Program-made: the position numbers and the translations under genes | Shown: positions 1 through 64,000 of the stretch, piece by piece | Layout of the letters: every line of letters begins with the position of its first letter | Numbering within the stretch: position 1 is the first letter of the stretch | The notes under the pieces: model-generated | Told to the model about the DNA's origin: nothing | Databases searched by the model: none | What the model saw: the letters and a program-made list of their open reading frames with translations, nothing else | Source: a virus | Strand: one strand, 5' to 3' | Length of the DNA stretch: 64,000 nt | IMG/VR virus record: IMGVR_UViG_2681812969_000001 | Location: 4,448 to 68,447 of that record

Positions 1-3000
1 TGGGCGGCGACGACCGGGCCGAAGTTCGGGTTCACGTCGTGGCCCTTCCCGGAGATGATCTGGATGGACGTGTTGAATCCCTTCCCGCGGAACCACTGTT
101 CGCCGTATTCGGCGGTGGCGCGGCCGTCGAACCCGTCCTCGGAGTTGGCTGCGGTGTCGTTGGCGCCGGCGCACCAGTGCATGCGGATCGCGGACTTGAC
201 CTGTGTGGAGTAGGTGGGGGTGACGTCGGGTGCCTCGCCGCCGCCGAACACGATGGTCGCTCCGCCGGCGGCGAGGTATTCGGGGTAGCGGCCCATGAAG
301 AACTGCGTTACCTGCTGGGCGCCGCCGGAGAATCCGGCGAGGACGACCCGGGAGGGGTTGATGGCGTACCCGGTTTTCAGGGAGTCGATGAGCGCCTTGA
401 GGTAGTCGGCGTTGGCGTTCCCGGACTCCCACCAGGTGACGGTCCCGGACGTGTCGGGCGCGCGACAGGAGGCGAGGATGAACCCGGCGTTCTTCGCCGC
501 GACCCGGATACCGGAGGAGCCGCCCACGATGTACGAGCTGGAGGGGTTGTTGAACTCGTAGGCGGCGTCTCCGTGGAGCCAGATCATGAGCCCAGCGCCG
601 GAGGATAGCCCGGACGCGTACGCGTGGTACTTCGACGTCTTCCCGGCTCCGGTGAACGAGACGTTCTCGCGGTCGGTGAAGGGGAGGGTCGCGGTGGGTG
701 TGGTGGGGACGGTGGCGGCGGTGCCGTGGGCGAGGGCGACTTTGGTGACGGTGACAGCGCCGACGGTGGCCGCGGCGTCGCCGCCGGTCGCGGTGCCGGC
801 GGGAGGGGATGTGAGGTCATCGCCGCTGGTGCCGGTGCCGGTGCACGTGTTGTACGGCACCGTCTTCCCCGAGTTCGTGGTGTTGGACTGGAGGTAGGCG
901 CCGGTCTTGAAGTAGCAGCCGGAGCCCGCGGAGTTGGGGAAGGTGCTGGAGGCGTTCGTGATCTGCGCGCGCTGGGTGGTCGCCGACGTGCCGGTGTCGG
1001 CCCAGACGGTGACGGTGTTGTTTTCGGAGCGGACGCGGATGGTGAACAGCTGCCCGACCCTGACTTCGGGGATGAGCGGCGAGGATTGGATGACGGAGTT
1101 CCACTTCCACTTGATGCGGAACCCGCCCGTGGCGGTGCCGGTGACGGCCGCGTTCCCGACAGTGGGCCAGAACCCGTCGGCGTAGGCCATCCAGCAGTCG
1201 TCGGCCGCGTCATGAATCTGGGCGACGACGATCATCGGCCGCTTCAGCATGAGTCGGTCGACGCGCAGGGTGGTGGTCATCTCGTGGTACTTGCCGTCGT
1301 TGAATCCCCAGGAGGCGTTCGCGGACCCGCTGCTGGTCATTTCACGGAGTTCGCAGCGGGGGAACACGGAGCCGGACGTGGTGGAGCCGCCGCAGACGGG
1401 GGCGAACGTCACGCCTGCGCCGTCGGTGGATGGGTAGATGTAGGTGTCTTTGTACGTGCCGAGGGAGGGCTGTTTGATTTCGGCGGCGGTGCCGGTGAAC
1501 CCTCCTGTGGAGTCGGTGGGGAGGGTGACTTTCCAGTTGGTGAGGTCGAGGCGCTGCCCGATGGTGGCGGTCGGGGTCGGTGTCGACCCGCCGCCGCCGG
1601 AGTAGGCGGGGAGGGCGGCGACGTACGCCTTGTATTCGGTCCATAGGGCGTCGACGCTCTTGGAGCGGGCGTTGAGGCTGGTGATGATCGACGGGTTGAA
1701 CGTCGAGGAGGTGAGTGCTGCGTTCAGCTTTTTCACGAACCCCGGCGACGGTGTCGGGGCGTAGCGTTCGATCCAGTCGAAGAAGAACCCTGTCACGTCG
1801 TACCCGTCGTACCAGTTGGTGCCGCCACCAGAGGGCCGCCGGGATTGGGCAGGGTGATAGCCGAGGCGGATGAGGACGAGGTCGGCGATTCCTTCGATGG
1901 TGCCGGTGGCCTGCTGCGAGGTGCCGTACGATGCGCCGTTCTGGTAGAGGTGGACGACCTCGTGGGTGGTGTAGGACGCGGTGACAGCGGCGCCGCGGGA
2001 CTGGTTGCCGAACTCGATGCCGCCGGTGGAGGCGGTCGCGGCGGCGAGCATGTCGTTCGCGGTGAACGTGAGCTTGACGATGGCGTGTGTGCGGGGCACC
2101 TCGGATTGCTTGTTGTACAGGATGGAGCAGACGTTGCGGGCCATCTGCCGGAACCCGGCGAGCCACTGGGCGCCGGGGAACCGGATGACGTAGTCGTCGC
2201 GGGTGGCGGTGGAGATCGAGTTGGAGTTGATGGTTCCGACGAGGGCGGCGCCGTCGAAGTTGCTGGAGTCGGCGGCCACGATGATGTCGGCTTCGTCGGT
2301 GAGGTCGACCGCGGCGAGCCCGCCTTCGGTGGGCATGGAGGTGATGGAGAACGGGTCGCCGTAGCAGGTCCACGTGATGGGCAGCGTCATGCCGGGGTTG
2401 TTCGCGATGAGCTTGCGGTGGAAGAACACGCGGCCGTCGGTGGCCTGGTTATCTCCCCACCCCTGCAGGACGGTGTTGCGGAGGTCGGTGAGCTTCGACA
2501 GGTACGCGGTTTCGGATCCGCCCTTGCTGGGGGGTTTGGTCGCGGCGCGGGCTTTGGCGACGATCCCGCCGAAGCTTTCGGAGTCGGTGCCGGGGCCGTG
2601 GTTCACGGAGATGTCGTAGAGGATGCAGAGTCCGAGGAGCCCGACGCCGTCTTCTTGGGCGGCGGCCAGCGCGGGGCCCCAGTAGACGCGGTCGCGTTCC
2701 CGCCGTTGGCAGTCCTGGAACCATGCCTGCGCGGAGGCGTTGGCCCAGTCCGTTTTGAACGCGGACCCGAGCAGGCTGTTGGACAGGGCGGGACGTTGGG
2801 AGTAGGAGGCCGCCATGATCTGCCGCAACTTCGGCAGCCACTTCGCCAGGCTGTTCGAGGGGTAGGCGGTGTTGGCGTACTCGACGAGGGTGAGCATGTC
2901 CCCGGTGCCGGAGCAGAATCCGACGATACCGGCGGTGTATCCGCGGCCGTCGCCGATGTCCTCGATATACCCGTACTTCGTGGTCCACGCCGTGGTGGAG

Positions 3001-4421
3001 TTCTCGGCAGTGCTCGTGAGGCGGAGCGCGATTTCCCGCCAGCCGGTGGACGCGAGCCCGGTCGAGGTGGCCCACCCTGACTGCGGCGGCGGGGGGACGG
3101 TGCCCGGGTCGGTCGGCACGGAGGTGTCCTGCAGCTGCCAGGTTCGCAGGTAGTCGACGTCCATGTGCCCGGCCGGGGGGGTGTAGCCCTTCATCACGCC
3201 GGTGGAGAACACCGGGTAGAGGGTGCCGATGTAGTCGAGGCCGGGCCCGGTGTAGGAGGGTCCTGGCTGCCCGTCGAGCCACACTTGGATGCGGCCGTCG
3301 ACCCATTCGAGGCCGTAGGTGTGCCAGGCGCCGTCGGCGTAGTCGACGCCGGACGGCCCGTAGGACTGCCAGTACGCCTGCTTCGACGTTGCGCCGCCGT
3401 CCTCCGACCAGTGGACGTTGAAGTGAGGGTGGTACTTCCCGTCGGGGGTGTCGGCCTGCACGAACTCGGCGATGTCGACCTCGGGGGGCCACGTGTTGAT
3501 CGGCAGCGGCAGGAGCCAGAACGCGGGCCATAGGCCGGGTGCGTTCGTGGACAGCCGGATGCGGGCTTCGAGGAACGTTCCTTCGCGGACGGTGAGGCCG
3601 GTGGCGGTGTGGGCGTAGGAGGCGGTGTAGGGGTAGGTGGTGCCGTAGGAGGTGATGGGGGTGGGATCCCAGGCGAGGCGGAGCATGCCGCCGGTGGCGG
3701 TGACGCGGTCCGCGGAGTAGGCGTGGTTGTCGCCGGCGGGGTTGATGGGGGAGTTGTAGGTTTCGCCGGGGGCGCCGCGCAGTGTGGTCCACACGCTGGT
3801 GTTGAGGGCGGTGAAGTCGTCGGCGAACGTGAGGGTCCAGGTGCCTGCCGGGCCGCCGGTGGGGGTGTTGGGGCCGGTGACGGTTCCCGGGTCGCCTGGG
3901 TCGGTGCTGCCGGGGTCGGTCGGGGTGCCGGTGTTGCCGGTCCCTGCGGCGGGGACGTGGAGGTCACCGGCGAACGCGTCGGCTGGGGAAGGGGGTGCGC
4001 CGACGGCGATGACGACACCATTCCCAGCGGGGCGAGGCCCCCAGTTGGTGGCGGTGGGGTTGCGTTCGTCGACGGGCGCGCGAACCCGGAACCCCGCGAC
4101 GTCAGTGGGGAGCCGTGCCGCGGCGAGGGTGCCGGACGTCATACGCTCCGCAGCGAGCTGGATTTGGGCGTCACTGGTGTTGTCGACGTTCCCGAGCCCG
4201 ATCATGTCTTTGGTGATGCCGGTGACGACGCCGGTGAACGCCGGGTCGACGGTGGGTGCCCAGCGTGCGGCGGCGAGGGTGTCGCGGATGGCGGTGATGT
4301 CGCCGCGGGCGTCGTCGGTGTCGCCGACGGCCTGCCCGATCGCGTCGTGCTGGGCGTCGCCCACCGCGGTCCACTGGTCGTGGCGGTCGGGGCGGGGCGG
4401 CATCGACGGGGGGTACGCCAC
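1..4421 (-). CDS. Giant multi-enzyme tail-appendage-like protein (N-terminal fibre/adaptor, GH16, GH46 chitosanase, BSP-type HExxH peptidase, PL7 lyase, alpha/beta esterase); 3' end truncated by window edge
   Basis: Translated by hand from GTG at 4421 (RBS-like AGGAG upstream). One frame stays open to position 3. Motifs: GLGNVDNT; WPAFW..WPPEVDIAE (GH16); STAENS..YIEDIGDGRGYTAGIVGFCSGTGDM (GH46); HEVVH..IEGIAD..WYDGY (BSP); RCELRE..QIH..YFKTGAYLQ (PL7); WLHGD..GFSGG..GH (esterase). Confidence 0.88.
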   Translation of the reverse strand, partial: MAYPPSMPPRPDRHDQWTAVGDAQHDAIGQAVGDTDDARGDITAIRDTLAAARWAPTVDPAFTGVVTGITKDMIGLGNVDNTSDAQIQLAAERMTSGTLAAARLPTDVAGFRVRAPVDERNPTATNWGPRPAGNGVVIAVGAPPSPADAFAGDLHVPAAGTGNTGTPTDPGSTDPGDPGTVTGPNTPTGGPAGTWTLTFADDFTALNTSVWTTLRGAPGETYNSPINPAGDNHAYSADRVTATGGMLRLAWDPTPITSYGTTYPYTASYAHTATGLTVREGTFLEARIRLSTNAPGLWPAFWLLPLPINTWPPEVDIAEFVQADTPDGKYHPHFNVHWSEDGGATSKQAYWQSYGPSGVDYADGAWHTYGLEWVDGRIQVWLDGQPGPSYTGPGLDYIGTLYPVFSTGVMKGYTPPAGHMDVDYLRTWQLQDTSVPTDPGTVPPPPQSGWATSTGLASTGWREIALRLTSTAENSTTAWTTKYGYIEDIGDGRGYTAGIVGFCSGTGDMLTLVEYANTAYPSNSLAKWLPKLRQIMAASYSQRPALSNSLLGSAFKTDWANASAQAWFQDCQRRERDRVYWGPALAAAQEDGVGLLGLCILYDISVNHGPGTDSESFGGIVAKARAATKPPSKGGSETAYLSKLTDLRNTVLQGWGDNQATDGRVFFHRKLIANNPGMTLPITWTCYGDPFSITSMPTEGGLAAVDLTDEADIIVAADSSNFDGAALVGTINSNSISTATRDDYVIRFPGAQWLAGFRQMARNVCSILYNKQSEVPRTHAIVKLTFTANDMLAAATASTGGIEFGNQSRGAAVTASYTTHEVVHLYQNGASYGTSQQATGTIEGIADLVLIRLGYHPAQSRRPSGGGTNWYDGYDVTGFFFDWIERYAPTPSPGFVKKLNAALTSSTFNPSIITSLNARSKSVDALWTEYKAYVAALPAYSGGGGSTPTPTATIGQRLDLTNWKVTLPTDSTGGFTGTAAEIKQPSLGTYKDTYIYPSTDGAGVTFAPVCGGSTTSGSVFPRCELREMTSSGSANASWGFNDGKYHEMTTTLRVDRLMLKRPMIVVAQIHDAADDCWMAYADGFWPTVGNAAVTGTATGGFRIKWKWNSVIQSSPLIPEVRVGQLFTIRVRSENNTVTVWADTGTSATTQRAQITNASSTFPNSAGSGCYFKTGAYLQSNTTNSGKTVPYNTCTGTGTSGDDLTSPPAGTATGGDAAATVGAVTVTKVALAHGTAATVPTTPTATLPFTDRENVSFTGAGKTSKYHAYASGLSSGAGLMIWLHGDAAYEFNNPSSSYIVGGSSGIRVAAKNAGFILASCRAPDTSGTVTWWESGNANADYLKALIDSLKTGYAINPSRVVLAGFSGGAQQVTQFFMGRYPEYLAAGGATIVFGGGEAPDVTPTYSTQVKSAIRMHWCAGANDTAANSEDGFDGRATAEYGEQWFRGKGFNTSIQIISGKGHDVNPNFGPVVAA

Positions 4422-4429
4422 AGGGTCTC

Positions 4430-5503
4430 CTAGGTGATGGTGATGTCGTCGACGTCCATGGACACGGATGCCACGGCTTGCCCGGTGCCGCAGACGAAGC
4501 CGAAGTATCCGGCGGCGACCTGGGTGGTGGTGACGTTGATCTCCCACGCCGAGGGTTCGGTGGCGGTCGCTGCCCACGCGCGTGCCTGCACGGTGCCGCC
4601 GTTGATGCGGATGCGGAGGCGGTAGTCGGTGCCGGAGTCGGTGGCGCGGGTGACGGACGCGAGGGTGGTGTATGTCCAGTTGTCGATCTGCGAGGCGGAG
4701 AAGCTTCCGCCGGAGAACCTGATCCTGACCCCGTTCTGAGGGTCGAGGTTCGGCTGGTCGCAGCGGGCGACGAACATGGCCTGCGAGTCGCTGCCGCGGT
4801 TCAGGAGGAACGTCGCTTCGACGTTCGCGGCGAGCGTGGAGTGCCGCACGGCGACACCGTCGCTGGAGTTGTAGTTGCCCATGGTGTTGCCGGAGGTGAG
4901 GCGGCCGCGGTTGTTCTGGACGGTGGCGGATCCGCCGGTGGGGAGGCGGGACAGGACCCACGGCGCGGGCCACGCGGCGCCGTTGGAGAGGCCGTTGAAG
5001 TTGGTTCCGGCGGTGGTTTGGGTGAGGGGGGTGACGTGCAGGTCGGTCGCGGGCGCGTCCGACGGGGCGGGTGCGGCGCCGACGGCGATGACGAGCGGGT
5101 ACCCGGCCGGGCGCGGCTCCCAGTTGGTGGCGGTGGGGGTGGCCTCGTTGGCGCGGGTGCGGCGCCGGACCGCGGCGACCCCAGCGGGCAGCCTGGCGGG
5201 CGGGATGGTCCCGGACGTGATCTGCGTGGCGCTGTAGGTCTTCGCCGCGTCCGCAGTGTTCGAGACGTTCCCGAGGCCGACCATCGCGGCCGTCACACCG
5301 CTGACCGTGCCCGTGAACGACGGGTTCGCCAGCGGCGCCCGCGTCGCCTGGAGGTTCGCCAGCGTCCCCTGCAGCGCGAGGACGTCCGACTTGAGCTGAG
5401 GGACGTCGGTGATGAGCTGCTGCACGTTGTCGTACCAGGCGTACCCGACGTCGAGCCACGGCTGCCCTGTGGTCGGCTTCGCTGGCATCGGCACGATCGG
5501 CAC
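4430..5503 (-). CDS. Tail fibre/appendage-like protein with beta-rich C-terminal domain
   Basis: 357-aa ORF. PSFTG..VGLGNVSNT fibre-type repeat, shared PTATNW..RP motif, and a C-terminal domain paralogous to 9041..9931 and 9935..10933. Confidence 0.7.
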   Translation of the reverse strand: MPIVPMPAKPTTGQPWLDVGYAWYDNVQQLITDVPQLKSDVLALQGTLANLQATRAPLANPSFTGTVSGVTAAMVGLGNVSNTADAAKTYSATQITSGTIPPARLPAGVAAVRRRTRANEATPTATNWEPRPAGYPLVIAVGAAPAPSDAPATDLHVTPLTQTTAGTNFNGLSNGAAWPAPWVLSRLPTGGSATVQNNRGRLTSGNTMGNYNSSDGVAVRHSTLAANVEATFLLNRGSDSQAMFVARCDQPNLDPQNGVRIRFSGGSFSASQIDNWTYTTLASVTRATDSGTDYRLRIRINGGTVQARAWAATATEPSAWEINVTTTQVAAGYFGFVCGTGQAVASVSMDVDDITIT

Positions 5504-5692
5504 GGGCTGGCCCCTCTCATGTGGCGGATTTCGGTCCAGACATGGACCCGGTCGACGGTTCCCGTGTGCGGCTGGTCCCTTAGGTCAGGGAGATCCCCGG
5601 GGCGGTGCGCACCACTAGCTCGGGTGGTCGGCTGTGCGGACAAGGGGGTTGATGTTCCAGTCGCCGGTGACACCGGCGGGGGTTGACGGGTG

Positions 5693-6460
5693 CTAGCGGC
5701 GGTTCACGCCGACCCGGCCTGTCCCGGCGCGTCGCAGCGTGACCGGGCCGCTGCCCTTGCGTTGCACGACGAGACCTTGCCCGTAGGGTTCGTCGACGGG
5801 AAGCGCAGAGCCCGCGCCGGCGGCCTGGTCCACGCGGATCGTGTGGACAGTAATGGACGCGGCGACGCCGGATTCCCAGGTGGTTTTCCCGATCCGCGGG
5901 GCGTCCCACCCGTCCCCGGCCAACGCGGCGGTCCCGGAGCCGGACGTCACTTGAGCTTCGGTTTCGTCGTTGACGATCGACAGGCGCCACGTCGATGAGC
6001 CGCCCCCGATGGACAGGGCGAGCGCGACGCGCAGCCGTGTCCCGGCGGCGGGTAGCGCCCCGGCCGCGGTTGTGTGGCACGCGGTCCACTCGCACGCCAA
6101 CTCGGCCCGGCCGCCCTGGTCGAGGGCCAGGGTGTAGCCGTTGTCGGTGCCGTCGGCAGACACGCGGAGTACGTGCATCCACTGCCCGGAGGCGAGGGAC
6201 GGCACGGTCAGCACGGCAGACACCGCGACCTCCGACGCCCCGGCGGGCACCGCGGCCCGCAGCACGCTGGCCTCGCCGGCGGCGGCGGACGTGGTGATCC
6301 GCACGGCCCGGTCCCCGTACGGCGACGCCCCGGGCACCACCTCCAGGGTCCCGGTGGAGTACGACTCCCACAGAACCGGCAGGCCACCGAAGTCGGTTCC
6401 CAACTCGACACCAGGAACATGCTGGCCTGTTGGGGTGCCGGACCAGTGCGTGAACGCCAC
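5693..6460 (-). CDS. Hypothetical beta-rich protein (possible C-terminal part of a split appendage gene)
   Basis: Open frame 5693..6616; GTG at 6460 lies just after the stop of 6463..6660. Confidence 0.55.
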   Translation of the reverse strand: MAFTHWSGTPTGQHVPGVELGTDFGGLPVLWESYSTGTLEVVPGASPYGDRAVRITTSAAAGEASVLRAAVPAGASEVAVSAVLTVPSLASGQWMHVLRVSADGTDNGYTLALDQGGRAELACEWTACHTTAAGALPAAGTRLRVALALSIGGGSSTWRLSIVNDETEAQVTSGSGTAALAGDGWDAPRIGKTTWESGVAASITVHTIRVDQAAGAGSALPVDEPYGQGLVVQRKGSGPVTLRRAGTGRVGVNRR

Positions 6461-6462
6461 CG

Positions 6463-6660
6463 TCAGGGGCCCGTCACGTACAGCTGGCCAGCTGGCATCG
6501 CGTCTATCTCGGCCTGAGTCGGGTTGTACGGCAACGTCCCGCCGCCACCGGCCGAATCCTCTAACACTCTCAGGTCGGCGTCTATCCCGCGGAACGCTGG
6601 CCCAAGCCACGCCCACAGCGACTCCGCAACGTACTCATACCTCTTGCCGGCCACGGTCAT
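6463..6660 (-). CDS. Small hypothetical protein
   Basis: 65-aa ORF; ATGA overlap with the holin stop. Confidence 0.6.
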   Translation of the reverse strand: MTVAGKRYEYVAESLWAWLGPAFRGIDADLRVLEDSAGGGGTLPYNPTQAEIDAMPAGQLYVTGP

Positions 6661-6989
6661 CCTTCCTCGCCGTCGTGGAGACGGTCGTACTGTGTCGGAC
6701 CATCAGGGTCCCGGTGCCGCCCGGTATAGTCGCCGCCCTGGTACAGGGACCTGTCGGCGGGCACGAGGGGGGTGCCGTCCGCTGCGCGGGGCTCATCGAC
6801 AGGGGTCACCTTCCCCCTGGTCCAGAGGACGAGTGCAGCGGTTCCGGCGAGGTCGATGACGAGCGCGGCCTGCCCCTCCACCTCCGCGGTGAGAGGCAGG
6901 ACGCCGGAGATCACTAGGAGGTGCAGGACCGCGGTGACAGCCGCGACCACGGCGGCGCGGATCGCGAGAGGTTCACGCTTCGCGTCCAT
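6657..6989 (-). CDS. Holin
   Basis: MDAKREPLAIRAAVVAAV..LWTRGKVTPV: two hydrophobic segments and an R-x-x-VTP motif; directly downstream of the endolysin. Confidence 0.8.
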   Translation of the reverse strand: MDAKREPLAIRAAVVAAVTAVLHLLVISGVLPLTAEVEGQAALVIDLAGTAALVLWTRGKVTPVDEPRAADGTPLVPADRSLYQGGDYTGRHRDPDGPTQYDRLHDGEEG

Positions 6990-7822
6990 CACATGGCCGC
7001 CCAGGTGATGCTCCCGACCATGCTGTCGGGGGTGAGTCCGTGGGCCTTCTGCCAGTCCCGGACAGCCCTCGCCGTCGCCGGGCCGAACCGTCCGTCGCTG
7101 GCCACCTTGACCTTGTTCTGGATGAGGCCGATCGCGAACCGGTCCGCCACCCGCTTCCCCGAGTGGGAGCGGGGTCCGCCGTCGTCGACGCCGTACCAGT
7201 GCCCGGCGGCGAGAGGGAACGGTCCACGGGGTTCGGTGGGCGGACCGGCCGGCGCGGTGGGCTTCACGATCGACGCGGGCGCGTTCCGCGTGGCAGCGGC
7301 GTTCCGCACCCACGTCAGGTAGTCGCCCCACGGGAACGACGTGCCGGGATCCCAGTGGGAGGACAGCTTGTACACCCGGGACGCTTGGACGTGCCCGATC
7401 AGACCCGCCTCCCCGGCGCGCAGCTGCGCGTCGGTGAGGTGCCTGATGGGGATGTCGTGGCGGGCGCAAATCCCGGCCATGAGCGGCGCGGACTGGTCCC
7501 GCAGCATCGCCAGCGAGTACGCGTCAGCCCAGTCTGCGGTGCCCTGTTTCGCGTATCCCGCGTGTTCGAGCTGGATGCCGTCGGCGTTCGCGCCCGGCGC
7601 CGCGTAGGCGGTGTCTAGCTCGTTGACGCCCTGGATGGTGGAGTCCGCGTCGACGTAGTAGTGGGCGGATGCCATCGGGGCCTTGGAGCTGCGGAAGTAG
7701 TTGGCGCACCACTCCGCGGAGGTGGGCCGCTCCGGGTACTCCATCGTGTGGATAATCCCGAGCCGCACGTTTCTGACGCGGCCGCGGCGGTAGTTGGTGG
7801 CCTGGATCATTTGGATAGCCAT
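6989..7822 (-). CDS. Endolysin (N-acetylmuramoyl-L-alanine amidase + peptidoglycan-binding domain)
   Basis: IIHTME, SAHYYVD, IQLEHAG, GH..HWDPG amidase_2 motifs; C-terminal DGRFGPATARAVRDWQKAHGL..D.MVG..TW PG-binding repeat. Confidence 0.93.
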   Translation of the reverse strand: MAIQMIQATNYRRGRVRNVRLGIIHTMEYPERPTSAEWCANYFRSSKAPMASAHYYVDADSTIQGVNELDTAYAAPGANADGIQLEHAGYAKQGTADWADAYSLAMLRDQSAPLMAGICARHDIPIRHLTDAQLRAGEAGLIGHVQASRVYKLSSHWDPGTSFPWGDYLTWVRNAAATRNAPASIVKPTAPAGPPTEPRGPFPLAAGHWYGVDDGGPRSHSGKRVADRFAIGLIQNKVKVASDGRFGPATARAVRDWQKAHGLTPDSMVGSITWAAM

Positions 7823-7847
7823 GGGGTCTCCGTGGTCGGTTGTTGGC

Positions 7848-8294
7848 CTAGGCGGTGCCGTGGCCCGTGGCGACGGGGTCTCCGTCGTCGTCTTCGTCTG
7901 GTGGCCACAGCGGCGGCCGGGGTGGGGGGTGGCCGCCCATGTCGATGAGGGCGTATCTGACGGCCCGGTCCCAGATGGCGTGGTCGGCGAGGATTTCCTC
8001 GTGTCTGCGCTGGTAGGCGCGCATTGCGTGGAGTTCGTTGAGGACGTCGTCGAGGCGTTCTTCGAGGCCGTGGTTCTGTCTGGTGAGGATGTCGTGGATG
8101 GCGTCGCTCTTGTCGAGGAGGGTGCGGCGGCGCCCGTCGGTCCATTTCCGGATGACCGACTGGTAGTTCCCGAGGAGCTGTGGAGCGGCTTGGAGGATGA
8201 CCCCGATCACGAAGACGACGGCGATGACCTGGATGACCCAGGGTGTCCGGGCGATCGCGTCGAGCGCCCCGGGTGGGATGGCGTCTTGGTCCAC
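7848..8294 (-). CDS. Single-TM protein with coiled coil, lysis-cassette associated
   Basis: VDQDAIPP.. with one hydrophobic helix followed by a heptad-like segment; upstream of the endolysin. Confidence 0.65.
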   Translation of the reverse strand: MDQDAIPPGALDAIARTPWVIQVIAVVFVIGVILQAAPQLLGNYQSVIRKWTDGRRRTLLDKSDAIHDILTRQNHGLEERLDDVLNELHAMRAYQRRHEEILADHAIWDRAVRYALIDMGGHPPPRPPLWPPDEDDDGDPVATGHGTA

Positions 8295-8296
8295 GG

Positions 8297-8941
8297 CTAG
8301 CTGCCGGCAGGGGCGGTCGCGGTTTCGACCGGGACGGCGTCTTCGTCTCGGAGGGGCCGTGGTCCGGAGCGGACAGCGAGCATGGTGTGGAGGATGGACA
8401 GGATGCCGAGGGGGAGGATGCCGCGGATGCCGTCGGCGGGGACGTGGGCGATAGCGACGAGGGCGGCGGTGATGGTGACACCGACGATGCAGGCTGCCCA
8501 GGCGGTGGGGCGGAGGCGGCCGGTGGCGGTGAGCGCTGCGGCGGGCAGGATGGTGACGAGCGCGGCGCACATGGTGGCCCAGATGCTCCATGGGATGGCG
8601 TCGACCGCGGTCTGCTGGGGAGGCCACCCGTCGAAGGCGTTCGCGAGCTGCGCGAACGCGAGGATTCCGTAGAGCCCGGCGCCGAGGGAGTTGCCGAGCC
8701 ACACGAGGATGTGGCGTTGGGCGGCGATGCCGAGGAGGATGAGTGCGCCGACGGCCCAGGACCAGGCCGCCCAGATGAAAAGGGGGAACGCCGATTCGAT
8801 GTAGCCGAAGCTGTCCTTGGCGCCGTGGACATAGTCTTCGGCGCGGATGAGGGCGGCGGCAGCGAGCATGAGCTTGAGCAGGATGATGTCGGACGTGACG
8901 AGCGCTGCGGGCTGCCACCGGTCGTTGAGAGCGTCAGACAT
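8297..8941 (-). CDS. Multi-pass membrane protein (lysis-cassette associated)
   Basis: 214-aa ORF with ~6 hydrophobic segments; GGGAGG RBS upstream. Confidence 0.7.
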   Translation of the reverse strand: MSDALNDRWQPAALVTSDIILLKLMLAAAALIRAEDYVHGAKDSFGYIESAFPLFIWAAWSWAVGALILLGIAAQRHILVWLGNSLGAGLYGILAFAQLANAFDGWPPQQTAVDAIPWSIWATMCAALVTILPAAALTATGRLRPTAWAACIVGVTITAALVAIAHVPADGIRGILPLGILSILHTMLAVRSGPRPLRDEDAVPVETATAPAGS

Positions 8942-8977
8942 TCGGAGCCTCCCTTCGAGGTGTCGGGTGCTGCTTGA

Positions 8978-9017
8978 GGTTGAAATCCCCCGGCTTCAGC
9001 CGTGGGGAACCGTTAAC
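8978..9017. mobile_element. Solo IS200/IS605-family end-like hairpin (remnant)
   Basis: GGTTGAAATCCCCCGGCTTCAGCCGTGGGGAACCGTTAAC: imperfect CCCC-CGGC/GCCG-T-GGGG hairpin of the type seen at IS200/IS605 ends. No transposase nearby. Confidence 0.55.
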
Positions 9018-9040
9018 ACCCGACTCCTCTCCGTTTTCGG

Positions 9041-9931
9041 CTAGCCAGCGAGGAATGTGATGTCGTCGTATGAGGCGGTGTACGCGGCGGCCGTCGAGGA
9101 CGGTCGCGCCACGAAACCCAAGTAGCCGGCGGTTGTCTTCGACGGGTTGACCGTCAGGTCCCAACCCGCCGGCTCTGACGCAGACGCGGCCCACGACTTC
9201 GCTTGCACCGTTCCGCCAGCGGCCGCGATCTTCACCTTGTAGTCGACTCCGGTTGTCCATGTCCTGGGTGTCTCTCCGAGGGTTGTTTCGGTCCAGTTCA
9301 CCGACTCCGCGATCGAGAGTGACGACCCGAAAGTCCCGACGGCGATTCCGTTCCCGGGGTCCAAGTCGGTTTCATCGGAACGCAGCACGAACCGCGCGTA
9401 GACGCTGTTCACGCGGCGGAACGTGTAGGTGATGGTGAAGTTTGCCATTGACGTCTGGTGCCGTACGGCGACGCCATCCTCGGACCCGTAGTTGCCGACG
9501 GCCGCGGCGGTCGTGAGGAGGCCACGCCCACCGGAAACGCTGATGGAGCCTCCTGCTGGAAGCGCCGCCTGAACCCACGGGGCGGGCCACCCGGACGTCT
9601 GGTCCGTGCCGAACGACGTGAGTTCTCCGGTGGCGGTCCCGGCCTGCATGGTGGCGGGGATGTGAAAATCGCCTGGCTGCGCGTCGTTCGGTGCGGGAGC
9701 GGCCCCGACCGCGATCACGTAGGAGTACCCGGCCGGACGCGCCCGCCAGTTGGTGGCGGTCGGGGCCGCCTCGTCAGCGGATGAGCGGACGCGGATGGCG
9801 GCGCCACCGAGTGCCGCCTTCAGCGACGGGACGTCGCTGATCACCTCACGCAGATTGTTGTCTGCGGTGTCACCCCACGTCGTCCACGTGCCGCCCTCGT
9901 TCGGCTTGGCCGGCATGTTCTGGTAAGCCAT
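9041..9931 (-). CDS. Tail appendage-like protein (paralog of 4430..5503)
   Basis: MPAKP N-terminus, PTATNWRARPAGY motif and WPAPW..GYLGFV..YDDIT domain shared with neighbours. Confidence 0.7.
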   Translation of the reverse strand: MAYQNMPAKPNEGGTWTTWGDTADNNLREVISDVPSLKAALGGAAIRVRSSADEAAPTATNWRARPAGYSYVIAVGAAPAPNDAQPGDFHIPATMQAGTATGELTSFGTDQTSGWPAPWVQAALPAGGSISVSGGRGLLTTAAAVGNYGSEDGVAVRHQTSMANFTITYTFRRVNSVYARFVLRSDETDLDPGNGIAVGTFGSSLSIAESVNWTETTLGETPRTWTTGVDYKVKIAAAGGTVQAKSWAASASEPAGWDLTVNPSKTTAGYLGFVARPSSTAAAYTASYDDITFLAG

Positions 9932-9934
9932 CGG

Positions 9935-10933
9935 TCACGCTCCGAACGCTGCGCCGTAGTTGATGCCGAACCCGCCGGATGCGGTGGCAGTGATGGTGAT
10001 GTCGTCGTACTGGACGACCTGCGCCGCGCCCGGGGTGGCGCTGGTGCCGGCGACGACGATGCCGAGGTACCCGGCGGTGGTTTTCGCGACGGTCGCGGCG
10101 GTGACGTCCCACCCGGTGGGTTCGGGGTCGGCGAGGGGCCACACGCGGGCTTTCACGGTGGGTCCAGTGGCGTCGATCCGCAGTCGGTAGTCGGCGCCGA
10201 CGGTCAGGGTCTTGGTGGCGGTGGCGATGACGGTCGCTGTGCCCGCGACGACGTCCGAGATCGTCAGCGAGGTGCGGTCGTAGCCGACGCGGACGGCGGT
10301 GTTCGCGCCGAGGTTTGCGACGTCGGAGCGCAGCACGAACCTCGGGCGGGCCGCGTCGCTCTGGTGCCGGAACGTCAACAACACGTTGGTGTTGGTTTGC
10401 ATCCCGGAGCCGTAGCGGATGGCGGCCTGGTCCTCGAACGCGGAGGCACCCAGCGAACCAGTGGTGACGACACCCCGCCCGGCGGCGACGGATGCCCCAC
10501 CGCCCGCGGGGACACGCTCGGTGATCCACGGCGCGGGCCACGACGCACCATCCACCAGGGAGAATGTCGTGGTGACGTCGGTGACTGTGTTGGCGTCACG
10601 GTCCTGGCGCCAATCCAGGGGTCCCGCGTCCGCGGGTGCGGGGGCGGCGCCGACAGCGACGACCGCGGCGAACCCCAGCGGACGCGCGGACCAGTTCGTC
10701 GCGGTCGGGGTCTGCTCGTCAGTGTCGGTGCGCCACCGCGCGGCGACCAGCGACGCCCGGTCCTCATCCGTCAGGCCGCCTCCGCCGCCGTGGCCCTGAA
10801 GCCACAGGTCCACGATCGACTCCACGGCACGCCGGAACGTCGACCCCGCGGTCAGCGCGACTTCGGCCATGTCGTCGGGCAGAAACCGCCGCGACACGAT
10901 GTCCTCACGGCGCCACCCAGACGGTGTGCCCAT
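9935..10933 (-). CDS. Tail appendage-like protein (paralog)
   Basis: ATG at 10933 right after the upstream stop; PTATNWSARP motif and WPAPW..GYLGIV..YDDITIT domain. Confidence 0.7.
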   Translation of the reverse strand: MGTPSGWRREDIVSRRFLPDDMAEVALTAGSTFRRAVESIVDLWLQGHGGGGGLTDEDRASLVAARWRTDTDEQTPTATNWSARPLGFAAVVAVGAAPAPADAGPLDWRQDRDANTVTDVTTTFSLVDGASWPAPWITERVPAGGGASVAAGRGVVTTGSLGASAFEDQAAIRYGSGMQTNTNVLLTFRHQSDAARPRFVLRSDVANLGANTAVRVGYDRTSLTISDVVAGTATVIATATKTLTVGADYRLRIDATGPTVKARVWPLADPEPTGWDVTAATVAKTTAGYLGIVVAGTSATPGAAQVVQYDDITITATASGGFGINYGAAFGA

Positions 10934-10934
10934 G

Positions 10935-13832
10935 TCAGACCTTCCCCCTCGCCCCGGCCCACAGCGCCTTGTATTTCGCGGCGGCGTTCGGCATGTTCGA
11001 CCCGCCGCCCGCGATTCGCAGGGCGTTGCGGATGTAGTCCATGTCCTCGTGGAAGTACGCTTCGACGGCGACGACGTCGCGGTTCTTCCAAATCCAGTCG
11101 TACATGAACTGGATGAACGCTGGGGAGTCGCCGCAGCCCTGCGTGCCGTGGCAGCCCCATTCGTTGATGCACATGCCCTTGCCGTGGGCGCGGGCGAACT
11201 CCGCGACGTTGTCGAGCATGACACCGGAGCCGGAGGTGCGGCGCAAGTACCGGTTCTTGTCGGTGGGGCAGGTCCCGCCGCCCGCGTCCTTGAACTCATA
11301 GATGTCAAGGCCGATCAAGTCGACGACGTCGTCACCGGGGTACGGAATCGACAGGACACCGTTCGCCGCCGACGACCCGGACAGGCCGTTGTCGGAGTTG
11401 ACCTCGAAACAAATCACGAAGTCCTTGCTGATCGACTTGAAGATCTGCGCGTGGCGGCGGAACCCGGCCTTGAAGCTCGCGACATTCGCGGTCGTGACTT
11501 TCCACGTCCAATCGATCTGGATTTCCCACGTCAGGCGGATAATCGAGTTCCCGCGGCCGTACCTCACCAGGTAGTTCGCAGTGTCCCGCGCGATCGAGTC
11601 GTATTTCCCGCTGGCGACGCCCGCCCAGTCGTTCCCGGCCGCCTTCGACAGCGGCGTGTACCCGAAGATCAAGCGGCCCTTGTAACCGTTGGTGAGCCCG
11701 GCGGGCCAGTCTTCCACGAGCCCGGACTGCCCACCATCCCGCGCGCTGTAGGTGACGAACCCGTCGAGGGGGAAACCCATCCACGACTCCATGTCCGCGG
11801 CGGCCTGCGCGTCCATCGGCCGCCCGCACGTGTGTGCCCCGACGTGCCACGGCAGGCCAGATCGGGTCGGGCCGAGGATCCGCATCGCGGCGGACTGTGT
11901 CGTCGGGGGCGTCGGGTTGGTCGGGGTCGTGGTGTCCGTCTCCGGGACCCACGCCGGACCACCCCAGCCGGGCGAGACCGCTTCGAGCTGGTCGAGGGGG
12001 ATGCCCTGGAGGACGGTGTCGACGGAGCGGCCTTGGAGGTAGGTGCCCCACGGGTCGGTCCCGGTCTGCGCTTGCTCACGGGCGCCGGATTCGCAGACGA
12101 GGCCAGGTTTCTCGGCGCCGCCGATGACGACGAGGCCGTACTTCTTCATGGCGGTTCCGACGGCCTTCCCGAGCGGGGTGCACTGCGATAGGTCCGCGGA
12201 TGCCTTGAGTCGGTACCGCTGCCCCATCTTCGGGGCGTTCGCGTCGGTGGAGGTCCCATCGGAGCGGGTCGCGGGCCACACGTACCCGGTCGCGGCGGTG
12301 TCGTAGGCGAGGTTCAAGCCGATGGCGTGCCCGATCGCGTTGACGTTCTGCTGCGTCACCGCGGCCCTCGCCTCGCTGACCTTGATCGCGGCGGCGACGA
12401 ACGAAATCCCAGAGCCGGTGAAACCGGTTCCGGTCGGGAACGCGCCGGTTGAGGTGCCGGCGGAGTCGATACGCCCACCCCACGACGCGGACCACTTCCA
12501 CGTGCCGTCGGTGGCTTGGGTGAGCCCGAGGAACTCCCACACCTGCTTCGTGTCCAGGGACACGATCGCGGCGGTCTTGAACAGATTCGCGGGGGGCGAC
12601 ATGCCGGACGGGATGGGCACGGCGTCGAGGGCTCCGGTCCCGGCCGTGTTGTGCATGAGCGCCACATCGCCGCGCGTGGACGTGGCCGGCGGGGTGATGT
12701 TGACGCGCGGCGTGGACGCGGTGGCCATCCACATCGGGCAGGAGTCCTGGTAGGCGTCGAGTCGCAGAGCCGACGTGGACGCGGTCCCGACCTGGCCGCG
12801 GAGGTAGGTGACGAGCCCCGCGGATGCCTTCGCTGCCGGCGCCGACGACAGGTCGCTGTAGAACACGGAGTTGTTGGCGAACCGCAGTGTGGCGGGGTCG
12901 GTGGTGTCGGTGCCCGCGGGGGGCGGGACCGCGACCGGCGACGACTGCAGCATCACGTCCGTCAGGGTGAGGTCGCCGCTGGTCTTGACGACCTCGACCT
13001 CGACGTCCTTCCACGACGGGATGACGGCTTGCGACGCGGCGGCCCACGTGAACGTCAGGGTCTGCGCCGAGGTGGTGGTGGATTTCGCGACGGCGGCGCA
13101 CCACACCTGAGAGCCGGACAGGAGCCGCACCTGCACCGTGCCCGCAGCGGACGACCGGACTCCGAACAGGGTCACAACCAGGTCGTTCCCAGACGTGGAG
13201 GCGTGCTGGAAGTTCCGCATGTCCAGCTGCAGCCGGACACCGCCGGAGCCGACAGTGGGTGTGCCGGTCGCGGACGTCAGGGTGTCCCCGTCGGACAGGG
13301 CGGCTGCGAGGGTCACCCCGGCGGGGGTGGACCAGGTGCCGTCCTGCAGGAGCACCGCGAACGGCCGGACGGTGGGGGACGGGGTGGAGGTGTCCGCGGC
13401 CGGGGTCCCGGGGTCGGTCGGTGTGGTGCCCGGGTCGGTGCCGCCGCCTCCCGGGGTGCCGCCGATCGTCGTCCACGACGGCCGCCCGGCGGCGATGGCG
13501 GTGCACCACTGGAACACCGTCTGCGACACCCACACGTCGCCGATGGTGAGTCCGTCAGCGACGGCCGGGGCACGGCCGGACGCGAGGGGGGAGAAGTAGA
13601 TGCGGGAGCCCTGCGTGGCGTCCCGGGCGGGGTTGGGCCACGACCCGTCAGACGCTTGCACGACGGAGGTCACGGCGCCGCGCGGGACGATCGCCGACCC
13701 TGACGGCAGAATCCGCCCCAACGCGGCACGGAACAGGCTGGTTCCGTCCGTGGCCTCCTTCGCCATGCGGGCGTCGACGTCCTGCTCACGCACCACGTAC
13801 TGACGGTCAGACTGCACAGGCTGTGTAGACAA
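10935..13832 (-). CDS. Large minor tail protein with C-terminal GH26-like glycoside hydrolase
   Basis: 965-aa ORF with Pro/Thr linkers; C-terminal IRLTWE, YPGDDVVDLIGLDIY, INEWG..GDSPAFI motifs; located in the tail-tip region. Confidence 0.75.
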   Translation of the reverse strand: MSTQPVQSDRQYVVREQDVDARMAKEATDGTSLFRAALGRILPSGSAIVPRGAVTSVVQASDGSWPNPARDATQGSRIYFSPLASGRAPAVADGLTIGDVWVSQTVFQWCTAIAAGRPSWTTIGGTPGGGGTDPGTTPTDPGTPAADTSTPSPTVRPFAVLLQDGTWSTPAGVTLAAALSDGDTLTSATGTPTVGSGGVRLQLDMRNFQHASTSGNDLVVTLFGVRSSAAGTVQVRLLSGSQVWCAAVAKSTTTSAQTLTFTWAAASQAVIPSWKDVEVEVVKTSGDLTLTDVMLQSSPVAVPPPAGTDTTDPATLRFANNSVFYSDLSSAPAAKASAGLVTYLRGQVGTASTSALRLDAYQDSCPMWMATASTPRVNITPPATSTRGDVALMHNTAGTGALDAVPIPSGMSPPANLFKTAAIVSLDTKQVWEFLGLTQATDGTWKWSASWGGRIDSAGTSTGAFPTGTGFTGSGISFVAAAIKVSEARAAVTQQNVNAIGHAIGLNLAYDTAATGYVWPATRSDGTSTDANAPKMGQRYRLKASADLSQCTPLGKAVGTAMKKYGLVVIGGAEKPGLVCESGAREQAQTGTDPWGTYLQGRSVDTVLQGIPLDQLEAVSPGWGGPAWVPETDTTTPTNPTPPTTQSAAMRILGPTRSGLPWHVGAHTCGRPMDAQAAADMESWMGFPLDGFVTYSARDGGQSGLVEDWPAGLTNGYKGRLIFGYTPLSKAAGNDWAGVASGKYDSIARDTANYLVRYGRGNSIIRLTWEIQIDWTWKVTTANVASFKAGFRRHAQIFKSISKDFVICFEVNSDNGLSGSSAANGVLSIPYPGDDVVDLIGLDIYEFKDAGGGTCPTDKNRYLRRTSGSGVMLDNVAEFARAHGKGMCINEWGCHGTQGCGDSPAFIQFMYDWIWKNRDVVAVEAYFHEDMDYIRNALRIAGGGSNMPNAAAKYKALWAGARGKV

Positions 13833-13841
13833 GCGATCTCC

Positions 13842-14303
13842 TTAGAGGGGGAACAAGGCGGCGACGCGGCCGTCGTCGTCGATGACCATGAGCCCGCCAT
13901 CCAGGACGGGGGTGGAGGACACCCAGATGCGTCCGTCGGGGTCTTGCCCGACGTACCGGACGGTGGTGGCGGTCGCCGCGATCGCATCCACCGCTGCCCG
14001 CGCGGCCGTCGCTTGCGCGAGGGCCTGGTCGGCCTCGTCGAGGGCGTTCAGACCGCGGTCGGAGATGACGAGGGTCTCGGTCTCCCCGAACCTCGCGATC
14101 CCGTACTGCAGATCAGCGGTGAAGTTCCGCAGCACCCCGTACGGTCCGGTGCGCAGGGGGCCTTGGACGCCGAGCTGGTCGAACGTCGGCACCGGCTGGC
14201 GCGTCGTGGGGTCGAGCAGGGCCCCGTCGTTCCGGTCCGCGGCGAGCTGGTTGCTGACTCGGTCGACCACGACCCACGGGAACGAATAGCCGAACGCGGC
14301 CAT
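13842..14303 (-). CDS. Minor tail protein
   Basis: MAAFGYSFPW.. start overlaps the upstream stop; called from synteny. Confidence 0.65.
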   Translation of the reverse strand: MAAFGYSFPWVVVDRVSNQLAADRNDGALLDPTTRQPVPTFDQLGVQGPLRTGPYGVLRNFTADLQYGIARFGETETLVISDRGLNALDEADQALAQATAARAAVDAIAATATTVRYVGQDPDGRIWVSSTPVLDGGLMVIDDDGRVAALFPL

Positions 14304-15193
14304 CAGCCGGTCACCCCCCCGTACGCCACCCAATCCAGGTAGCTGAGGTTCCCCGCGTATGCCTTCCAGCCCGCGGCCGTGTTCGTCGGGAGCTTCGCGG
14401 TGATGATCGCCTGCGTCGCCGTAACCGCCCTGTCCTGATAGGACACGTACACCTCCAGCAAAGGGTTCGCCGCTCCCAGCCGCGGCTTGAACAACATCAC
14501 CCGCGGGGTCCACCCGAGGCCGTGGGTGATGGTCGCGGCCCCCGTTGAGGAGAACGTCACATCGAGGGTTGTTCCGGCGACGATCAGCGGGACGGACGGC
14601 ATCGTCGGCATGGCCGGGTCTTTTTCTTTCTCCAGGCCGACGCCGCCGCTGCTCGTGATGACGGCCCGGTAGCGGTCGCCGTTGGGCAGGACGTACGCGG
14701 CCCCGAGCTGCGGGTCCATGCTGGCGGCCTGCAGGGAAGGGGCGTAGCAGGCTTTCCCGGCGTGAACGCGGTAGTCGACGAGGCTGGCGACGGTGGTGGA
14801 GCCTGCGGCGACGGTCGCGACCCCGAGGGGCTGGTAGTCCTCCACGCCGGGCTGCGTGACCCGCCCGACGGGTGACGCCCCGGACATCTGCAGGTACGCG
14901 AGGGTCGTCTTTCGGTTCCCGGAGCCCCAGACGCGGCGCAGGCACACGAGCCACGACATGGTGCCGGACGACGCCGCTGGGAGGCTGATTTTCTCGCCGG
15001 TGAGGGTGTCGCGGACGCCGTGGCCGAGGGTCCAGCCGTCGGTGAGGGCGACCTCCCGCGTGCCGGGTCCCGCGTACAGGCGCAGCGCGTTCGGGGAGGA
15101 GTAGGAGTAGGGGGTGCCGAGGTGCGCGGCGATTCCCGCCCACTCGCCTTCGTTGATGCTGTCGGTGCCGTACCCGACAGACACGATCGCCAC
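14303..15193 (-). CDS. Minor tail (baseplate upper-like) protein
   Basis: MAIVSVGYGTDSINEGEWA N-terminus typical of actinophage third minor tail genes; synteny. Confidence 0.75.
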   Translation of the reverse strand: MAIVSVGYGTDSINEGEWAGIAAHLGTPYSYSSPNALRLYAGPGTREVALTDGWTLGHGVRDTLTGEKISLPAASSGTMSWLVCLRRVWGSGNRKTTLAYLQMSGASPVGRVTQPGVEDYQPLGVATVAAGSTTVASLVDYRVHAGKACYAPSLQAASMDPQLGAAYVLPNGDRYRAVITSSGGVGLEKEKDPAMPTMPSVPLIVAGTTLDVTFSSTGAATITHGLGWTPRVMLFKPRLGAANPLLEVYVSYQDRAVTATQAIITAKLPTNTAAGWKAYAGNLSYLDWVAYGGVTG

Positions 15194-15200
15194 TAGTCGA

Positions 15201-16322
15201 TCACCTCGTTCTCATGTCGCGGATGGAGCGGGCGAGCCGGTTGATGGTGGTGCGGAGGGTCACGGATGGGTCGTCGGAGCGTTCCCCGACGATCGGTGTC
15301 ACCTTCAGGCCGTCTTGGGTGTCCCACACGATTTGTGCTTCGCGGAGGGTGTCGGTCACCGTCACCCCGGGGGCGACTTGCACGGTCACGGTGTCCCCGA
15401 CCCGCACGGACTTCCCGTACCGGAAACCGGCGGTCTCGGCGAGCGTGAGGGTCAACCCGGTGGTGGCGTCGCCTTCCGCCAACGTCTCGTTGCCGCGTTC
15501 GGCGTGGACCGCGGGGTCTTCGGTGTCGCGGGCGTCCCTGAACACCTCGATCGTCTCGCCCCACAGCTGCTCGCGGTCCGTGTCGATCACCGACAGGAAC
15601 TCACGCGCCGTGCCTTCGCCCTGGCCGCCGACCACAACGCGGGTCGCGGACGGGGCCTGACTCGACCAGGCCCAGTCCACGAGAGCCCCGGATTCCTCCG
15701 AGATGACCTGCGGCCGGACGGTCGGGGTGTAGCAGTCCACCACGAGCCCCGCGCCGGACTGCCGCACGGTGACGCCGACGCCGGCGGTTTCGAGGAGCGG
15801 CAGGACCCGGTCAGCGATCGGGTGCATGCGCAGGGTGGCGGTGACGCGGCCTCCGCGGCCCGCGTCCGCGGCGACGGTGATGGGCGGCTGCGAGCGGCCC
15901 TTGTTCGCGTTGACGACAGTCTTGAGGACGGTTTCGGCGGGGCCGGTGACCGTGTGGTACGCGGTCGCCGCGCCCTGCGCATCGATGGCCCCGGCAGGGT
16001 TCGGCCAGCCGAGCAGCCGCGTCAGCAGCCGGAAGTCATCGTCGATCGTGACCGTCAGCGTGCCCTCCCTGCGTGGCCCGTCGCCCTCCGCCGCGGACAC
16101 CCGCCCTGACATCACCAGCTCGCCGAGGTAGTGCACGGTCATGCGTGCGCCGGAGTCCATCAGGTACGGCACCCGCAGGTCGTCGGTGGGGACGGTGACC
16201 TTGCAGTACCCGGTCGACAGATGCCGGGGAACTAGTTCGACACGCAGGGGCGCGCCGATCCACCCGATCCGCTGAAACGCCCGCGTGTACACGGTCAACG
16301 TGAACGGCGATAGGCCAGTCAC
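15201..16322 (-). CDS. Minor tail protein (Tal/hub, ReqiPepy6 Gp37-like)
   Basis: ATRVVVGGQGEG.AR, EVFRDAR, FRYG..VRVGDTVTV motifs; second gene after the tape measure. Confidence 0.85.
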   Translation of the reverse strand: MTGLSPFTLTVYTRAFQRIGWIGAPLRVELVPRHLSTGYCKVTVPTDDLRVPYLMDSGARMTVHYLGELVMSGRVSAAEGDGPRREGTLTVTIDDDFRLLTRLLGWPNPAGAIDAQGAATAYHTVTGPAETVLKTVVNANKGRSQPPITVAADAGRGGRVTATLRMHPIADRVLPLLETAGVGVTVRQSGAGLVVDCYTPTVRPQVISEESGALVDWAWSSQAPSATRVVVGGQGEGTAREFLSVIDTDREQLWGETIEVFRDARDTEDPAVHAERGNETLAEGDATTGLTLTLAETAGFRYGKSVRVGDTVTVQVAPGVTVTDTLREAQIVWDTQDGLKVTPIVGERSDDPSVTLRTTINRLARSIRDMRTR

Positions 16323-16323
16323 G

Positions 16324-17256
16324 TCAGCCCCAGGCCCGGTAGTAGAGGGGGTCGAGGGTGGCCTGCACCGCGGACCCGCCTGTCGCGGACAGCGACAGCG
16401 TGACGGCGGTCCCGGGCGGGATCGCCGCGAACGTGCTTGGTCCGAGCTGGCCGGTGCGGTCAACGACGGCGCCAGCAGCGGTGTACACCATGGCGGTCAT
16501 CGCCGACGGGCGCGTGTCGATCACGAGGGACTCGCCGTCAGCGATCGCGAACGGAACCTGCACGGTCCCGCCAGGCAGCCCGACGGTCGCTGACGAGGAG
16601 GGGCCGGGGATGGTCCACACCGGGTAGGCGTGGACGTCGCCGGGGTTACGCATCACCGCGGTCCCCATGTCCAGCGCCCCGGAGATCGAGAACGGAGGCC
16701 CCGGCAGGAACCCCTCACCAGTGGACTTGCCCCACTCGACCCGCACCGAGGAGCCGTGCCACCACGGGTCCTCCGCGACCATCCGCACCCCGTACAGGTC
16801 CCAGCCGCGGCGGGACGGGTCCGCCGAGAACGAATGGTCACCGTCGTCAACGAACCGGCACCGCAGCCTGCGGACCGCGTTCGACGTGGCGAACTCCCAC
16901 CAGCCCTCCACGTCCGGCCGGAAGCTGCGCCACAGCCGGGCGTCCCGCTCAAGCCAGTCCGCCGTCCCCTTGTCCGACCACACAAACAACGGCCAGAACA
17001 CGCCGCGCTCCTCCACACGGTGACCGCGCCACCTGGACCCGTGCACCGCCGGCGACGTGCTGGTGTACCGCTGCACCGGCGGCATCCCCAGGCCCCGCAC
17101 ACCGTCCTGGACGAGCATCACCCCGTCCGTCGCCGGATTCAGCAAGTCGATCGGATCCTGCCCGTCCGCCGTCCACGTCGACCGCGCCACCCCCGGCCAC
17201 GGGATCGGCGCCGGCGGAGGAGGAAGCGGCTTCGGGGACGCGACAAGAACACCCAC
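16324..17256 (-). CDS. Distal tail protein (Dit)
   Basis: VRGLGMPP..G.RWRG..R.VFWP and AEDPWW..NPGDV.AYPVW motifs; first gene after the tape measure. Confidence 0.85.
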   Translation of the reverse strand: MGVLVASPKPLPPPPAPIPWPGVARSTWTADGQDPIDLLNPATDGVMLVQDGVRGLGMPPVQRYTSTSPAVHGSRWRGHRVEERGVFWPLFVWSDKGTADWLERDARLWRSFRPDVEGWWEFATSNAVRRLRCRFVDDGDHSFSADPSRRGWDLYGVRMVAEDPWWHGSSVRVEWGKSTGEGFLPGPPFSISGALDMGTAVMRNPGDVHAYPVWTIPGPSSSATVGLPGGTVQVPFAIADGESLVIDTRPSAMTAMVYTAAGAVVDRTGQLGPSTFAAIPPGTAVTLSLSATGGSAVQATLDPLYYRAWG

Positions 17257-17262
17257 GAGCGG

Positions 17263-20200
17263 CTACACCCCCGCGAGCGAGACAAGCGCAAGCTCATCCC
17301 GAAGTCTGGTCGTGGTCTTCTTCGCGAACCTCTCCGGGTCGCCGTACACGTCCCCGTGAACATGCACGCCGCCCTGCAGCGCCGCCCACGGCGACGCCGC
17401 GTGCTGCTGCACCGGCAGGTGCCGCATCACGGCCTTCCACTGCGCGTCCGTCAACACCCGGTCAGGCTTCATGCCCTGATGGACCGCGACGTCGCCCTTG
17501 CGGAGTAGACCTCCCTGGTCGAACAGCTTCACGCCATCGAACAGGCCGCCGTGTTTCATCGCCCAGTGCACGTGATTCCAGTGCATGGCGCGTGTGACGC
17601 CGGTGTACATGTGGGGGCGGCCGTGCCACACCTGCCCGCCGTTCGCGGGAGAGTAAATGAGTTCCGCGATCCGTGAGCCCCACGCAGATTTGATGCGGTT
17701 GAACACGGCCATAGAGGGCGTGACGTCGATGGCGCGGCCGCGGGAGTGGTAGGAGCGGTTGCCGGTGGCGGTGATCGCTCCGGGCCGGTACGCGGAGTGG
17801 AGCTGGACGCCGGGGACTGCGTTACGGAGCCAGTTCCACTGGTTCTGCCAGCCCATGACGTTCCCGGAGGCGGTGCCGTTCCCTACGGGGCCGGTGCCTC
17901 CGAACATCGACGACAACAGGGACTTGGCCTTGTTGGCGACGCCTTCCGCGACCTTCGGGATGAACCCGCGGGCCATGCCCCACGCGAACCCGGCCGTTCC
18001 GGGGAGGTCACCGAGGATAGCTTTCCCGAGCCCGACGAACGCCCCGAACGGGTTCCCGAAGAAATCCAGCACGGCGCCGCCGACGCCCTTGAGGGTGTCG
18101 AGGATCCCGCCGCCCGCGAACGACCGCGGCCGCCAGATCCCGCCGGACGCGAACGCGGTTCGCCCGAGGTAGGGGGTGTCTCCTGCGCCGGAGCCGGGGG
18201 TGCCGTCGCCGAACAAGAAGCGGCGGATGGCGCCGACGCCGCCGCGGCGGGCGATGGCGTTCATCTGCCGGATCAGGGCGGGGCCGAGTGCACGGACCCA
18301 TTCGGGGACCATGATCGCCTCGCCACCGGACAGGTCCAGGCGGCCCCCGGTCGGGGACCAGAAGCGGTGCACGTCCCTCCCGGGCGTGTACCCGGGAAGG
18401 ACGGACCCGCTAGCGGCCTTCGTGACGCCCGGCCCGAGCCACAAACCGCCCTTGGCGAGCCTGGGGACGCGCAGGGAGACGCCGATGCCGCTGAGGGCGG
18501 AGTTCATCTTCCCGACGAGGTTGGCGTTGATCCAGGAGCGGGTGGCGTTGATCGGTCCCTGCACGGAGCCGGTGAGGCGGGACCAGACGTCCGCGATGCC
18601 GCGCTGCGCCGACTGGAAGAACGACCACACGCTGTTGACGCCGTTCTTCAAGTTCGTGAACGACGTGGAGATCCGGGACCACGCGTTGCCGATGGTCGAC
18701 GTGATCGCGGACCACACGGTCGACATCGTCGCGCGGAGCGTGTTGAACGCGCCGGTGAGTGTCGACGTCGCCCAGGTGCGCAGCGGCGTGAACCAGCCGA
18801 CGAGCCGCGAGTACGCGTTCGACACGGCCGTAGTGATCGCCGACCACGCAGTCGACGTCGCGGACCGCAGGGTCGCCCATGCGCTGGTGAGGGTGGACAC
18901 GGCCCAGGTGCGCAGCGGCGTGAAGATCGCGATCAGGCGAGCCCACGACGCTGACACCGCCGACGTGATCCCAGCCCAGGCTGTCGCGGCGACCGAGCGG
19001 AGCAGGTTCCATGCGCCGGTCAGGGTCGTCGCCGCCCAGGCGCGCAGCGGCGTGAAGATCGCGAGCAGGCGAGCCCAGGCCGCGGAGACGGCGTTCGTGA
19101 TCGCCGACCAGGCGGTTTGCGCTGCGGCCTGCAGTGTCCGCCAGCCGGCGGTCAGTTGCCCGGTGACCCACGCGACGAGCGTGGAGAACACCCCGGACAT
19201 CCGCGCCCACGCGTTCGCCACGGCCGTCGACACCGTCGACCACGCGACGGTCGCCGCGGTCTGGAACGCCTTGAACGCCGGCACCAGCGTGGCTTGGAGC
19301 GCTGCGGCGAGGAGGTTGAAGATGCCCTTCGCCGCGTTCCACATGCCCTGGACGCCGATGACGACGAGCGCGAGCGCGACAGTCGCTGCGGTCTTGTACG
19401 CGTTCCACGCTCCCGCGAGCACCTTGGTCAGGACGTTCCCGAGGAACGTGAAGATCGGCGACATCACCGACCAGGCCGCCGAGACCGCGGCCGACACCGC
19501 CGACCAGGCCGTCGCGGCAGCGGACCGGAACTGAGCCCAGCCAGCCGCCAGCCGACCGCCAAGCCACGCTGCGACCTGCGTGAACACCCCAGACAGGTAG
19601 GACCAGGCGGCGGACACCGCCGATGACGCCCCGGACCAGGCCGTCACCACGGCGTCTCGGAACTGGCCCCAGCCGGTCGCCAGCCGCCCGCCAAGCCACG
19701 ACGTCAAGCTCGCGAACACGCCCGAGATGACGCCCCACGCCGTCGACACCGCTCCCGACACGGCGCTCCACACCGTCTGCGACGTCGCGAGGAACGCGGT
19801 CAGGACGACGCCGGCGGCCTTCACGGCTGCCCCGAACAGTCGCCCGAGGATCTGCCCGACTGACAGGCCCATCTCCGTGACCGACGCTACGATCGTTCCC
19901 TTCGCGGCCCCGAAGATCCCCTTGAACGCCGCGCCGAGGATCACCCCTGCGCCCTTCAACACCGCGCCGATGCGGCCGAGGAACCCGACCTGCAACAGGC
20001 CGATGATCCCATCGAACGCGCCCTTCACGATCTGGACCAGACCCTCCCACGCCTTCCCGAAGTCCAGCGTGAGGATTCCCGTGAGGACCTTCAGTGCGCC
20101 GCCGATGATGTTCACCGCGCCCCGAACAACCCGCACAAGGCCGTCGATCATGCCCATCACCACGGGCCCGAAGATCGCCAACAGCCCGCGGATGATGGGG

Positions 20201-21267
20201 GAGTTCACCAGCGCCTGACCGAACGCCGCGAACGCCGGCAGCACGTCACCGGTGATCGTCTGCCCGATGCCTTGCAGCGCGGGCCACACCTTCGCCGCGA
20301 CCTGCTGCGCGAACTGCGTGAACCAGCGCCCCACCGGGGACTGCGCGATCGCGTCGAACCCGGCCTTGAGGCGGGCCATCACGCCCTCACCGCCGCCGGC
20401 ACGGGCGAACAGGTCACCCATCGCGCCACCGACAGCCGTGAACACGTCCAGCAGCGCCGACATCGCAGGCAGCAACGCGGACCCGACGATCGCCTTGAAG
20501 TTTTCCCACGAGGCGGCGAGTCGTGCCTGTTTGCCGGCGTAAGTGTCCGCTTCCCGCGCGAACTGACCCTGAGCCGCCGCGGACTGCTTCATGATCAACG
20601 AGACCCTGGCTTGCGCCTTGGCCTGCTCCAACGCGGCGCCCTTGAGTTTGTCCTGACCCTTCGCCGCGAGTTCGGCGTTGATCATCGACTCGTTCAGGGT
20701 GATGCCGTACCGTTCGAGCGGGTCGTACTCGCCGCGGAGCGCCGCGGAGAGGGCTTCGACGGATTCCTTCGTGGTGCCGCCGAACGTTGCGGCGAGGTCG
20801 GCGCCGCGCTTGATCAGGATTTGTGTCTGGTCGCCGAAGTCCTTGAAACCTTGGTTCTTGAGCATCGCGCCCATCGTGGTCGCGAGCTCGTTGTACTGGT
20901 TTTTCGACAGGCCGAGGTTCTTCGACGCCGCCGCGGACGCGGCGTTGATCGCGGCCGCCTGCTTCCCGAAGACGGTGTTGACGCCGCCCACGGACTGCTG
21001 CAGGTCGGACGCGCCCTTGATGGCGTCGGAGAAGAACGACCCGAGGCTGACCGTCGCGGCAGCCGCGGCCAGGGGCGCGAAGATCTTTTTCCCGACGCCG
21101 ACCATGGCGCCGGACATGCCGCCGCCCATCTTCTTGCCCGCGTTGCGGCCGGTGCGGTCCGCGTCGGCCTCCACGCCGCGCATCTCCGCCGCGATTTCCT
21201 TGCGAAGCCCTTGAGTGCTCGGGACGATGGAGATCCACGCAGTGGCGAGTTCGATGCCGTTGGCCAC
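17263..21267 (-). CDS. Tape measure protein with C-terminal peptidase-like domain
   Basis: ~1334 aa; ELATAWISIVPS start; Ala-rich, ~11-residue Trp periodicity; C-terminal SYH..GRAIDV..HWNHVHWA. Confidence 0.95.
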   Translation of the reverse strand: MANGIELATAWISIVPSTQGLRKEIAAEMRGVEADADRTGRNAGKKMGGGMSGAMVGVGKKIFAPLAAAAATVSLGSFFSDAIKGASDLQQSVGGVNTVFGKQAAAINAASAAASKNLGLSKNQYNELATTMGAMLKNQGFKDFGDQTQILIKRGADLAATFGGTTKESVEALSAALRGEYDPLERYGITLNESMINAELAAKGQDKLKGAALEQAKAQARVSLIMKQSAAAQGQFAREADTYAGKQARLAASWENFKAIVGSALLPAMSALLDVFTAVGGAMGDLFARAGGGEGVMARLKAGFDAIAQSPVGRWFTQFAQQVAAKVWPALQGIGQTITGDVLPAFAAFGQALVNSPIIRGLLAIFGPVVMGMIDGLVRVVRGAVNIIGGALKVLTGILTLDFGKAWEGLVQIVKGAFDGIIGLLQVGFLGRIGAVLKGAGVILGAAFKGIFGAAKGTIVASVTEMGLSVGQILGRLFGAAVKAAGVVLTAFLATSQTVWSAVSGAVSTAWGVISGVFASLTSWLGGRLATGWGQFRDAVVTAWSGASSAVSAAWSYLSGVFTQVAAWLGGRLAAGWAQFRSAAATAWSAVSAAVSAAWSVMSPIFTFLGNVLTKVLAGAWNAYKTAATVALALVVIGVQGMWNAAKGIFNLLAAALQATLVPAFKAFQTAATVAWSTVSTAVANAWARMSGVFSTLVAWVTGQLTAGWRTLQAAAQTAWSAITNAVSAAWARLLAIFTPLRAWAATTLTGAWNLLRSVAATAWAGITSAVSASWARLIAIFTPLRTWAVSTLTSAWATLRSATSTAWSAITTAVSNAYSRLVGWFTPLRTWATSTLTGAFNTLRATMSTVWSAITSTIGNAWSRISTSFTNLKNGVNSVWSFFQSAQRGIADVWSRLTGSVQGPINATRSWINANLVGKMNSALSGIGVSLRVPRLAKGGLWLGPGVTKAASGSVLPGYTPGRDVHRFWSPTGGRLDLSGGEAIMVPEWVRALGPALIRQMNAIARRGGVGAIRRFLFGDGTPGSGAGDTPYLGRTAFASGGIWRPRSFAGGGILDTLKGVGGAVLDFFGNPFGAFVGLGKAILGDLPGTAGFAWGMARGFIPKVAEGVANKAKSLLSSMFGGTGPVGNGTASGNVMGWQNQWNWLRNAVPGVQLHSAYRPGAITATGNRSYHSRGRAIDVTPSMAVFNRIKSAWGSRIAELIYSPANGGQVWHGRPHMYTGVTRAMHWNHVHWAMKHGGLFDGVKLFDQGGLLRKGDVAVHQGMKPDRVLTDAQWKAVMRHLPVQQHAASPWAALQGGVHVHGDVYGDPERFAKKTTTRLRDELALVSLAGV

Positions 21268-21289
21268 CAGCACCCCCACCCGGTCGTTG

Positions 21290-21691
21290 TCAGGATGCTT
21301 CGGGCAGTGACCAGCCGAGCCAGTCCGCGGTCTCGTCCAGGCTCATGCGGGCGTCACCGAGGTGTTTCTTCTCCGGCCGCAGCTCCGGCGGGAGCATGCA
21401 CTCCGGCAGCTTGGGGCGGTCCTTCTCTTTCCCGGACCCGCGCTGCCAGTTCGCACCCGCGAGGGTGTGGTGTAGCAGCAGCTGCAAGTGCTCGGAGGTG
21501 GAGTGTCCGCACTCCGACATGGCCCGCTTGAACGGGGAATCGTCCGGGGCGTGCATGAGGACCACGAGCAGGTCACGCCACCGGAACCGCGTGTTGGGGA
21601 AGTCCCGCAGCCGCTGCCCGTGGCGGATCAGTTCGTACTCGACCTCGGTGGGGTGCTCGTCGATCAGGTCGACGAGCCCATGAATTCCCCC
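21290..21691 (-). CDS. Tail assembly chaperone, -1 frameshift extension
   Basis: The -1 frame from GGGGGAA (21685..21691) reads GIHGLVDLIDEH..VEYELIRHGQRL..WRDLLV.. to the stop at 21290. Confidence 0.8.
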   Translation of the reverse strand, partial: GGIHGLVDLIDEHPTEVEYELIRHGQRLRDFPNTRFRWRDLLVVLMHAPDDSPFKRAMSECGHSTSEHLQLLLHHTLAGANWQRGSGKEKDRPKLPECMLPPELRPEKKHLGDARMSLDETADWLGWSLPEAS

Positions 21692-21999
21692 AGGCTCGTC
21701 TCCATCGCCGCCTGCAGCTCACCGATGCAGTCGGCCTGCTCCTTGAACGACAGCCCGTCCCACGCGTCGAGGAATCCCCGCACGCCCTCGAACGCGTCTT
21801 CGACCATCGTGTACCCGGCGTCGATCTCGTCCCGTCGACGGTTCAGCCGCAGCCATTTCGGGGAGAACACGTCGTGCAACGGCCTGGACGTGAACTCGTC
21901 GCCGCCGATGGTGAGAGTGACGGTGTCGTCATCGACAGACGCCGTCGCTTTCGGCTTCCGGTCCGCGGGCTTCTTCGCGCCTGCTGGCGTCGTGGGCAT
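21664..21999 (-). CDS. Tail assembly chaperone
   Basis: 111 aa between major tail and tape measure; ends SLGE with a slippery GGGGGAA. Confidence 0.85.
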   Translation of the reverse strand: MPTTPAGAKKPADRKPKATASVDDDTVTLTIGGDEFTSRPLHDVFSPKWLRLNRRRDEIDAGYTMVEDAFEGVRGFLDAWDGLSFKEQADCIGELQAAMETSLGEFMGSST

Positions 22000-22041
22000 C
22001 CCGGCCCCTTCCTATACTCGATTCCCGGCACTGATGGATGG

Positions 22042-22081
22042 GGCGTCTGGGGGCGGGCCGGGATGGAAACCCCCAGACGCC
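22042..22081 (-). terminator. 12-bp hairpin after major tail gene (attenuator/terminator-like)
   Basis: GGCGTCTGGGGG (22042-22053) / CCCCCAGACGCC (22070-22081). Confidence 0.55.
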
Positions 22082-22087
22082 GGCTTG

Positions 22088-22669
22088 TTACGGGGCGAGC
22101 TTCTTCCCGTCGTCGGAGTAGATGTAGAGCTTCACGCCCTCGTCGTCGGGGAAACATTCGACGGTGACGGGGTAGCCGATGATGGAGGAGTCCTGGAAGG
22201 TGATGTCGCCGACCTCGGTGACCTGGGAGTCCGGCGCGACGAGCCGCATGCGGGCGTCGCCGTCCTTGATCTCCATGACCCGGACACGGTGGGGCAGCTG
22301 CTCCGCGGTGACCCGCACCGCCAGCAGGTTCCCGGAGGAGGCGGAGGCGGCGGTCGCGGTGACGTTCGGCTCGCCGTACACCTCACGGTTCACGTCCGCG
22401 CGGGCGGCCTCGATCATCGTGTACTGCAGCGTGACGGAGTGCTCGTTCTGGGTGATCTTGACGACGTCACCACCCCACGCCTTGATCTTGTCGGTCTCGC
22501 GCCCGATGGTCATGGACACCCCGTCTTCGGAGATGTACCCGACCCCGACGATCGCCGCGTCAACCGCCGCGACGGTATCCGTCGGCAAAGGCGACAGCAG
22601 CGGACCGGACAGCAGGCCACCGGTAGCGAGCGGCTTACCGGCGATGACATTCTGGACCAGATTGGCCAC
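22088..22669 (-). CDS. Major tail protein
   Basis: NVIAGKP..TGG..GYISEDGV..IKAWGGDVV..VTEVGDI..GYPVT..CFPD actinophage tail-tube motifs. Confidence 0.93.
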   Translation of the reverse strand: MANLVQNVIAGKPLATGGLLSGPLLSPLPTDTVAAVDAAIVGVGYISEDGVSMTIGRETDKIKAWGGDVVKITQNEHSVTLQYTMIEAARADVNREVYGEPNVTATAASASSGNLLAVRVTAEQLPHRVRVMEIKDGDARMRLVAPDSQVTEVGDITFQDSSIIGYPVTVECFPDDEGVKLYIYSDDGKKLAP

Positions 22670-22733
22670 GGTGATTTCTCGCTTCCCAGTGCTTCCCGGC
22701 CCTGGGTTATGTATTCAGTTGTTGCTACAAAAG

Positions 22734-22921
22734 TCAGGTGGTGCGGGGGTTCCTCACGTTCAACCCGTCGCCGCGGATCTCGCCCTCACACGCGACCAGC
22801 ACCAGCTCCCGCACGTCCTCCGCCGCGAACCCGAGCGCGGTGAGTTCGTCACGGAACATCGCCAGCGCCGTCGCCGTCGACACACGGTCACGGCCGCGCG
22901 GGGGGCGATCGAACACGTCAC
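22734..22921 (-). CDS. Small hypothetical protein
   Basis: VSDVFDRPP.. GTGA overlap with the upstream gene. Confidence 0.5.
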
Positions 22922-23106
22922 TCACCGGCGTCGACTTCCAGTCCGTCCACGACGCGCGGGCCCGCGCCTGGCTTCGGCAGGATTCGCGGCGGCTCCGCAC
23001 CCGACGCCGGGACACGCGCCCAGCCCTGCGCCTCCCACCTGGCGACATCGGCCTCGGGGACCTTCACGACCGACCCGAACACCGGGTGACTCAACTTCAC
23101 TGCCAT
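22918..23106 (-). CDS. Small hypothetical protein
   Basis: 62 aa with GGAGG RBS; GSVVKV..GW motif. Confidence 0.6.
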   Translation of the reverse strand: MAVKLSHPVFGSVVKVPEADVARWEAQGWARVPASGAEPPRILPKPGAGPRVVDGLEVDAGE

Positions 23107-23124
23107 GATGCCTCCCCAAACGAT

Positions 23125-23565
23125 TCACCGAACCGCACACCGAACCAGCAGCTCGTGCAGGAACTGATACCTGGGCATCGTCGTCCGCGGGTCCTCAAAG
23201 TTCACCGGCCCGGAGCCTTCCGCCACATGCGACAGCCACGCACCCGCCGGCGCGGCCGGATCACCGCCCTGGACAAGGGTGTTGTCCAGGGCGAGGAGCG
23301 CCGCCCGTGCATCGGCGCACAGACGCCATGCATCCGTCGACTTCCCGGCCCAACACTCCACGAGGACCGTCGGCCGGTCATGCGCCGGCGACCAACGAAC
23401 ACCGCCGGTGCGGGACACCCGAACCATCCGCGCAGGGAACGCCAACTCACCAGACTTCGACCTCGGGATGCTCGTTGCGACCGTCGCCCCGGGCAGCAGC
23501 GGCCGCAGATACGCAATGACATGCGCCTCCACGTCCACGCTCTCCGCGCCGACCACGGCCGCCAC
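23125..23565 (-). CDS. Tail terminator
   Basis: VRVSRTGG..D.P.VLVECWA..GP.NFEDP..RYQF. Confidence 0.85.
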   Translation of the reverse strand: MAAVVGAESVDVEAHVIAYLRPLLPGATVATSIPRSKSGELAFPARMVRVSRTGGVRWSPAHDRPTVLVECWAGKSTDAWRLCADARAALLALDNTLVQGGDPAAPAGAWLSHVAEGSGPVNFEDPRTTMPRYQFLHELLVRCAVR

Positions 23566-23568
23566 CCC

Positions 23569-23820
23569 TCACCGCCCGGCGTCGATCGACCGCACCAGAA
23601 CGTTGGTCTTCGCGTTCGCGCGCCGCGCACCACGCGACGCCGCGATCACCGCCGCACGAGACCGCGTCGCGCCCTCACCCGACACCGCCACAAACCCGTC
23701 ATCCTCACCACCGGCGGCGTCACGGATACGCTCCGCCCGCCGCAGCAGATCAGCCTTGATCCTCGGGTGCCGCAGCAGCTGCTCGAACCCGCGCTCGTGG
23801 AACTTGATCCGCACCGCCAC
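23569..23820 (-). CDS. Neck/tail-completion protein
   Basis: GFEQLLR..R.RAAV..A..ANAKTN.LVRS; synteny. Confidence 0.75.
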   Translation of the reverse strand: MAVRIKFHERGFEQLLRHPRIKADLLRRAERIRDAAGGEDDGFVAVSGEGATRSRAAVIAASRGARRANAKTNVLVRSIDAGR

Positions 23821-23821
23821 G

Positions 23822-24211
23822 TCAGCCCTCCACCCTGTTCAGGTCGAACGTGACGCCCGCGACCGGATTCGACCACGGCCCAGACGTCCAGTCCGCGACC
23901 GGGCCGTCCACCTCGAACTCATCCCCAGCCAGCAGCACAGCACCAGTGTTGTCCTGCACGAACGGCCACACCACCCGGTCATGCTCACCCACCTGCGTGC
24001 CCGCCGGCGCGTACACCGTCAGGCCCTCCACAACAAGATGCCGCCTGGCCTCCACCGGCTCATCCGACAGGCGCGGCGACACCGCATGCACCGCCACCGC
24101 CACCGGATCAGCCCACGAATCCTCCACATTCCCGTGCGCGTCCGGCTCCCCCGATGAGGACCACACTCGGTGCCCGATCGTCCACGGCGTCGGGATCACG
24201 CCAGCCACCAC
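23822..24211 (-). CDS. Head-to-tail stopper
   Basis: DAHGN..W..LTVYAP..DRV..FEVDG..W..L.RVEG. Confidence 0.85.
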   Translation of the reverse strand: MVAGVIPTPWTIGHRVWSSSGEPDAHGNVEDSWADPVAVAVHAVSPRLSDEPVEARRHLVVEGLTVYAPAGTQVGEHDRVVWPFVQDNTGAVLLAGDEFEVDGPVADWTSGPWSNPVAGVTFDLNRVEG

Positions 24212-24678
24212 GCTTCAACGACCCAGCCACGCGCGACCGCGTCCCTATACGACACAGCTTCACGTGCTCGAGCTACCTCACCGGCGTGAGCCGCAAGACG
24301 CCCGCCGCCGAGCATGATCGAGAACGCCCCATCCCGCGCGCCGTCGATGGCCGCGCAGACACCCTGCAGATCGTGGAACTCGGACTGCAGGAACGCGCCC
24401 CGGCGGTCCGAGCGGGGCTCGACCCGCTGCGTGAAAGGACCGGCCGTCTGTGTCGTCACCTCACCGGCACCGGTCTCGGCCCAACGGGTGACAGCGTCCA
24501 GGATGATCGCCCGGACCGTCTCCGCCTGATCGGTGGATAGCCCGTCACCGGCGATGCACGGCGCGATCGCCACAGCCCGCGCGGTGATGGACCGGATCAT
24601 CGCCGCTGCCTTCTCGTCCCCGATACCGGGAACGAACACGGCGACGTCGGCGGGAGTCACGAACTCAACACTCACCAC
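24196..24678 (-). CDS. Head-to-tail adaptor
   Basis: A.AIAPCI..A.RAII..A.TRW..QTAGPF motif. Confidence 0.85.
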   Translation of the reverse strand: MVSVEFVTPADVAVFVPGIGDEKAAAMIRSITARAVAIAPCIAGDGLSTDQAETVRAIILDAVTRWAETGAGEVTTQTAGPFTQRVEPRSDRRGAFLQSEFHDLQGVCAAIDGARDGAFSIMLGGGRLAAHAGEVARAREAVSYRDAVARGWVVEAWWLA

Positions 24679-24702
24679 GTGACCCCCGCCCGCACGCCGC
24701 TG

Positions 24703-24900
24703 CTACTCGCTGGCGTCGTCGTCGCCGCTGTCGGCGTCTGTCTTCCGGCGTGCCGGGCGCTTCGGCTTCTCCTCCTCGAGGAGGTGAGCGCCGACGAGCC
24801 CGTCGGCCCACTCCGGCAGATCGTCGCCCTCCGCGAGGGTCACGACCTCCAGCGTGTCGGGCCGCATCACAGCCGTGTTGCCCGTCAACTTCGGCATCAC
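24703..24900 (-). CDS. Small capsid-associated hypothetical protein
   Basis: GDDLPEWA..VG.HLL motif, directly after the major capsid gene. Confidence 0.65.
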   Translation of the reverse strand: MMPKLTGNTAVMRPDTLEVVTLAEGDDLPEWADGLVGAHLLEEEKPKRPARRKTDADSGDDDASE

Positions 24901-25919
24901 AGCACCTTCACGGCCATCGCACGGTTCGCGTCACGCGCCACCGGCAGCGTGATCGCGTCCGCCATGACCTCGACCGTGTAGGGGATGCGGTCCTCCCGGT
25001 ACACGCCGACCACGACACCCGGCTGCTCACCGGGCGCGATGTCGAACTCCGGGGACTCCGACGTGACCGTCTGCCCGTAGAACGTGGCACCCAGCTCGGT
25101 GCCGTCCTGGTCGAACGGGTCCGTCGGCGACGGAAGGAAGTAGATCCACTCCTTCGGCAGCACCAAACCGGACTTCGTGGACCGGTTGTACTTCTCGATC
25201 GACGGGTAGCCTGCGGCGTCGATGATCGAGTTGACCTCACCGGCCATCGGCATGCGCGTGGCGCCACCGACGAGGACGGTGTGGAACTGCGCGCCGCGAG
25301 CGAACGCCGAGAACGCGGCATCCGACATGACGATGCAGCCCGGGCGGTCACCGCGGTTCTTCGTGGCGTACAGCTCCAGCCACGTGTCCAGCTGCTCCAT
25401 CCGGTCCGTCGCCGGGTCAGACCACAGCGCCGGAGCCGTGAACGACAGCGCAGAGTCACGCCCGAAGTCGTCGTTCAGGATGAAGTTGTGCTGGTTCGCG
25501 AGAGCCTTACCGGTGTGGATCACCTGGCCGCGGGTCCGCTCGTTGCGGTCCGCGATCGACCACGCCGCACGACGAATCGCCCACTCGACCGACTTGCGAA
25601 CCTGGTCCTCCGGCAGACGCCGAAGGGCCTTCTGGGTCCGCTCGTCGATCGGCTGGTTGTTGCTCATCGCAACCAGCTCGATCAGCGTGGAGCCGACCAC
25701 GTCCGAGGAGATGATCTCCGGGGCAGCGTTGTACGCCCGGTAGTACGCCTCGTCCACCAGGCCGTGCTCGCCCTTGATGAACTTCACGTGGTCATCCGCG
25801 ACGGACACGTTCGGCAGGAACCGCGACAGCGATCCCTTCGCCTGCTCGCGTGCCTGCAGCTCCGCGCGGGCGATACCGGTCGCCTCGACCGGGGTGATGA
25901 TGTCAGTCCACAGAGGCAT
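24897..25919 (-). CDS. Major capsid protein (lambda gpE-like)
   Basis: 340 aa; MPLWTDIITP.E.TG.AR..L.RFLPN; C-terminal ADAITLPV; follows scaffold and decoration genes. Confidence 0.9.
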   Translation of the reverse strand: MPLWTDIITPVEATGIARAELQAREQAKGSLSRFLPNVSVADDHVKFIKGEHGLVDEAYYRAYNAAPEIISSDVVGSTLIELVAMSNNQPIDERTQKALRRLPEDQVRKSVEWAIRRAAWSIADRNERTRGQVIHTGKALANQHNFILNDDFGRDSALSFTAPALWSDPATDRMEQLDTWLELYATKNRGDRPGCIVMSDAAFSAFARGAQFHTVLVGGATRMPMAGEVNSIIDAAGYPSIEKYNRSTKSGLVLPKEWIYFLPSPTDPFDQDGTELGATFYGQTVTSESPEFDIAPGEQPGVVVGVYREDRIPYTVEVMADAITLPVARDANRAMAVKVL

Positions 25920-25924
25920 TCAGA

Positions 25925-26296
25925 TCACACCCCAGCCGTGAAGTAGAAACCGGCCGGCGCGGCGGCCGGGAGGTTGGCGGACACGGGGAGGAACCCGGTG
26001 CGGATCGACCCGTGGAACAGGAACGCGGCGGCGCGGTCCTCCACACCATCGGTCTCGTGGTCGCCCATGAGGAACGCGAGCTTCTCCCCGGCTGCTCCGG
26101 TGAAGGGCTTCACGGCCTTCGGGTCAGCGATGTTCACGATCAGGCCGGACTTGAAGTACCCGTCCGGGTAGTGAGTGGCCTTGGTGAACGTGGAGACGTC
26201 GAGCATCGCGGTGGTCACCGCGTCGCGAATCCCGTGGGTATGGAGAAGCCACCGGAAGTCTCCCGAACCAAGGGTCTTCGAAACGATGCCAGGCAT
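25925..26296 (-). CDS. Capsid decoration protein
   Basis: D.RWL..HG..LDVSTF..HYPDGYFKSG..HG.I..LP; lies between scaffold and major capsid genes. Confidence 0.75.
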   Translation of the reverse strand: MPGIVSKTLGSGDFRWLLHTHGIRDAVTTAMLDVSTFTKATHYPDGYFKSGLIVNIADPKAVKPFTGAAGEKLAFLMGDHETDGVEDRAAAFLFHGSIRTGFLPVSANLPAAAPAGFYFTAGV

Positions 26297-26331
26297 TCTG
26301 GATCGCCCCTTTCCTTTGAATTACGGGTGAT

Positions 26332-26976
26332 TTAGGTGCCGCTACGCGCAGAACGCGCCTGATAAGCGCGCATCGCGTCAGCGACCGAACTGGGCTTGCC
26401 GGAGTCGACCGCCCCAGCGGACGGGTCAGGCTTCGGCACCGGGGGAGCCGCGACAGCCGCCAACTCCGCCTTGAAGGCGTCAGCGTCGGCCTCGAACTCC
26501 TCCCGGGTCGTCCCGGACAGGCGTCGCGCCTGCGCGAGAGAGAGGCCCTTTGCGGCGGCGACCTCGTTCCGTGTGCGCTCCTGCTCGAACGCCGCCAACC
26601 TCGCGTTGGCCTCCTCGAGCTGCTTGCGTGCGTCGTCGCGTTCCGCGACAGCGCGTTCCTGCTCCGTCATCTGCTGACGGCGCAGCTCATCCAACTGCGC
26701 CTGCGCCTCATCAGCGCGGCGCTTCTCCTCCCGAGCGGCCTTCCGCTCGGCAGCGATCGCCTTCCGCCCGGCGTCACCGAGACCATCGGAATCGCTCCGA
26801 GACTCCGGCTCCTTCTCAGGCGGCTTCTGCTCATCCTGCTGCTCGTCGGGCTGCCCGCCCTCGTCGTCGGCCTCCATGCGGGCGCCGCCGAACACAGCCC
26901 TGTGGAACGCCAGCAGCGCATCCACGGCGCCAGGAGCGGACAGGTCGAACGGGTAGGGGAGGGAACTTCCAGACAT
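26332..26976 (-). CDS. Capsid scaffolding protein
   Basis: LGDAG.KA..AER coiled coil; VA..KGL..A.RL.G.T.EE..ADA..PKPDPSAG. Confidence 0.88.
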   Translation of the reverse strand: MSGSSLPYPFDLSAPGAVDALLAFHRAVFGGARMEADDEGGQPDEQQDEQKPPEKEPESRSDSDGLGDAGRKAIAAERKAAREEKRRADEAQAQLDELRRQQMTEQERAVAERDDARKQLEEANARLAAFEQERTRNEVAAAKGLSLAQARRLSGTTREEFEADADAFKAELAAVAAPPVPKPDPSAGAVDSGKPSSVADAMRAYQARSARSGT

Positions 26977-27033
26977 GCGTTGTGCTCCGAATCGCTCGGT
27001 TGAAGCCCGCTCGGCGTCGCGCCAGCGGGTGGT

Positions 27034-27867
27034 TTAGGTGATGTACGCGTACTCGCGCAGCAGCCGGACAGCGTCGTCACGGCTCGTGGCGGACGCGAGG
27101 ATCGACTCAGGCATCAGCCGCGCCCCGCGCACACCGGAACGCCCAGCAACACCAGCTCGCGACGTTCCTTCGGACGTCACCAGCACGGAACGCGCACTAA
27201 CCTGTGCAGTCGACATGCCGCGGCGCGCGTTCACGACCTGCCCCATGTCCGCACCCAGCCGGATCGCCTCAGCCCCGGCCTTCCCGAACGTAGCGTCCTG
27301 CTCCGCCCCGGTCAGCGAGTCGAAGTACTCCCGCGGGTCCGTCCGGAAATCCCCGGCCGCGTCCTCCATCGCCGGGATATGCCGGCACGCGCACCGCGGG
27401 TGACGTTGGAAACCGTCGCTCCACCGGTACCAGCGGCCAGCGAGGATCACACACCGGCCGCACGCGCCAGGGTTGACCATCCGCACATACCCGGTCACCT
27501 GCGGGTGCGTCCCAAGTGACACAGCCGCGGCCTGCCGGGCAACGTCCTGCAACTGGGTCTCGACGATCATGTCGAACTGCGCCGCAGTCGCCGCCAACTG
27601 CAGCAGCGACCCTAGGTCACGGCCGTCTGACGCGACCCCAACCAGCGCCTCCGGGCGAACCTCCGCGGCGGGGGAGGGGTCGATGCCCTGCTCGGCGAGC
27701 ATCGCCTCGAACGCCGCTAACGTCTCGGTCGCCGCCGCCAACTGCAGCCCGATCATGATCGCCAACAGCCGGTCAGGTGATTCATCACGTACCCGGCGCG
27801 CCGCGAGCAGACCAAGCGCCGTGATCCGCGCCTGCGTCGCGTAATGCTCAACCGCCGACGACAGCAC
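27034..27867 (-). CDS. MuF-like minor head / capsid maturation protein
   Basis: GYVRM..ACGRCVILAG..FQRHPRCACRHIP. Confidence 0.82.
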   Translation of the reverse strand: MLSSAVEHYATQARITALGLLAARRVRDESPDRLLAIMIGLQLAAATETLAAFEAMLAEQGIDPSPAAEVRPEALVGVASDGRDLGSLLQLAATAAQFDMIVETQLQDVARQAAAVSLGTHPQVTGYVRMVNPGACGRCVILAGRWYRWSDGFQRHPRCACRHIPAMEDAAGDFRTDPREYFDSLTGAEQDATFGKAGAEAIRLGADMGQVVNARRGMSTAQVSARSVLVTSEGTSRAGVAGRSGVRGARLMPESILASATSRDDAVRLLREYAYIT

Positions 27868-29248
27868 CCGCCACCGGCCGCTCGAGCTGGGTTTGCGTGG
27901 CGGCCTGCGTCACGCCAGCCATGATCCGCTCAATCGCCGGGTCCTGCGCCTCAGCCGCCAGATACGCCCGCTCACGGTCCTTCCGGGCCTCGTCCCAGCC
28001 GAGTTCGTCCCACACGCCCTCACGGGAGATCAGGCCCTGCGAGTTCAGCTTCATCATCGCGTCGGCCCGCTCCGACAGGGTCGGGGTCGCGGGGTTCTCC
28101 CAGAGTGTGCGGATCTCGTTCGACTGCAGCCACTCACCGGTGCGGAACCGCTCATACAGGGCCATGACCCACGCCCACGCGTCGCCGTCGTTCGCGTTCA
28201 TCGCCTCGACGTTCATCACGAGCCGTGATTCGTCCGCGCGGATCGCGCCCTCAGCGGCCGGGTTCACCGACTGCTGCCCTGCGTACCGGGTCGGGAGCCC
28301 AAGCACCGCGGCGCACCAGGCGAGCATGTTGTTCACCGACGCGTGGAAGTTGTCCAGCGACGACGCGGTGAACTGCCCGAACTTCGCGTTCTGGTTCGCG
28401 GTCGCCTTGATCGCCGTGAAGTACGTCTCCCACGTCGGCAGCGGCTTCCCGTCATCACCGACGAAATCACCGCGGGACACGCCGATCGCCCACTTGTCCG
28501 GCACCGCGTGCGTCTCCGACGCGACGAGCATGTTCGTGATCAGCCGCGCGATGCCGTCCGTCATGCCGATCACATCGGCCATCTCCGACGTGCCGTCCCA
28601 CCGGCCCGCGCGAGGCCGGTTCAGCAGCATCACCACCGGCACCTGCCCCAGGCGGTGCTCATCGACGTCCTCCACGACGTAGCCGCCCTCACGCAGCGAC
28701 AGCCACACCGTCCGCTCCGGCAGATACAGGGTCTCCAGCGCGTCCAGTGACAGCGCGTCACGCCGCCACTTCCGCAACGCCCCCACCATCCGACGCCGCC
28801 GGTTGTCGACCAGGCACGTCATCTGCCGCGGATCCTCAACCGTCACCAGCGGATGCTCAGGGTCGTCCTCGTTCGTCCCGACCGTCACGAACGTCCGCCC
28901 GAACACGCCACGATCCTTCGCCGCGAGCGGAGCCTGCGAATCGAGGTTGTTCGCCTCCCACGCCTCCCGCAACACCGCATCAGCGTCCGCCGACCCGCGC
29001 CGCTGAAACGCCCTCACCTTCTGCCTGCGGGTCGGCTCATCAACAGCCATCCGCGGCACATTCACCACAGTCTCGAACGACCGCAGTAGCTCATCCGGCG
29101 CGACAATCCCCATGTGCTGCAGACGCTGACGGCCCTCATAGTAGGAGTCCAGCCGGTCCAGCCCGCCGCGTTGACGACCCAGATTCCCCGACATGCGCGA
29201 CACGATGACCTGCTCGTCATCAGAGAGTTTCGAGGCGCGCAGCAGCAC
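27848..29248 (-). CDS. Portal protein (SPP1 gp6-like)
   Basis: 466 aa; YYEG.Q, WEANNLD, H.LG.VPVV..NR..G.SE, W..PATPT. Confidence 0.93.
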   Translation of the reverse strand: MLLRASKLSDDEQVIVSRMSGNLGRQRGGLDRLDSYYEGRQRLQHMGIVAPDELLRSFETVVNVPRMAVDEPTRRQKVRAFQRRGSADADAVLREAWEANNLDSQAPLAAKDRGVFGRTFVTVGTNEDDPEHPLVTVEDPRQMTCLVDNRRRRMVGALRKWRRDALSLDALETLYLPERTVWLSLREGGYVVEDVDEHRLGQVPVVMLLNRPRAGRWDGTSEMADVIGMTDGIARLITNMLVASETHAVPDKWAIGVSRGDFVGDDGKPLPTWETYFTAIKATANQNAKFGQFTASSLDNFHASVNNMLAWCAAVLGLPTRYAGQQSVNPAAEGAIRADESRLVMNVEAMNANDGDAWAWVMALYERFRTGEWLQSNEIRTLWENPATPTLSERADAMMKLNSQGLISREGVWDELGWDEARKDRERAYLAAEAQDPAIERIMAGVTQAATQTQLERPVAGAVVGG

Positions 29249-29268
29249 GAGACAGGCGCCCCTCTCGG

Positions 29269-29874
29269 TTATCGGAAACAGAACACCCGCGTGTCCGGTA
29301 TCTCACTGGTCCATCCGGCAGCCCGCGCATCCGCGGCAGCCTTATGACACACCGCCGCGGCCATCGCAGCGTCGATCTTCTGCGTCTGCGACGGCTTCCC
29401 CAAAATGTACCGGTCACCAGGCCGGGCCAGCCTGCGAGCGTTCCCAACATGCAACCCAGTGACCGGGCACCCGTCGTGCCGCAACGCCCCAGTCCCCAGA
29501 TCCGTCACGAACCGCTCCAACGCCGCATGCATCGGCGGAACCCGATACGTCGGCCACTCCACGAACACCTCGTCGCCGAATTTCCGCGCCCACGACGCGA
29601 TCTCCGACTGCCACAACGGAGGGTCGCAGTACACCCGCTCAAGACGGTACGTGCGGGCGATCTCGTCCCACGCCGCGTGCACCTCGTCACGGGGGGTGCG
29701 GCCACCCCACTCCGCCGGATTCCAGATCGTCGGCCGCGCATCCGGCCCATACCTCGGGGTGAACAACAGCCCGTCGATCGTCTCCAACTTGATCGCCGTC
29801 CAGTCGTCCGTCTGCGCGCCGTCGAACCCGCCACACACCGACGCCCCAGACGGGGGAGGATCAACCCACCTCAT
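29269..29874 (-). CDS. Terminase large subunit, nuclease domain (separate ORF)
   Basis: GFDG..DDWTAI, YCDP..W, KIDAAMAA RNase H-like terminase motifs; ATG at 29874 overlaps the end of the ATPase ORF. Confidence 0.85.
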   Translation of the reverse strand: MRWVDPPPSGASVCGGFDGAQTDDWTAIKLETIDGLLFTPRYGPDARPTIWNPAEWGGRTPRDEVHAAWDEIARTYRLERVYCDPPLWQSEIASWARKFGDEVFVEWPTYRVPPMHAALERFVTDLGTGALRHDGCPVTGLHVGNARRLARPGDRYILGKPSQTQKIDAAMAAAVCHKAAADARAAGWTSEIPDTRVFCFR

Positions 29875-31921
29875 GACCCGCCCACGCGGACTCCCACACA
29901 CCTTCAGGCAGCCACGACCCCGCGCCCTGCACCACCCGGTTACCGAAGAACCGCTCAGCCTGCGCCGGATCATGCACCATCAGCTCATCAGCCTCAGCCA
30001 TGATCGAATCCACCGACACATGCGGCGAATCCCGATACGCGAACTCGATGATCCGCCGCCGCTGCCGCCGATCCATCCACGACAACTCCGCCGGCGGCAC
30101 CGGGTAGAAGATGAACACATCATCCGGGTTCGTCTCGAACGCCCGCTGCGCCGACGAATCCTCCGCAGGATTCCACGGGTTCGTCGTGCACATCCCACGA
30201 CCACCCATGCCGGCCGCGCCACGACGCATCGTGTCCGCCGTCTTGATCATCCCATTGCTCGCAGTGTACGTGCCGTGCTCGTCCTGCACGAACGCTGAAA
30301 TCGGGTTACCAAGCCGGGACAGCGCCGCCGACGTCACCGCGTCAATCCGGTCCAGCTCCGGGTCGTCCGGATTCTCACCCACGACCCGAATGAACTCCTC
30401 GCGCGGCAACAACAGATTCCGCAGCGGAGAGTCGTTGAAACGGACCATCGTCGTCAACGGCCGCCAAATGTTGTCCACCTGATCCTGCGACGTCGCCAAC
30501 ACCTGCACCAACGGCGACGGATGCCGCCGACCCATCGGCTCACCCGGCTCATACTCCCAATACCAGCCGCACGGGCAGCCATGGTCCGCGCAATCCCACA
30601 CGTCACCACGCTTCGCCCACCCAGCGAACAACTCCGGCCCAACAGCCATCACCGCGACGTAACACGCCGACATCGGGCCCTTGCCGGTGTTGCAGGTGGG
30701 GATGAACTCCCGGCCAGCTAGGAACACGTGCGAGTCCGCCTCGACGGTGATGCACTGCGTCGGTACCGTCTCAATGCGGTCGACAGCGACAATCCGCCGA
30801 TGCTGGAACTGACCGTGCCCGCGCCCCGGAGGCTTCAACCGCTGCTGCTTACGCGGCAACGAGAACACCGGCATGTCAGAACGCGCCGCGAACGCAATCC
30901 GCCACTTCGGGCCAGTCGCTACCCCATTCAACGTGGCAACGCCCTCGTAGCAACGGACCTTGACGCCCAGCGACCACAACAACGCTGTCACGCCGTCCCT
31001 CAACGCCGGCAGAGTCGTCGTGAACTCGCACTTCCCCTGGCGCTCATCCGCGTAGCCGTCGGTATCCATCAGGCCCTGCAGCAACTCCCACCGCTGCCGC
31101 TCGGACGCCCACAGGTACCGCTCCGGTATGTGCTTGTTGCCGAGCACGCCCGCGCCTCGCAGTAACACCATCAGGCCGTGCACCTGCCGGCGCTTCTGGA
31201 CCGACGTGCGCGTCACCCGGAAACCGTCAGCCGCGATGCGGTCGAACACCTCATCGTCGACACCGACGACCCGACCATCAGCACGGCACCCGTCACCAAG
31301 CCACGCGCCCAGCGTGTACGGCGGAACAGGCAACTCCGCATCCGGCAACTGCACCGGCTTCGCGTTCGGCACCCGATACCGGTGAGCACCGCCGCCGTCG
31401 CGGAGGTTCCCAACCAAGTCCTCCGTGCGGACCCGCTCGATCTTCACACCACGACGAGACCGACGCTCAACCCACCACTGGTGATCCTTGCAAGCGACGA
31501 GCGACGAACCATCAGAGAACGCCACCCGGTACGTGTCCGAGCGCCACACCGGAGACTTCGACAACACGCGCGTCGGCCGACCCGACTCATCAAACACGAA
31601 CGCACCGACAGGAACATCACCGATCGTCGACCACCCATCGGTAGTCGCAACCGGCGTGTCCAACGCGAGAGCCTTCTGGGCCATCACGACCTCAGACCGG
31701 CGGTACGTGAACGCCTGATTCAGCGGCGGATCATCCGGGTCATACGTCGCGTCCTCACGCACCCGGTAGTGATTCGCACCAACCCAGAACTGCCAGTCGT
31801 ACTGCTTGAACGGCCGCCGCCGCTTGAACCCATCCGGGATGCGGCAATGCTGCTCGATCCAGCCGTCTACCAGATCCCCGAGAGTTGGGAAATCGACTGC
31901 GCCGACACGATCACTGTGCAT
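29861..31921 (-). CDS. Terminase large subunit, ATPase domain, intein-containing
   Basis: FPTLG, Walker A AQK/TGKG interrupted by an intein, ATSQDQV.N, Walker B FVQDE, TTN coupling motif. Confidence 0.9.
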   Translation of the reverse strand: MHSDRVGAVDFPTLGDLVDGWIEQHCRIPDGFKRRRPFKQYDWQFWVGANHYRVREDATYDPDDPPLNQAFTYRRSEVVMAQKALALDTPVATTDGWSTIGDVPVGAFVFDESGRPTRVLSKSPVWRSDTYRVAFSDGSSLVACKDHQWWVERRSRRGVKIERVRTEDLVGNLRDGGGAHRYRVPNAKPVQLPDAELPVPPYTLGAWLGDGCRADGRVVGVDDEVFDRIAADGFRVTRTSVQKRRQVHGLMVLLRGAGVLGNKHIPERYLWASERQRWELLQGLMDTDGYADERQGKCEFTTTLPALRDGVTALLWSLGVKVRCYEGVATLNGVATGPKWRIAFAARSDMPVFSLPRKQQRLKPPGRGHGQFQHRRIVAVDRIETVPTQCITVEADSHVFLAGREFIPTCNTGKGPMSACYVAVMAVGPELFAGWAKRGDVWDCADHGCPCGWYWEYEPGEPMGRRHPSPLVQVLATSQDQVDNIWRPLTTMVRFNDSPLRNLLLPREEFIRVVGENPDDPELDRIDAVTSAALSRLGNPISAFVQDEHGTYTASNGMIKTADTMRRGAAGMGGRGMCTTNPWNPAEDSSAQRAFETNPDDVFIFYPVPPAELSWMDRRQRRRIIEFAYRDSPHVSVDSIMAEADELMVHDPAQAERFFGNRVVQGAGSWLPEGVWESAWAGHEVG
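30689..31672 (-). mobile_element. Class 3 intein with LAGLIDADG homing endonuclease (328 aa)
   Basis: Starts at Ala (ALALDTPV); block B DHQW, block F TQCITV, ends IPTCN|T; LGAWLGDG and LQGLMDTDG endonuclease motifs. Confidence 0.9.
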
Positions 31922-32375
31922 CGCCCGCCGCACGCAGACGCCGCTCACGCTTCACCGGATCCACCGCCGGCCGCTGCGAACGCTGCGCCGCGACCTCATC
32001 GACCGCGACCTTCCAACCCATCTCCGCGAGACCAGCCGTCGTCAACCCAACCTGATCCGCCAGCCGATGCAACTGCGCGAACAGCGACGCCGGAGCGTCC
32101 GCATCCTCACACCGCACCGACACCCGCACCCACAACGCAACCGTCCGCGCACGCCACGACTCCGAAGGGAGCGACCACGCACACGCCTGCGGCGTCCGCC
32201 ACGCCCACTCCCACACCTCAAGCTCCCGCTCGAGCGGAACCGGCAACGGCCAATCCGGAACCGGACCCCGGAATCCCTCAGCAGGAAGCGCCGTCAGCGT
32301 GAAACCGCGGGCATCAGACCGCGCAGAACCCTCCACGGGCTTGTGATTTCGGTTGCGGCGACCGCCACTCGTCAT
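31911..32375 (-). CDS. Terminase small subunit
   Basis: MTSGG.RNR..LPAEG..P.WPL..W..AWRTPQA.AW..Q.GLT.AG. Confidence 0.85.
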   Translation of the reverse strand: MTSGGRRNRNHKPVEGSARSDARGFTLTALPAEGFRGPVPDWPLPVPLERELEVWEWAWRTPQACAWSLPSESWRARTVALWVRVSVRCEDADAPASLFAQLHRLADQVGLTTAGLAEMGWKVAVDEVAAQRSQRPAVDPVKRERRLRAAGDAQ

Positions 32376-32524
32376 GATCTAACTCCCTCAGCGGCATCGC
32401 ACCGCGATCAGGTCACCGAGAGGCATCGCGCCCCCCAGCCAGAAATGTTTGCGCCCTCCGCACATCGGAGAGCCCTCGGCCCAGGAGGGGGCCCTGGGGC
32501 GGGCTCGGGGTGGCCCCCACCCCT

Positions 32525-32824
32525 TCACCGGTTTCGGTTGGCGGCTCCGATGTTGCAGTCGGGATGCTCGGGTCCGGTCCACCCGGTTTGGCTGTCGGTG
32601 TGGCCGAGATGCCAGTTACCGGGGTCGATCGGGTTTCCGCATCGCCAGCAGGAGAATCGCTCTCCGGCGTTCATGCGGTTCTGGTACTCGGCTCTGAGTC
32701 TGCGGTGTGTGTGCCCGTAGCCGCGTGCCTCTCGGCTTCCTCGTTCTTGGTCCTTGGCTCGGGTGCAGGCTGGGCAGCGTGAGCCGTTGGGGATGAGGCG
32801 CGGGCAGTCGAGGCAGACTCTCAC
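32525..32824 (-). CDS. HNH-like endonuclease (packaging associated)
   Basis: CxxC..CxxC..RGYG..H..CWRCG..WHLGH..GPEH..CN; directly upstream of the terminase. Confidence 0.8.
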   Translation of the reverse strand: MRVCLDCPRLIPNGSRCPACTRAKDQERGSREARGYGHTHRRLRAEYQNRMNAGERFSCWRCGNPIDPGNWHLGHTDSQTGWTGPEHPDCNIGAANRNR

Positions 32825-33459
32825 GCGGGTTGGAGTGCGTCGCCTTGCTGTGCGAGCAACTCGGCGAGGGTGTCCCAGGTCATGCGGAACCGGCCTTTGA
32901 GGCCCCAGGCTGTGCCCCAGGAGTTCTGGCAGAGGATCGTCTTGCTGCGGAGGTCGACGCCGACGGCTAGGTACTCGTGTCCGCCGACGACCTGGCCTGT
33001 GGGTTGCACGAGGCCGGCTGTGTTGGGTCGCATCATGTCGGTGGTCCAGTTGGTGCCGAGCATGACGGGACCGAGGGAGAGTGCGGCGAGGGTGTGGTCG
33101 AGGCCGAAGCACCACCGGTATGCGGTGATGTGGGCGGCTTCGCGTGCGGCTTTGGCGACGGCGAGGCCGGATGATCCGTCGTCGTCGGGCGGGTACGTTT
33201 CGGGCCACTGGTCGAGGTGGGTGGCGCGGGAGTAGAGGCGCATCGCATCCGCGTGGTTCAGGAGGCGGGCGCCAGTCTTGTGGACGGGGCGGCTGTTGAT
33301 CGCGTGGGCCATGGCGTGACCCGTGCATCCATTTGAGTTGCCCTGGTCGAGGGTGGCGCCGTAGCGGCGCCACGTCACGGTGCGCACCGGGCCTGCAGCG
33401 GCGGGGTAGTTCAGGGACCTGCGGTCGTGCTCTACCCGGCGCCCGAGACGTGGGGTCAT
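32821..33459 (-). CDS. Papain-like (C1A) cysteine peptidase
   Basis: DQG...GCTG (catalytic Gln/Cys), GGHE (His), QNSWG..WG..G (Asn). Confidence 0.85.
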   Translation of the reverse strand: MTPRLGRRVEHDRRSLNYPAAAGPVRTVTWRRYGATLDQGNSNGCTGHAMAHAINSRPVHKTGARLLNHADAMRLYSRATHLDQWPETYPPDDDGSSGLAVAKAAREAAHITAYRWCFGLDHTLAALSLGPVMLGTNWTTDMMRPNTAGLVQPTGQVVGGHEYLAVGVDLRSKTILCQNSWGTAWGLKGRFRMTWDTLAELLAQQGDALQPA

Positions 33460-33644
33460 TCGCAGTCCGTCCCTGCTCGTCCAGCGTCGAGGGAGTCACG
33501 CAGGATCTGGGCTCGGGCGACGTCGATGATCCCGAGGTGCACGGCGGGGCCGGAGTCGCCTTCCCAGTCGACGGTGATCTTCTCGAACCCGGTTGGGTGG
33601 GTGACGCGGCGGATGGTGATCACATCGGTCACGGTGCCGTCCAT
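33456..33644 (-). CDS. Small hypothetical protein
   Basis: 62 aa; GGAGGAG RBS; ATGA overlap with the peptidase gene. Confidence 0.6.
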   Translation of the reverse strand: MDGTVTDVITIRRVTHPTGFEKITVDWEGDSGPAVHLGIIDVARAQILRDSLDAGRAGTDCE

Positions 33645-33901
33645 GCCGCTCCTCCCTAGTCGGGTTGCAGCGTGGCGTGACGCTCCAACTCGGGGCTGGC
33701 TGCACTTGGAACGTGGCTGTCAGCCTTGCTGCTGCCTGGGCTCAGCTGGCGCCCGTGGGGGGGAGTGTGTGTGCCCGCCGCGAGCTGCGAGGGGTGGGCG
33801 GCTCCGCGGGCTCTCACCTGGCTAGCCCCGCGCTTGGTTGGGGAACCGTGCTGGGCTGGGTGAGGCGCGTCGGCGCGTGTGTGGACGCGCGCGGCGCGCG
33901 A

Positions 33902-34378
33902 TCATGCCGGGGTGTCGCCCGGCTGTTCGGGGAAGTCGGGGGCGGGGACGGGCTCGCCGGGGGTCTCGGTCGCCGTGTCGTTCGGCGGGACGGTCGGCTC
34001 CGGCTCCGGGGTGGGCTCGGGGGTGGGGTCCGCCGACGGCGGCTCCTCCGGGCTCGGCTCCGGGCTCGGCTCCGGCTGCACGTCGTTGGCGTCGAGGCTG
34101 TCGGACATCGCGTTCACCCGCGCCACCGCACCATCCAGCTCAGCGACCTTCTCCTGAAGCTGCGTCTTCGCGGCCTCGTTGTCGGTCTGCAACGCGTCGA
34201 TCTGCGCGAGCAGGTCGGTCTGGATGTCGCGGATCTCCTTCGCGACCGCCTCCGCGAGCCTGTCAAGGGCATCCGTCATAGCGGACATGTGGGTCTCCAT
34301 CCGTGAGGCGATGTGCACCAGAAGCTGCCGCTCCGTGGCCTGGCTGAGGGGGATCGTCAACGTGTGCTGATTCGCCAC
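33902..34378 (-). CDS. Coiled-coil protein with Pro/Glu-rich tail
   Basis: GAGGAGG RBS; heptad-like helix followed by PEPSPEP repeats. Confidence 0.65.
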   Translation of the reverse strand: MANQHTLTIPLSQATERQLLVHIASRMETHMSAMTDALDRLAEAVAKEIRDIQTDLLAQIDALQTDNEAAKTQLQEKVAELDGAVARVNAMSDSLDANDVQPEPSPEPSPEEPPSADPTPEPTPEPEPTVPPNDTATETPGEPVPAPDFPEQPGDTPA

Positions 34379-34400
34379 GCGCGGGCCTCCTCGGGTTTGG

Positions 34401-34557
34401 GTTGGCGGGTGCAGGTGCGCCGCTACAGGCCTTCAGGATCCGCGCGTCCCCGTGCGGGTTTTGGTTGGCCCAGTCGCCCTTCACCGGTCGATATGCGGAA
34501 GCAACCCGACGAGCTGTGATCACACGGGGACGGCTTCCGGTGTTGACACCCGCCAAC
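34401..34557 (-). ncRNA. Putative structured RNA / leader
   Basis: Nested inverted repeats of 11 bp and 10 bp plus competing 7-bp and 6-bp helices in intergenic DNA. Confidence 0.35.
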
Positions 34558-34578
34558 GGTCCTTGGGGTGGGCATGCG

Positions 34579-34605
34579 AAAAGCCCCCGACGCTGGGTCG
34601 GGGGC
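34579..34605 (-). terminator. Intrinsic terminator
   Basis: Minus strand GCCCCCGAC-CCAGC-GTCGGGGGC-TTTT, just after the stop at 34614. Confidence 0.75.
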
Positions 34606-34613
34606 CTCCTTAG

Positions 34614-35621
34614 TCACGTGTCCACTCGTACCGATGATCTGTCAAGTACCCCGGATGTGTCAACGGTCTGCAACAGTCGGTGTGTCGCGGCCTGATTCTT
34701 CGCCGCGGACTTCCACCCGGTGCGCTGCCACTCCGCCGGCGGGACACGATGCCCATGGTTGAGGTCGCACACGAGGTCGGGGACGTATTGCAGGTCGGGG
34801 TGGATGGTGGCGGTCATGCCGCCGGGGCACGGGACGAACCTGGTCCCGTCGGGCCATTCGCCGTCGTCGTCTGGTTCGGGCATCGTGCCGTCGTCGTGGG
34901 GGACGGGGCACAGCTTCGAGCAGCGCAGGGGGAGACGGATGGTCTTGGTACCGACGGGGTAAGCGGCGGCGCGCACGTCACGCCACGCGTCCGCCACATC
35001 ACCGACGTAGGAGGCGGCGACGCCCTGGTCGGGGTGGGCGCACAGCCACGGCGTCTGCGACCGCGCCAACCACCTCGCCAGGCTCGAGGGTGACGCGGCC
35101 GGGGGAGTGTGCCCGCGCTCCGCGATCACCAGCCGCGAGTAAAACGCGACCAGCTCGGCCGCGGCGTGCGCGGTACCCGACACCCGCTCGTCCAAGTCGA
35201 TCCCGGTCGAGCCGCCACCGGTGACGGGCTCGCTGCCCCACGGCGACCGCAGCGCGGTGAGACGCTTCTGCAGATCAGGCCACGCCGCCGCCAGCGCGTC
35301 GAGGTTCTCCCGCGCCCGGTCCTCACAGACCGGGCACACGTGGGACCGTCCGCCGGTTTCGCGGGGGCCGCCGTGCTCGTCGGGGCGGCACCGGCCGGAC
35401 GCGCACAACACCGGATACTCCACCCGCACCGACGAGGCCGGTGCCGGTTCGGCTCGGCGGACCGGGACCTCGGGGTCACGCACCACCCGCAACCGCGGCG
35501 GCCGAGCAGGCGTGGGGGCGACGTCAATCGACGGCACCCCGCCATGCCCCGCGCAATGCGCACACATCGACGCCGGCAGATCAGACCGTTCGCAGCGCTT
35601 CTCAACAGACACGACCGTCAC
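34614..35621 (-). CDS. Cys-rich hypothetical phage protein (possible late regulator)
   Basis: Several CxxC pairs; last gene before the late operon. Regulator role inferred from position only. Confidence 0.6.
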   Translation of the reverse strand: MTVVSVEKRCERSDLPASMCAHCAGHGGVPSIDVAPTPARPPRLRVVRDPEVPVRRAEPAPASSVRVEYPVLCASGRCRPDEHGGPRETGGRSHVCPVCEDRARENLDALAAAWPDLQKRLTALRSPWGSEPVTGGGSTGIDLDERVSGTAHAAAELVAFYSRLVIAERGHTPPAASPSSLARWLARSQTPWLCAHPDQGVAASYVGDVADAWRDVRAAAYPVGTKTIRLPLRCSKLCPVPHDDGTMPEPDDDGEWPDGTRFVPCPGGMTATIHPDLQYVPDLVCDLNHGHRVPPAEWQRTGWKSAAKNQAATHRLLQTVDTSGVLDRSSVRVDT

Positions 35622-35728
35622 ACGGGTTCCCTTCACGCAAGAATCAGGATCCCCGACAGCCCGGACACACGGCGTTCCCCCGCCGCTGACCAGCATAAAC
35701 GACCAGGGAGTGAACGCCCGTAAACACG

Positions 35729-35757
35729 AAAAGGCCCCCCGCACACGGCGGGGGGCC
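35729..35757 (-). terminator. Intrinsic terminator
   Basis: Minus strand GGCCCCCCGC-CGTGT-GCGGGGGGCC-TTTT after the stop at 35768. Confidence 0.75.
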
Positions 35758-35767
35758 AAATCGCAGG

Positions 35768-36220
35768 TCACGGCTCGTCGTAGCTGTCGCCGTAGAACGG
35801 AGGGACTCCGGCGCGCAGGAACGCGATGATCTCCTCACGGCCAGATTCAGACAAACCCCACCTTTCGGAATGGATGCAGTACCTGATACCGGAGAGAAGC
35901 TGCTCAAGCGTCGGCCGAGGGTCAGGCACCGGGTTCGTCCAAACGCGGATCTGGCTCAGTAGGTCAGACGTCATATTGGCAGCACGGAAGTAGTCGCGCT
36001 CAGTCCAGAGCCAACAGAGAACATCCCCGAATGAGTCGCCAGGGTGCATGAAGCCCGGGTGGTACTCGTCAGCCTCATGTAGGTCGCGCAGGATGAACTT
36101 CGCCGCTTCGTACGCGACGCAGTGGATCATCCAGTTCAGAACCTTATCCGGCGGGGCGGGAAGCGGGTCGTCCCTGTTCCCAGTGAACGGGAACGGGAGG
36201 CGGGTACCTGACATGTGCAT
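35768..36220 (-). CDS. Hypothetical protein (lower GC, moron-like)
   Basis: CAGGAG RBS before ATG 36220; followed by its own terminator. Confidence 0.6.
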   Translation of the reverse strand: MHMSGTRLPFPFTGNRDDPLPAPPDKVLNWMIHCVAYEAAKFILRDLHEADEYHPGFMHPGDSFGDVLCWLWTERDYFRAANMTSDLLSQIRVWTNPVPDPRPTLEQLLSGIRYCIHSERWGLSESGREEIIAFLRAGVPPFYGDSYDEP

Positions 36221-36304
36221 TCGTCTCCTGTCGTTGCGTTGGGGGAGGCCCCGTTTGGGCCGTAATGACATAATCTCCGTTATCGGCGTTCCGCCGAGAG
36301 GGGC

Positions 36305-36784
36305 TCAGCGTGACCAGACCTCCACCCAGACGGTCCCGGCCCCGTACCATCCTCCACGGTCGTCCACCACGCATCTGAACTCGTCCTTGGGCAGCATCTC
36401 GCTGACATCATCGGCTTCCAGATACGGCTGAGAAACGACCAGCCTCCGACCTTCCGGCATCAACCAGGTCGTCACGTGATCTGCCCAACGACGCTCGCGG
36501 AATCGCTCTCGGCACACAGCGACGCCGCACCGACCAGACCGCAGCCAGTGCCCACACGGCTGGCCACGTGACGGCCTGGCACCAGTGGCCTCGGCCCACG
36601 TGAGCAACGCTTCTCGGGACTCCAGCCACACGTTGGGCCCATACGGCCACCAGTGGATTCTGCGCCACCCGGACCCCCACAGCTTGGCTGCCTTCTTGTC
36701 CGTGGCGGAGGCCCAGGATGGATCCTGCTCAACGCGGGTTCCGTTGCGCTGGGACCCGCGACGCCAGCTGGTCTCACCGCTCAT
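36305..36784 (-). CDS. Hypothetical Trp-rich protein
   Basis: 159-aa ORF; W.DH..SQPY..GWYG.GT. Confidence 0.6.
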   Translation of the reverse strand: MSGETSWRRGSQRNGTRVEQDPSWASATDKKAAKLWGSGWRRIHWWPYGPNVWLESREALLTWAEATGARPSRGQPCGHWLRSGRCGVAVCRERFRERRWADHVTTWLMPEGRRLVVSQPYLEADDVSEMLPKDEFRCVVDDRGGWYGAGTVWVEVWSR

Positions 36785-36941
36785 CTCGCGCCCCCGTCAC
36801 GCACGGCGGCTCCGCAGGCGGATTCGACTTCGGCCACGCTTCTCCACACGTGCGACACAGCATGTCACCGGTCTGCGCGCCGAGATAGCGTTCCTTCTCG
36901 GGGTGGTCGAACCGGCATCCTTCTCGACGGGCCTCACTCAT
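36774..36941 (-). CDS. Small Cys/His (zinc-finger-like) protein
   Basis: Hand-translated MSEARREGCRFDHPEKERYLGAQTGDMLCRTCGEAW..; GAGGAG RBS. Confidence 0.5.
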   Translation of the reverse strand: MSEARREGCRFDHPEKERYLGAQTGDMLCRTCGEAWPKSNPPAEPPCVTGARDER

Positions 36942-36965
36942 CCTGTTCTCCTCGCCCCTTGGTCC

Positions 36966-37175
36966 TCAGATGTCTCCGTTGATCACGAGCCGCGCAAGCC
37001 TCGTCATCTGCCGCGCCGTGAGGACACACGCCGCCTCGAACCTGGCACTGTGCATCTGATCCTGGTTCTCCGCGACCGTCACCCGCACCGTGCCATCAGC
37101 GCGAGGCTCGACAATCATGTATTCCGGTGCGTTGTTCGCACCAGCGAACTTGCGTGCGCGCTTCACATCACTCAT
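36966..37175 (-). CDS. Small hypothetical protein
   Basis: 69 aa; AAGGAG RBS. Confidence 0.55.
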   Translation of the reverse strand: MSDVKRARKFAGANNAPEYMIVEPRADGTVRVTVAENQDQMHSARFEAACVLTARQMTRLARLVINGDI

Positions 37176-37563
37176 CCTGCGCTCCTTCCTCCGGCTCGGG
37201 TGCGAGCCCCTGGCGATGTGCCGCCCACTGTGCCCGCAGCGACATCTCCTTGAGGTCCGGGTAACTGCGGGCGGTCGAGTCCTGTGCTCCGTCCTGGCCG
37301 GCGACGAGGACGCGCTGGCCTATCTGCGACAGTTGCCGTTCGACATCAGCCACCGCGCGACGTAGCTGCTCGGTCGCCGGGCCGATTCTGTCCACCGTGC
37401 AGGTGACGCGCACCTCGATCTCATCGGACGTGACCCATTCACGGCCGTCCATGGTGCGGCAGCTACTCGCTTCCTGCGAGTGTTCAGCGGTGACGCGGGG
37501 TGCTCTCCGAGGCATGACGTCTCCGATCTGGTCGAGCTGGTCTGGGTTGATTTCGCGCCACAT
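37168..37563 (-). CDS. Hypothetical protein
   Basis: GGGAGG RBS before ATG 37563. Confidence 0.5.
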   Translation of the reverse strand: MWREINPDQLDQIGDVMPRRAPRVTAEHSQEASSCRTMDGREWVTSDEIEVRVTCTVDRIGPATEQLRRAVADVERQLSQIGQRVLVAGQDGAQDSTARSYPDLKEMSLRAQWAAHRQGLAPEPEEGAQDE

Positions 37564-37704
37564 GCGGCCCAGCCTCCCACCAGGAAACCGGGCCGCACGC
37601 GAACTATCCACTAGCTGCGGGGTTCGGTTCCCTGCAGCGGGGGCACGCCGCGTTGCCGATGTACACGACCGCGCCACACTGGCACCGGTACTCCGACGGC
37701 AAGA

Positions 37705-38277
37705 TCACGATGGGTTCACCTCCGGGAAGTCTCTGACCTTCAACTTGGCCTTGTCGCAGTCCGGGTCGCCCGGGTCGCGCCACCACACGATCCCTTCCCA
37801 GCCGAGACGACGAGCATCCGCAATCGCGTCAGCTGGAAGGGCCAGCGGATCCGCACCCAAACCGAACAGGGAGCCGTGTGCCACGAGCAGGTGGGAGCTG
37901 GCACGGTCCGGGTTCCCGTTGATCCTCGGGCCGATGAGTTCGTACGTCCACGGCTCCCACAGCGAGGATTGCTCCAGTGCTTCGGCGTGCCATCGGGCGA
38001 ACCCGGACTGTTCGATGGGCTCCCAGCCGACGCGCTTCCCGGTGGCCTCGTCACGGTCGACTTCGCGCCAGCCGGGCGGAGGGTTCTTCCCGGGCTTAAC
38101 CTCCCGCCGCGCCCACCACGCCCCGGCATCGTCCAGAAGACAGCAGGTGCCGTCCCACTTCCGGGTCGCGACACCTTCACCGGCGAGGACCCACTCACAC
38201 CCTGGTGTCACCTCCCCGGGGATCACGTGACGGCGGTCGTCGGGGTCACGCTGAAACAGCGTCGGGATCTTCCTCAT
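37705..38277 (-). CDS. DUF5565 / RLIG1-like RNA ligase
   Basis: MRKIPTLF.R..GEGVATRKWDGTCC (KxDG), TYELIGP.INGNP, EGIVW..KLK. Confidence 0.72.
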   Translation of the reverse strand: MRKIPTLFQRDPDDRRHVIPGEVTPGCEWVLAGEGVATRKWDGTCCLLDDAGAWWARREVKPGKNPPPGWREVDRDEATGKRVGWEPIEQSGFARWHAEALEQSSLWEPWTYELIGPRINGNPDRASSHLLVAHGSLFGLGADPLALPADAIADARRLGWEGIVWWRDPGDPDCDKAKLKVRDFPEVNPS

Positions 38278-38711
38278 CGTGTTTCTCCTTCGTACGCGTC
38301 CGCGAGGCCCTCGGCGAGGAGCGTCTGGCCGATGTCGATGCCGGTGACCTCGATGGTGGCGAGGGTCCGGCCGTACTTGTCCCGGTCGTACTCGTAGACG
38401 GTCGCGAGCTGCCCCGGCCTGGCCAGCTCCAGCACCCGGTCCCGCGCCGCGGCCGCGGCGGCCCGCTCAGCCGGGTCTTTTGACCGCAACTCTGGGGTGT
38501 CGACGTGCGCGAGCCGGACGCGGCGCAGACCAGCGGTGAACACGCCCGTGTCTTCTTTGCGGATGAGCCACACGTCCAACGTGTCGCCGTCGATGACGCG
38601 GTGCACGATGCTGTTCCGGAACGCTGTCGCGCCCGTCACGTCAGGGGCGACCTGCGCGGGCCACAACGCGAGCCCACACAGTTCGACGAGCGCGTGATGC
38701 AGTTCGGTCAC
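38274..38711 (-). CDS. Thermonuclease (SNase-like)
   Basis: RVIDGDT..RVRL..VDTPE..DKYGRTLA..LL.EGLA. Confidence 0.88.
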   Translation of the reverse strand: MTELHHALVELCGLALWPAQVAPDVTGATAFRNSIVHRVIDGDTLDVWLIRKEDTGVFTAGLRRVRLAHVDTPELRSKDPAERAAAAAARDRVLELARPGQLATVYEYDRDKYGRTLATIEVTGIDIGQTLLAEGLADAYEGETR

Positions 38712-39274
38712 TGCTGTCCTCCCGTCACGTTAGGGCACCTCACAGCGATCTCGCCGGGGTCCACCGGGTAGCCGGGCTGGGGGTTCACGATCAGCCACCG
38801 CGACGACGTCACCGCAGATGCGCACCGGGCCGACGCGTCCGGCGACAGGCCGCGGCCGTCGATCCACACGTCGACCTGGGTTGTGACTCCCGGCGCGGCG
38901 CCCTCGCCCGGTACGTGACACGCCCCGTTCTGCGGGGCCGGGCCGTCACCACACGTGTCCTCAACCCCGAGATACCGGCGCAGCCCCGGGTCGTAGAACC
39001 GGGTCCCGGCCGGCCAGTCGAGCACATCGGCCCCGGTGGACAGGTCGTGCCCGACCGCGAGCGTCACCGGGTCTTCGTAGGTGCCGGTGCCGCCCGCCTC
39101 CCTGTGCCACATGCCATGCGATATCGCCCCGCCCGCCGGGGTGTTGTCCGCCCAGGTGTACGCCGTCACGAACGCCGGCACCCACCTCGGACCATCGACC
39201 GCGGCAGCCGGGGCCGCCGAGACGAGCGCGGCGGCGACCGAAGCCGCCGCCGCACACGCAACCCGCGCCATCAC
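38708..39274 (-). CDS. Secreted protein (3D/barrel-type cell-wall-acting candidate)
   Basis: Signal peptide (AAA-V); VTAY..DN.P..GG.GTY.DP.T.A..GTRFY..VEDTCG..VDVWI. Confidence 0.6.
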   Translation of the reverse strand: MMARVACAAAASVAAALVSAAPAAAVDGPRWVPAFVTAYTWADNTPAGGAISHGMWHREAGGTGTYEDPVTLAVGHDLSTGADVLDWPAGTRFYDPGLRRYLGVEDTCGDGPAPQNGACHVPGEGAAPGVTTQVDVWIDGRGLSPDASARCASAVTSSRWLIVNPQPGYPVDPGEIAVRCPNVTGGQQ

Positions 39275-39576
39275 CCGGAACCATCACTATCCGGCCGCAG
39301 CGACAGGATCCGCGCCACGAACACGTCACCCGTCTGCTCAGACCCGCCGATCGGGAGCGACACCGTGAGGTCCCGGGCATCGGTCACGACCATCCGCAGC
39401 GGCGATGGCCGCTCGCCACGGACGTTCACTGCGCTCAGGTGGAACACGATCGTGTCGCCGCGCTGCATCGGATCGCCGTCCAAGTCGCGCTGCCCCCACC
39501 ACGTCAACCGGCCAGACGCCAATGCGTCGAACACGGCTTGCCGGGTGACCGTGATCCTGTGCTCATCGCCGGTCAT
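39271..39576 (-). CDS. Hypothetical protein
   Basis: Coupled to both neighbours by overlaps. Confidence 0.55.
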   Translation of the reverse strand: MTGDEHRITVTRQAVFDALASGRLTWWGQRDLDGDPMQRGDTIVFHLSAVNVRGERPSPLRMVVTDARDLTVSLPIGGSEQTGDVFVARILSLRPDSDGSG

Positions 39577-40034
39577 CGCACACCTCCCTCGTTCGCGATG
39601 TCCAGGAGGACATCGGCGTGACACGGCGCGTCAAGCGGACACCAGCACGCCAGGTCACGACCACGGAGGTGCTCGCGTATCTCCGCGACCATCCCTTGAG
39701 GGCTCCAACCGAGCGACACGGGACGGGCGGTTACCCATTCCCGGTACAGGTCGACGCACTCCTGGGCGGTGGCGTCCCGGATGTCGTGCCACGTGACCTG
39801 CCCGTCGCCGTGGTGGAACGCGTGTCCTTCCCCGGACGTCTTGCACAGCCGCCCCTCGTGCTCCCAGCCGGTCTGGCCGTCGAGCCGCGGTGACCGCATC
39901 TGCGTCTTCCCGACACGGAACGGGTTGCCCCAGCGTGTCCCGCGCCCGACGTAGACGGCGCCTTCTGGCATCCGCCACCCATTGACCCGCCGCCGCTGGA
40001 TACGCCGCGGCCTGGTCGACTTCATGCCGTTCAC
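39573..40034 (-). CDS. DUF4326 family protein
   Basis: RIQRRR..GWRMPEGAVYVGRGTRWGNPF..LRGRDLACWCP..PCHADVL. Confidence 0.88.
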   Translation of the reverse strand: MNGMKSTRPRRIQRRRVNGWRMPEGAVYVGRGTRWGNPFRVGKTQMRSPRLDGQTGWEHEGRLCKTSGEGHAFHHGDGQVTWHDIRDATAQECVDLYREWVTARPVSLGWSPQGMVAEIREHLRGRDLACWCPLDAPCHADVLLDIANEGGVR

Positions 40035-40570
40035 CGTGCGCCTCCCTTGGCCGGTTTCCATTCCACGCCGTGGCCGGTCCAGGCGACATCGACCGGGATC
40101 ACGACCTGACCGTCCGTGCCGCGTGCCTGGCACTCGATCGGGTCACCTTCGATCCAGTCACGGGCGTTGCACTCACGCGGGTCGAACCGGCCGAAGTGGC
40201 GCACCTTCCGCTCCCACGACTCGCCCGCGCACTCGTGCCACGGCACACCATCCTCGACGCCGGCCGCAAACCACTCCTCGCAGCCGCAGTCGTACACGGC
40301 CCGGCACAGCGCATCCGCCGGAGCATGGCACTCGAACAGGACGAACCCGTCCTCGATCACCAGGCGGTGCGCAGGCTCCGGCGCGGCGGGCTCGTCCGGG
40401 GACCAGATAACCTCCCACCCCTTCTCCCGCACGTACCCGTCATCGATGCACATGCCCGTGGAGTCGACCGGGTTCCACGGGTGTTCCTCGTCGCAGCCCG
40501 TGCGGACCCACAGATTCCCGTACGGGCTGCGGCAGATCGTCCCGTACCCGGGATCCTCAGGGAGCTTCAC
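40031..40570 (-). CDS. Cys-rich hypothetical protein
   Basis: 179-aa ORF; GGAGGAGG RBS. Confidence 0.6.
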   Translation of the reverse strand: MKLPEDPGYGTICRSPYGNLWVRTGCDEEHPWNPVDSTGMCIDDGYVREKGWEVIWSPDEPAAPEPAHRLVIEDGFVLFECHAPADALCRAVYDCGCEEWFAAGVEDGVPWHECAGESWERKVRHFGRFDPRECNARDWIEGDPIECQARGTDGQVVIPVDVAWTGHGVEWKPAKGGAR

Positions 40571-40665
40571 GACTCCTCCTCCTCCATCCGTTCTTCCCTT
40601 CCAGACGTGCGCGGGCCGGGACCCTCAGGTGTGGTCCCGGCCCGCGCGATGTGCCGTGCGTGTGG

Positions 40666-42141
40666 TTACTCGCCGCTGTCGCTGTCGCTCTTGCTGTCCT
40701 TCCCGTCGTCCTGACCCTGGCCGCCGCCCTGGTCGGACTCGCCTGCCTTGTCCTGACCCTCCTCTGCGTCGTGGTCCTGGGAGTCACCGGCGACCTCGCC
40801 GCCGCCCGTAGCCGACTCCGACGGGGCCGTCGGCTGCGTGCCCGGGAGCGCCAGACCCAACGTCGGGTCCGATGACGGGGCCGGCACGCCCTGCGCGGGG
40901 GCCTGCGGCGCCGGCGCCGTGATCTGCGGCTGCCCGCCACCGAACAGGCTCTGGAACCACGCCGCGAACCCCGACTGCTGCTCCTGCGTGGGCTGCGTCG
41001 GGCGGCCGTCCTGGCCGATGAACAGCGGGAAGATCCACGAACCGAACCCGCCCGACTGCTGCGACGGGACCTGCGTCGGGCTCGCCGGGGTAACCGGCGC
41101 CAGACCGGGGGCCGCGGGAGCCGTCGAATCCGCCGACGGCTCCTGCGTGGACTGGGTGGGCTGCGCGAACGGCACGGTCGGGACACCGATCCCAGACGGC
41201 ACCCCCGACGTTGCCTCAGCGGTGGGCTGCCCGGTCGAGGTGCCCTCCCCCACCGACGCCTGCTGGCTCACGGCCGCCGGGGACTTCACATCCTCGGTCG
41301 CTGCGGGGGTCGGCTCAGTCGCCCCACCACCCAGAACCATCGCGCCCGCCACAACTGCACTTGCGATCATGCTCTCTCCTTCACTAACCCCGGCCCGTGT
41401 GGCCGGGGACTCCTTGAGTGCGCGGCCGACGGCCGCGCCCATGTGATCGATGACCCCGCCGTGATCCACAGCAGGGGTCTCGAGCGACGCCCGCGCGCCG
41501 CCCTCGACATCAGCGGCGTGACCCGCCCGGGCGTCGGCGAGGGCGGCGTACCCGTCCGACGCGTTACCGGCCGTGTCGCCGGTGCCGGTGACCCGCACCA
41601 CCCGATACCCGGCCGGAGCCGCGGCGGGGCCTCCGCCGGCGGGGCCTCCACCGCCGAACAGCACCGCACCACCAGGCGGCATCCGCCCGGCGTACGCGGC
41701 GGTCAGGTAGCGGAACTCCTGCGCGCCGCCCGAGTACCCGACGAACCACACCCGGTCGCCCGGGCGTGTGTGCGCGGACACCCACGAACGGATCCACTCC
41801 GCGTTCCGCGCACCCTGCTTGTACCAGGTGCCCGACACCCGATCCGGGGTCCGCAGCTGCGAGAACCCGCAGCCCGCCTCGACGGCGGCGTCACGCATCC
41901 TCGACGTGTAACCCGGCTCCGCCCCGGACGCCCACAGGCCGCCCGGATCCTCGTCACCGTCCGACGGCTCCTCATCACCAGGCAGGAACACCACCCGGCA
42001 CCCGGCGTCACGCGGCGCCTCCCACGACCTGGACACCGACGACAACCCGCCAGGGCCAGACCACGACACGACCTCACCCGGAGACGACGATGCCGCCGCA
42101 ACCGAGAAGGTCACGGCGGCCACCAGGACAGCACTGCTCAC
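40666..42141 (-). CDS. Secreted alpha/beta hydrolase (esterase) fused to a low-complexity Pro/Gln/Asp-rich segment
   Basis: Signal peptide; GYSGG nucleophile elbow; D and H (VDHG) candidates; internal RBS+ATG at 41370. Confidence 0.7.
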   Translation of the reverse strand: MSSAVLVAAVTFSVAAASSSPGEVVSWSGPGGLSSVSRSWEAPRDAGCRVVFLPGDEEPSDGDEDPGGLWASGAEPGYTSRMRDAAVEAGCGFSQLRTPDRVSGTWYKQGARNAEWIRSWVSAHTRPGDRVWFVGYSGGAQEFRYLTAAYAGRMPPGGAVLFGGGGPAGGGPAAAPAGYRVVRVTGTGDTAGNASDGYAALADARAGHAADVEGGARASLETPAVDHGGVIDHMGAAVGRALKESPATRAGVSEGESMIASAVVAGAMVLGGGATEPTPAATEDVKSPAAVSQQASVGEGTSTGQPTAEATSGVPSGIGVPTVPFAQPTQSTQEPSADSTAPAAPGLAPVTPASPTQVPSQQSGGFGSWIFPLFIGQDGRPTQPTQEQQSGFAAWFQSLFGGGQPQITAPAPQAPAQGVPAPSSDPTLGLALPGTQPTAPSESATGGGEVAGDSQDHDAEEGQDKAGESDQGGGQGQDDGKDSKSDSDSGE

Positions 42142-42551
42142 TCCCACGGCTCCACCTCGAAAGAGAACCCGCCAGCAGCCCCGCGCCGCACGATCGTCTC
42201 ACCAGGCCACACCTCCTGACCGTCAGGCAGGATCAGCGCCGTCGACGGACACGCCACTCCACATGGCTCACCGCGCCCACCGAGTTCGTCCATCCGCCAC
42301 ACCTCGTGCGCGAACGGACCAGACTCCCACGCCATACCAACAAACTCGTACGACTCGCGACAGTTCATGCCCGGCTTGTAGACGAGACGCTCAACGCGCT
42401 CACCATGCCCAGTCATCGCCTCATCCAGATCACGCACCGCCCTCTCGACCGCCTGCGCCGTCGCAGCGACCGTCGGGTCGGCACCCAGCGCACGTGCAAG
42501 CGCGAACAGCCGTTCCCTGATACCGGTCTTCGTCACTGGTCCATCCATCAC
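42138..42551 (-). CDS. Hypothetical protein
   Basis: GTGA overlaps on both sides. Confidence 0.55.
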   Translation of the reverse strand: MMDGPVTKTGIRERLFALARALGADPTVAATAQAVERAVRDLDEAMTGHGERVERLVYKPGMNCRESYEFVGMAWESGPFAHEVWRMDELGGRGEPCGVACPSTALILPDGQEVWPGETIVRRGAAGGFSFEVEPWE

Positions 42552-44647
42552 TTCTCCTTCCGAATCGTGAGGCCGTTGTCGCCCCACTGGAGTTCGTACT
42601 GCGGCACCCCCGCGTCCTGCTCCACCGGACGCAGCCACGACGGCACCGACGGCTTCGGAGGCGCCTGAATCGGCGGCAACCCGATGCCAGGGGCCTGCTC
42701 GGCAGGGACCGGCGTCCCAACCTGCGGCGCCGGTGAAGCGGACGCCGACGGCGCCGGGGCGGCCGGGGCCTGTGTCGGCGTCGAGCGGGGAGCCACACCC
42801 TTCCCGCCGGCGGCGGCAGCGAACCCGGCCTTGAGCGCGGCACCGACCTTCGGCATCTGCCCGTCACCCACCGAGTTCGCGATGTACGCGGCGGGCTCGT
42901 CGAAGTACGAGATCATCGCCACGTTGTTCCGCGCCGCCCACGCCAACACGTCGTTGACGAACGCCGGGTTGTCGCCGCGGCCGTCCTTCCCGTGAGCGCC
43001 CCATTCCGGCAGCGACAGCGGCAGGCCCTTGGTCTTGGCGAACTCTGCCCAGTCGTTGAGTTGCCCGTCGCCGTCCATGGGGTCCTCGTTGGACCAGTCG
43101 TAGGCGTCGACGCCGATCACATCGACCCACTGGTCACCGGGCCACGCGTCCGCGACGGCCTTCTGGACGCCGCCCTGACCCGTGTTCGGGTTCCACTCCA
43201 GCCGGGCCGTCGGGCAGCCCGCGCGGATGCCCCTTGCGGAGTTGACGAACCCGGCCTTGAACGCGTCCGGGCCGATCCTGTCGACAGTCCAATCCCACGA
43301 CCCGGACAGGTTGAACTCCCACCCGGGACGGATGTACGCGTCGGGGTCTTTCACGCACACCGCCGCCGCGATCTGCCGCGCAACATCGGTTGACACGAGC
43401 GGGATCGCGACGTCGAACCCGACCCCGTCCGGGGCCTCTCCGACAATGCGTTTCGTCTCGGAGATCATCACGTCATCGCCCTGCTCACGCTGCGGCGCGA
43501 CCTGCCACACGTCCACTGGGCGTCCGATCGCTTCCTCGAACCGCGCGACCCGGTCCGGGGAGTGCGCGAACACACCGATGTCGTACGGCAGACCAGACCG
43601 CGCCCCGAGCTTCGACCCCGACCCCTGCCGCGTCGGCTGCGGCTGCGTGGGCTGGGGTTTGGGGGCGGCGATCGACGCCGGGATCGACGGCTCCGCCGAC
43701 GGCACACCCGGAGCTGACGCCGCCCCTGGCTGGTCGACCTGGTTCCCGGCGGCTGAGAACCCCGGATCAGCCTTCACCTTCACGATCTGCCCGGCCGTCG
43801 CGCCGTACGCGTTGCCGGTCGCGACGTTCCCGGGGCCGCGCAGCTCCACGAGGGAACCGTTGGTCGTCTCGATACTGCCGGTGCACGAGTTGCCCTGGAA
43901 CACGTTGCGGGTAGCGGCCTCCTTCACGTTGAAGCACTCCGACCCCCACGTGGCGATCCGGTTACCGGTCACCCAGTTCCGCTGCGACTGGTCGGTGCCG
44001 GGCATCGGCTGACCCGTGGACTTCGGCGACGTGCCAACGTAGACGCCTTCACCGTTGTGGAACGGGTCAGCGTTCTTCGCCTTCGCGAACATGCCGCACC
44101 AGTCGACAACGCTGTTCTGCACACGGTTGTTTGTGGCGTTCGAGCGCATCCGCACGCACTCACCGCCAGCGCCCCGCAGAATCAACCTGTCCAACGTCAC
44201 GTCATGCACCCCGGCCGCGTTCGCCCCGATGTACACGAGCCGTGAATCCACCGCGGCGCCCTGCTGAGCCTCCTTGAACGCCCGCGCCTCCTGCAGCGAC
44301 GGGTTCGCCGGGTACGCGGCCCACGGGATGCCCGGCTGCCCGTACACCGCGAGGTCCGAGACAGTGATGTACGGGTGGTCGATGTCGATGACGTGCCCGT
44401 CCGCGACGAGCGTCGCCCCCGGCCCCGTGAGCGTGATCGGCGCGTTCGGTGCGCCGCCACGAACCGACCTGATCGCCTCCCGGTACACCCCGGGCGCGAG
44501 CCGCACCGTGTCACCCGGCTGCGCCCGATCCAACGCGGCCTGCACCGACCCGCCAGGCTGCACCACAATGTCCTGCGCATGCGCAGGGGCCGCGCCCACC
44601 ACAGTGAACGCGGCCCCCACCAGCGCAGCCACGACGAACCTCATCAC
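42548..44647 (-). CDS. Secreted right-handed beta-helix + GH26-like glycoside hydrolase
   Basis: Signal peptide AHA-Q; SVQAALD.AQPGDTV.LAPGVYRE, GEGVYVG beta-helix; IRPGWEFN, VDVIGVDAYD, LPEWG..GDNPAFV. Confidence 0.82.
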   Translation of the reverse strand: MMRFVVAALVGAAFTVVGAAPAHAQDIVVQPGGSVQAALDRAQPGDTVRLAPGVYREAIRSVRGGAPNAPITLTGPGATLVADGHVIDIDHPYITVSDLAVYGQPGIPWAAYPANPSLQEARAFKEAQQGAAVDSRLVYIGANAAGVHDVTLDRLILRGAGGECVRMRSNATNNRVQNSVVDWCGMFAKAKNADPFHNGEGVYVGTSPKSTGQPMPGTDQSQRNWVTGNRIATWGSECFNVKEAATRNVFQGNSCTGSIETTNGSLVELRGPGNVATGNAYGATAGQIVKVKADPGFSAAGNQVDQPGAASAPGVPSAEPSIPASIAAPKPQPTQPQPTRQGSGSKLGARSGLPYDIGVFAHSPDRVARFEEAIGRPVDVWQVAPQREQGDDVMISETKRIVGEAPDGVGFDVAIPLVSTDVARQIAAAVCVKDPDAYIRPGWEFNLSGSWDWTVDRIGPDAFKAGFVNSARGIRAGCPTARLEWNPNTGQGGVQKAVADAWPGDQWVDVIGVDAYDWSNEDPMDGDGQLNDWAEFAKTKGLPLSLPEWGAHGKDGRGDNPAFVNDVLAWAARNNVAMISYFDEPAAYIANSVGDGQMPKVGAALKAGFAAAAGGKGVAPRSTPTQAPAAPAPSASASPAPQVGTPVPAEQAPGIGLPPIQAPPKPSVPSWLRPVEQDAGVPQYELQWGDNGLTIRKEK

Positions 44648-44832
44648 GGCGGCTCCACCTCCTGATCCTCAATCCACGCCAGCAGCTCCACGAGCGCCGG
44701 CGAATCCGACAACGTCAGACGCCGCAGCGCGCGGGCGTGCATAGTGTCCGCGATCTCTTTCACGGTCGCTGCGCCATCGTGCTTGCGGATCGCTTCGCCG
44801 ATCGCGTAGTGGCTGATCCATCCATGACTCAC
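44644..44832 (-). CDS. Small hypothetical protein
   Basis: Coupled by GTGA overlaps. Confidence 0.5.
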   Translation of the reverse strand: MSHGWISHYAIGEAIRKHDGAATVKEIADTMHARALRRLTLSDSPALVELLAWIEDQEVEPP

Positions 44833-44987
44833 TTCTCGTCCTTCCCGGCCTGCCACTGCGACTGGTGAATCCGCCACGCCGCGTGCAAAGCGCCCGCGAT
44901 CGTGCGGGCCATCACCGTGACCGGCTCGAACACGAACCCGTCACGCTCGATTGTGATCGTGTACCGGCCCTTATCTCTCGGTGTCAC
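44829..44987 (-). CDS. Small hypothetical protein
   Basis: Coupled by GTGA overlaps. Confidence 0.45.
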   Translation of the reverse strand: MTPRDKGRYTITIERDGFVFEPVTVMARTIAGALHAAWRIHQSQWQAGKDEK

Positions 44988-45631
44988 CATGCTCCGATCA
45001 GTCGCTCCGCGAGCTGCTCGCGGAGAGGGAATGCCGCGATCGACGCGGCGATGAGAACACACACGGCCGCTTCGGCGGGCGAGCCGGTGGTGAAAGCGCG
45101 GAGCCCCCAGCGACGGCCGTCGCGTCCGGGGGCTCCGCTTGTGGTGAGGGAATCACCGACAATGTGTGTGGCGACCCCTATGGCGGCGGGTATCGGCAGC
45201 CACCACGCATCCCAATCGAGCGTGGTCGCGCCGTACCCGCACGCCGCCGACACGAGAATGTTCGCGCCGCCCTGCACATTCGCACCGGCCGACAAGAGCA
45301 TCCCGACAGCGAACGCCACCGTGAACGCCTGCCCGTAAGGCGCCATCCACGCGACAGCGACAAGAACCGCCGTCCCTATCGACGCTCCAACAATCTGGTG
45401 CGTCGCGCCACGATGACCAAACACACGCCCAACAACGCCCGCAGGGACACGAGACAACGGCCCCCACATCCGCGCCGCATTCGACCCAGGATGGTCAATA
45501 TCCGGCGCCAGCGAAAACGCAGCAGACGTGAACGTCCACACCACCTGAGCCGGAACACCAAGCGGCGCCACAGCGAGACTCGACCACAAGCCCGTGGCGA
45601 AACCCGACGCCATGTGAGAAACACCCATCAC
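44984..45631 (-). CDS. Membrane metal-dependent hydrolase (YdjM family)
   Basis: MG.SH..G, PDIDHP.S, GHRGATH, THIVGD.LT..G motifs plus TM segments. Confidence 0.85.
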   Translation of the reverse strand: MMGVSHMASGFATGLWSSLAVAPLGVPAQVVWTFTSAAFSLAPDIDHPGSNAARMWGPLSRVPAGVVGRVFGHRGATHQIVGASIGTAVLVAVAWMAPYGQAFTVAFAVGMLLSAGANVQGGANILVSAACGYGATTLDWDAWWLPIPAAIGVATHIVGDSLTTSGAPGRDGRRWGLRAFTTGSPAEAAVCVLIAASIAAFPLREQLAERLIGAW

Positions 45632-45930
45632 GACAGTGACCGCTGTTCCTTCTTGCATTCAGCGCCACACACGCCGTCTGTATCATCGCGGTTTGACCAG
45701 ACCATCGGAGCCCCGCATTCGGGGCATCCGTCGCCGCCCTCGTAGGCCGTGGCTTCGGGGTCGCGCCAGAACACCAACGGCGTCGCCGCAGCCTGGCCGA
45801 CAGCCGACCGGGCGTCCCACCCGGTCGCCACCACCGACCTCTGAAACGGAACCTCGGCACCCACAAGCTCGACCGTCACCCGCCACCTGAACCCCGACGT
45901 GGGAACGATCGGGGACTCATCACCCGTCAC
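45628..45930 (-). CDS. Small zinc-ribbon protein
   Basis: CPECG..C...C. Confidence 0.55.
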   Translation of the reverse strand: MTGDESPIVPTSGFRWRVTVELVGAEVPFQRSVVATGWDARSAVGQAAATPLVFWRDPEATAYEGGDGCPECGAPMVWSNRDDTDGVCGAECKKEQRSLS

Positions 45931-46127
45931 GGCTCCTCACCCGCCGCGACCCGCAACAGCAGCTCCGCGTGACACCACGGATCACCCGCCGGACACCGGT
46001 ATCGCTCGAACTCACCCGCCCGGGACCCGATGAACGGGTTCCGGGACCGCGACCACGACGCCCCAACATCAACCACAGCCTCCGGAACGCGACGCCCCGG
46101 ACCCTCGATCACCACACGTTCAGCCAC
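45927..46127 (-). CDS. Small hypothetical protein
   Basis: GTG at 46127; stop overlaps the next start. Confidence 0.4.
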   Translation of the reverse strand: MAERVVIEGPGRRVPEAVVDVGASWSRSRNPFIGSRAGEFERYRCPAGDPWCHAELLLRVAAGEEP

Positions 46128-46200
46128 GCCGAACCACCTTCCAGACAGCGCGAGAGGAGCCCCCGACAGGCGTCGGCGAGCCCCTCTCGAACCACGATTC

Positions 46201-46346
46201 CGTGTAGCGCGCGCTACACGTCCTGAGCACAAACAGACACCCGCGCAACGGGGCGTAGCGCACGTAGCGCAAACCCCTATCTGTGCAGGTCACACCCCTC
46301 TCCGGGCGTAGCGCACGACGTAGCGCACACCCAGGCTTGTAGCGCA
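46201..46346. repeat. 20-bp perfect palindrome plus five GTAGCGCA direct repeats
   Basis: CGTGTAGCGC|GCGCTACACG at 46201-46220; GTAGCGCA at 46255, 46264, 46308, 46320, 46339. Confidence 0.85.
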
Positions 46347-47065
46347 GCCCATTTCAGGCCCTTCTCACTGCTCGGAGCCCCGCCGGCGAGGGGCCGCGCG
46401 GACACCCGCTCAGCCTTCCCCGCAGCGTCCAACGCTGCCCCGAGCTCGGCCTCCGGCACACCAGTCAGGCCCGCCAGATCCGCGACGTGAACCGCGCCCT
46501 TCGGGGTCTTCCGGCGCTCCGGCCACACCTGCTCAAGACGCCCCGGCAGCGACTCATCCGGCTCCGTCTCGGGCTCCTCGTCGTCGCCGCCGAGGTCCAC
46601 CATCACCGGCCGCTGATGCAAGGTGACCACCCGCGGCGGCACGGTAACGAGCGGCTCCGGCGGCGGGGTCCGGTCCACCACGTACAGCGTCCGCGTCGGA
46701 GCCTCCACCTCCTCCGGCTCCTCGAGGTCGTCGTCGGGTTCGATGCGGGGCCACCACGCGACGACCGCAACCCACAGCCACAACGTCACCGGCGCCAGCA
46801 TCCCCGGCAGAAGCCACCACTGCGGCGACCCCCAACCGGCGAATCCGGCGGCGGTCGACACCAGACACCACGCCAACGCGGGAATGAACCACGCCAGGAT
46901 CGGGCGCGTCACCCGACGATCGGGCGAATTCGCGTCACGCCACCACGCGTAAAGCGTGGCAGCCATGATGAACGCCACGGTCCACAACCGCGGGCCGGCG
47001 AAATGAAAACCGCCCCACAATGCGAGCGGGGCGGCCAACACTGTCCAGAAACCACGTTCTCTCAC
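46277..47065 (-). CDS. Membrane protein with acidic/Pro linker and C-terminal HTH-like domain
   Basis: ~4 N-terminal TM segments; C-terminal AVHVADLAGLTGVPEAELGAAL. Confidence 0.65.
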   Translation of the reverse strand: MRERGFWTVLAAPLALWGGFHFAGPRLWTVAFIMAATLYAWWRDANSPDRRVTRPILAWFIPALAWCLVSTAAGFAGWGSPQWWLLPGMLAPVTLWLWVAVVAWWPRIEPDDDLEEPEEVEAPTRTLYVVDRTPPPEPLVTVPPRVVTLHQRPVMVDLGGDDEEPETEPDESLPGRLEQVWPERRKTPKGAVHVADLAGLTGVPEAELGAALDAAGKAERVSARPLAGGAPSSEKGLKWAALQAWVCATSCATPGEGCDLHR

Positions 47066-47322
47066 GACGCCGCCTCCACCGTCGGGAAAGCGTCGAGAAC
47101 CCCGACCTGCTCCGGCCTGGCAGTGACGACACGGCCCGTGCCGATCAACACCACCTCGACCCGCGCCGCACCGAACAGCAGAAGCGGACGCTCAACCGAC
47201 CGGACAACACCAAGCTGCCCAGCCGACGCCACAACCCGATCCTGCAGAAACGACACCGCCTCCACCACATCACCGCGCAGCACGCAGAAATCACCAGGCC
47301 GCGGCTCACGCTCCAGCATCAT
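47062..47322 (-). CDS. Small hypothetical protein
   Basis: 86 aa, coupled to neighbours. Confidence 0.5.
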   Translation of the reverse strand: MMLEREPRPGDFCVLRGDVVEAVSFLQDRVVASAGQLGVVRSVERPLLLFGAARVEVVLIGTGRVVTARPEQVGVLDAFPTVEAAS

Positions 47323-47731
47323 CGAAACCTCCCAAATCCTGACCGAAAGATTGAGTCAACGGGACATCACGGCGGCCCGCGTCCCACGCCACCGCCAACG
47401 CCGCCCAATCCGCGATATCCACCTCATGATCATCATCCACCGGAAGATCAGCCGCGATCGACGCATGCATCACACACGCCGCCGCCCACATGTTCACCGC
47501 CGGAGATGAACCAAGCGTGTCGTTCAACCAGCCCGTCACACGAACCTGCCCGGTACGTGCCCACCAATCCGCGTGCTCCTGAGAAACACCGACCCGCATC
47601 GACACAAGCGCCGCCGCCGCGAGATCCGGCTGCGTTACGAGAACCATCGGATTAGCGGTCGCCTCCACCGCCGCGGCGAGACGCTGAACAAGCGGGTCAT
47701 CAGCCGGGCATCCAGTCACGCCACCCATCAT
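47306..47731 (-). CDS. Hypothetical protein
   Basis: 141 aa; ATGA overlap. Confidence 0.55.
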   Translation of the reverse strand: MMGGVTGCPADDPLVQRLAAAVEATANPMVLVTQPDLAAAALVSMRVGVSQEHADWWARTGQVRVTGWLNDTLGSSPAVNMWAAACVMHASIAADLPVDDDHEVDIADWAALAVAWDAGRRDVPLTQSFGQDLGGFDDAGA

Positions 47732-48747
47732 GACGTCACCGACACATGCACGTGGTCCAAATGCTGCATCGTGTTCCGCTGCGCCTCCGTCTTCGCTGTA
47801 GAAAGCGACGGGTTACGGTACGGCCGCCACCCTTCACCGGCGCGGCTCGGGTTCCAGATCTTCGCATCCCAAATGACGTACTTCACGTTCAACCCCGCGG
47901 CGTTCTTCTCGAACCAGCGCGCAACCTCCCAACCCTTCGCCCGACCATCCGTGGTGTTCCAGCCAGGGACCATGAAATCCACTGCCCGACCAGACGGGTG
48001 ATCCGACGGGCCAGGGCGGCCACCGACACCACCGAGCTCCGTGATGTACGGCCACGCTTTCTTCCCGCACCTCAACACCCGCAACGCCTTCGGCTGCAAA
48101 CCCTTCTCCGCGGAAGAACCAGACGCCGGGCAATCACCGACAGCAGCCACGGGGGCCGGTGCTTTACACGACGCGGCCTTACCCTCGATCGCCGCGACAA
48201 TCGCCGACGCCCGCTCCATCTGATCCGCATACCTCGTCGGGTACGCCGACCGCTGCACAGCCTGCGCCACCGCGCCCGGATCCATGCCGCGCCAGCCCGG
48301 CACCAACCGCTTCATCTCCGCGAAGAAGTCATCCGCGGCCCTGTCGACGTCGGTCGAATTCATCCAGCCCTTCGACGGACGCTGCTGCAACCATCCCTTC
48401 GAGTCCCGGTCACCGTTCGGCAGATTCTTCAACCGCGACTCCACCAGCCCGGCCGCGACGATGATCCGCGCGCCCTCCGCCCCGGTCCCGGCGCGCTGAG
48501 CCGCCCGGTACCCGCGGACCGCGATGTCAGCCTGCTCCCGGTCCAGGTTCGGCACTGGACCGACACAGCCAGCAAGAGACGCGGCACTACTGCCCGGCGC
48601 GGCCTGACGGGCTTGCGCGGCCGCCGGCGCCGCAGCAGCAGCGCCAGCAGGGGTGAACGTCTCACCCCCACCACCGCCGCCACCGGAGCACGACGCGAAC
48701 ACGCCAAGCCCGACCAGAGCAACCGCCACCAGGCCCTCACCCCTCAC
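47728..48747 (-). CDS. Putative lipoprotein cell-wall hydrolase (lysozyme-like + metallopeptidase-like), VirB1-like role
   Basis: Lipobox-like FAS-C; LVES.L.NL..GDRDS.G..QQRPS.GW..AQAVQRSAYP..YA; C-terminal SDH..GRAVDFM..HLDHVHVS. Confidence 0.75.
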   Translation of the reverse strand: MRGEGLVAVALVGLGVFASCSGGGGGGGETFTPAGAAAAAPAAAQARQAAPGSSAASLAGCVGPVPNLDREQADIAVRGYRAAQRAGTGAEGARIIVAAGLVESRLKNLPNGDRDSKGWLQQRPSKGWMNSTDVDRAADDFFAEMKRLVPGWRGMDPGAVAQAVQRSAYPTRYADQMERASAIVAAIEGKAASCKAPAPVAAVGDCPASGSSAEKGLQPKALRVLRCGKKAWPYITELGGVGGRPGPSDHPSGRAVDFMVPGWNTTDGRAKGWEVARWFEKNAAGLNVKYVIWDAKIWNPSRAGEGWRPYRNPSLSTAKTEAQRNTMQHLDHVHVSVTS

Positions 48748-49292
48748 GACCCGCCCTCAACGTCGCCGTCGGTGGAGGTCACCGGGTTGTCCACCGGCTC
48801 CCACGACTGCACCAGCCAGTCACCACGCAACTGCTGCACCGCCGTCACCCGCACCCGCGGCGTCACACCCTGACCGCCGGCCGGGGTCACCCGCAGCCAC
48901 ACGTCACACCGCGGGACCTGACCGGCCGTGGCCTCCACCACCGGGGTACCAACCGGCACCTGATCCGGGTCGATCGCCGACACTCCGGCCCGCAGCTGCG
49001 GCTCCACCCAGCGCGCCACCGACCCCGGCCAATCCGACCGGTCCGGCCCGAAGAAGTCGACCGCGAACCCACGCACCGCGCCCTCACACGACGACCGCTG
49101 CCCCTGCATCCACGTCGCCTCCCGAGCGCCGTGCGCCGACATCCACACGGCCCGCCCGAACAGCAACACCACCAGCACCGCGACGACCGCGGCGGCCACC
49201 CCAACCCGGGATGGCCGCCGCAGAAACCACGCCGCGACAGAACGCGACCTACTCGACCCTGCGAGTGACCGCCGCGACCTCGACGAGGACAT
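48744..49292 (-). CDS. Bitopic membrane protein, VirB8/TcpC-like
   Basis: AAGGAG RBS; one TM, then A.RGFA..F..W and a terminal W.V strand pattern; position within the module. Confidence 0.55.
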   Translation of the reverse strand: MSSSRSRRSLAGSSRSRSVAAWFLRRPSRVGVAAAVVAVLVVLLFGRAVWMSAHGAREATWMQGQRSSCEGAVRGFAVDFFGPDRSDWPGSVARWVEPQLRAGVSAIDPDQVPVGTPVVEATAGQVPRCDVWLRVTPAGGQGVTPRVRVTAVQQLRGDWLVQSWEPVDNPVTSTDGDVEGGS

Positions 49293-51372
49293 TCGTGTGC
49301 TCCTTCTGTGTGATCGTCGTCGCCGCAGCCACCCGCAGCCGGGCCAGCTCAGCGCGAACCTCATCCGACAACCGCGCCGAATCCGGCGGGATCTTGTTCA
49401 CTCGCGGCGAGTAGCCCGGCGAGGTTGTGTCGACCGGGTCGGGCAGCCGCCGAATCCGCGGCTCCGGCGCGCCGCTCGAGTCCGGGGCGTCGGTGACGAC
49501 AACCCCTTGGACGACCTGCGTGGACGCGTCCGACCGCTGCTGCTGCTGTTCGGTGTCGAACTGCTCGGCGGGGATGAACCGCACCGGCCGCTGCTGCGGC
49601 AGCGGGGCGGCCTGCTCGGCGGCGCCAGTGTCGGCGGAGCCGGGTTCCCACGCAGCCTGCCCCGGGACCTGGCCGGTCGCGGCGCGGCGACGCCGCGTCC
49701 ATCCGGGACGCCCAGCATCCTGAGCGCCCGACCCATCACCACCACGGCCGCGGTCGCGGTTGCTGATCTGCAGCTCCCGAAGGATCTGCCGCAACACCCC
49801 GACCACGCCACGCGCCGACTGATCCACACCAGTCCGCGCATACAGCTTCGACCGGCCACGACGCCATGCCATGCGGGCCACGACGAGAATCGCGAGCATC
49901 CACCCGAACTTCCCCATCGTGCCCACCGTCGTAGCCGACAGAATCCCGCCGACCACACCGACCGTGAACGCGACGTACACCACGGTCGCGGCGAACGCTG
50001 TCACGAAGAACGTCGACAGCCACCCGACTGCCGCGCGGGCCATCCACTGGCACTCCGGGAACTGCGCCACCAGAGCTGCCGCCGGCGTGAACGCCACCAC
50101 CAGCTCAAGCGCGAGGCGGGCGGCGCCGACCCAGAACAGCGTCCACAGCAGGAAGTACGCCGCGGGGAACGCCCCGACCGCTCCGAGGAGTGCCTTCCAC
50201 GGACGCTCCGATGTATCGGATCCGGCGAGGGTCCGCTCGTAGGTCGCGGGGAACTCGGCCTTGTACGCCTTCGCGACCGCGAGGTAGTCGGCCTTCTTCG
50301 CCGCGTCCAACTGCGCCGCGTAGGCCGGGTCGGCTGCGGCCTGCGCCTGCTCGGCCCGGGTCATCGCGCCCGCCGCGAACAGTCGCATCGCGTACTTGTC
50401 CGCAGCGGCCTTGTCGGCGCCGAAGTTGATGTCGACGTAGGTGGGCCACACGATCTGCTCCCACAGCACGTCACCGATCGCTGCGTCCGCCGACGCACCG
50501 GCCTGACCCGCCGATGACGCCGTGCCGGTCGCCATCGTGGAGTACACGGCCGTCACGCCCTGCGACACGAGCGACCCGGCCGTGATCGGCACAGCGAGGG
50601 TGATCGCGCCGGCGGCGAGGATCACCGCGCCCTTCCACGTCTTCTCCCGGGACTCGGCGGTGTCGCCGTTCCCGGCGCGGAACGCGTGCCACAACGCGGT
50701 GGCACCGACGAGCGCGGTGAAGAAGAACAGCCACGCCCGGTAGCCCATCGTGTACCGGACGAACGACGTCAACGGCGTCAACACCTGCCACAGGCCGTCC
50801 GCGGGTTCGAGGACGATCTGCGCGGCCTGTGTCGACGCGGCGAGCATCGTCACCTGCGCCTGAATCAGGTTCCCCGCGGTCGAGTTCGCCGGGTCAGCGA
50901 CCCGCTTCTGCGCACCCGTCGTGGACAAGTCCAGGCCGACCGGGCAGCCTGGGTCGTGGATCACCGGCGCGAGACCGCCCCACCCGTAGGTGGAGTAGAA
51001 CCCGGTCCCCGGATGCGACGGGCCCGGGTCGATCCGGCCCGCCAGGCCGTCCGTGGGGGTCCCGACCGTCGGGAGGATCTTGCACCGGTCCCCGATCACC
51101 GCTGCCGCAGCTGCCTGACCGGCGTCCGACCCGGCCGCCGCGCCCGCTGCGCCTTTCAACGCCTCCGCGGCACCCAAGCCGGGGATGAGGCCTCGGACAG
51201 CGCCGCGCAAAGCGGCACCGGCGAGGTCACCCGCCGACGCCCCCTGCTCGGTGGCTGTCGGCTGCGGCGTCGGGGCAGGGGTGGGGTCCGCAGCGAACGC
51301 GGCCCCACCCCCACCCAGCATGAAAACGGCCGCCACACCAGCAGTGGCAGCCAACCTACGCAAGCGGGTCAT
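49249..51372 (-). CDS. Polytopic membrane protein, VirB6/TrbL-like
   Basis: 707 aa; signal peptide, LW..IVWP..NFG segment, multiple TMs, disordered C-tail; follows the VirB4-like ATPase. Confidence 0.65.
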   Translation of the reverse strand: MTRLRRLAATAGVAAVFMLGGGGAAFAADPTPAPTPQPTATEQGASAGDLAGAALRGAVRGLIPGLGAAEALKGAAGAAAGSDAGQAAAAAVIGDRCKILPTVGTPTDGLAGRIDPGPSHPGTGFYSTYGWGGLAPVIHDPGCPVGLDLSTTGAQKRVADPANSTAGNLIQAQVTMLAASTQAAQIVLEPADGLWQVLTPLTSFVRYTMGYRAWLFFFTALVGATALWHAFRAGNGDTAESREKTWKGAVILAAGAITLAVPITAGSLVSQGVTAVYSTMATGTASSAGQAGASADAAIGDVLWEQIVWPTYVDINFGADKAAADKYAMRLFAAGAMTRAEQAQAAADPAYAAQLDAAKKADYLAVAKAYKAEFPATYERTLAGSDTSERPWKALLGAVGAFPAAYFLLWTLFWVGAARLALELVVAFTPAAALVAQFPECQWMARAAVGWLSTFFVTAFAATVVYVAFTVGVVGGILSATTVGTMGKFGWMLAILVVARMAWRRGRSKLYARTGVDQSARGVVGVLRQILRELQISNRDRGRGGDGSGAQDAGRPGWTRRRRAATGQVPGQAAWEPGSADTGAAEQAAPLPQQRPVRFIPAEQFDTEQQQQRSDASTQVVQGVVVTDAPDSSGAPEPRIRRLPDPVDTTSPGYSPRVNKIPPDSARLSDEVRAELARLRVAAATTITQKEHTNVLVEVAAVTRRVE

Positions 51373-53852
51373 GACGCCCGCTCACCCCACAACGTGGCCA
51401 TCTTCGGAGCCTCCTTCGACGGAGTCGTCAACGACGCCCGCCTCACGTCGGGCGCCCACCAGCCGGTGTCGTGATGCACGTGCCGCACCCGACCATCGAA
51501 ACCGCGGACCGTGAAATCACCCGTCCCAAGCGACGGAAGCCGGGCCGCGTCCACCGGAGCGAGTCGCATCATCCGCGCCATCACCTCAGCGTTCGCGCCG
51601 ACCACCCGGCCGCACAGCGTCTGACCCACCAGCGACCCGATCAGGTCATCACCGAGCCGGGACATGGCCGTCGGGGTCTGCATCAGCCACAGAATCGCCG
51701 CATCAACCTTCCGCGACGTGTACGCCGACCGGCGCATCAACGTCGCCATCGCCGAGTGCCCAGCGAGAGTCACACCCAGCTCGTCATCGATCTGCATCTT
51801 CGGGTCCGTGTCAGCCCACAGGCTGAGTCCCGCCAGACGAGACGCGCCGAGCAGGATCGGCACCGACTGGTGCATCCCGACCGTCCAGTCATGGCGGTCC
51901 AGACCGATGTCCGGGATTTCGATACCCGGCATCGTCAGCACCGTCACGCCCGCCGACGACACGGACCTCGTCAACCGATCCGCGTCCACGTCACCCGCCG
52001 GGAAGCACAGCATCCCCTCAAGCGAGTCACGCTTCCCGCGCAGCAGCTTCCCGACCCGCCGCCCGGCGTCGCCCTCGCGGTCGAGGGCATCCAGGATCGT
52101 CGAGGAGTGCTGCCCGTAGGCGCCGCCGACCTCGTTGCACGCCGCGGACACAGCCCGCATCGCGTCACGGTCGTCAGCGAGTTCCCACGCGCACGCCCGG
52201 GTCATGTCGACCGCGAACGCCACCCGCTCAGCCCGCGCCGCCCGCAACGCACCAGCGTGTTCGGCGTCGCTGGTGCCGTCGGTCTGCACCGGGTCCGGGA
52301 TCAGCACGTGCGGCATCAACGCCCCCTGAGGGGCCTGTGTCGTCACCGGTATCTCACGCCCGTCCACACCCGGCGTCTTCACCAGACGCGCCATCCCCGA
52401 ATGCGGCGACGGGTCCGTGATGATGACCCGCCGGCCGACCTCGTGGCAGTGGGCGGCGGCGCCGACACCGACCGTGGACTTCCCCGTACCGAGACCGCCG
52501 ACGACGAGGGTCACGCCGGACCCTTCGACGTCGGTGCGGCTGGTCTTCGCCCTAGGGCCCTCCCACCAGTCCATGACGAGGTTCTCCCGGGTGCCGTCAA
52601 CCGCGCCGAACAACTGCCCGACCGTCGCACCAGCACGCCCGGAGGAGTTCGGGACCCCAGCGGCCCACACCCGAGCCGAATCCTGCGTGACATGCCCGTC
52701 GAGCCGGAACAGCCGGCCAGGCTCCATCGACTCCCAGTCCGCGTACTGCCCGAGTTCGTGGCTGACGGTCGCGTGGATCTGGTCGTCGGCGTCCTTCACA
52801 ACCGAGGTGACGGCCTTCGCCGCCGCCTCGTGCGTGTCCCGTGGGAGGGCGACCTTCACGACGGCCTGCACCCGGTAGGAGTCGATGCGGTCCTGCGCGC
52901 GCAGTTCACGGTTGACCTGCACGGCGCGGGCGATGCCGTCCTCGACCTCGGGTGTCGGGTCGTACCCGGCCTTCGCCGAGGAACGCTCGTGGGAGCGGTT
53001 CTCCCGCAACCGCAGCTGCATGTCTTTGCGCAGCTCCCCGGGGGATACGACGGTGCCCTGCGCGACCAGGTAGGTGCGGCCCGGGCGGCGCCCGAACCAC
53101 GCCAGCCACGGCGGCTGCGCGGCCGAGTCGAACCCGGTCGGGGCGGTGTCGACACGCACCACCGGCACCCACTGCTCCACCCGGTCACCCGCGTGGAGCG
53201 TCGACAGGTGCGTGTTCGGCTGCATCGGGTCCGCCGACGGCGTAACCGCCCCGGCGCCGGGGAGGCCCATGCGGGTGAACTCCCGGTGCAGGTCCTCGAT
53301 CTGCCCGGCGGTCAGGCGACGCCCGTACCCGCCGATCACGTCATCGAGGAGACGGACCTCGTGCTGCACCTGAGCGAACTCGGACAGCTCCGGCGCGAGC
53401 GGCGCGCCCGGCTCGCACAGCGGCAGATGCTCCCGCGCCACCGCACGGTCGGCGACCCGGACCGCCAGGACGCACCGCCACCACGCCGCACCCAGCGAGG
53501 AGTGCACGAACGCGTCCGCCATCCGGTCCAGGTATTCCCCGGACGCGCCCGGGTACTCGGCGTCCTGCGCCGCCCGGAACGCCGCCCGGTCCGGCGACTC
53601 GTGCCACCCGAACCACACCAGGCGCCGCCCGACCAGGTCCGGGTACATGCCGGCCTGCGCGGCGATGACCTTGTCGACCCCGGCGCCGAGACCGATGGTG
53701 TCGACGTCGTTCAGCAGCCAGAACGCGAACGTGGTTCCGGCGGCCGGGTGGGTGAGGAACCGGCCGTGCGCGTACGGCTCCTCCGCGCGGATCCGGGCAC
53801 GCTCGGCCCGGCTGCTACGCCACGCCGTCAGGCGGGCAAGAGGGGTAGTCAC
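51369..53852 (-). CDS. VirB4-like (AAA_10) ATPase
   Basis: ~827 aa; Walker A GGLGTGKST (52473-52499), IITDPS, Walker B QIDDE, SRK..LMQ; AGGAG RBS. Confidence 0.78.
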   Translation of the reverse strand: MTTPLARLTAWRSSRAERARIRAEEPYAHGRFLTHPAAGTTFAFWLLNDVDTIGLGAGVDKVIAAQAGMYPDLVGRRLVWFGWHESPDRAAFRAAQDAEYPGASGEYLDRMADAFVHSSLGAAWWRCVLAVRVADRAVAREHLPLCEPGAPLAPELSEFAQVQHEVRLLDDVIGGYGRRLTAGQIEDLHREFTRMGLPGAGAVTPSADPMQPNTHLSTLHAGDRVEQWVPVVRVDTAPTGFDSAAQPPWLAWFGRRPGRTYLVAQGTVVSPGELRKDMQLRLRENRSHERSSAKAGYDPTPEVEDGIARAVQVNRELRAQDRIDSYRVQAVVKVALPRDTHEAAAKAVTSVVKDADDQIHATVSHELGQYADWESMEPGRLFRLDGHVTQDSARVWAAGVPNSSGRAGATVGQLFGAVDGTRENLVMDWWEGPRAKTSRTDVEGSGVTLVVGGLGTGKSTVGVGAAAHCHEVGRRVIITDPSPHSGMARLVKTPGVDGREIPVTTQAPQGALMPHVLIPDPVQTDGTSDAEHAGALRAARAERVAFAVDMTRACAWELADDRDAMRAVSAACNEVGGAYGQHSSTILDALDREGDAGRRVGKLLRGKRDSLEGMLCFPAGDVDADRLTRSVSSAGVTVLTMPGIEIPDIGLDRHDWTVGMHQSVPILLGASRLAGLSLWADTDPKMQIDDELGVTLAGHSAMATLMRRSAYTSRKVDAAILWLMQTPTAMSRLGDDLIGSLVGQTLCGRVVGANAEVMARMMRLAPVDAARLPSLGTGDFTVRGFDGRVRHVHHDTGWWAPDVRRASLTTPSKEAPKMATLWGERAS

Positions 53853-54276
53853 ATCGACTCCTGAATCGGGTAGGAGGCGCCACCGGCGCCCCCACGGTGA
53901 GGGGGCCGGTAGCGACCGGGATAGGTGAGGCCCCGACAGCGGTCGTGTCAGGGCGGCGGGGCGCCGCGGCTTCCGACCGCAGCACCCACAGCAGGTACGG
54001 GAGAGGCTTCTGCGGTTTCTCGTGACGGCCCACGACCCGCAGTACCGAGACCACGGTCGCGAACCCCGCGACAACCGCCGCCAGGGCGGCGGCGATCAGC
54101 CACCACGGGCCCGCGCCAAGCACGGTCCCGACGGACCAGAACGCCACCCCGTACGCCGGGACCGTGACGGCCATCCCCGCGAAACCGCGGATCCACATGT
54201 GCCAGCGGAACTCCCCGGGAAGCTCGGTCGCGATCTCCTCGACACGGTTCGCCGCGTCGTCGGACTCGTAGATCAT
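53815..54276 (-). CDS. Two-TM protein, VirB3/TcpE-like
   Basis: Two TMs; directly upstream of the VirB4-like gene. Confidence 0.55.
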   Translation of the reverse strand: MIYESDDAANRVEEIATELPGEFRWHMWIRGFAGMAVTVPAYGVAFWSVGTVLGAGPWWLIAAALAAVVAGFATVVSVLRVVGRHEKPQKPLPYLLWVLRSEAAAPRRPDTTAVGASPIPVATGPLTVGAPVAPPTRFRSRCDYPSCPPDGVA

Positions 54277-54629
54277 CAGCCGGAGAACGCCGCCCGCAGG
54301 AACCACCCGGCAGCGCCGACGAGGAACACCACGAACCCGATCGCGGACACGGTGCCCCACCCGATCGCGGAGGCCATGACGACGCCCTGCTGACGGGTCT
54401 TCTGGGTGTTGCCCTTCCCCGCGGAGAAGCTCTGGGCGATGGCGAGCCACCCGACCGCGACGGCCAGGAGGAACAACAACACTCCGACGAGGAACGACAT
54501 GGACGGCGCGAGCCCGGTACTGGAGTTCGCGAGCTGCGCGAGCTGCGAAGACTGGTTCCACACGCCAGCGCCAGCCTGGGCCGCCGCTGTCGCGGTACCG
54601 CCCGGGGTGGGGATCGGGTCAGGGTTCAT
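54276..54629 (-). CDS. Small two-TM pilin-like (VirB2-like) protein
   Basis: 117 aa; two hydrophobic helices with a basic loop (AGKGNTQKTRQQ); AAAGGA RBS; first gene of the module. Confidence 0.55.
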   Translation of the reverse strand: MNPDPIPTPGGTATAAAQAGAGVWNQSSQLAQLANSSTGLAPSMSFLVGVLLFLLAVAVGWLAIAQSFSAGKGNTQKTRQQGVVMASAIGWGTVSAIGFVVFLVGAAGWFLRAAFSG

Positions 54630-54653
54630 GATTCGTGTCCTTTCGATGAGGAA

Positions 54654-54682
54654 GGGCGGCCACCCCCGATGGGTGACCGCCC
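54654..54682. terminator. Hairpin upstream of the conjugation-like operon
   Basis: GGGCGGCCACCC-CCGAT-GGGTGACCGCCC (one mismatch). Confidence 0.5.
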
Positions 54683-54701
54683 ACTTTTGTGTGCGAAATG
54701 T

Positions 54702-55019
54702 TCAGGCCGGTTCGACCCGAACGGGGGTGAGAGACAGCCACCACACGGGCCGCTCAGGAACAGGCGGCTCCCAGCCGCCCTGGAACATCAGACCGGCCGC
54801 TGCGAGCGGCGCCCACGGCGCGCACGGCCCGGGGTCGATGACGCGGAACCGGTAGGGCGCCTCGTCGAGCCGCTCGGGTGCCGTGGTGAACCACAGCCAG
54901 CCGCCTTGACGGCGCCGCCACCCAGCCGGTTTCGCGTACCCGGACACGCGCGCACAGCGGGCCGCGCCAGGGTCGAACGTCACCCACCACAACGGCCCGT
55001 CAAGCGGCAGCACGGTCAC
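54702..55019 (-). CDS. Hypothetical Trp-rich protein
   Basis: 105-aa ORF. Confidence 0.45.
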   Translation of the reverse strand: MTVLPLDGPLWWVTFDPGAARCARVSGYAKPAGWRRRQGGWLWFTTAPERLDEAPYRFRVIDPGPCAPWAPLAAAGLMFQGGWEPPVPERPVWWLSLTPVRVEPA

Positions 55020-55335
55020 GTGGCTTGCGCTGACCGACCGGCCGATCCGGCAGTAGCTGAGGGTCCGCCACGAACTCGCGGAACGCGGGGAACGGCCGGA
55101 ACTTCGGCGCCCGCGTCGGCGGGATCACCAGGCCCTCACCCTTCCGCGGGTTCCTGCCCACCCGCGCAGCCTTCTCGACCCGCTCGAACGAACCGAACGC
55201 CGCCACGCTCACTGTCCCGCCCGCCGCGACCTCACGGACCACGACGTCGAAGAACACCTCCAACACCCTGCGCGTGGTCGGCTCGTCGACCTCGGCGCGG
55301 GTCGAAACCGCCCGGATGGCCTGCTGCTTGTTCAC
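55000..55335 (-). CDS. HU-family histone-like DNA-binding protein
   Basis: VNKQQAI..V...FGSFERVEKAARVGRNP..GE..I..RAPKFRP. Confidence 0.9.
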   Translation of the reverse strand: MNKQQAIRAVSTRAEVDEPTTRRVLEVFFDVVVREVAAGGTVSVAAFGSFERVEKAARVGRNPRKGEGLVIPPTRAPKFRPFPAFREFVADPQLLPDRPVGQRKPRDRAAA

Positions 55336-55586
55336 TCCCCACCCCCACCATCGAGGGCGGCCTCGATGCGGTCGATGTAGGCCGCGATCCGGCGGGCGGC
55401 GATGTCCATCGGCGACCACCCGTGGTGGACCGCCCACATCGCTTCCGCGTTGACCATCGCGCCCTCCCATGAGCCGCACACACGGACGTGGCAGCCGGGG
55501 CAGTGCGCGACCCAACCATCCGGGGTCTTGTACACCATCGGGTTCTGCGCCCCGGGCGCGTCCGGGGGCGTCTTCGGGGCCGTCAC
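55332..55586 (-). CDS. Small hypothetical protein
   Basis: 84 aa with CxxC. Confidence 0.5.
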   Translation of the reverse strand: MTAPKTPPDAPGAQNPMVYKTPDGWVAHCPGCHVRVCGSWEGAMVNAEAMWAVHHGWSPMDIAARRIAAYIDRIEAALDGGGGE

Positions 55587-55920
55587 TGCGCGGCCCCCGT
55601 CGTCGTGTCGAGCATGCTCTGTGCCCTTTCATGTCGGCAGCCCGGCACCCCAACGGATCACCGGGCTTCTGTAAGCGATTCTGCTGGGTTTTCGGGAGCC
55701 GGAAGTCCACGTACACCTGACCGGCATGCGCGACAGTCCTGGGAGGCTCCCTGTAGCGAATTCGGGGGTATTTCAGGTCAGGCCCGGGATGCTCGTGAGT
55801 GCGCCGCCTCATGAAACCGGGACAAACGGCGCATACCCGACCTCGACATACCCGACGACGCCCACCCACACCGCGCGCACACGGCGACCCACCACAACAG
55901 GCCAGCCCGGAACACCCGCG

Positions 55921-56304
55921 TCACAAGACCTCCTCGACGAGCAGCAGCCGCAGATGCGGATCCACACGGTCCGGGGCCGTGATCACCGGCTCCGGCTTGC
56001 CCATGAACTCCGGGGTGTCATCCGGCACCACGCCCGCGTCAACCACCCCGTCACACACCGCCTTCAACGTGGCGACCAGGTTGTCCGTGTCCCGCCGCCT
56101 GCCGTCCCGCGGCGTGTACTCCAACTGCACCCGCACCCTCGACAGCGGCGGAACCCGCGCAGCCCGCACCAGCAGCCGCACATCCGACCGCACCCTGCGC
56201 GTCTCCCGAGCCCGCGCCGCCCAATGCTGACGCGCGTTCAACGACAACGGCGGCTTCACGTACGGCAACCGGATCCGCCACACCCGCGTCTGCGTCTTCG
56301 TCAC
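55921..56304 (-). CDS. rusA: RusA-like Holliday junction resolvase
   Basis: PPLSLN..RRRDTDNL..LKAVCDG.VDAGVVPDD. Confidence 0.85.
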   Translation of the reverse strand: MTKTQTRVWRIRLPYVKPPLSLNARQHWAARARETRRVRSDVRLLVRAARVPPLSRVRVQLEYTPRDGRRRDTDNLVATLKAVCDGVVDAGVVPDDTPEFMGKPEPVITAPDRVDPHLRLLLVEEVL

Positions 56305-56609
56305 GACGCGGCCCTCGCAGCGATCCCCGCGAGGGTCTCCGCCGCCGCCTCCCCGACCAGCCAAAGACCGGCATCGTCCTCCTCAACCGCCCACGCGATC
56401 GGCGGCACCGCGAGCACCCCAGCCCGGGCAGCGAGCCTGTGGAACTCCGGCAACGCTGCCGCCCGCAGCCTCGCCAGCGTCCACGAATCATCCAGGACCG
56501 GCCACCGCACCCGCCACGACGCGGCGGGCTGCGTTCCATCCATGAAGTCACCCCTTTCTGGGCGCCACAACGGCGCCCCATCCCCGTCGATAGACACCAC
56601 CGCGATCAC
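56301..56609 (-). CDS. Hypothetical protein
   Basis: Coupled by overlaps. Confidence 0.45.
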   Translation of the reverse strand: MIAVVSIDGDGAPLWRPERGDFMDGTQPAASWRVRWPVLDDSWTLARLRAAALPEFHRLAARAGVLAVPPIAWAVEEDDAGLWLVGEAAAETLAGIAARAAS

Positions 56610-57862
56610 CGAGGCATCTGGTACACGTGCGCCAGATTCGGGTCACGAACCGGCTCCGCAGCGTCGTCCTCCCACGGCCACGACGTCCCCGGACGCAACC
56701 GCTTCGGCCACCCCCGCGACTCACGATCACCACGCCACCCGCTGAACGACACCACCCGCTCCTCAAGCGACGACCCGTCCGCCAACCGGATGCCGTAACC
56801 AAACTCCGGCCACCGAATCCACAACGAGGACCCCGTCGGCCGCAACGGACGCTCACCATTGCCCTGCGCATGCGGCGCGTGCGCCTCCGTCATCAACGCG
56901 CACGACGACGCGGCACGACACCGGTCGAGCACCTGCGAAACCTTCCGAGCAGGCTCTTCATCGTTCGGGTTCGCCGCGTGCAGCCGGTAGATCGGGCCCG
57001 TCACCAGAAGATCCGGCTGCAACGCCGTCACCCGACGTACCAGCCACAACTCGTCCTCCGGCTTCGTCAAGTCCAGCCCCGACGGGACCGTCTCCACCCA
57101 CATGTTCAGCTCCGGATCATGACCCGCCTGACGAGCCACAACCCGCAGCGACCGGAGCGCCCGCCGCAGCTTCGCCGGGCCGTTCTCGCAGTCCACGAGC
57201 AGCACACGCTGCGGCTCGAACCGGGCGTACGTGAACGGGTGCACACCCGCCGCGGCGCACACCGCGATCTGCCGGCACAGCACGCTCTTCCCGAGACCTT
57301 CACCGCCGGTCAGGATCAGCCGGTCACCGTGTTCGAGCAGGTCCGGGATGACCCAGTCGAACGGGTCGTCCTGCGTGTCGAGGAACTCCCCGAGCGTCTG
57401 GGTGGTGACCTCACCCGCCGACTCGATCCCATCCACGACGGCCTGGGCTGCGCCGGCGATCTTCGCTGCGAGGTCGTGAGGGTCTGCGTCTGGCTTCTCC
57501 GCGAGCTGCAACGCCCGAGCGCCGATGGCACCGAGCTTCCGGAGCCTGGCGTGCCTGGCCACGATGTCCAGCGCGTACCCGGGATCACCGAACCCGAACT
57601 CGGTGACCCCGGTCACTGACGCGGCGCCACCGGCGCGTCCGAGGGTCCCGCGTTTCGTCATCTCATCGATGACGGACAGTGCCGAGACGTCCTCGCCGCG
57701 GACGTGGAGTCCCTGGACGGCTTCGGCGATCTGCCGGTGCGGCGGGGTGAGGTCTTCGACGCGGATGGTTTCCCACACCGTTTCCCGGCATTCGGGCTTG
57801 GTGATGAGGCAGCCGGTGATGGTGGCTTCGGCCTTGATGAGTGCCGGGTCAGGCTGATTCAT
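56606..57862 (-). CDS. DnaB-like replicative helicase (DnaB N-domain + RecA-fold ATPase)
   Basis: AE..G.L..EDL..PH..I N-domain; DWVIP.LL..GDR..GGEGLGKS; VDCEN; GSS.W.RWPEFG. Confidence 0.82.
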   Translation of the reverse strand: MNQPDPALIKAEATITGCLITKPECRETVWETIRVEDLTPPHRQIAEAVQGLHVRGEDVSALSVIDEMTKRGTLGRAGGAASVTGVTEFGFGDPGYALDIVARHARLRKLGAIGARALQLAEKPDADPHDLAAKIAGAAQAVVDGIESAGEVTTQTLGEFLDTQDDPFDWVIPDLLEHGDRLILTGGEGLGKSVLCRQIAVCAAAGVHPFTYARFEPQRVLLVDCENGPAKLRRALRSLRVVARQAGHDPELNMWVETVPSGLDLTKPEDELWLVRRVTALQPDLLVTGPIYRLHAANPNDEEPARKVSQVLDRCRAASSCALMTEAHAPHAQGNGERPLRPTGSSLWIRWPEFGYGIRLADGSSLEERVVSFSGWRGDRESRGWPKRLRPGTSWPWEDDAAEPVRDPNLAHVYQMPR

Positions 57863-58686
57863 CGCAGGGCCTCCGGGATTTCATTGCCGTGCGCGTCGAT
57901 GTCGCGTCGCTGTCGGCCGTTGATGGAGCGGATGTTCGCGCCGGGGTTGAGCCAGCCTTTGGATTCGGCTTGTGCACGCAGGGTGGTGTATTTCTCCCGG
58001 AACTTCGCCATGGAGCGGATGTTCGCCCGCCAGAACTGGTCTTGGGTGGCGAACTCGATGATGCGTTCGATCTCGGGGAGTGGGTAGCCGTCGCTGGTGG
58101 TGAGGAGCCGGGCGGCGTCGAGGTTGCCCTTGTTGCGTGCTGGCTTCTGGTGGCGGTTGGCGGTGACGCGGGCGTCGAGGAGGTCGAGGATGCGGGCGGC
58201 GTCGGGACGAAGTTCCGACTTCTTCTCCCCTTCTCCCCTTCTCCCCTTCTCCCCTTCTCCAAGGGCAACATTTGCTTGAGGCCTCACTGAGTCCTCAGTG
58301 AGGCCGTCGTGATGACTCACTGAGACGGCATTGTCGCTGGTGGGGAGGGGATAGCGGCTCTCGGTAGGCCGATTGATCTTCTGATGTGTTTTCCACGACG
58401 TGATGTGGAGAAAACGGCGCCCGTCGACTTCGTAGCGGGTGATCTGACCGTGCTTTGAGAGGTGCGTGAGTGCCGATTGAACCCTCAGTGAGGGCTCACG
58501 GAGGCTTCCGTGAGCATCCATGTCGAGGGAGAACAGGTCCGCGACGATCATCCGCTCGTCGTCCCGGCCGACGCCGTTGTCATCGACGTAGGACCACAAC
58601 CCGATGAAAATCAGCCTCGTGTGCCAGTCCATGGCCGCTACATCCTCAGACCTCCAGAATTCCGGCCGGATGCTTCGGATGCGCAT
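57859..58686 (-). CDS. Phage replication initiator (RepA/O-like)
   Basis: MRIRSIRPEFW..RL.FIGLWSYVDDNG; W..HQKINRP; C-terminal D.FW..NI.SM.KFR.KY..LR. Confidence 0.82.
   Translation of the reverse strand: MRIRSIRPEFWRSEDVAAMDWHTRLIFIGLWSYVDDNGVGRDDERMIVADLFSLDMDAHGSLREPSLRVQSALTHLSKHGQITRYEVDGRRFLHITSWKTHQKINRPTESRYPLPTSDNAVSVSHHDGLTEDSVRPQANVALGEGEKGRRGEGEKKSELRPDAARILDLLDARVTANRHQKPARNKGNLDAARLLTTSDGYPLPEIERIIEFATQDQFWRANIRSMAKFREKYTTLRAQAESKGWLNPGANIRSINGRQRRDIDAHGNEIPEALR
58223..58503. repeat. Putative replication origin iterons inside the initiator gene
   Basis: (TTCTCCCC)x4.75 at 58223-58260; inverted repeat GGCCTCACTGAG-TC-CTCAGTGAGGCC at 58280-58305; further CTCA(C/G)TGAG copies at 58316 and 58484. 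Confidence 0.6.
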
Positions 58687-58728
58687 TCTGACTACCTCCC
58701 TTCTGCCCCTCTAGTTCCTCGTCTCTGG

Positions 58729-58920
58729 TCACCGCCAGGACCAGTTGGTTACCCATTCGTGTGAACAGCGGCGGCACCGGTATGCGGCGGCGAATCCTGT
58801 CTGTTCCGTGGTGATCAGACGTTGCGGTGTTTCCAGCGACGTGATGCATTTCGGGCACCGGTCTTCGCGGCGCATCGGGTCGTTCCAGTAGTCGTCGCTG
58901 TTGTCTATGGCGTGGTCCAC
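58729..58920 (-). CDS. Small zinc-finger protein
   Basis: CPKC..YRCRRCSHEW; GAGGAGG RBS. Confidence 0.6.
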   Translation of the reverse strand: MDHAIDNSDDYWNDPMRREDRCPKCITSLETPQRLITTEQTGFAAAYRCRRCSHEWVTNWSWR

Positions 58921-59062
58921 GGGTCCTCCTCGGGGGATGAGTGAGGGCCACCCGCCCGTGTTGGGGGGTGGCCCTTGATGTGGGTGGCGGCGCACCGCTG
59001 GCATGGGTCGCCGGGTGTGTCTGTGAGCCGGGCGGCGATTGCCGCGCGGCACTCCGTGCAGG

Positions 59063-59332
59063 TCACGTGTGTCCGCCGAGTGGAAGTGGTGGGGTGCCGT
59101 ACTCGTCGAGGTCGTCGGGGATGGCACTCGGGTACAGCCGGTCGATGACTTCCGCGATGAGCCGTGTCTTGGTGCGGTCGTCGAGGTTGAACGTGGCGTC
59201 GCGGGAGCCGGTGATCCGGTCGGCGGCGTCAAGGACGTCCTCGTGGCAGTCGCCGAGGCCGTGCAGGAAGCAGCAGTGCCCGTCGTGCAAGGCGAGCTTG
59301 GGTGCGATCCAGCAGGAACAAGGGCGGTCCAT
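59063..59332 (-). CDS. Small Cys/His-rich protein
   Basis: PCSC..HDGHCC..CH. Confidence 0.55.
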   Translation of the reverse strand: MDRPCSCWIAPKLALHDGHCCFLHGLGDCHEDVLDAADRITGSRDATFNLDDRTKTRLIAEVIDRLYPSAIPDDLDEYGTPPLPLGGHT

Positions 59333-59350
59333 CGGGGTCTCCCTCGGTGG

Positions 59351-60913
59351 TCAGTTCAGGGCGGCGGCGACCGCGCCGACGATGTCCCTCGCCGTCGGCG
59401 GTGTGACGGCGTTTCCCGCTAAGCGGGTACGCTCGCGACGTGTCCCGGCCCACTCGTAGGTGGTCGGGAACGCCATCGCTCGGGCGGCTTCGGACGGCTC
59501 AAGCATCCGGAACAAGCAGTCGTCGATCTGCGCGTTCGCGGCCTCGATGTCGCCTGGCGTGATGAGCGATTGGTGGCCTGCCGTGGTGACGGTCCGCATC
59601 ACTTCATGGGCCGGTGTGGTCATCTCGTCGCCGCCGCTGTTGTTCCGCATCACGAGGGCGTGGTGGTTCCCGGATGCGGTGACTGTGGAGAGCGCCGACT
59701 CGACGGACCGGGCGTCAGAACCGCCACCGCGTAGTTCAGCGATGAACGGCGTCACGACGGCTGTTTCCAGTCGGGTCGTCTGCGTCCGCATCGGTTCACC
59801 GGCGGCACGGGCATGCTTCCCTTCGCGGCCTTCCACGGGCACGATGAGCGCCTTGGACTCCACGGTGTGGATGGTGCGCAGCTGGTCGCTGACGGGCCAC
59901 ACCCGGTAGTACGAGTTCGGGTCGCCGTAGCGCGCGTGCTTCGGGTTCGACGCGTCGTAGGTGTTGCCCGCGGCTTCCAGGTGAAGCGGAACGGCCAGTC
60001 CTATATGGTTTCCCGACGCCGCGACCGTCGCCGAAGGCTCATCCAATGACGGTGCACGCCAGTAGCGGGCGATCCCGGCGGCGATCCGAGCGCGGGTCTT
60101 GTCCGCGAGGGGATTGTCGCGGTCCCCGATCCTCTTCCCGGGAATCGACCAGTCGATCGCCGTGTATGCGGGCAGCCAGCCGGGCTCGACCAGCGCACCG
60201 CACCGCGCAGTACTGCACACGAACACGTACTGCGCGCGGTACCGGCCGGCCGTGCGGCCGTTCTTCCACGACTTCCGGGTCTCCACCAGACGGTCACATG
60301 ACGGGCACCACGCCCGCGGACGTTGGATCGCGTCCAGGTCGGGGCGCCGGTCACCCTTGCGCCAGAACACGGCGTAGAACCGGTCCCGCGACTGCGGAGC
60401 CGGGAGGCCCGCGTGCTGCGCGTGCATCGAGTTGATCGACAGCACCTCGTGGTCGTAGCCGAGGGAGTCCATCGCCAGGAGCCACGCTCGGTACGGGAGC
60501 CACTTCATTACGTCGAGGACGTTCTCGACGATCACGGCCCGGTACCGGTGGTGTTCGGAGTACCGGACGACGTCCCACATGGTGGCGCGTGACCGTTCCG
60601 CGGCCTCGTCGGGGAGGATCTCGCCGAATAGGTCGGGCTGCCCGTCGATGACGCGACGCGCTTTGCCTTGCGCGATGGAGTGGTGCGTGCACGACGGGGA
60701 CAGCCACGCGATGTCGGTGCGCGGCACCAACCGCGGGTCGTACTGTGAGATGTCGGCTTGGATGTGTAGCGCGTTCTGGTGGTTGGCGTTGTGGACGTCG
60801 ACGGCGAGTTTCCAGTGGTTCGCGGCGACCTTCACCTCGACGCCGGGGACAGCGATGGCGCCGGTCGAGCTGCCGCCGGCCCCGCAGAAGAAGTCAGTCA
60901 GGGTCACGGTCAC
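59351..60913 (-). CDS. C5 cytosine DNA methyltransferase
   Basis: DFFCGAGG (motif I), SPSC (IV), VENV (VI), PQSRDR (VIII), RML..E..MAFP..GNAV (IX/X). Confidence 0.92.
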   Translation of the reverse strand: MTVTLTDFFCGAGGSSTGAIAVPGVEVKVAANHWKLAVDVHNANHQNALHIQADISQYDPRLVPRTDIAWLSPSCTHHSIAQGKARRVIDGQPDLFGEILPDEAAERSRATMWDVVRYSEHHRYRAVIVENVLDVMKWLPYRAWLLAMDSLGYDHEVLSINSMHAQHAGLPAPQSRDRFYAVFWRKGDRRPDLDAIQRPRAWCPSCDRLVETRKSWKNGRTAGRYRAQYVFVCSTARCGALVEPGWLPAYTAIDWSIPGKRIGDRDNPLADKTRARIAAGIARYWRAPSLDEPSATVAASGNHIGLAVPLHLEAAGNTYDASNPKHARYGDPNSYYRVWPVSDQLRTIHTVESKALIVPVEGREGKHARAAGEPMRTQTTRLETAVVTPFIAELRGGGSDARSVESALSTVTASGNHHALVMRNNSGGDEMTTPAHEVMRTVTTAGHQSLITPGDIEAANAQIDDCLFRMLEPSEAARAMAFPTTYEWAGTRRERTRLAGNAVTPPTARDIVGAVAAALN

Positions 60914-61096
60914 GCGTGTGTCTCCTGGGGGTGTGGGAGCGGCCCGCCACGACGGTTCGTGACGGGCCGCTCGGGCTAGGTAAGGTAGTGGGGAACTGCG
61001 CAGGCCGCTCAACGGCCGTAGGCGGCCGCGATGGCGTCCCAGATGTAGTTCGTCACGAACCGTCGCATGGCGGGTTGTCCTCTCGTTCGTCGCTGG

Positions 61097-61357
61097 TCAT
61101 GCCGCGTTTCCTCGTTTGAGGCGGCGCCGTTCCCGCTCGGACGTGCCGCCCCAGATGCCGAAGCGTTCGTCGTGGGCGAGGGCGTATTCGAGGCATTCGG
61201 TGCGGACGGTGCAGGCGGCGCAGACGCGTTTGGCTTGGCTGGTGCCGCCGCCTTTGTCTGGGAAGAACTCTTCTGGGTCGGTTTGTGCGCAGAGGGCGGA
61301 GTCTCGCCAGTTGGCGTCGTCTGCGGCGAGGTCGGGCAGGTACAGGTCGATGCGCAT
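61097..61357 (-). CDS. whiB: WhiB family transcription factor (WhiB2-like)
   Basis: WRD.ALCAQTDPE.FFP.KGG..AKRVC..C.VR.ECLEYAL..DERFGIWGG.SERERR. Confidence 0.95.
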   Translation of the reverse strand: MRIDLYLPDLAADDANWRDSALCAQTDPEEFFPDKGGGTSQAKRVCAACTVRTECLEYALAHDERFGIWGGTSERERRRLKRGNAA

Positions 61358-61369
61358 TGTGTCGCTTCC

Positions 61370-61657
61370 TTAGAACAAGACCATGGTGTTGTGGCAGTTG
61401 CAGCGGCAGCGGAGCCGGTGCGGGCCGGGGCACGCGCCGAGGTCGTGGCTGGGTGGTTCGACGCCGTCGGCTTGCCAGCACTTCGCGTGGCTGGGGTCTC
61501 TGGTCGGGGCGTCGCATTGGCCGGTGATGATGCACGGCGTGACGTGGTGGCCGTCGATGGTGTCGGGCGCTATGACGGGCCCGGCGGTGCACTTCGGGAG
61601 GCTCTTGCGTCCGCCGCTGGTGACGATTTGTGTCGGGTGGTTGATCCAGTCGCCCAC
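61370..61657 (-). CDS. Cys/His-rich hypothetical protein
   Basis: GTG at 61657 with GGGAG RBS; ends CRCNCH. Confidence 0.5.
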   Translation of the reverse strand: MGDWINHPTQIVTSGGRKSLPKCTAGPVIAPDTIDGHHVTPCIITGQCDAPTRDPSHAKCWQADGVEPPSHDLGACPGPHRLRCRCNCHNTMVLF

Positions 61658-61743
61658 GTGGCTGCTCCCGTGTGGTGGCGCGCCGCGGGGCCGGTCCTGC
61701 GTGTTCGGTCCGCAGGTGTCCGGCCCCGCTGTGGCGTGCTGGG

Positions 61744-61920
61744 TTAGAAGGGTCGGTTGTCGTCTTCGTCTGTGGTGGGGCGGTGGCGGATGGTGATGGT
61801 GGTGGTGCCGTCGCGGTCCCAGTCGGTGTGGGCGACGAGTCCGGGGCCGAGTTGGAGCCGGTAGCGGCCCGCCCCCGGGTCTTGTGGGGTGGGGGCGGGC
61901 CGTTCGACGGTGGCGGTCAT
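61744..61920 (-). CDS. Small hypothetical protein
   Basis: 58 aa, hand-translated; ATGA overlap with the RecT-like gene stop. Confidence 0.45.
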   Translation of the reverse strand: MTATVERPAPTPQDPGAGRYRLQLGPGLVAHTDWDRDGTTTITIRHRPTTDEDDNRPF

Positions 61921-62864
61921 TGCTCGTCTCCGTCGCTGGTCTGGTCTTCGGTGAGTGCGGCGAGGACGAGGTCGGCTTCGCTGCCGGTGAGGTCGCCGGC
62001 GGTGGCATCGCGGCCGAGGACGTCGCGCAGGTAGGAGGCGCGGCGTTCCTTGCCGGTGTTGGTGCGGGCGGAGTCGGTGAAGACCTCGTCGAAGGCGGCG
62101 CCGATGCGGGCGAGCTGGTCGCGGCTGGCGGGCTCGTCAGTGGTGACGGTGACTTCGCCGGTGGTGGTGTCCACGGTCTCCCGCTGCTGTTCGGGTTCGG
62201 CCCGGGGGGCGTCGTGGACGATGCGGGTGTTGGTGAGGGAGTCGAGGGTGACGGGCTTGCGGCCGGTGCCGGGCCCGGAGGGTCGGGACTCGCCCCGCTC
62301 GATCTCCATCTCCTCAACGGTGTAGATGCCGTTCAGGGTGTCGGGGGCGATCTTGCGGCTCACCTCGGAGACGGCCTTGGCGTAGAGCATGGCCTGCGGG
62401 TCGGACTGGTACTTGTCGTTCTTGGTGTACCCGGCCTTCTTCGCGCGGGCGTAGTCCCAGTCGCCTTCTTCGATGGTGTCGCTGCCGCGGCGGCGTCCCT
62501 GGACGATGACGCGGTCGTCGGTGGAGGACACGGTCCACAGTTCGTGGCCGTCGCGCAGGACGAGGGCGGCCATCATGCGGGCGTACATGCTGGTGGTGCC
62601 GTGGACGTTGTAGAGGCCGCGGAGTGCGTTGATGGGGTCGAGGCCGAGGGACGCGCCGAACATGATGGCGGCGGCGCCTTCCTGCGGTTTGCCGCGGAAG
62701 TGGGCGGGGACGATGCCGGTGGCGCAGAGGACTTTCGCGAGTTCGTAGGCGTCGTGCATCTGGAGGGCGGCTTCGCGGATGAGTGAGCCGCCGGTGGGCC
62801 GGTTGGTGGTGACGGCGGCGATGGTCTGCTCGTTGGGCTGGTAGGTGTCGAGGTCGGTGCTCAC
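61917..62864 (-). CDS. RecT-like ssDNA-annealing protein
   Basis: LA..LC.T.IVP.HFRGKP..AAAI.FG..LGL.P..AL..V.G..Y..DP.AMLYA.A..V.R..APD.L.G.Y..EE; paired with the RecE-like gene. Confidence 0.78.
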   Translation of the reverse strand: MSTDLDTYQPNEQTIAAVTTNRPTGGSLIREAALQMHDAYELAKVLCATGIVPAHFRGKPQEGAAAIMFGASLGLDPINALRGLYNVHGTTSMYARMMAALVLRDGHELWTVSSTDDRVIVQGRRRGSDTIEEGDWDYARAKKAGYTKNDKYQSDPQAMLYAKAVSEVSRKIAPDTLNGIYTVEEMEIERGESRPSGPGTGRKPVTLDSLTNTRIVHDAPRAEPEQQRETVDTTTGEVTVTTDEPASRDQLARIGAAFDEVFTDSARTNTGKERRASYLRDVLGRDATAGDLTGSEADLVLAALTEDQTSDGDEQ

Positions 62865-63694
62865 GGGGTGTCTCCTTCGGTGAGGGCCCACCTTGGTAGG
62901 CGGATGGTGCGGATGATTTGGTCGGTGTAGCCGGGCCACGTGTCATTGCGCTGGCAGGTGGCGAGGGTGGTGAGTGCGTCGCGGTACCGGGCGCGGCCGG
63001 CGGCGGTGGAGTCGTCGTCGTATTCGTCGATGGAGACGAGGTGTGGGGCGTCTTTCTCGACCACGACGAACAGGAACCGCACGTCGTCCTCGCCGGTGAT
63101 CCGGCGCCAGGCGTCGGTGTAGAACGCGGCTTGGACGTGGTAGCCGTAGCGGGCTGACCCGTTGGCGAACCCGTCGGGGTCGGCGCTCGATGCGGTGGTC
63201 TTGACGTCGATGAGGAGCCGCGTGCCGTCGGGGAGTTCCCCGGCCCGGTCGATGAGTGCCTTGCAGTTGATCCCGGTTTCCTCGTCGGTCCAAAACAGGG
63301 CGACTTCGGAGTCGCCGGGGAGCGCGAGGAGCTGGGACGCGAACGGGTGGGCGAGGACGGCTTGGGCGCACGCGGCGGCCTGGTCGTAGTGGGCCGCGAG
63401 TAGCGGGGCCTTTCCGGCTGCCCGGGCGGTCTTGACGGCGTCCTTGTAGGCGTTGGTGCGGCGGTCGGGGAAGTCGAGGCGTGCGATATCGGCGCCGCGG
63501 CCGAGGATCATGGCGTGGACGACGTGCCCGAAGTCGAACGCGTCCCGTGGGGGTTCGGGGTGGTCGAGTGCCCATTTGTAGCGGGCTGGGCAGTCGAGGA
63601 TGCGTTTGAGGGAGGTTTGGGACACGGCGGGGACGGCCCGGTAGTCCGGGTCGGGCATGCCGGTCACGACCCGCGCCGTGGCGGTATCGGTCAT
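62861..63694 (-). CDS. RecE-like (exonuclease VIII, PD-(D/E)XK) exonuclease
   Basis: SQTSLK..CPA.Y..FDFG..VH..E..FW..CKALID..IDVKT..YGYHVQAAFY..FVVVEK.AP. Confidence 0.9.
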   Translation of the reverse strand: MTDTATARVVTGMPDPDYRAVPAVSQTSLKRILDCPARYKWALDHPEPPRDAFDFGHVVHAMILGRGADIARLDFPDRRTNAYKDAVKTARAAGKAPLLAAHYDQAAACAQAVLAHPFASQLLALPGDSEVALFWTDEETGINCKALIDRAGELPDGTRLLIDVKTTASSADPDGFANGSARYGYHVQAAFYTDAWRRITGEDDVRFLFVVVEKDAPHLVSIDEYDDDSTAAGRARYRDALTTLATCQRNDTWPGYTDQIIRTIRLPRWALTEGDTP

Positions 63695-63876
63695 TGGTTC
63701 GCCGCGATGTAGAGGAGCAGGGCCAGTCCGGTCAGGGCCACCGCGGCTGCGGAGGTCGCGGCCATGACCGCTCGGTCGATGGGGCGTTTCTTGCGGATGA
63801 GGTTGATCGTGGAGAGCCCGAGCAGGAACGCGAACGTGGTGATGGTGACCCCGATGGTCCACACGGTGGGGTTCAT
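63691..63876 (-). CDS. Small two-TM membrane protein
   Basis: AAGGAG RBS; two hydrophobic helices. Confidence 0.6.
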   Translation of the reverse strand: MNPTVWTIGVTITTFAFLLGLSTINLIRKKRPIDRAVMAATSAAAVALTGLALLLYIAANQ

Positions 63877-64000
63877 CGGTTCTCCTTGTCCTGTCCCCAC
63901 GGGTCGGGTTTGGCTGCCGGGGGTGGGTCGTTGCGGGTGAGCCAGTCCCATTCGGCGGCGGCGGCGCGTTCGTCGAATGCGCGGTCGGCTCGGTCGTCCC

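Follow-up and report, generated by a model that had tools for sequence, protein, structure and literature searches.

The window, a stretch of 64,000 nucleotides from viral record IMGVR_UViG_2681812969_000001, belongs to a complete temperate tailed phage that carries an actinobacterial VirB4 mating-channel cassette. Tentatively, we favour the view that this cassette forms a contact channel passing phage dsDNA to neighbouring cells, TraB-style and relaxase-free, with a motor that would be either borrowed or VirB4 itself. Phages and conjugative elements are usually seen as separate DNA-moving routes; if this view is true, a tailed phage with a contact channel of its own would be a genuine phage-conjugative hybrid and could enter neighbouring cells that are receptor-resistant.

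The phage was found as a complete 74.6 kb prophage in a tRNA-Leu gene of an actinobacterium. Its att pair is a 28-bp direct repeat in tRNA-Leu(GAG) (C1:20940-20967 and 95571-95598), a tyrosine-integrase-like ORF was located at L001:4044-5231 by blastp against Pfam-named integrases, and PHROGs gave terminase, portal, scaffold, capsid, tail tube, tape measure and endolysin. With att pair, integrase and full head, tail and lysis sets, the element is a temperate tailed phage, as complete as the preliminary description had proposed. The same description had placed the cassette between phage replication genes and accessory/late genes, which agrees with the HU gene and a weak RusA match, both upstream of the cassette and co-oriented with it. 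Phage early regions are mosaic, and here the similarity of relatives stops at 56285-56309. One run, X14, covered the flanking phage genes without the cassette and was considered as a cassette-free sister phage, but its contig gaps make it no proof. The features are as follows.

6989..31948, minus strand: genes for lysis, tail and head in the host prophage (PHROGs matches)
44984..45658, minus strand: YdjM-type membrane hydrolase (family match)
46200..46345, minus strand: clt-like repeat cluster, seven GCGCTAC copies around the TGACCTGC spacer, with an 18-bp palindrome at its end
46277..47065, minus strand: 262-aa protein, candidate motor-less TraB-like DNA tether (borderline TraB C-terminus match)
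47062..47322, minus strand: 86-aa protein, no family (ORF and family search)
47306..47731, minus strand: 141-aa protein; in G176 a counterpart (39-44% alike) follows the hydrolase too
47728..48747, minus strand: VirB1-position cell-wall hydrolase, 339 aa, lipoprotein-like N-terminus (PHROG endolysin and tape-measure lysozyme-like matches)
48744..49199, minus strand: VirB8/TcpC-position bitopic protein (topology and position)
49249..51372, minus strand: extended VirB6/TcpH-position polytopic protein, 707 aa (five hydrophobic segments, conserved place after VirB4)
51369..53852, minus strand: VirB4-family ATPase, 827 aa (GGLGTGKST and IDDE motifs, fold)
53815..54276, minus strand: VirB3/TcpE-position membrane protein, 153 aa (relatives have it immediately upstream of VirB4)
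54276..54629, minus strand: VirB2/TcpD-position small protein, 117 aa, two TM (hydropathy; heads the cassette in relatives)
55000..55335, minus strand: HU-like protein encoded by a phage early gene that lies upstream of the cassette (family match; joined to the cassette by independent contigs)

The six cassette genes (VirB2/3/4/6/8/1-like) lie on the minus strand with overlapping stop and start codons, confirming the tight coupling and the ORF positions reported before. Pfam, NCBIfam and PHROGs left the five non-hydrolase proteins unnamed, with no family match for the VirB6-position protein, and neither Pfam nor NCBIfam gave a TcpE match for the VirB3-position protein. The latter, previously given two TM segments, is a membrane protein with one strong TM by hydropathy scan; the polytopic nature of the 707-aa protein was upheld. 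A relative of the VirB2-position protein gave a weak T4SS_pilin match (E 0.033). The VirB8-position protein measures 151 aa from the likelier GTG and 206 aa from the longest start; its comparison with TcpC was not significant (E 4.5), its Atlas leads stayed below 0.9, and a VirB8 fold is not established. Relatives of the hydrolase contain M23, NlpC/P60 or VanY domains. The B3-, B6-, B8- and B1-like neighbours of VirB4 fit those of MPF_FA systems in order, size and topology, but no TcpE, TcpH or TcpC match reached significance; the gene order is, as first read, that of the conserved Gram-positive mating-pair cassette. According to PMC12857230, MPF_FA T4SS (pCW3 Tcp, Tn916, ICEBs1) likewise have an AAA_10/TcpF-type VirB4 immediately preceded by a B3-position gene, together with an extended VirB6-like protein of ~700 aa, a B8-like protein that is bitopic and a hydrolase acting on the wall. 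Unlike them, the window cassette has no TcpA/VirD4, relaxase, or TcpE or TcpC family match, and it sits in a tailed phage.

The identification of the ATPase as VirB4-like was borne out. The window protein shows the VirB4 fold over its full length and has both Walker motifs, A and B (motifs and fold comparison; model pLDDT 91.6), and it matched structure 4ag5 (E 1e-9) and TrwK (E 5e-22, TM 0.53 over 858 columns). Walker A K458 and Walker B E691 are invariant in 69 relatives, and the AAA_10 cut-off was passed by four scanned relatives plus G016. In a 27-member cluster of variants, 12 of the 15 members listed are full length; they carry 8-42 substitutions, of which not one falls in Walker A/B. 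A relative at 69% is also full length. Scans of INPHARED, PLSDB and IMG/VR, weak and dependent on conserved words, returned no match to the window VirB4, and an equally weak, word-dependent scan of JGI/ENA metagenomes matched one short fragment.

We looked at 65 relative loci. A TraB or TraB-like gene stands beside the cassette in 24 of them and TrwC in none; others are pump-less chromosomal copies. AICEs, linear plasmids and two further phages carry the cassette together with a TraB/FtsK pump, and on the linear plasmids pRVR2 and pVAPN2012 the same cassette adjoins an annotated FtsK gene. The usual partner of the cassette is thus a TraB/FtsK dsDNA pump and not a relaxase with VirD4, so the absence of a relaxase is expected, and the real gap in the window phage is TraB. 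No TraB with an FtsK motor domain was found in the prophage or in the host assembly (97.8% complete, 336 contigs), where a weakly matching second FtsK was actually a HerA/YjgR protein. The preliminary description had noted that relaxase and coupling protein were missing, and the prophage gave no TcpA/VirD4 and no match to the two relaxase profiles used, TrwC and Rep_trans. Its overall interpretation holds for VirB4, gene order and recurrence in phages, and fails where it took a relaxase and VirD4/TcpA as needed partners.

Relaxase-free dsDNA conjugation is known from TraB/clt systems (AICEs; pSVH1 and pSAM2; linear SAP1 and SLP2), where a membrane protein gene likewise has a repeat cluster at its 3' end. 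The present system differs from them in being carried by a phage, in having a VirB4 cassette as well, and in that the window copy lacks a motor domain. Two reviews present TraB as acting without any T4SS subunits (PMC3218068, PMC12857230), and clt repeats are read by TraB C-termini (Thoma 2015, PMC4447253). The 262-aa gene of the window ends on a repeat cluster resembling those behind traB genes. At least five [GC]CTA per 150 bp were counted at 21/25 traB ends against 48/13,299 host tiles; the window site has eight, and the TGACCTGC spacer is common to it and to traB ends, while an nhmmer profile of traB-end sites did not recover it. A low-confidence model gives the protein four N-terminal helices, an acidic linker and a small C-terminal alpha/beta domain. 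Against TraB C-termini it scored 17.2 in hhalign with a 27-sequence profile, borderline next to a shuffle maximum of 17.9; a shallow 3-sequence profile was not significant and hmmsearch gave no match. Its Atlas matches stayed below 0.9, fold search returned generic helix bundles, and a search for longer relatives found none; full-length relatives stand at 96, 92, 88 and 60%. These features weakly support a putative tether that would bind the clt-like repeats in which its own gene ends (3') and link phage DNA to the channel. Neither this protein nor the repeat cluster as a possible DNA tether figured in the preliminary description.

The same module had been proposed as something to look for in other phages, and two phages unrelated to the window phage carry the cassette with TraB among their early genes. 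The G708 prophage is myovirus-like and ~86 kb long, with a 24-bp att repeat ~86 kb apart and sheath, capsid, portal and terminase. The third carrier, IMGVR_UViG_3300044899_000013, has an endolysin and a truncated portal; no terminase was found in this linear record, of which 16 of 36.6 kb were read. TraB with an FtsK motor domain is present in phages G708b and G1154. G1077, G720 and G089 had initially been taken as phage-like, but inspection showed no virion genes. The VirB4s of the window and G708 fall in distant clades and that of the third carrier is 75% identical to an AICE copy; therefore, judging from these sequences, the three phages apparently made three separate captures. The G708b VirB4 matched three INPHARED records at 25% identity, one annotated as a conjugative transposon protein, and also Tn916-type and Bacillus/Clostridium plasmid proteins.

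Since the cassette travels elsewhere with a dsDNA pump and has two unrelated phage carriers, direct DNA passage between touching cells is predicted to be possible. The cassette would be turned on with the early genes after induction; by VirB homology, the hydrolase would open the wall, the B2/B3/B6/B8-like proteins would form the channel and VirB4 would power its assembly. The 262-aa protein, sitting on the clt-like repeats, might then tie phage DNA to the channel, and candidate motors are VirB4 itself, the FtsK of the host, or a TraB supplied by another element resident in the cell. A bolder version, which we hold with less assurance, is that actinobacterial temperate tailed phages repeatedly captured a VirB4 and TraB dsDNA machine and use two routes, virions and receptor-bypassing cell-to-cell transfer, and that in the window lineage the pump has been reduced to a membrane tether, which would pass clt-marked phage DNA on to VirB4 or the FtsK of the host.

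A different origin and use of the cassette is conceivable, though we think it rather improbable: a relaxase-less secretion or cell-junction system derived from a chromosomal copy, which would serve the lysogen or infected cell by exporting proteins or acting on neighbours and would move no phage DNA. Pump-less copies occupy conserved chromosomal sites in seven f13 loci (beside acyltransferase/upp/tadA), 22/22 f26 genomes and 4/4 g16 genomes; they are the closest genomic relatives of the window VirB4, which is sister to the g16 copies in the tree, as is the G708b VirB4 to the f13 copies. In the closed genome G016 the sole FtsK is the chromosomal one, and the cassette, being without TraB, is therefore retained there for some other purpose. 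In both the window and G708 prophages the cassette is followed by large genes whose products look secreted, and MOBless T4SS are read as protein exporters in Guglielmini 2011 (PMC3158045). Against this, TraB is kept in two of the three phages, the clt-like cluster is kept in the window phage, and no effector or immunity gene was identified. The many pump-less copies, which keep the secretion reading alive, were absent from the preliminary description.

That the block is a drifting passenger, acquired when the phage recombined with an AICE or plasmid and since stripped of TraB, would suit the missing pump and the mosaic early regions, but it is unlikely given the intact cassette kept across the phage's relatives (full-length copies across the 27-member cluster and the 69% relative), the 262-aa gene intact down to 60% relatives and the apparently three separate captures. 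Classical ssDNA conjugation with a host relaxase in trans is very unlikely: two TrwC relaxases exist elsewhere in the host (C109, C9), but profile searches gave no T4SS-DNA_transf coupling protein and no Rep_trans there, and TrwC, the relaxase family covered, adjoins none of the 65 loci. We give hardly any credence to misassembly or to a nested ICE with its own ends. The link between cassette and virion genes comes from the single 336-contig assembly, but wastewater contigs from two independent studies, ~98% alike, span the cassette and its phage neighbours, which makes misassembly unlikely. As reported before, the cassette edges show no integrase and no GC break; the sole integrase and att pair are the phage's, the two flanks share chance-level repeats only, and no AICE-type integrase, Rep or att ends of its own were found.

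Returning to a channel for phage DNA, a close precedent is the phage-ICE tandem, where prophage DNA also enters new cells through a conjugation machine; PMC13651849 states that these are two accreted elements and not hybrids, whereas the window transfer genes are part of the phage early region itself, and there is neither a second integrase nor an adjacent second element. Relaxase-less VirB4 loci (PMC3158045) and single spread genes on actinophages were already known, and SpdB2 homologues on some of the latter might spread phage DNA (Thoma 2015, PMC4447253); our literature search found no description of a whole VirB4 cassette in tailed phages, with or without TraB. The survey also reveals a widespread unannotated module: AICEs and linear plasmids carry VirB4 cassettes beside TraB, and in entire actinobacterial families pump-less copies are fixed. 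It makes testable both contact in TraB transfer by non-filamentous actinobacteria and VirB4 DNA movement without a coupling protein. By position and sequence inspection, TraB is followed in phage G708b, and likewise in G361, by a gene similar to the YdjM-type one of the window.

The host genome, G000 (4.7 Mb, 336 contigs, high GC), contains the window at C1:24038-88037, within a 74.6-kb prophage. Its boundaries are the two copies of a 28-bp direct repeat located in the end of tRNA-Leu(GAG) (C1:20940-20967 and 95571-95598), and an ORF resembling an integrase occupies its left end. Family matching revealed head, tail and lysis genes; replication and recombination genes were also present, and nothing among the phage genes scanned matched a tail sheath. 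The cassette, six translationally coupled genes on the minus strand, was found where the preliminary description had placed it. As that description had also held, there is no composition break (genes of the block have 63-72% GC, ten other phage genes 62-74%), and blasting one flank against the other for att-like repeats at the cassette edges returned chance-level repeats only. Part of the block was present in 20 of the 24 public sequencing runs listed, and single contigs from two independent studies join the cassette to its phage neighbours. Record 23 of run X5 spans 44827-56285 with 255 differences from the window, while records 5 and 6 of run X12 are overlapping pieces over 43020-56309 with one short stretch replaced. 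Since the bridging contigs stop short of the virion genes, the link between these and the cassette rests on the G000 assembly; an artefactual arrangement is hardly credible. The cassette in the window phage is real, conserved and recurrent.

The 827-aa ATPase was left unnamed by the family libraries (Pfam, NCBIfam, PHROGs) and was matched by 154 cluster representatives; related ATPases in the clusters include two named members, from Dermatophilus and Arsenicicoccus. When a profile of 69 representatives was compared with the PDB, Thermoanaerobacter VirB4 ranked top (E 1e-9), and in a fold search the predicted structure (pLDDT 91.6) matched full-length R388 TrwK/VirB4 (E 5e-22, TM 0.53). HerA and TrwB both ranked well below TrwK/VirB4. 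K458 and E691 are invariant in the relatives aligned. Within the proposed VirB core, VirB4 is supported by profile and fold; the other five proteins take their assignments solely from gene order, size and topology, and the Tcp labels on the cassette genes are partly putative.

A search with a single protein detected the cassette in 16/400 genomes from the family; the frequency was 35/400 in the order and 31/400 in the class. We read 65 loci over 5-160 kb each, with genes from our own caller and labels by blastp to Pfam-named proteins. TraB, an FtsK-type dsDNA pump, was present at 21 loci and a TraB-like gene at 3 more, while the TrwC relaxase was found at none of the 65, so it is normal for this cassette to lack a relaxase. 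The relaxase and VirD4-type partner that had been expected are therefore not its norm: what it usually travels with is a dsDNA pump. At 17 of the 21 TraB loci there was also an integrase with RepSA, Prim-Pol or another Rep-like gene, which is the plan of an actinomycete integrative conjugative element (AICE); many pump-less loci were read over ~20 kb only, where absence of TraB is weak. In PLSDB, 753 plasmids match the G708b VirB4. Three were opened: the six-gene run adjoins an annotated FtsK gene on pRVR2 and pVAPN2012 and an unnamed ~680-aa gene on pSSFR2, and PLSDB typing places a MOBF relaxase elsewhere on pVAPN2012.

Some of the other copies are clearly fixed in chromosomes. In family f13, seven loci share acyltransferase/upp/tadA neighbours beside a pump-less cassette; in f26 the cassette occurs in 22/22 genomes, with an upstream gene unlike that of f13 at the 8 loci viewed. 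Copies in g16 and G005 lie amid housekeeping genes over 79-100 kb, and G016, a single-contig genome with the cassette, has the chromosomal FtsK and no other pump. Conserved-site copies were seen in f26 (e.g. L151, L153, L159), f13 (L093-L097, L122, L123) and f79 (L155, L161, L162). Neither pump nor relaxase was found near the fixed copies of these three families, which are possibly a domesticated, undescribed actinobacterial cell-contact or secretion system.

The same module was sought in other phages and found in two:

G708:C1 ~5,849,700-5,935,900: prophage of ~86 kb, unrelated to the window phage, with a 24-bp att repeat
L102:8054-19785: GntR, cassette and TraB of the G708 prophage
L216:2047-11180: cassette and TraB of IMGVR_UViG_3300044899_000013 (36.6 kb, linear; 16 kb read)

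The G708 prophage is myovirus-like, with tail sheath, baseplate, capsid, portal and terminase. On the 3' side of its replication genes come GntR, the cassette, TraB (763 aa), a membrane/coiled-coil protein of 334 aa (presumably SpdB2-like), a YdjM-like gene that is split and a protein that looks secreted, an order that echoes the window phage. A VirB4 identical to the one in this prophage occurs in IMGVR_UViG_2923649072_000003. The N-terminus of the prophage's TraB carries a Cys/His-rich, HNH-like motif. Among candidates for a self-sufficient phage-conjugation hybrid, this prophage is the strongest. In the third phage the order is hydrolase-B2-B3-B4-B6-B8-TraB, with the hydrolase shifted to the front and small phage-type ORFs interspersed; an endolysin follows TraB and a truncated portal lies at the far end. 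A quick tree (LG+G4; 66 VirB4 sequences), which drew long-branch warnings, grouped the window copy with metagenomic relatives and the chromosomal copies of g16, and placed the G708b copy with those of f13. The third phage's VirB4, outside the tree, is 75% identical to the copy of AICE G215a. The simplest reading of these sequences would be three separate captures, whether by phage from chromosome or in reverse.

For the window prophage, searches bore out that neither a relaxase (TrwC and Rep_trans families covered) nor a coupling protein is in view. TraB and Rep_trans were not found in prophage or host, nor T4SS-DNA_transf or a second VirB4 of the window family in the host; two TrwC genes lie on other host contigs (C109 and C9; L057:5-3355 and L058). 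The host has two TrwC relaxases and no coupling protein detected. TraB's place is occupied by another gene:

46277-47065, minus strand: 262-aa membrane protein

It is full length in relatives, at identities down to 60%, and its low-confidence model has four helices and a small alpha/beta domain. Against 27 TraB C-termini it aligned over 65 columns (28%, E 0.013), a score that the top one of 100 shuffles equalled, and it was not retrieved by hmmsearch. The 3' end of its gene holds seven GCGCTAC copies within 142 bp, the sole such cluster in the host genome. At 21/25 traB ends of the subfamily that gave these C-termini there are at least 5 [GC]CTA per 150 bp, usually with a TGACC(T/A)G spacer amid the repeats; the density is reached in 48/13,299 host tiles. 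The window site has 8 [GC]CTA and the spacer in an arrangement unlike the traB ends, and a DNA profile of traB-end sites did not retrieve it. Directly behind traB (L191-L215) the layout is conserved: palindromic xCTAx repeats are followed by the spacer and further repeats, the repeat letter varying by element; this plan would suit a clt family that lends itself to analysis of how its code is read. From PMC4447253 we infer that the repeat clusters may be clt. The 262-aa protein has about even odds of being a DNA tether.

As the likeliest reading, at a little under an even chance, we predict that the cassette forms a contact channel carrying phage dsDNA; the TraB-bearing cassettes of the other two phages would likewise form one. 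That the window phage is a true phage-conjugation hybrid is a more tentative proposal. Service in secretion or to the benefit of the host is less likely than the DNA channel and yet a strong rival, because the nearest genomic kin of the window cassette keep it without a pump. A mere passenger is improbable: in the VirB4 cluster (27 members), 12 of the 15 listed are full length and the 3 shorter ones lie on short contigs, and 11 variants differ by 8-42 residues each, none within Walker A or B. Transfer by a relaxase route is very improbable.

The cassette in a phage is assembled from known parts. We found no description of tailed phages encoding one in the literature, mostly non-subscription journals; supplementary AICE or prophage tables could hold it. 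The SAP1 study (Fukada 2025), as cited elsewhere, may have reported a VirB4-like partner for a Streptomyces translocase.

Other genes of the prophage were noted. The terminase large subunit (29861-31948) has an insert at ~residues 88-311 that resembles inserts of primases/helicases and is likely an intein. A large secreted-looking protein (42548-44647), NosD/pectin-lyase-like with a weak GH26 match, resembles the tail protein at 10935-13832; a second, Pro-rich and of unknown kind, lies at 40666-42147. A sigma-factor-like gene, identified by inspection, adjoins the integrase at the late operon end (L001:5959-6726; C1:22958-23725), and a phage early protein (L002:6170-7306; C1:92169-93101) carries a long tetrapeptide repeat encoded by 12-bp units.
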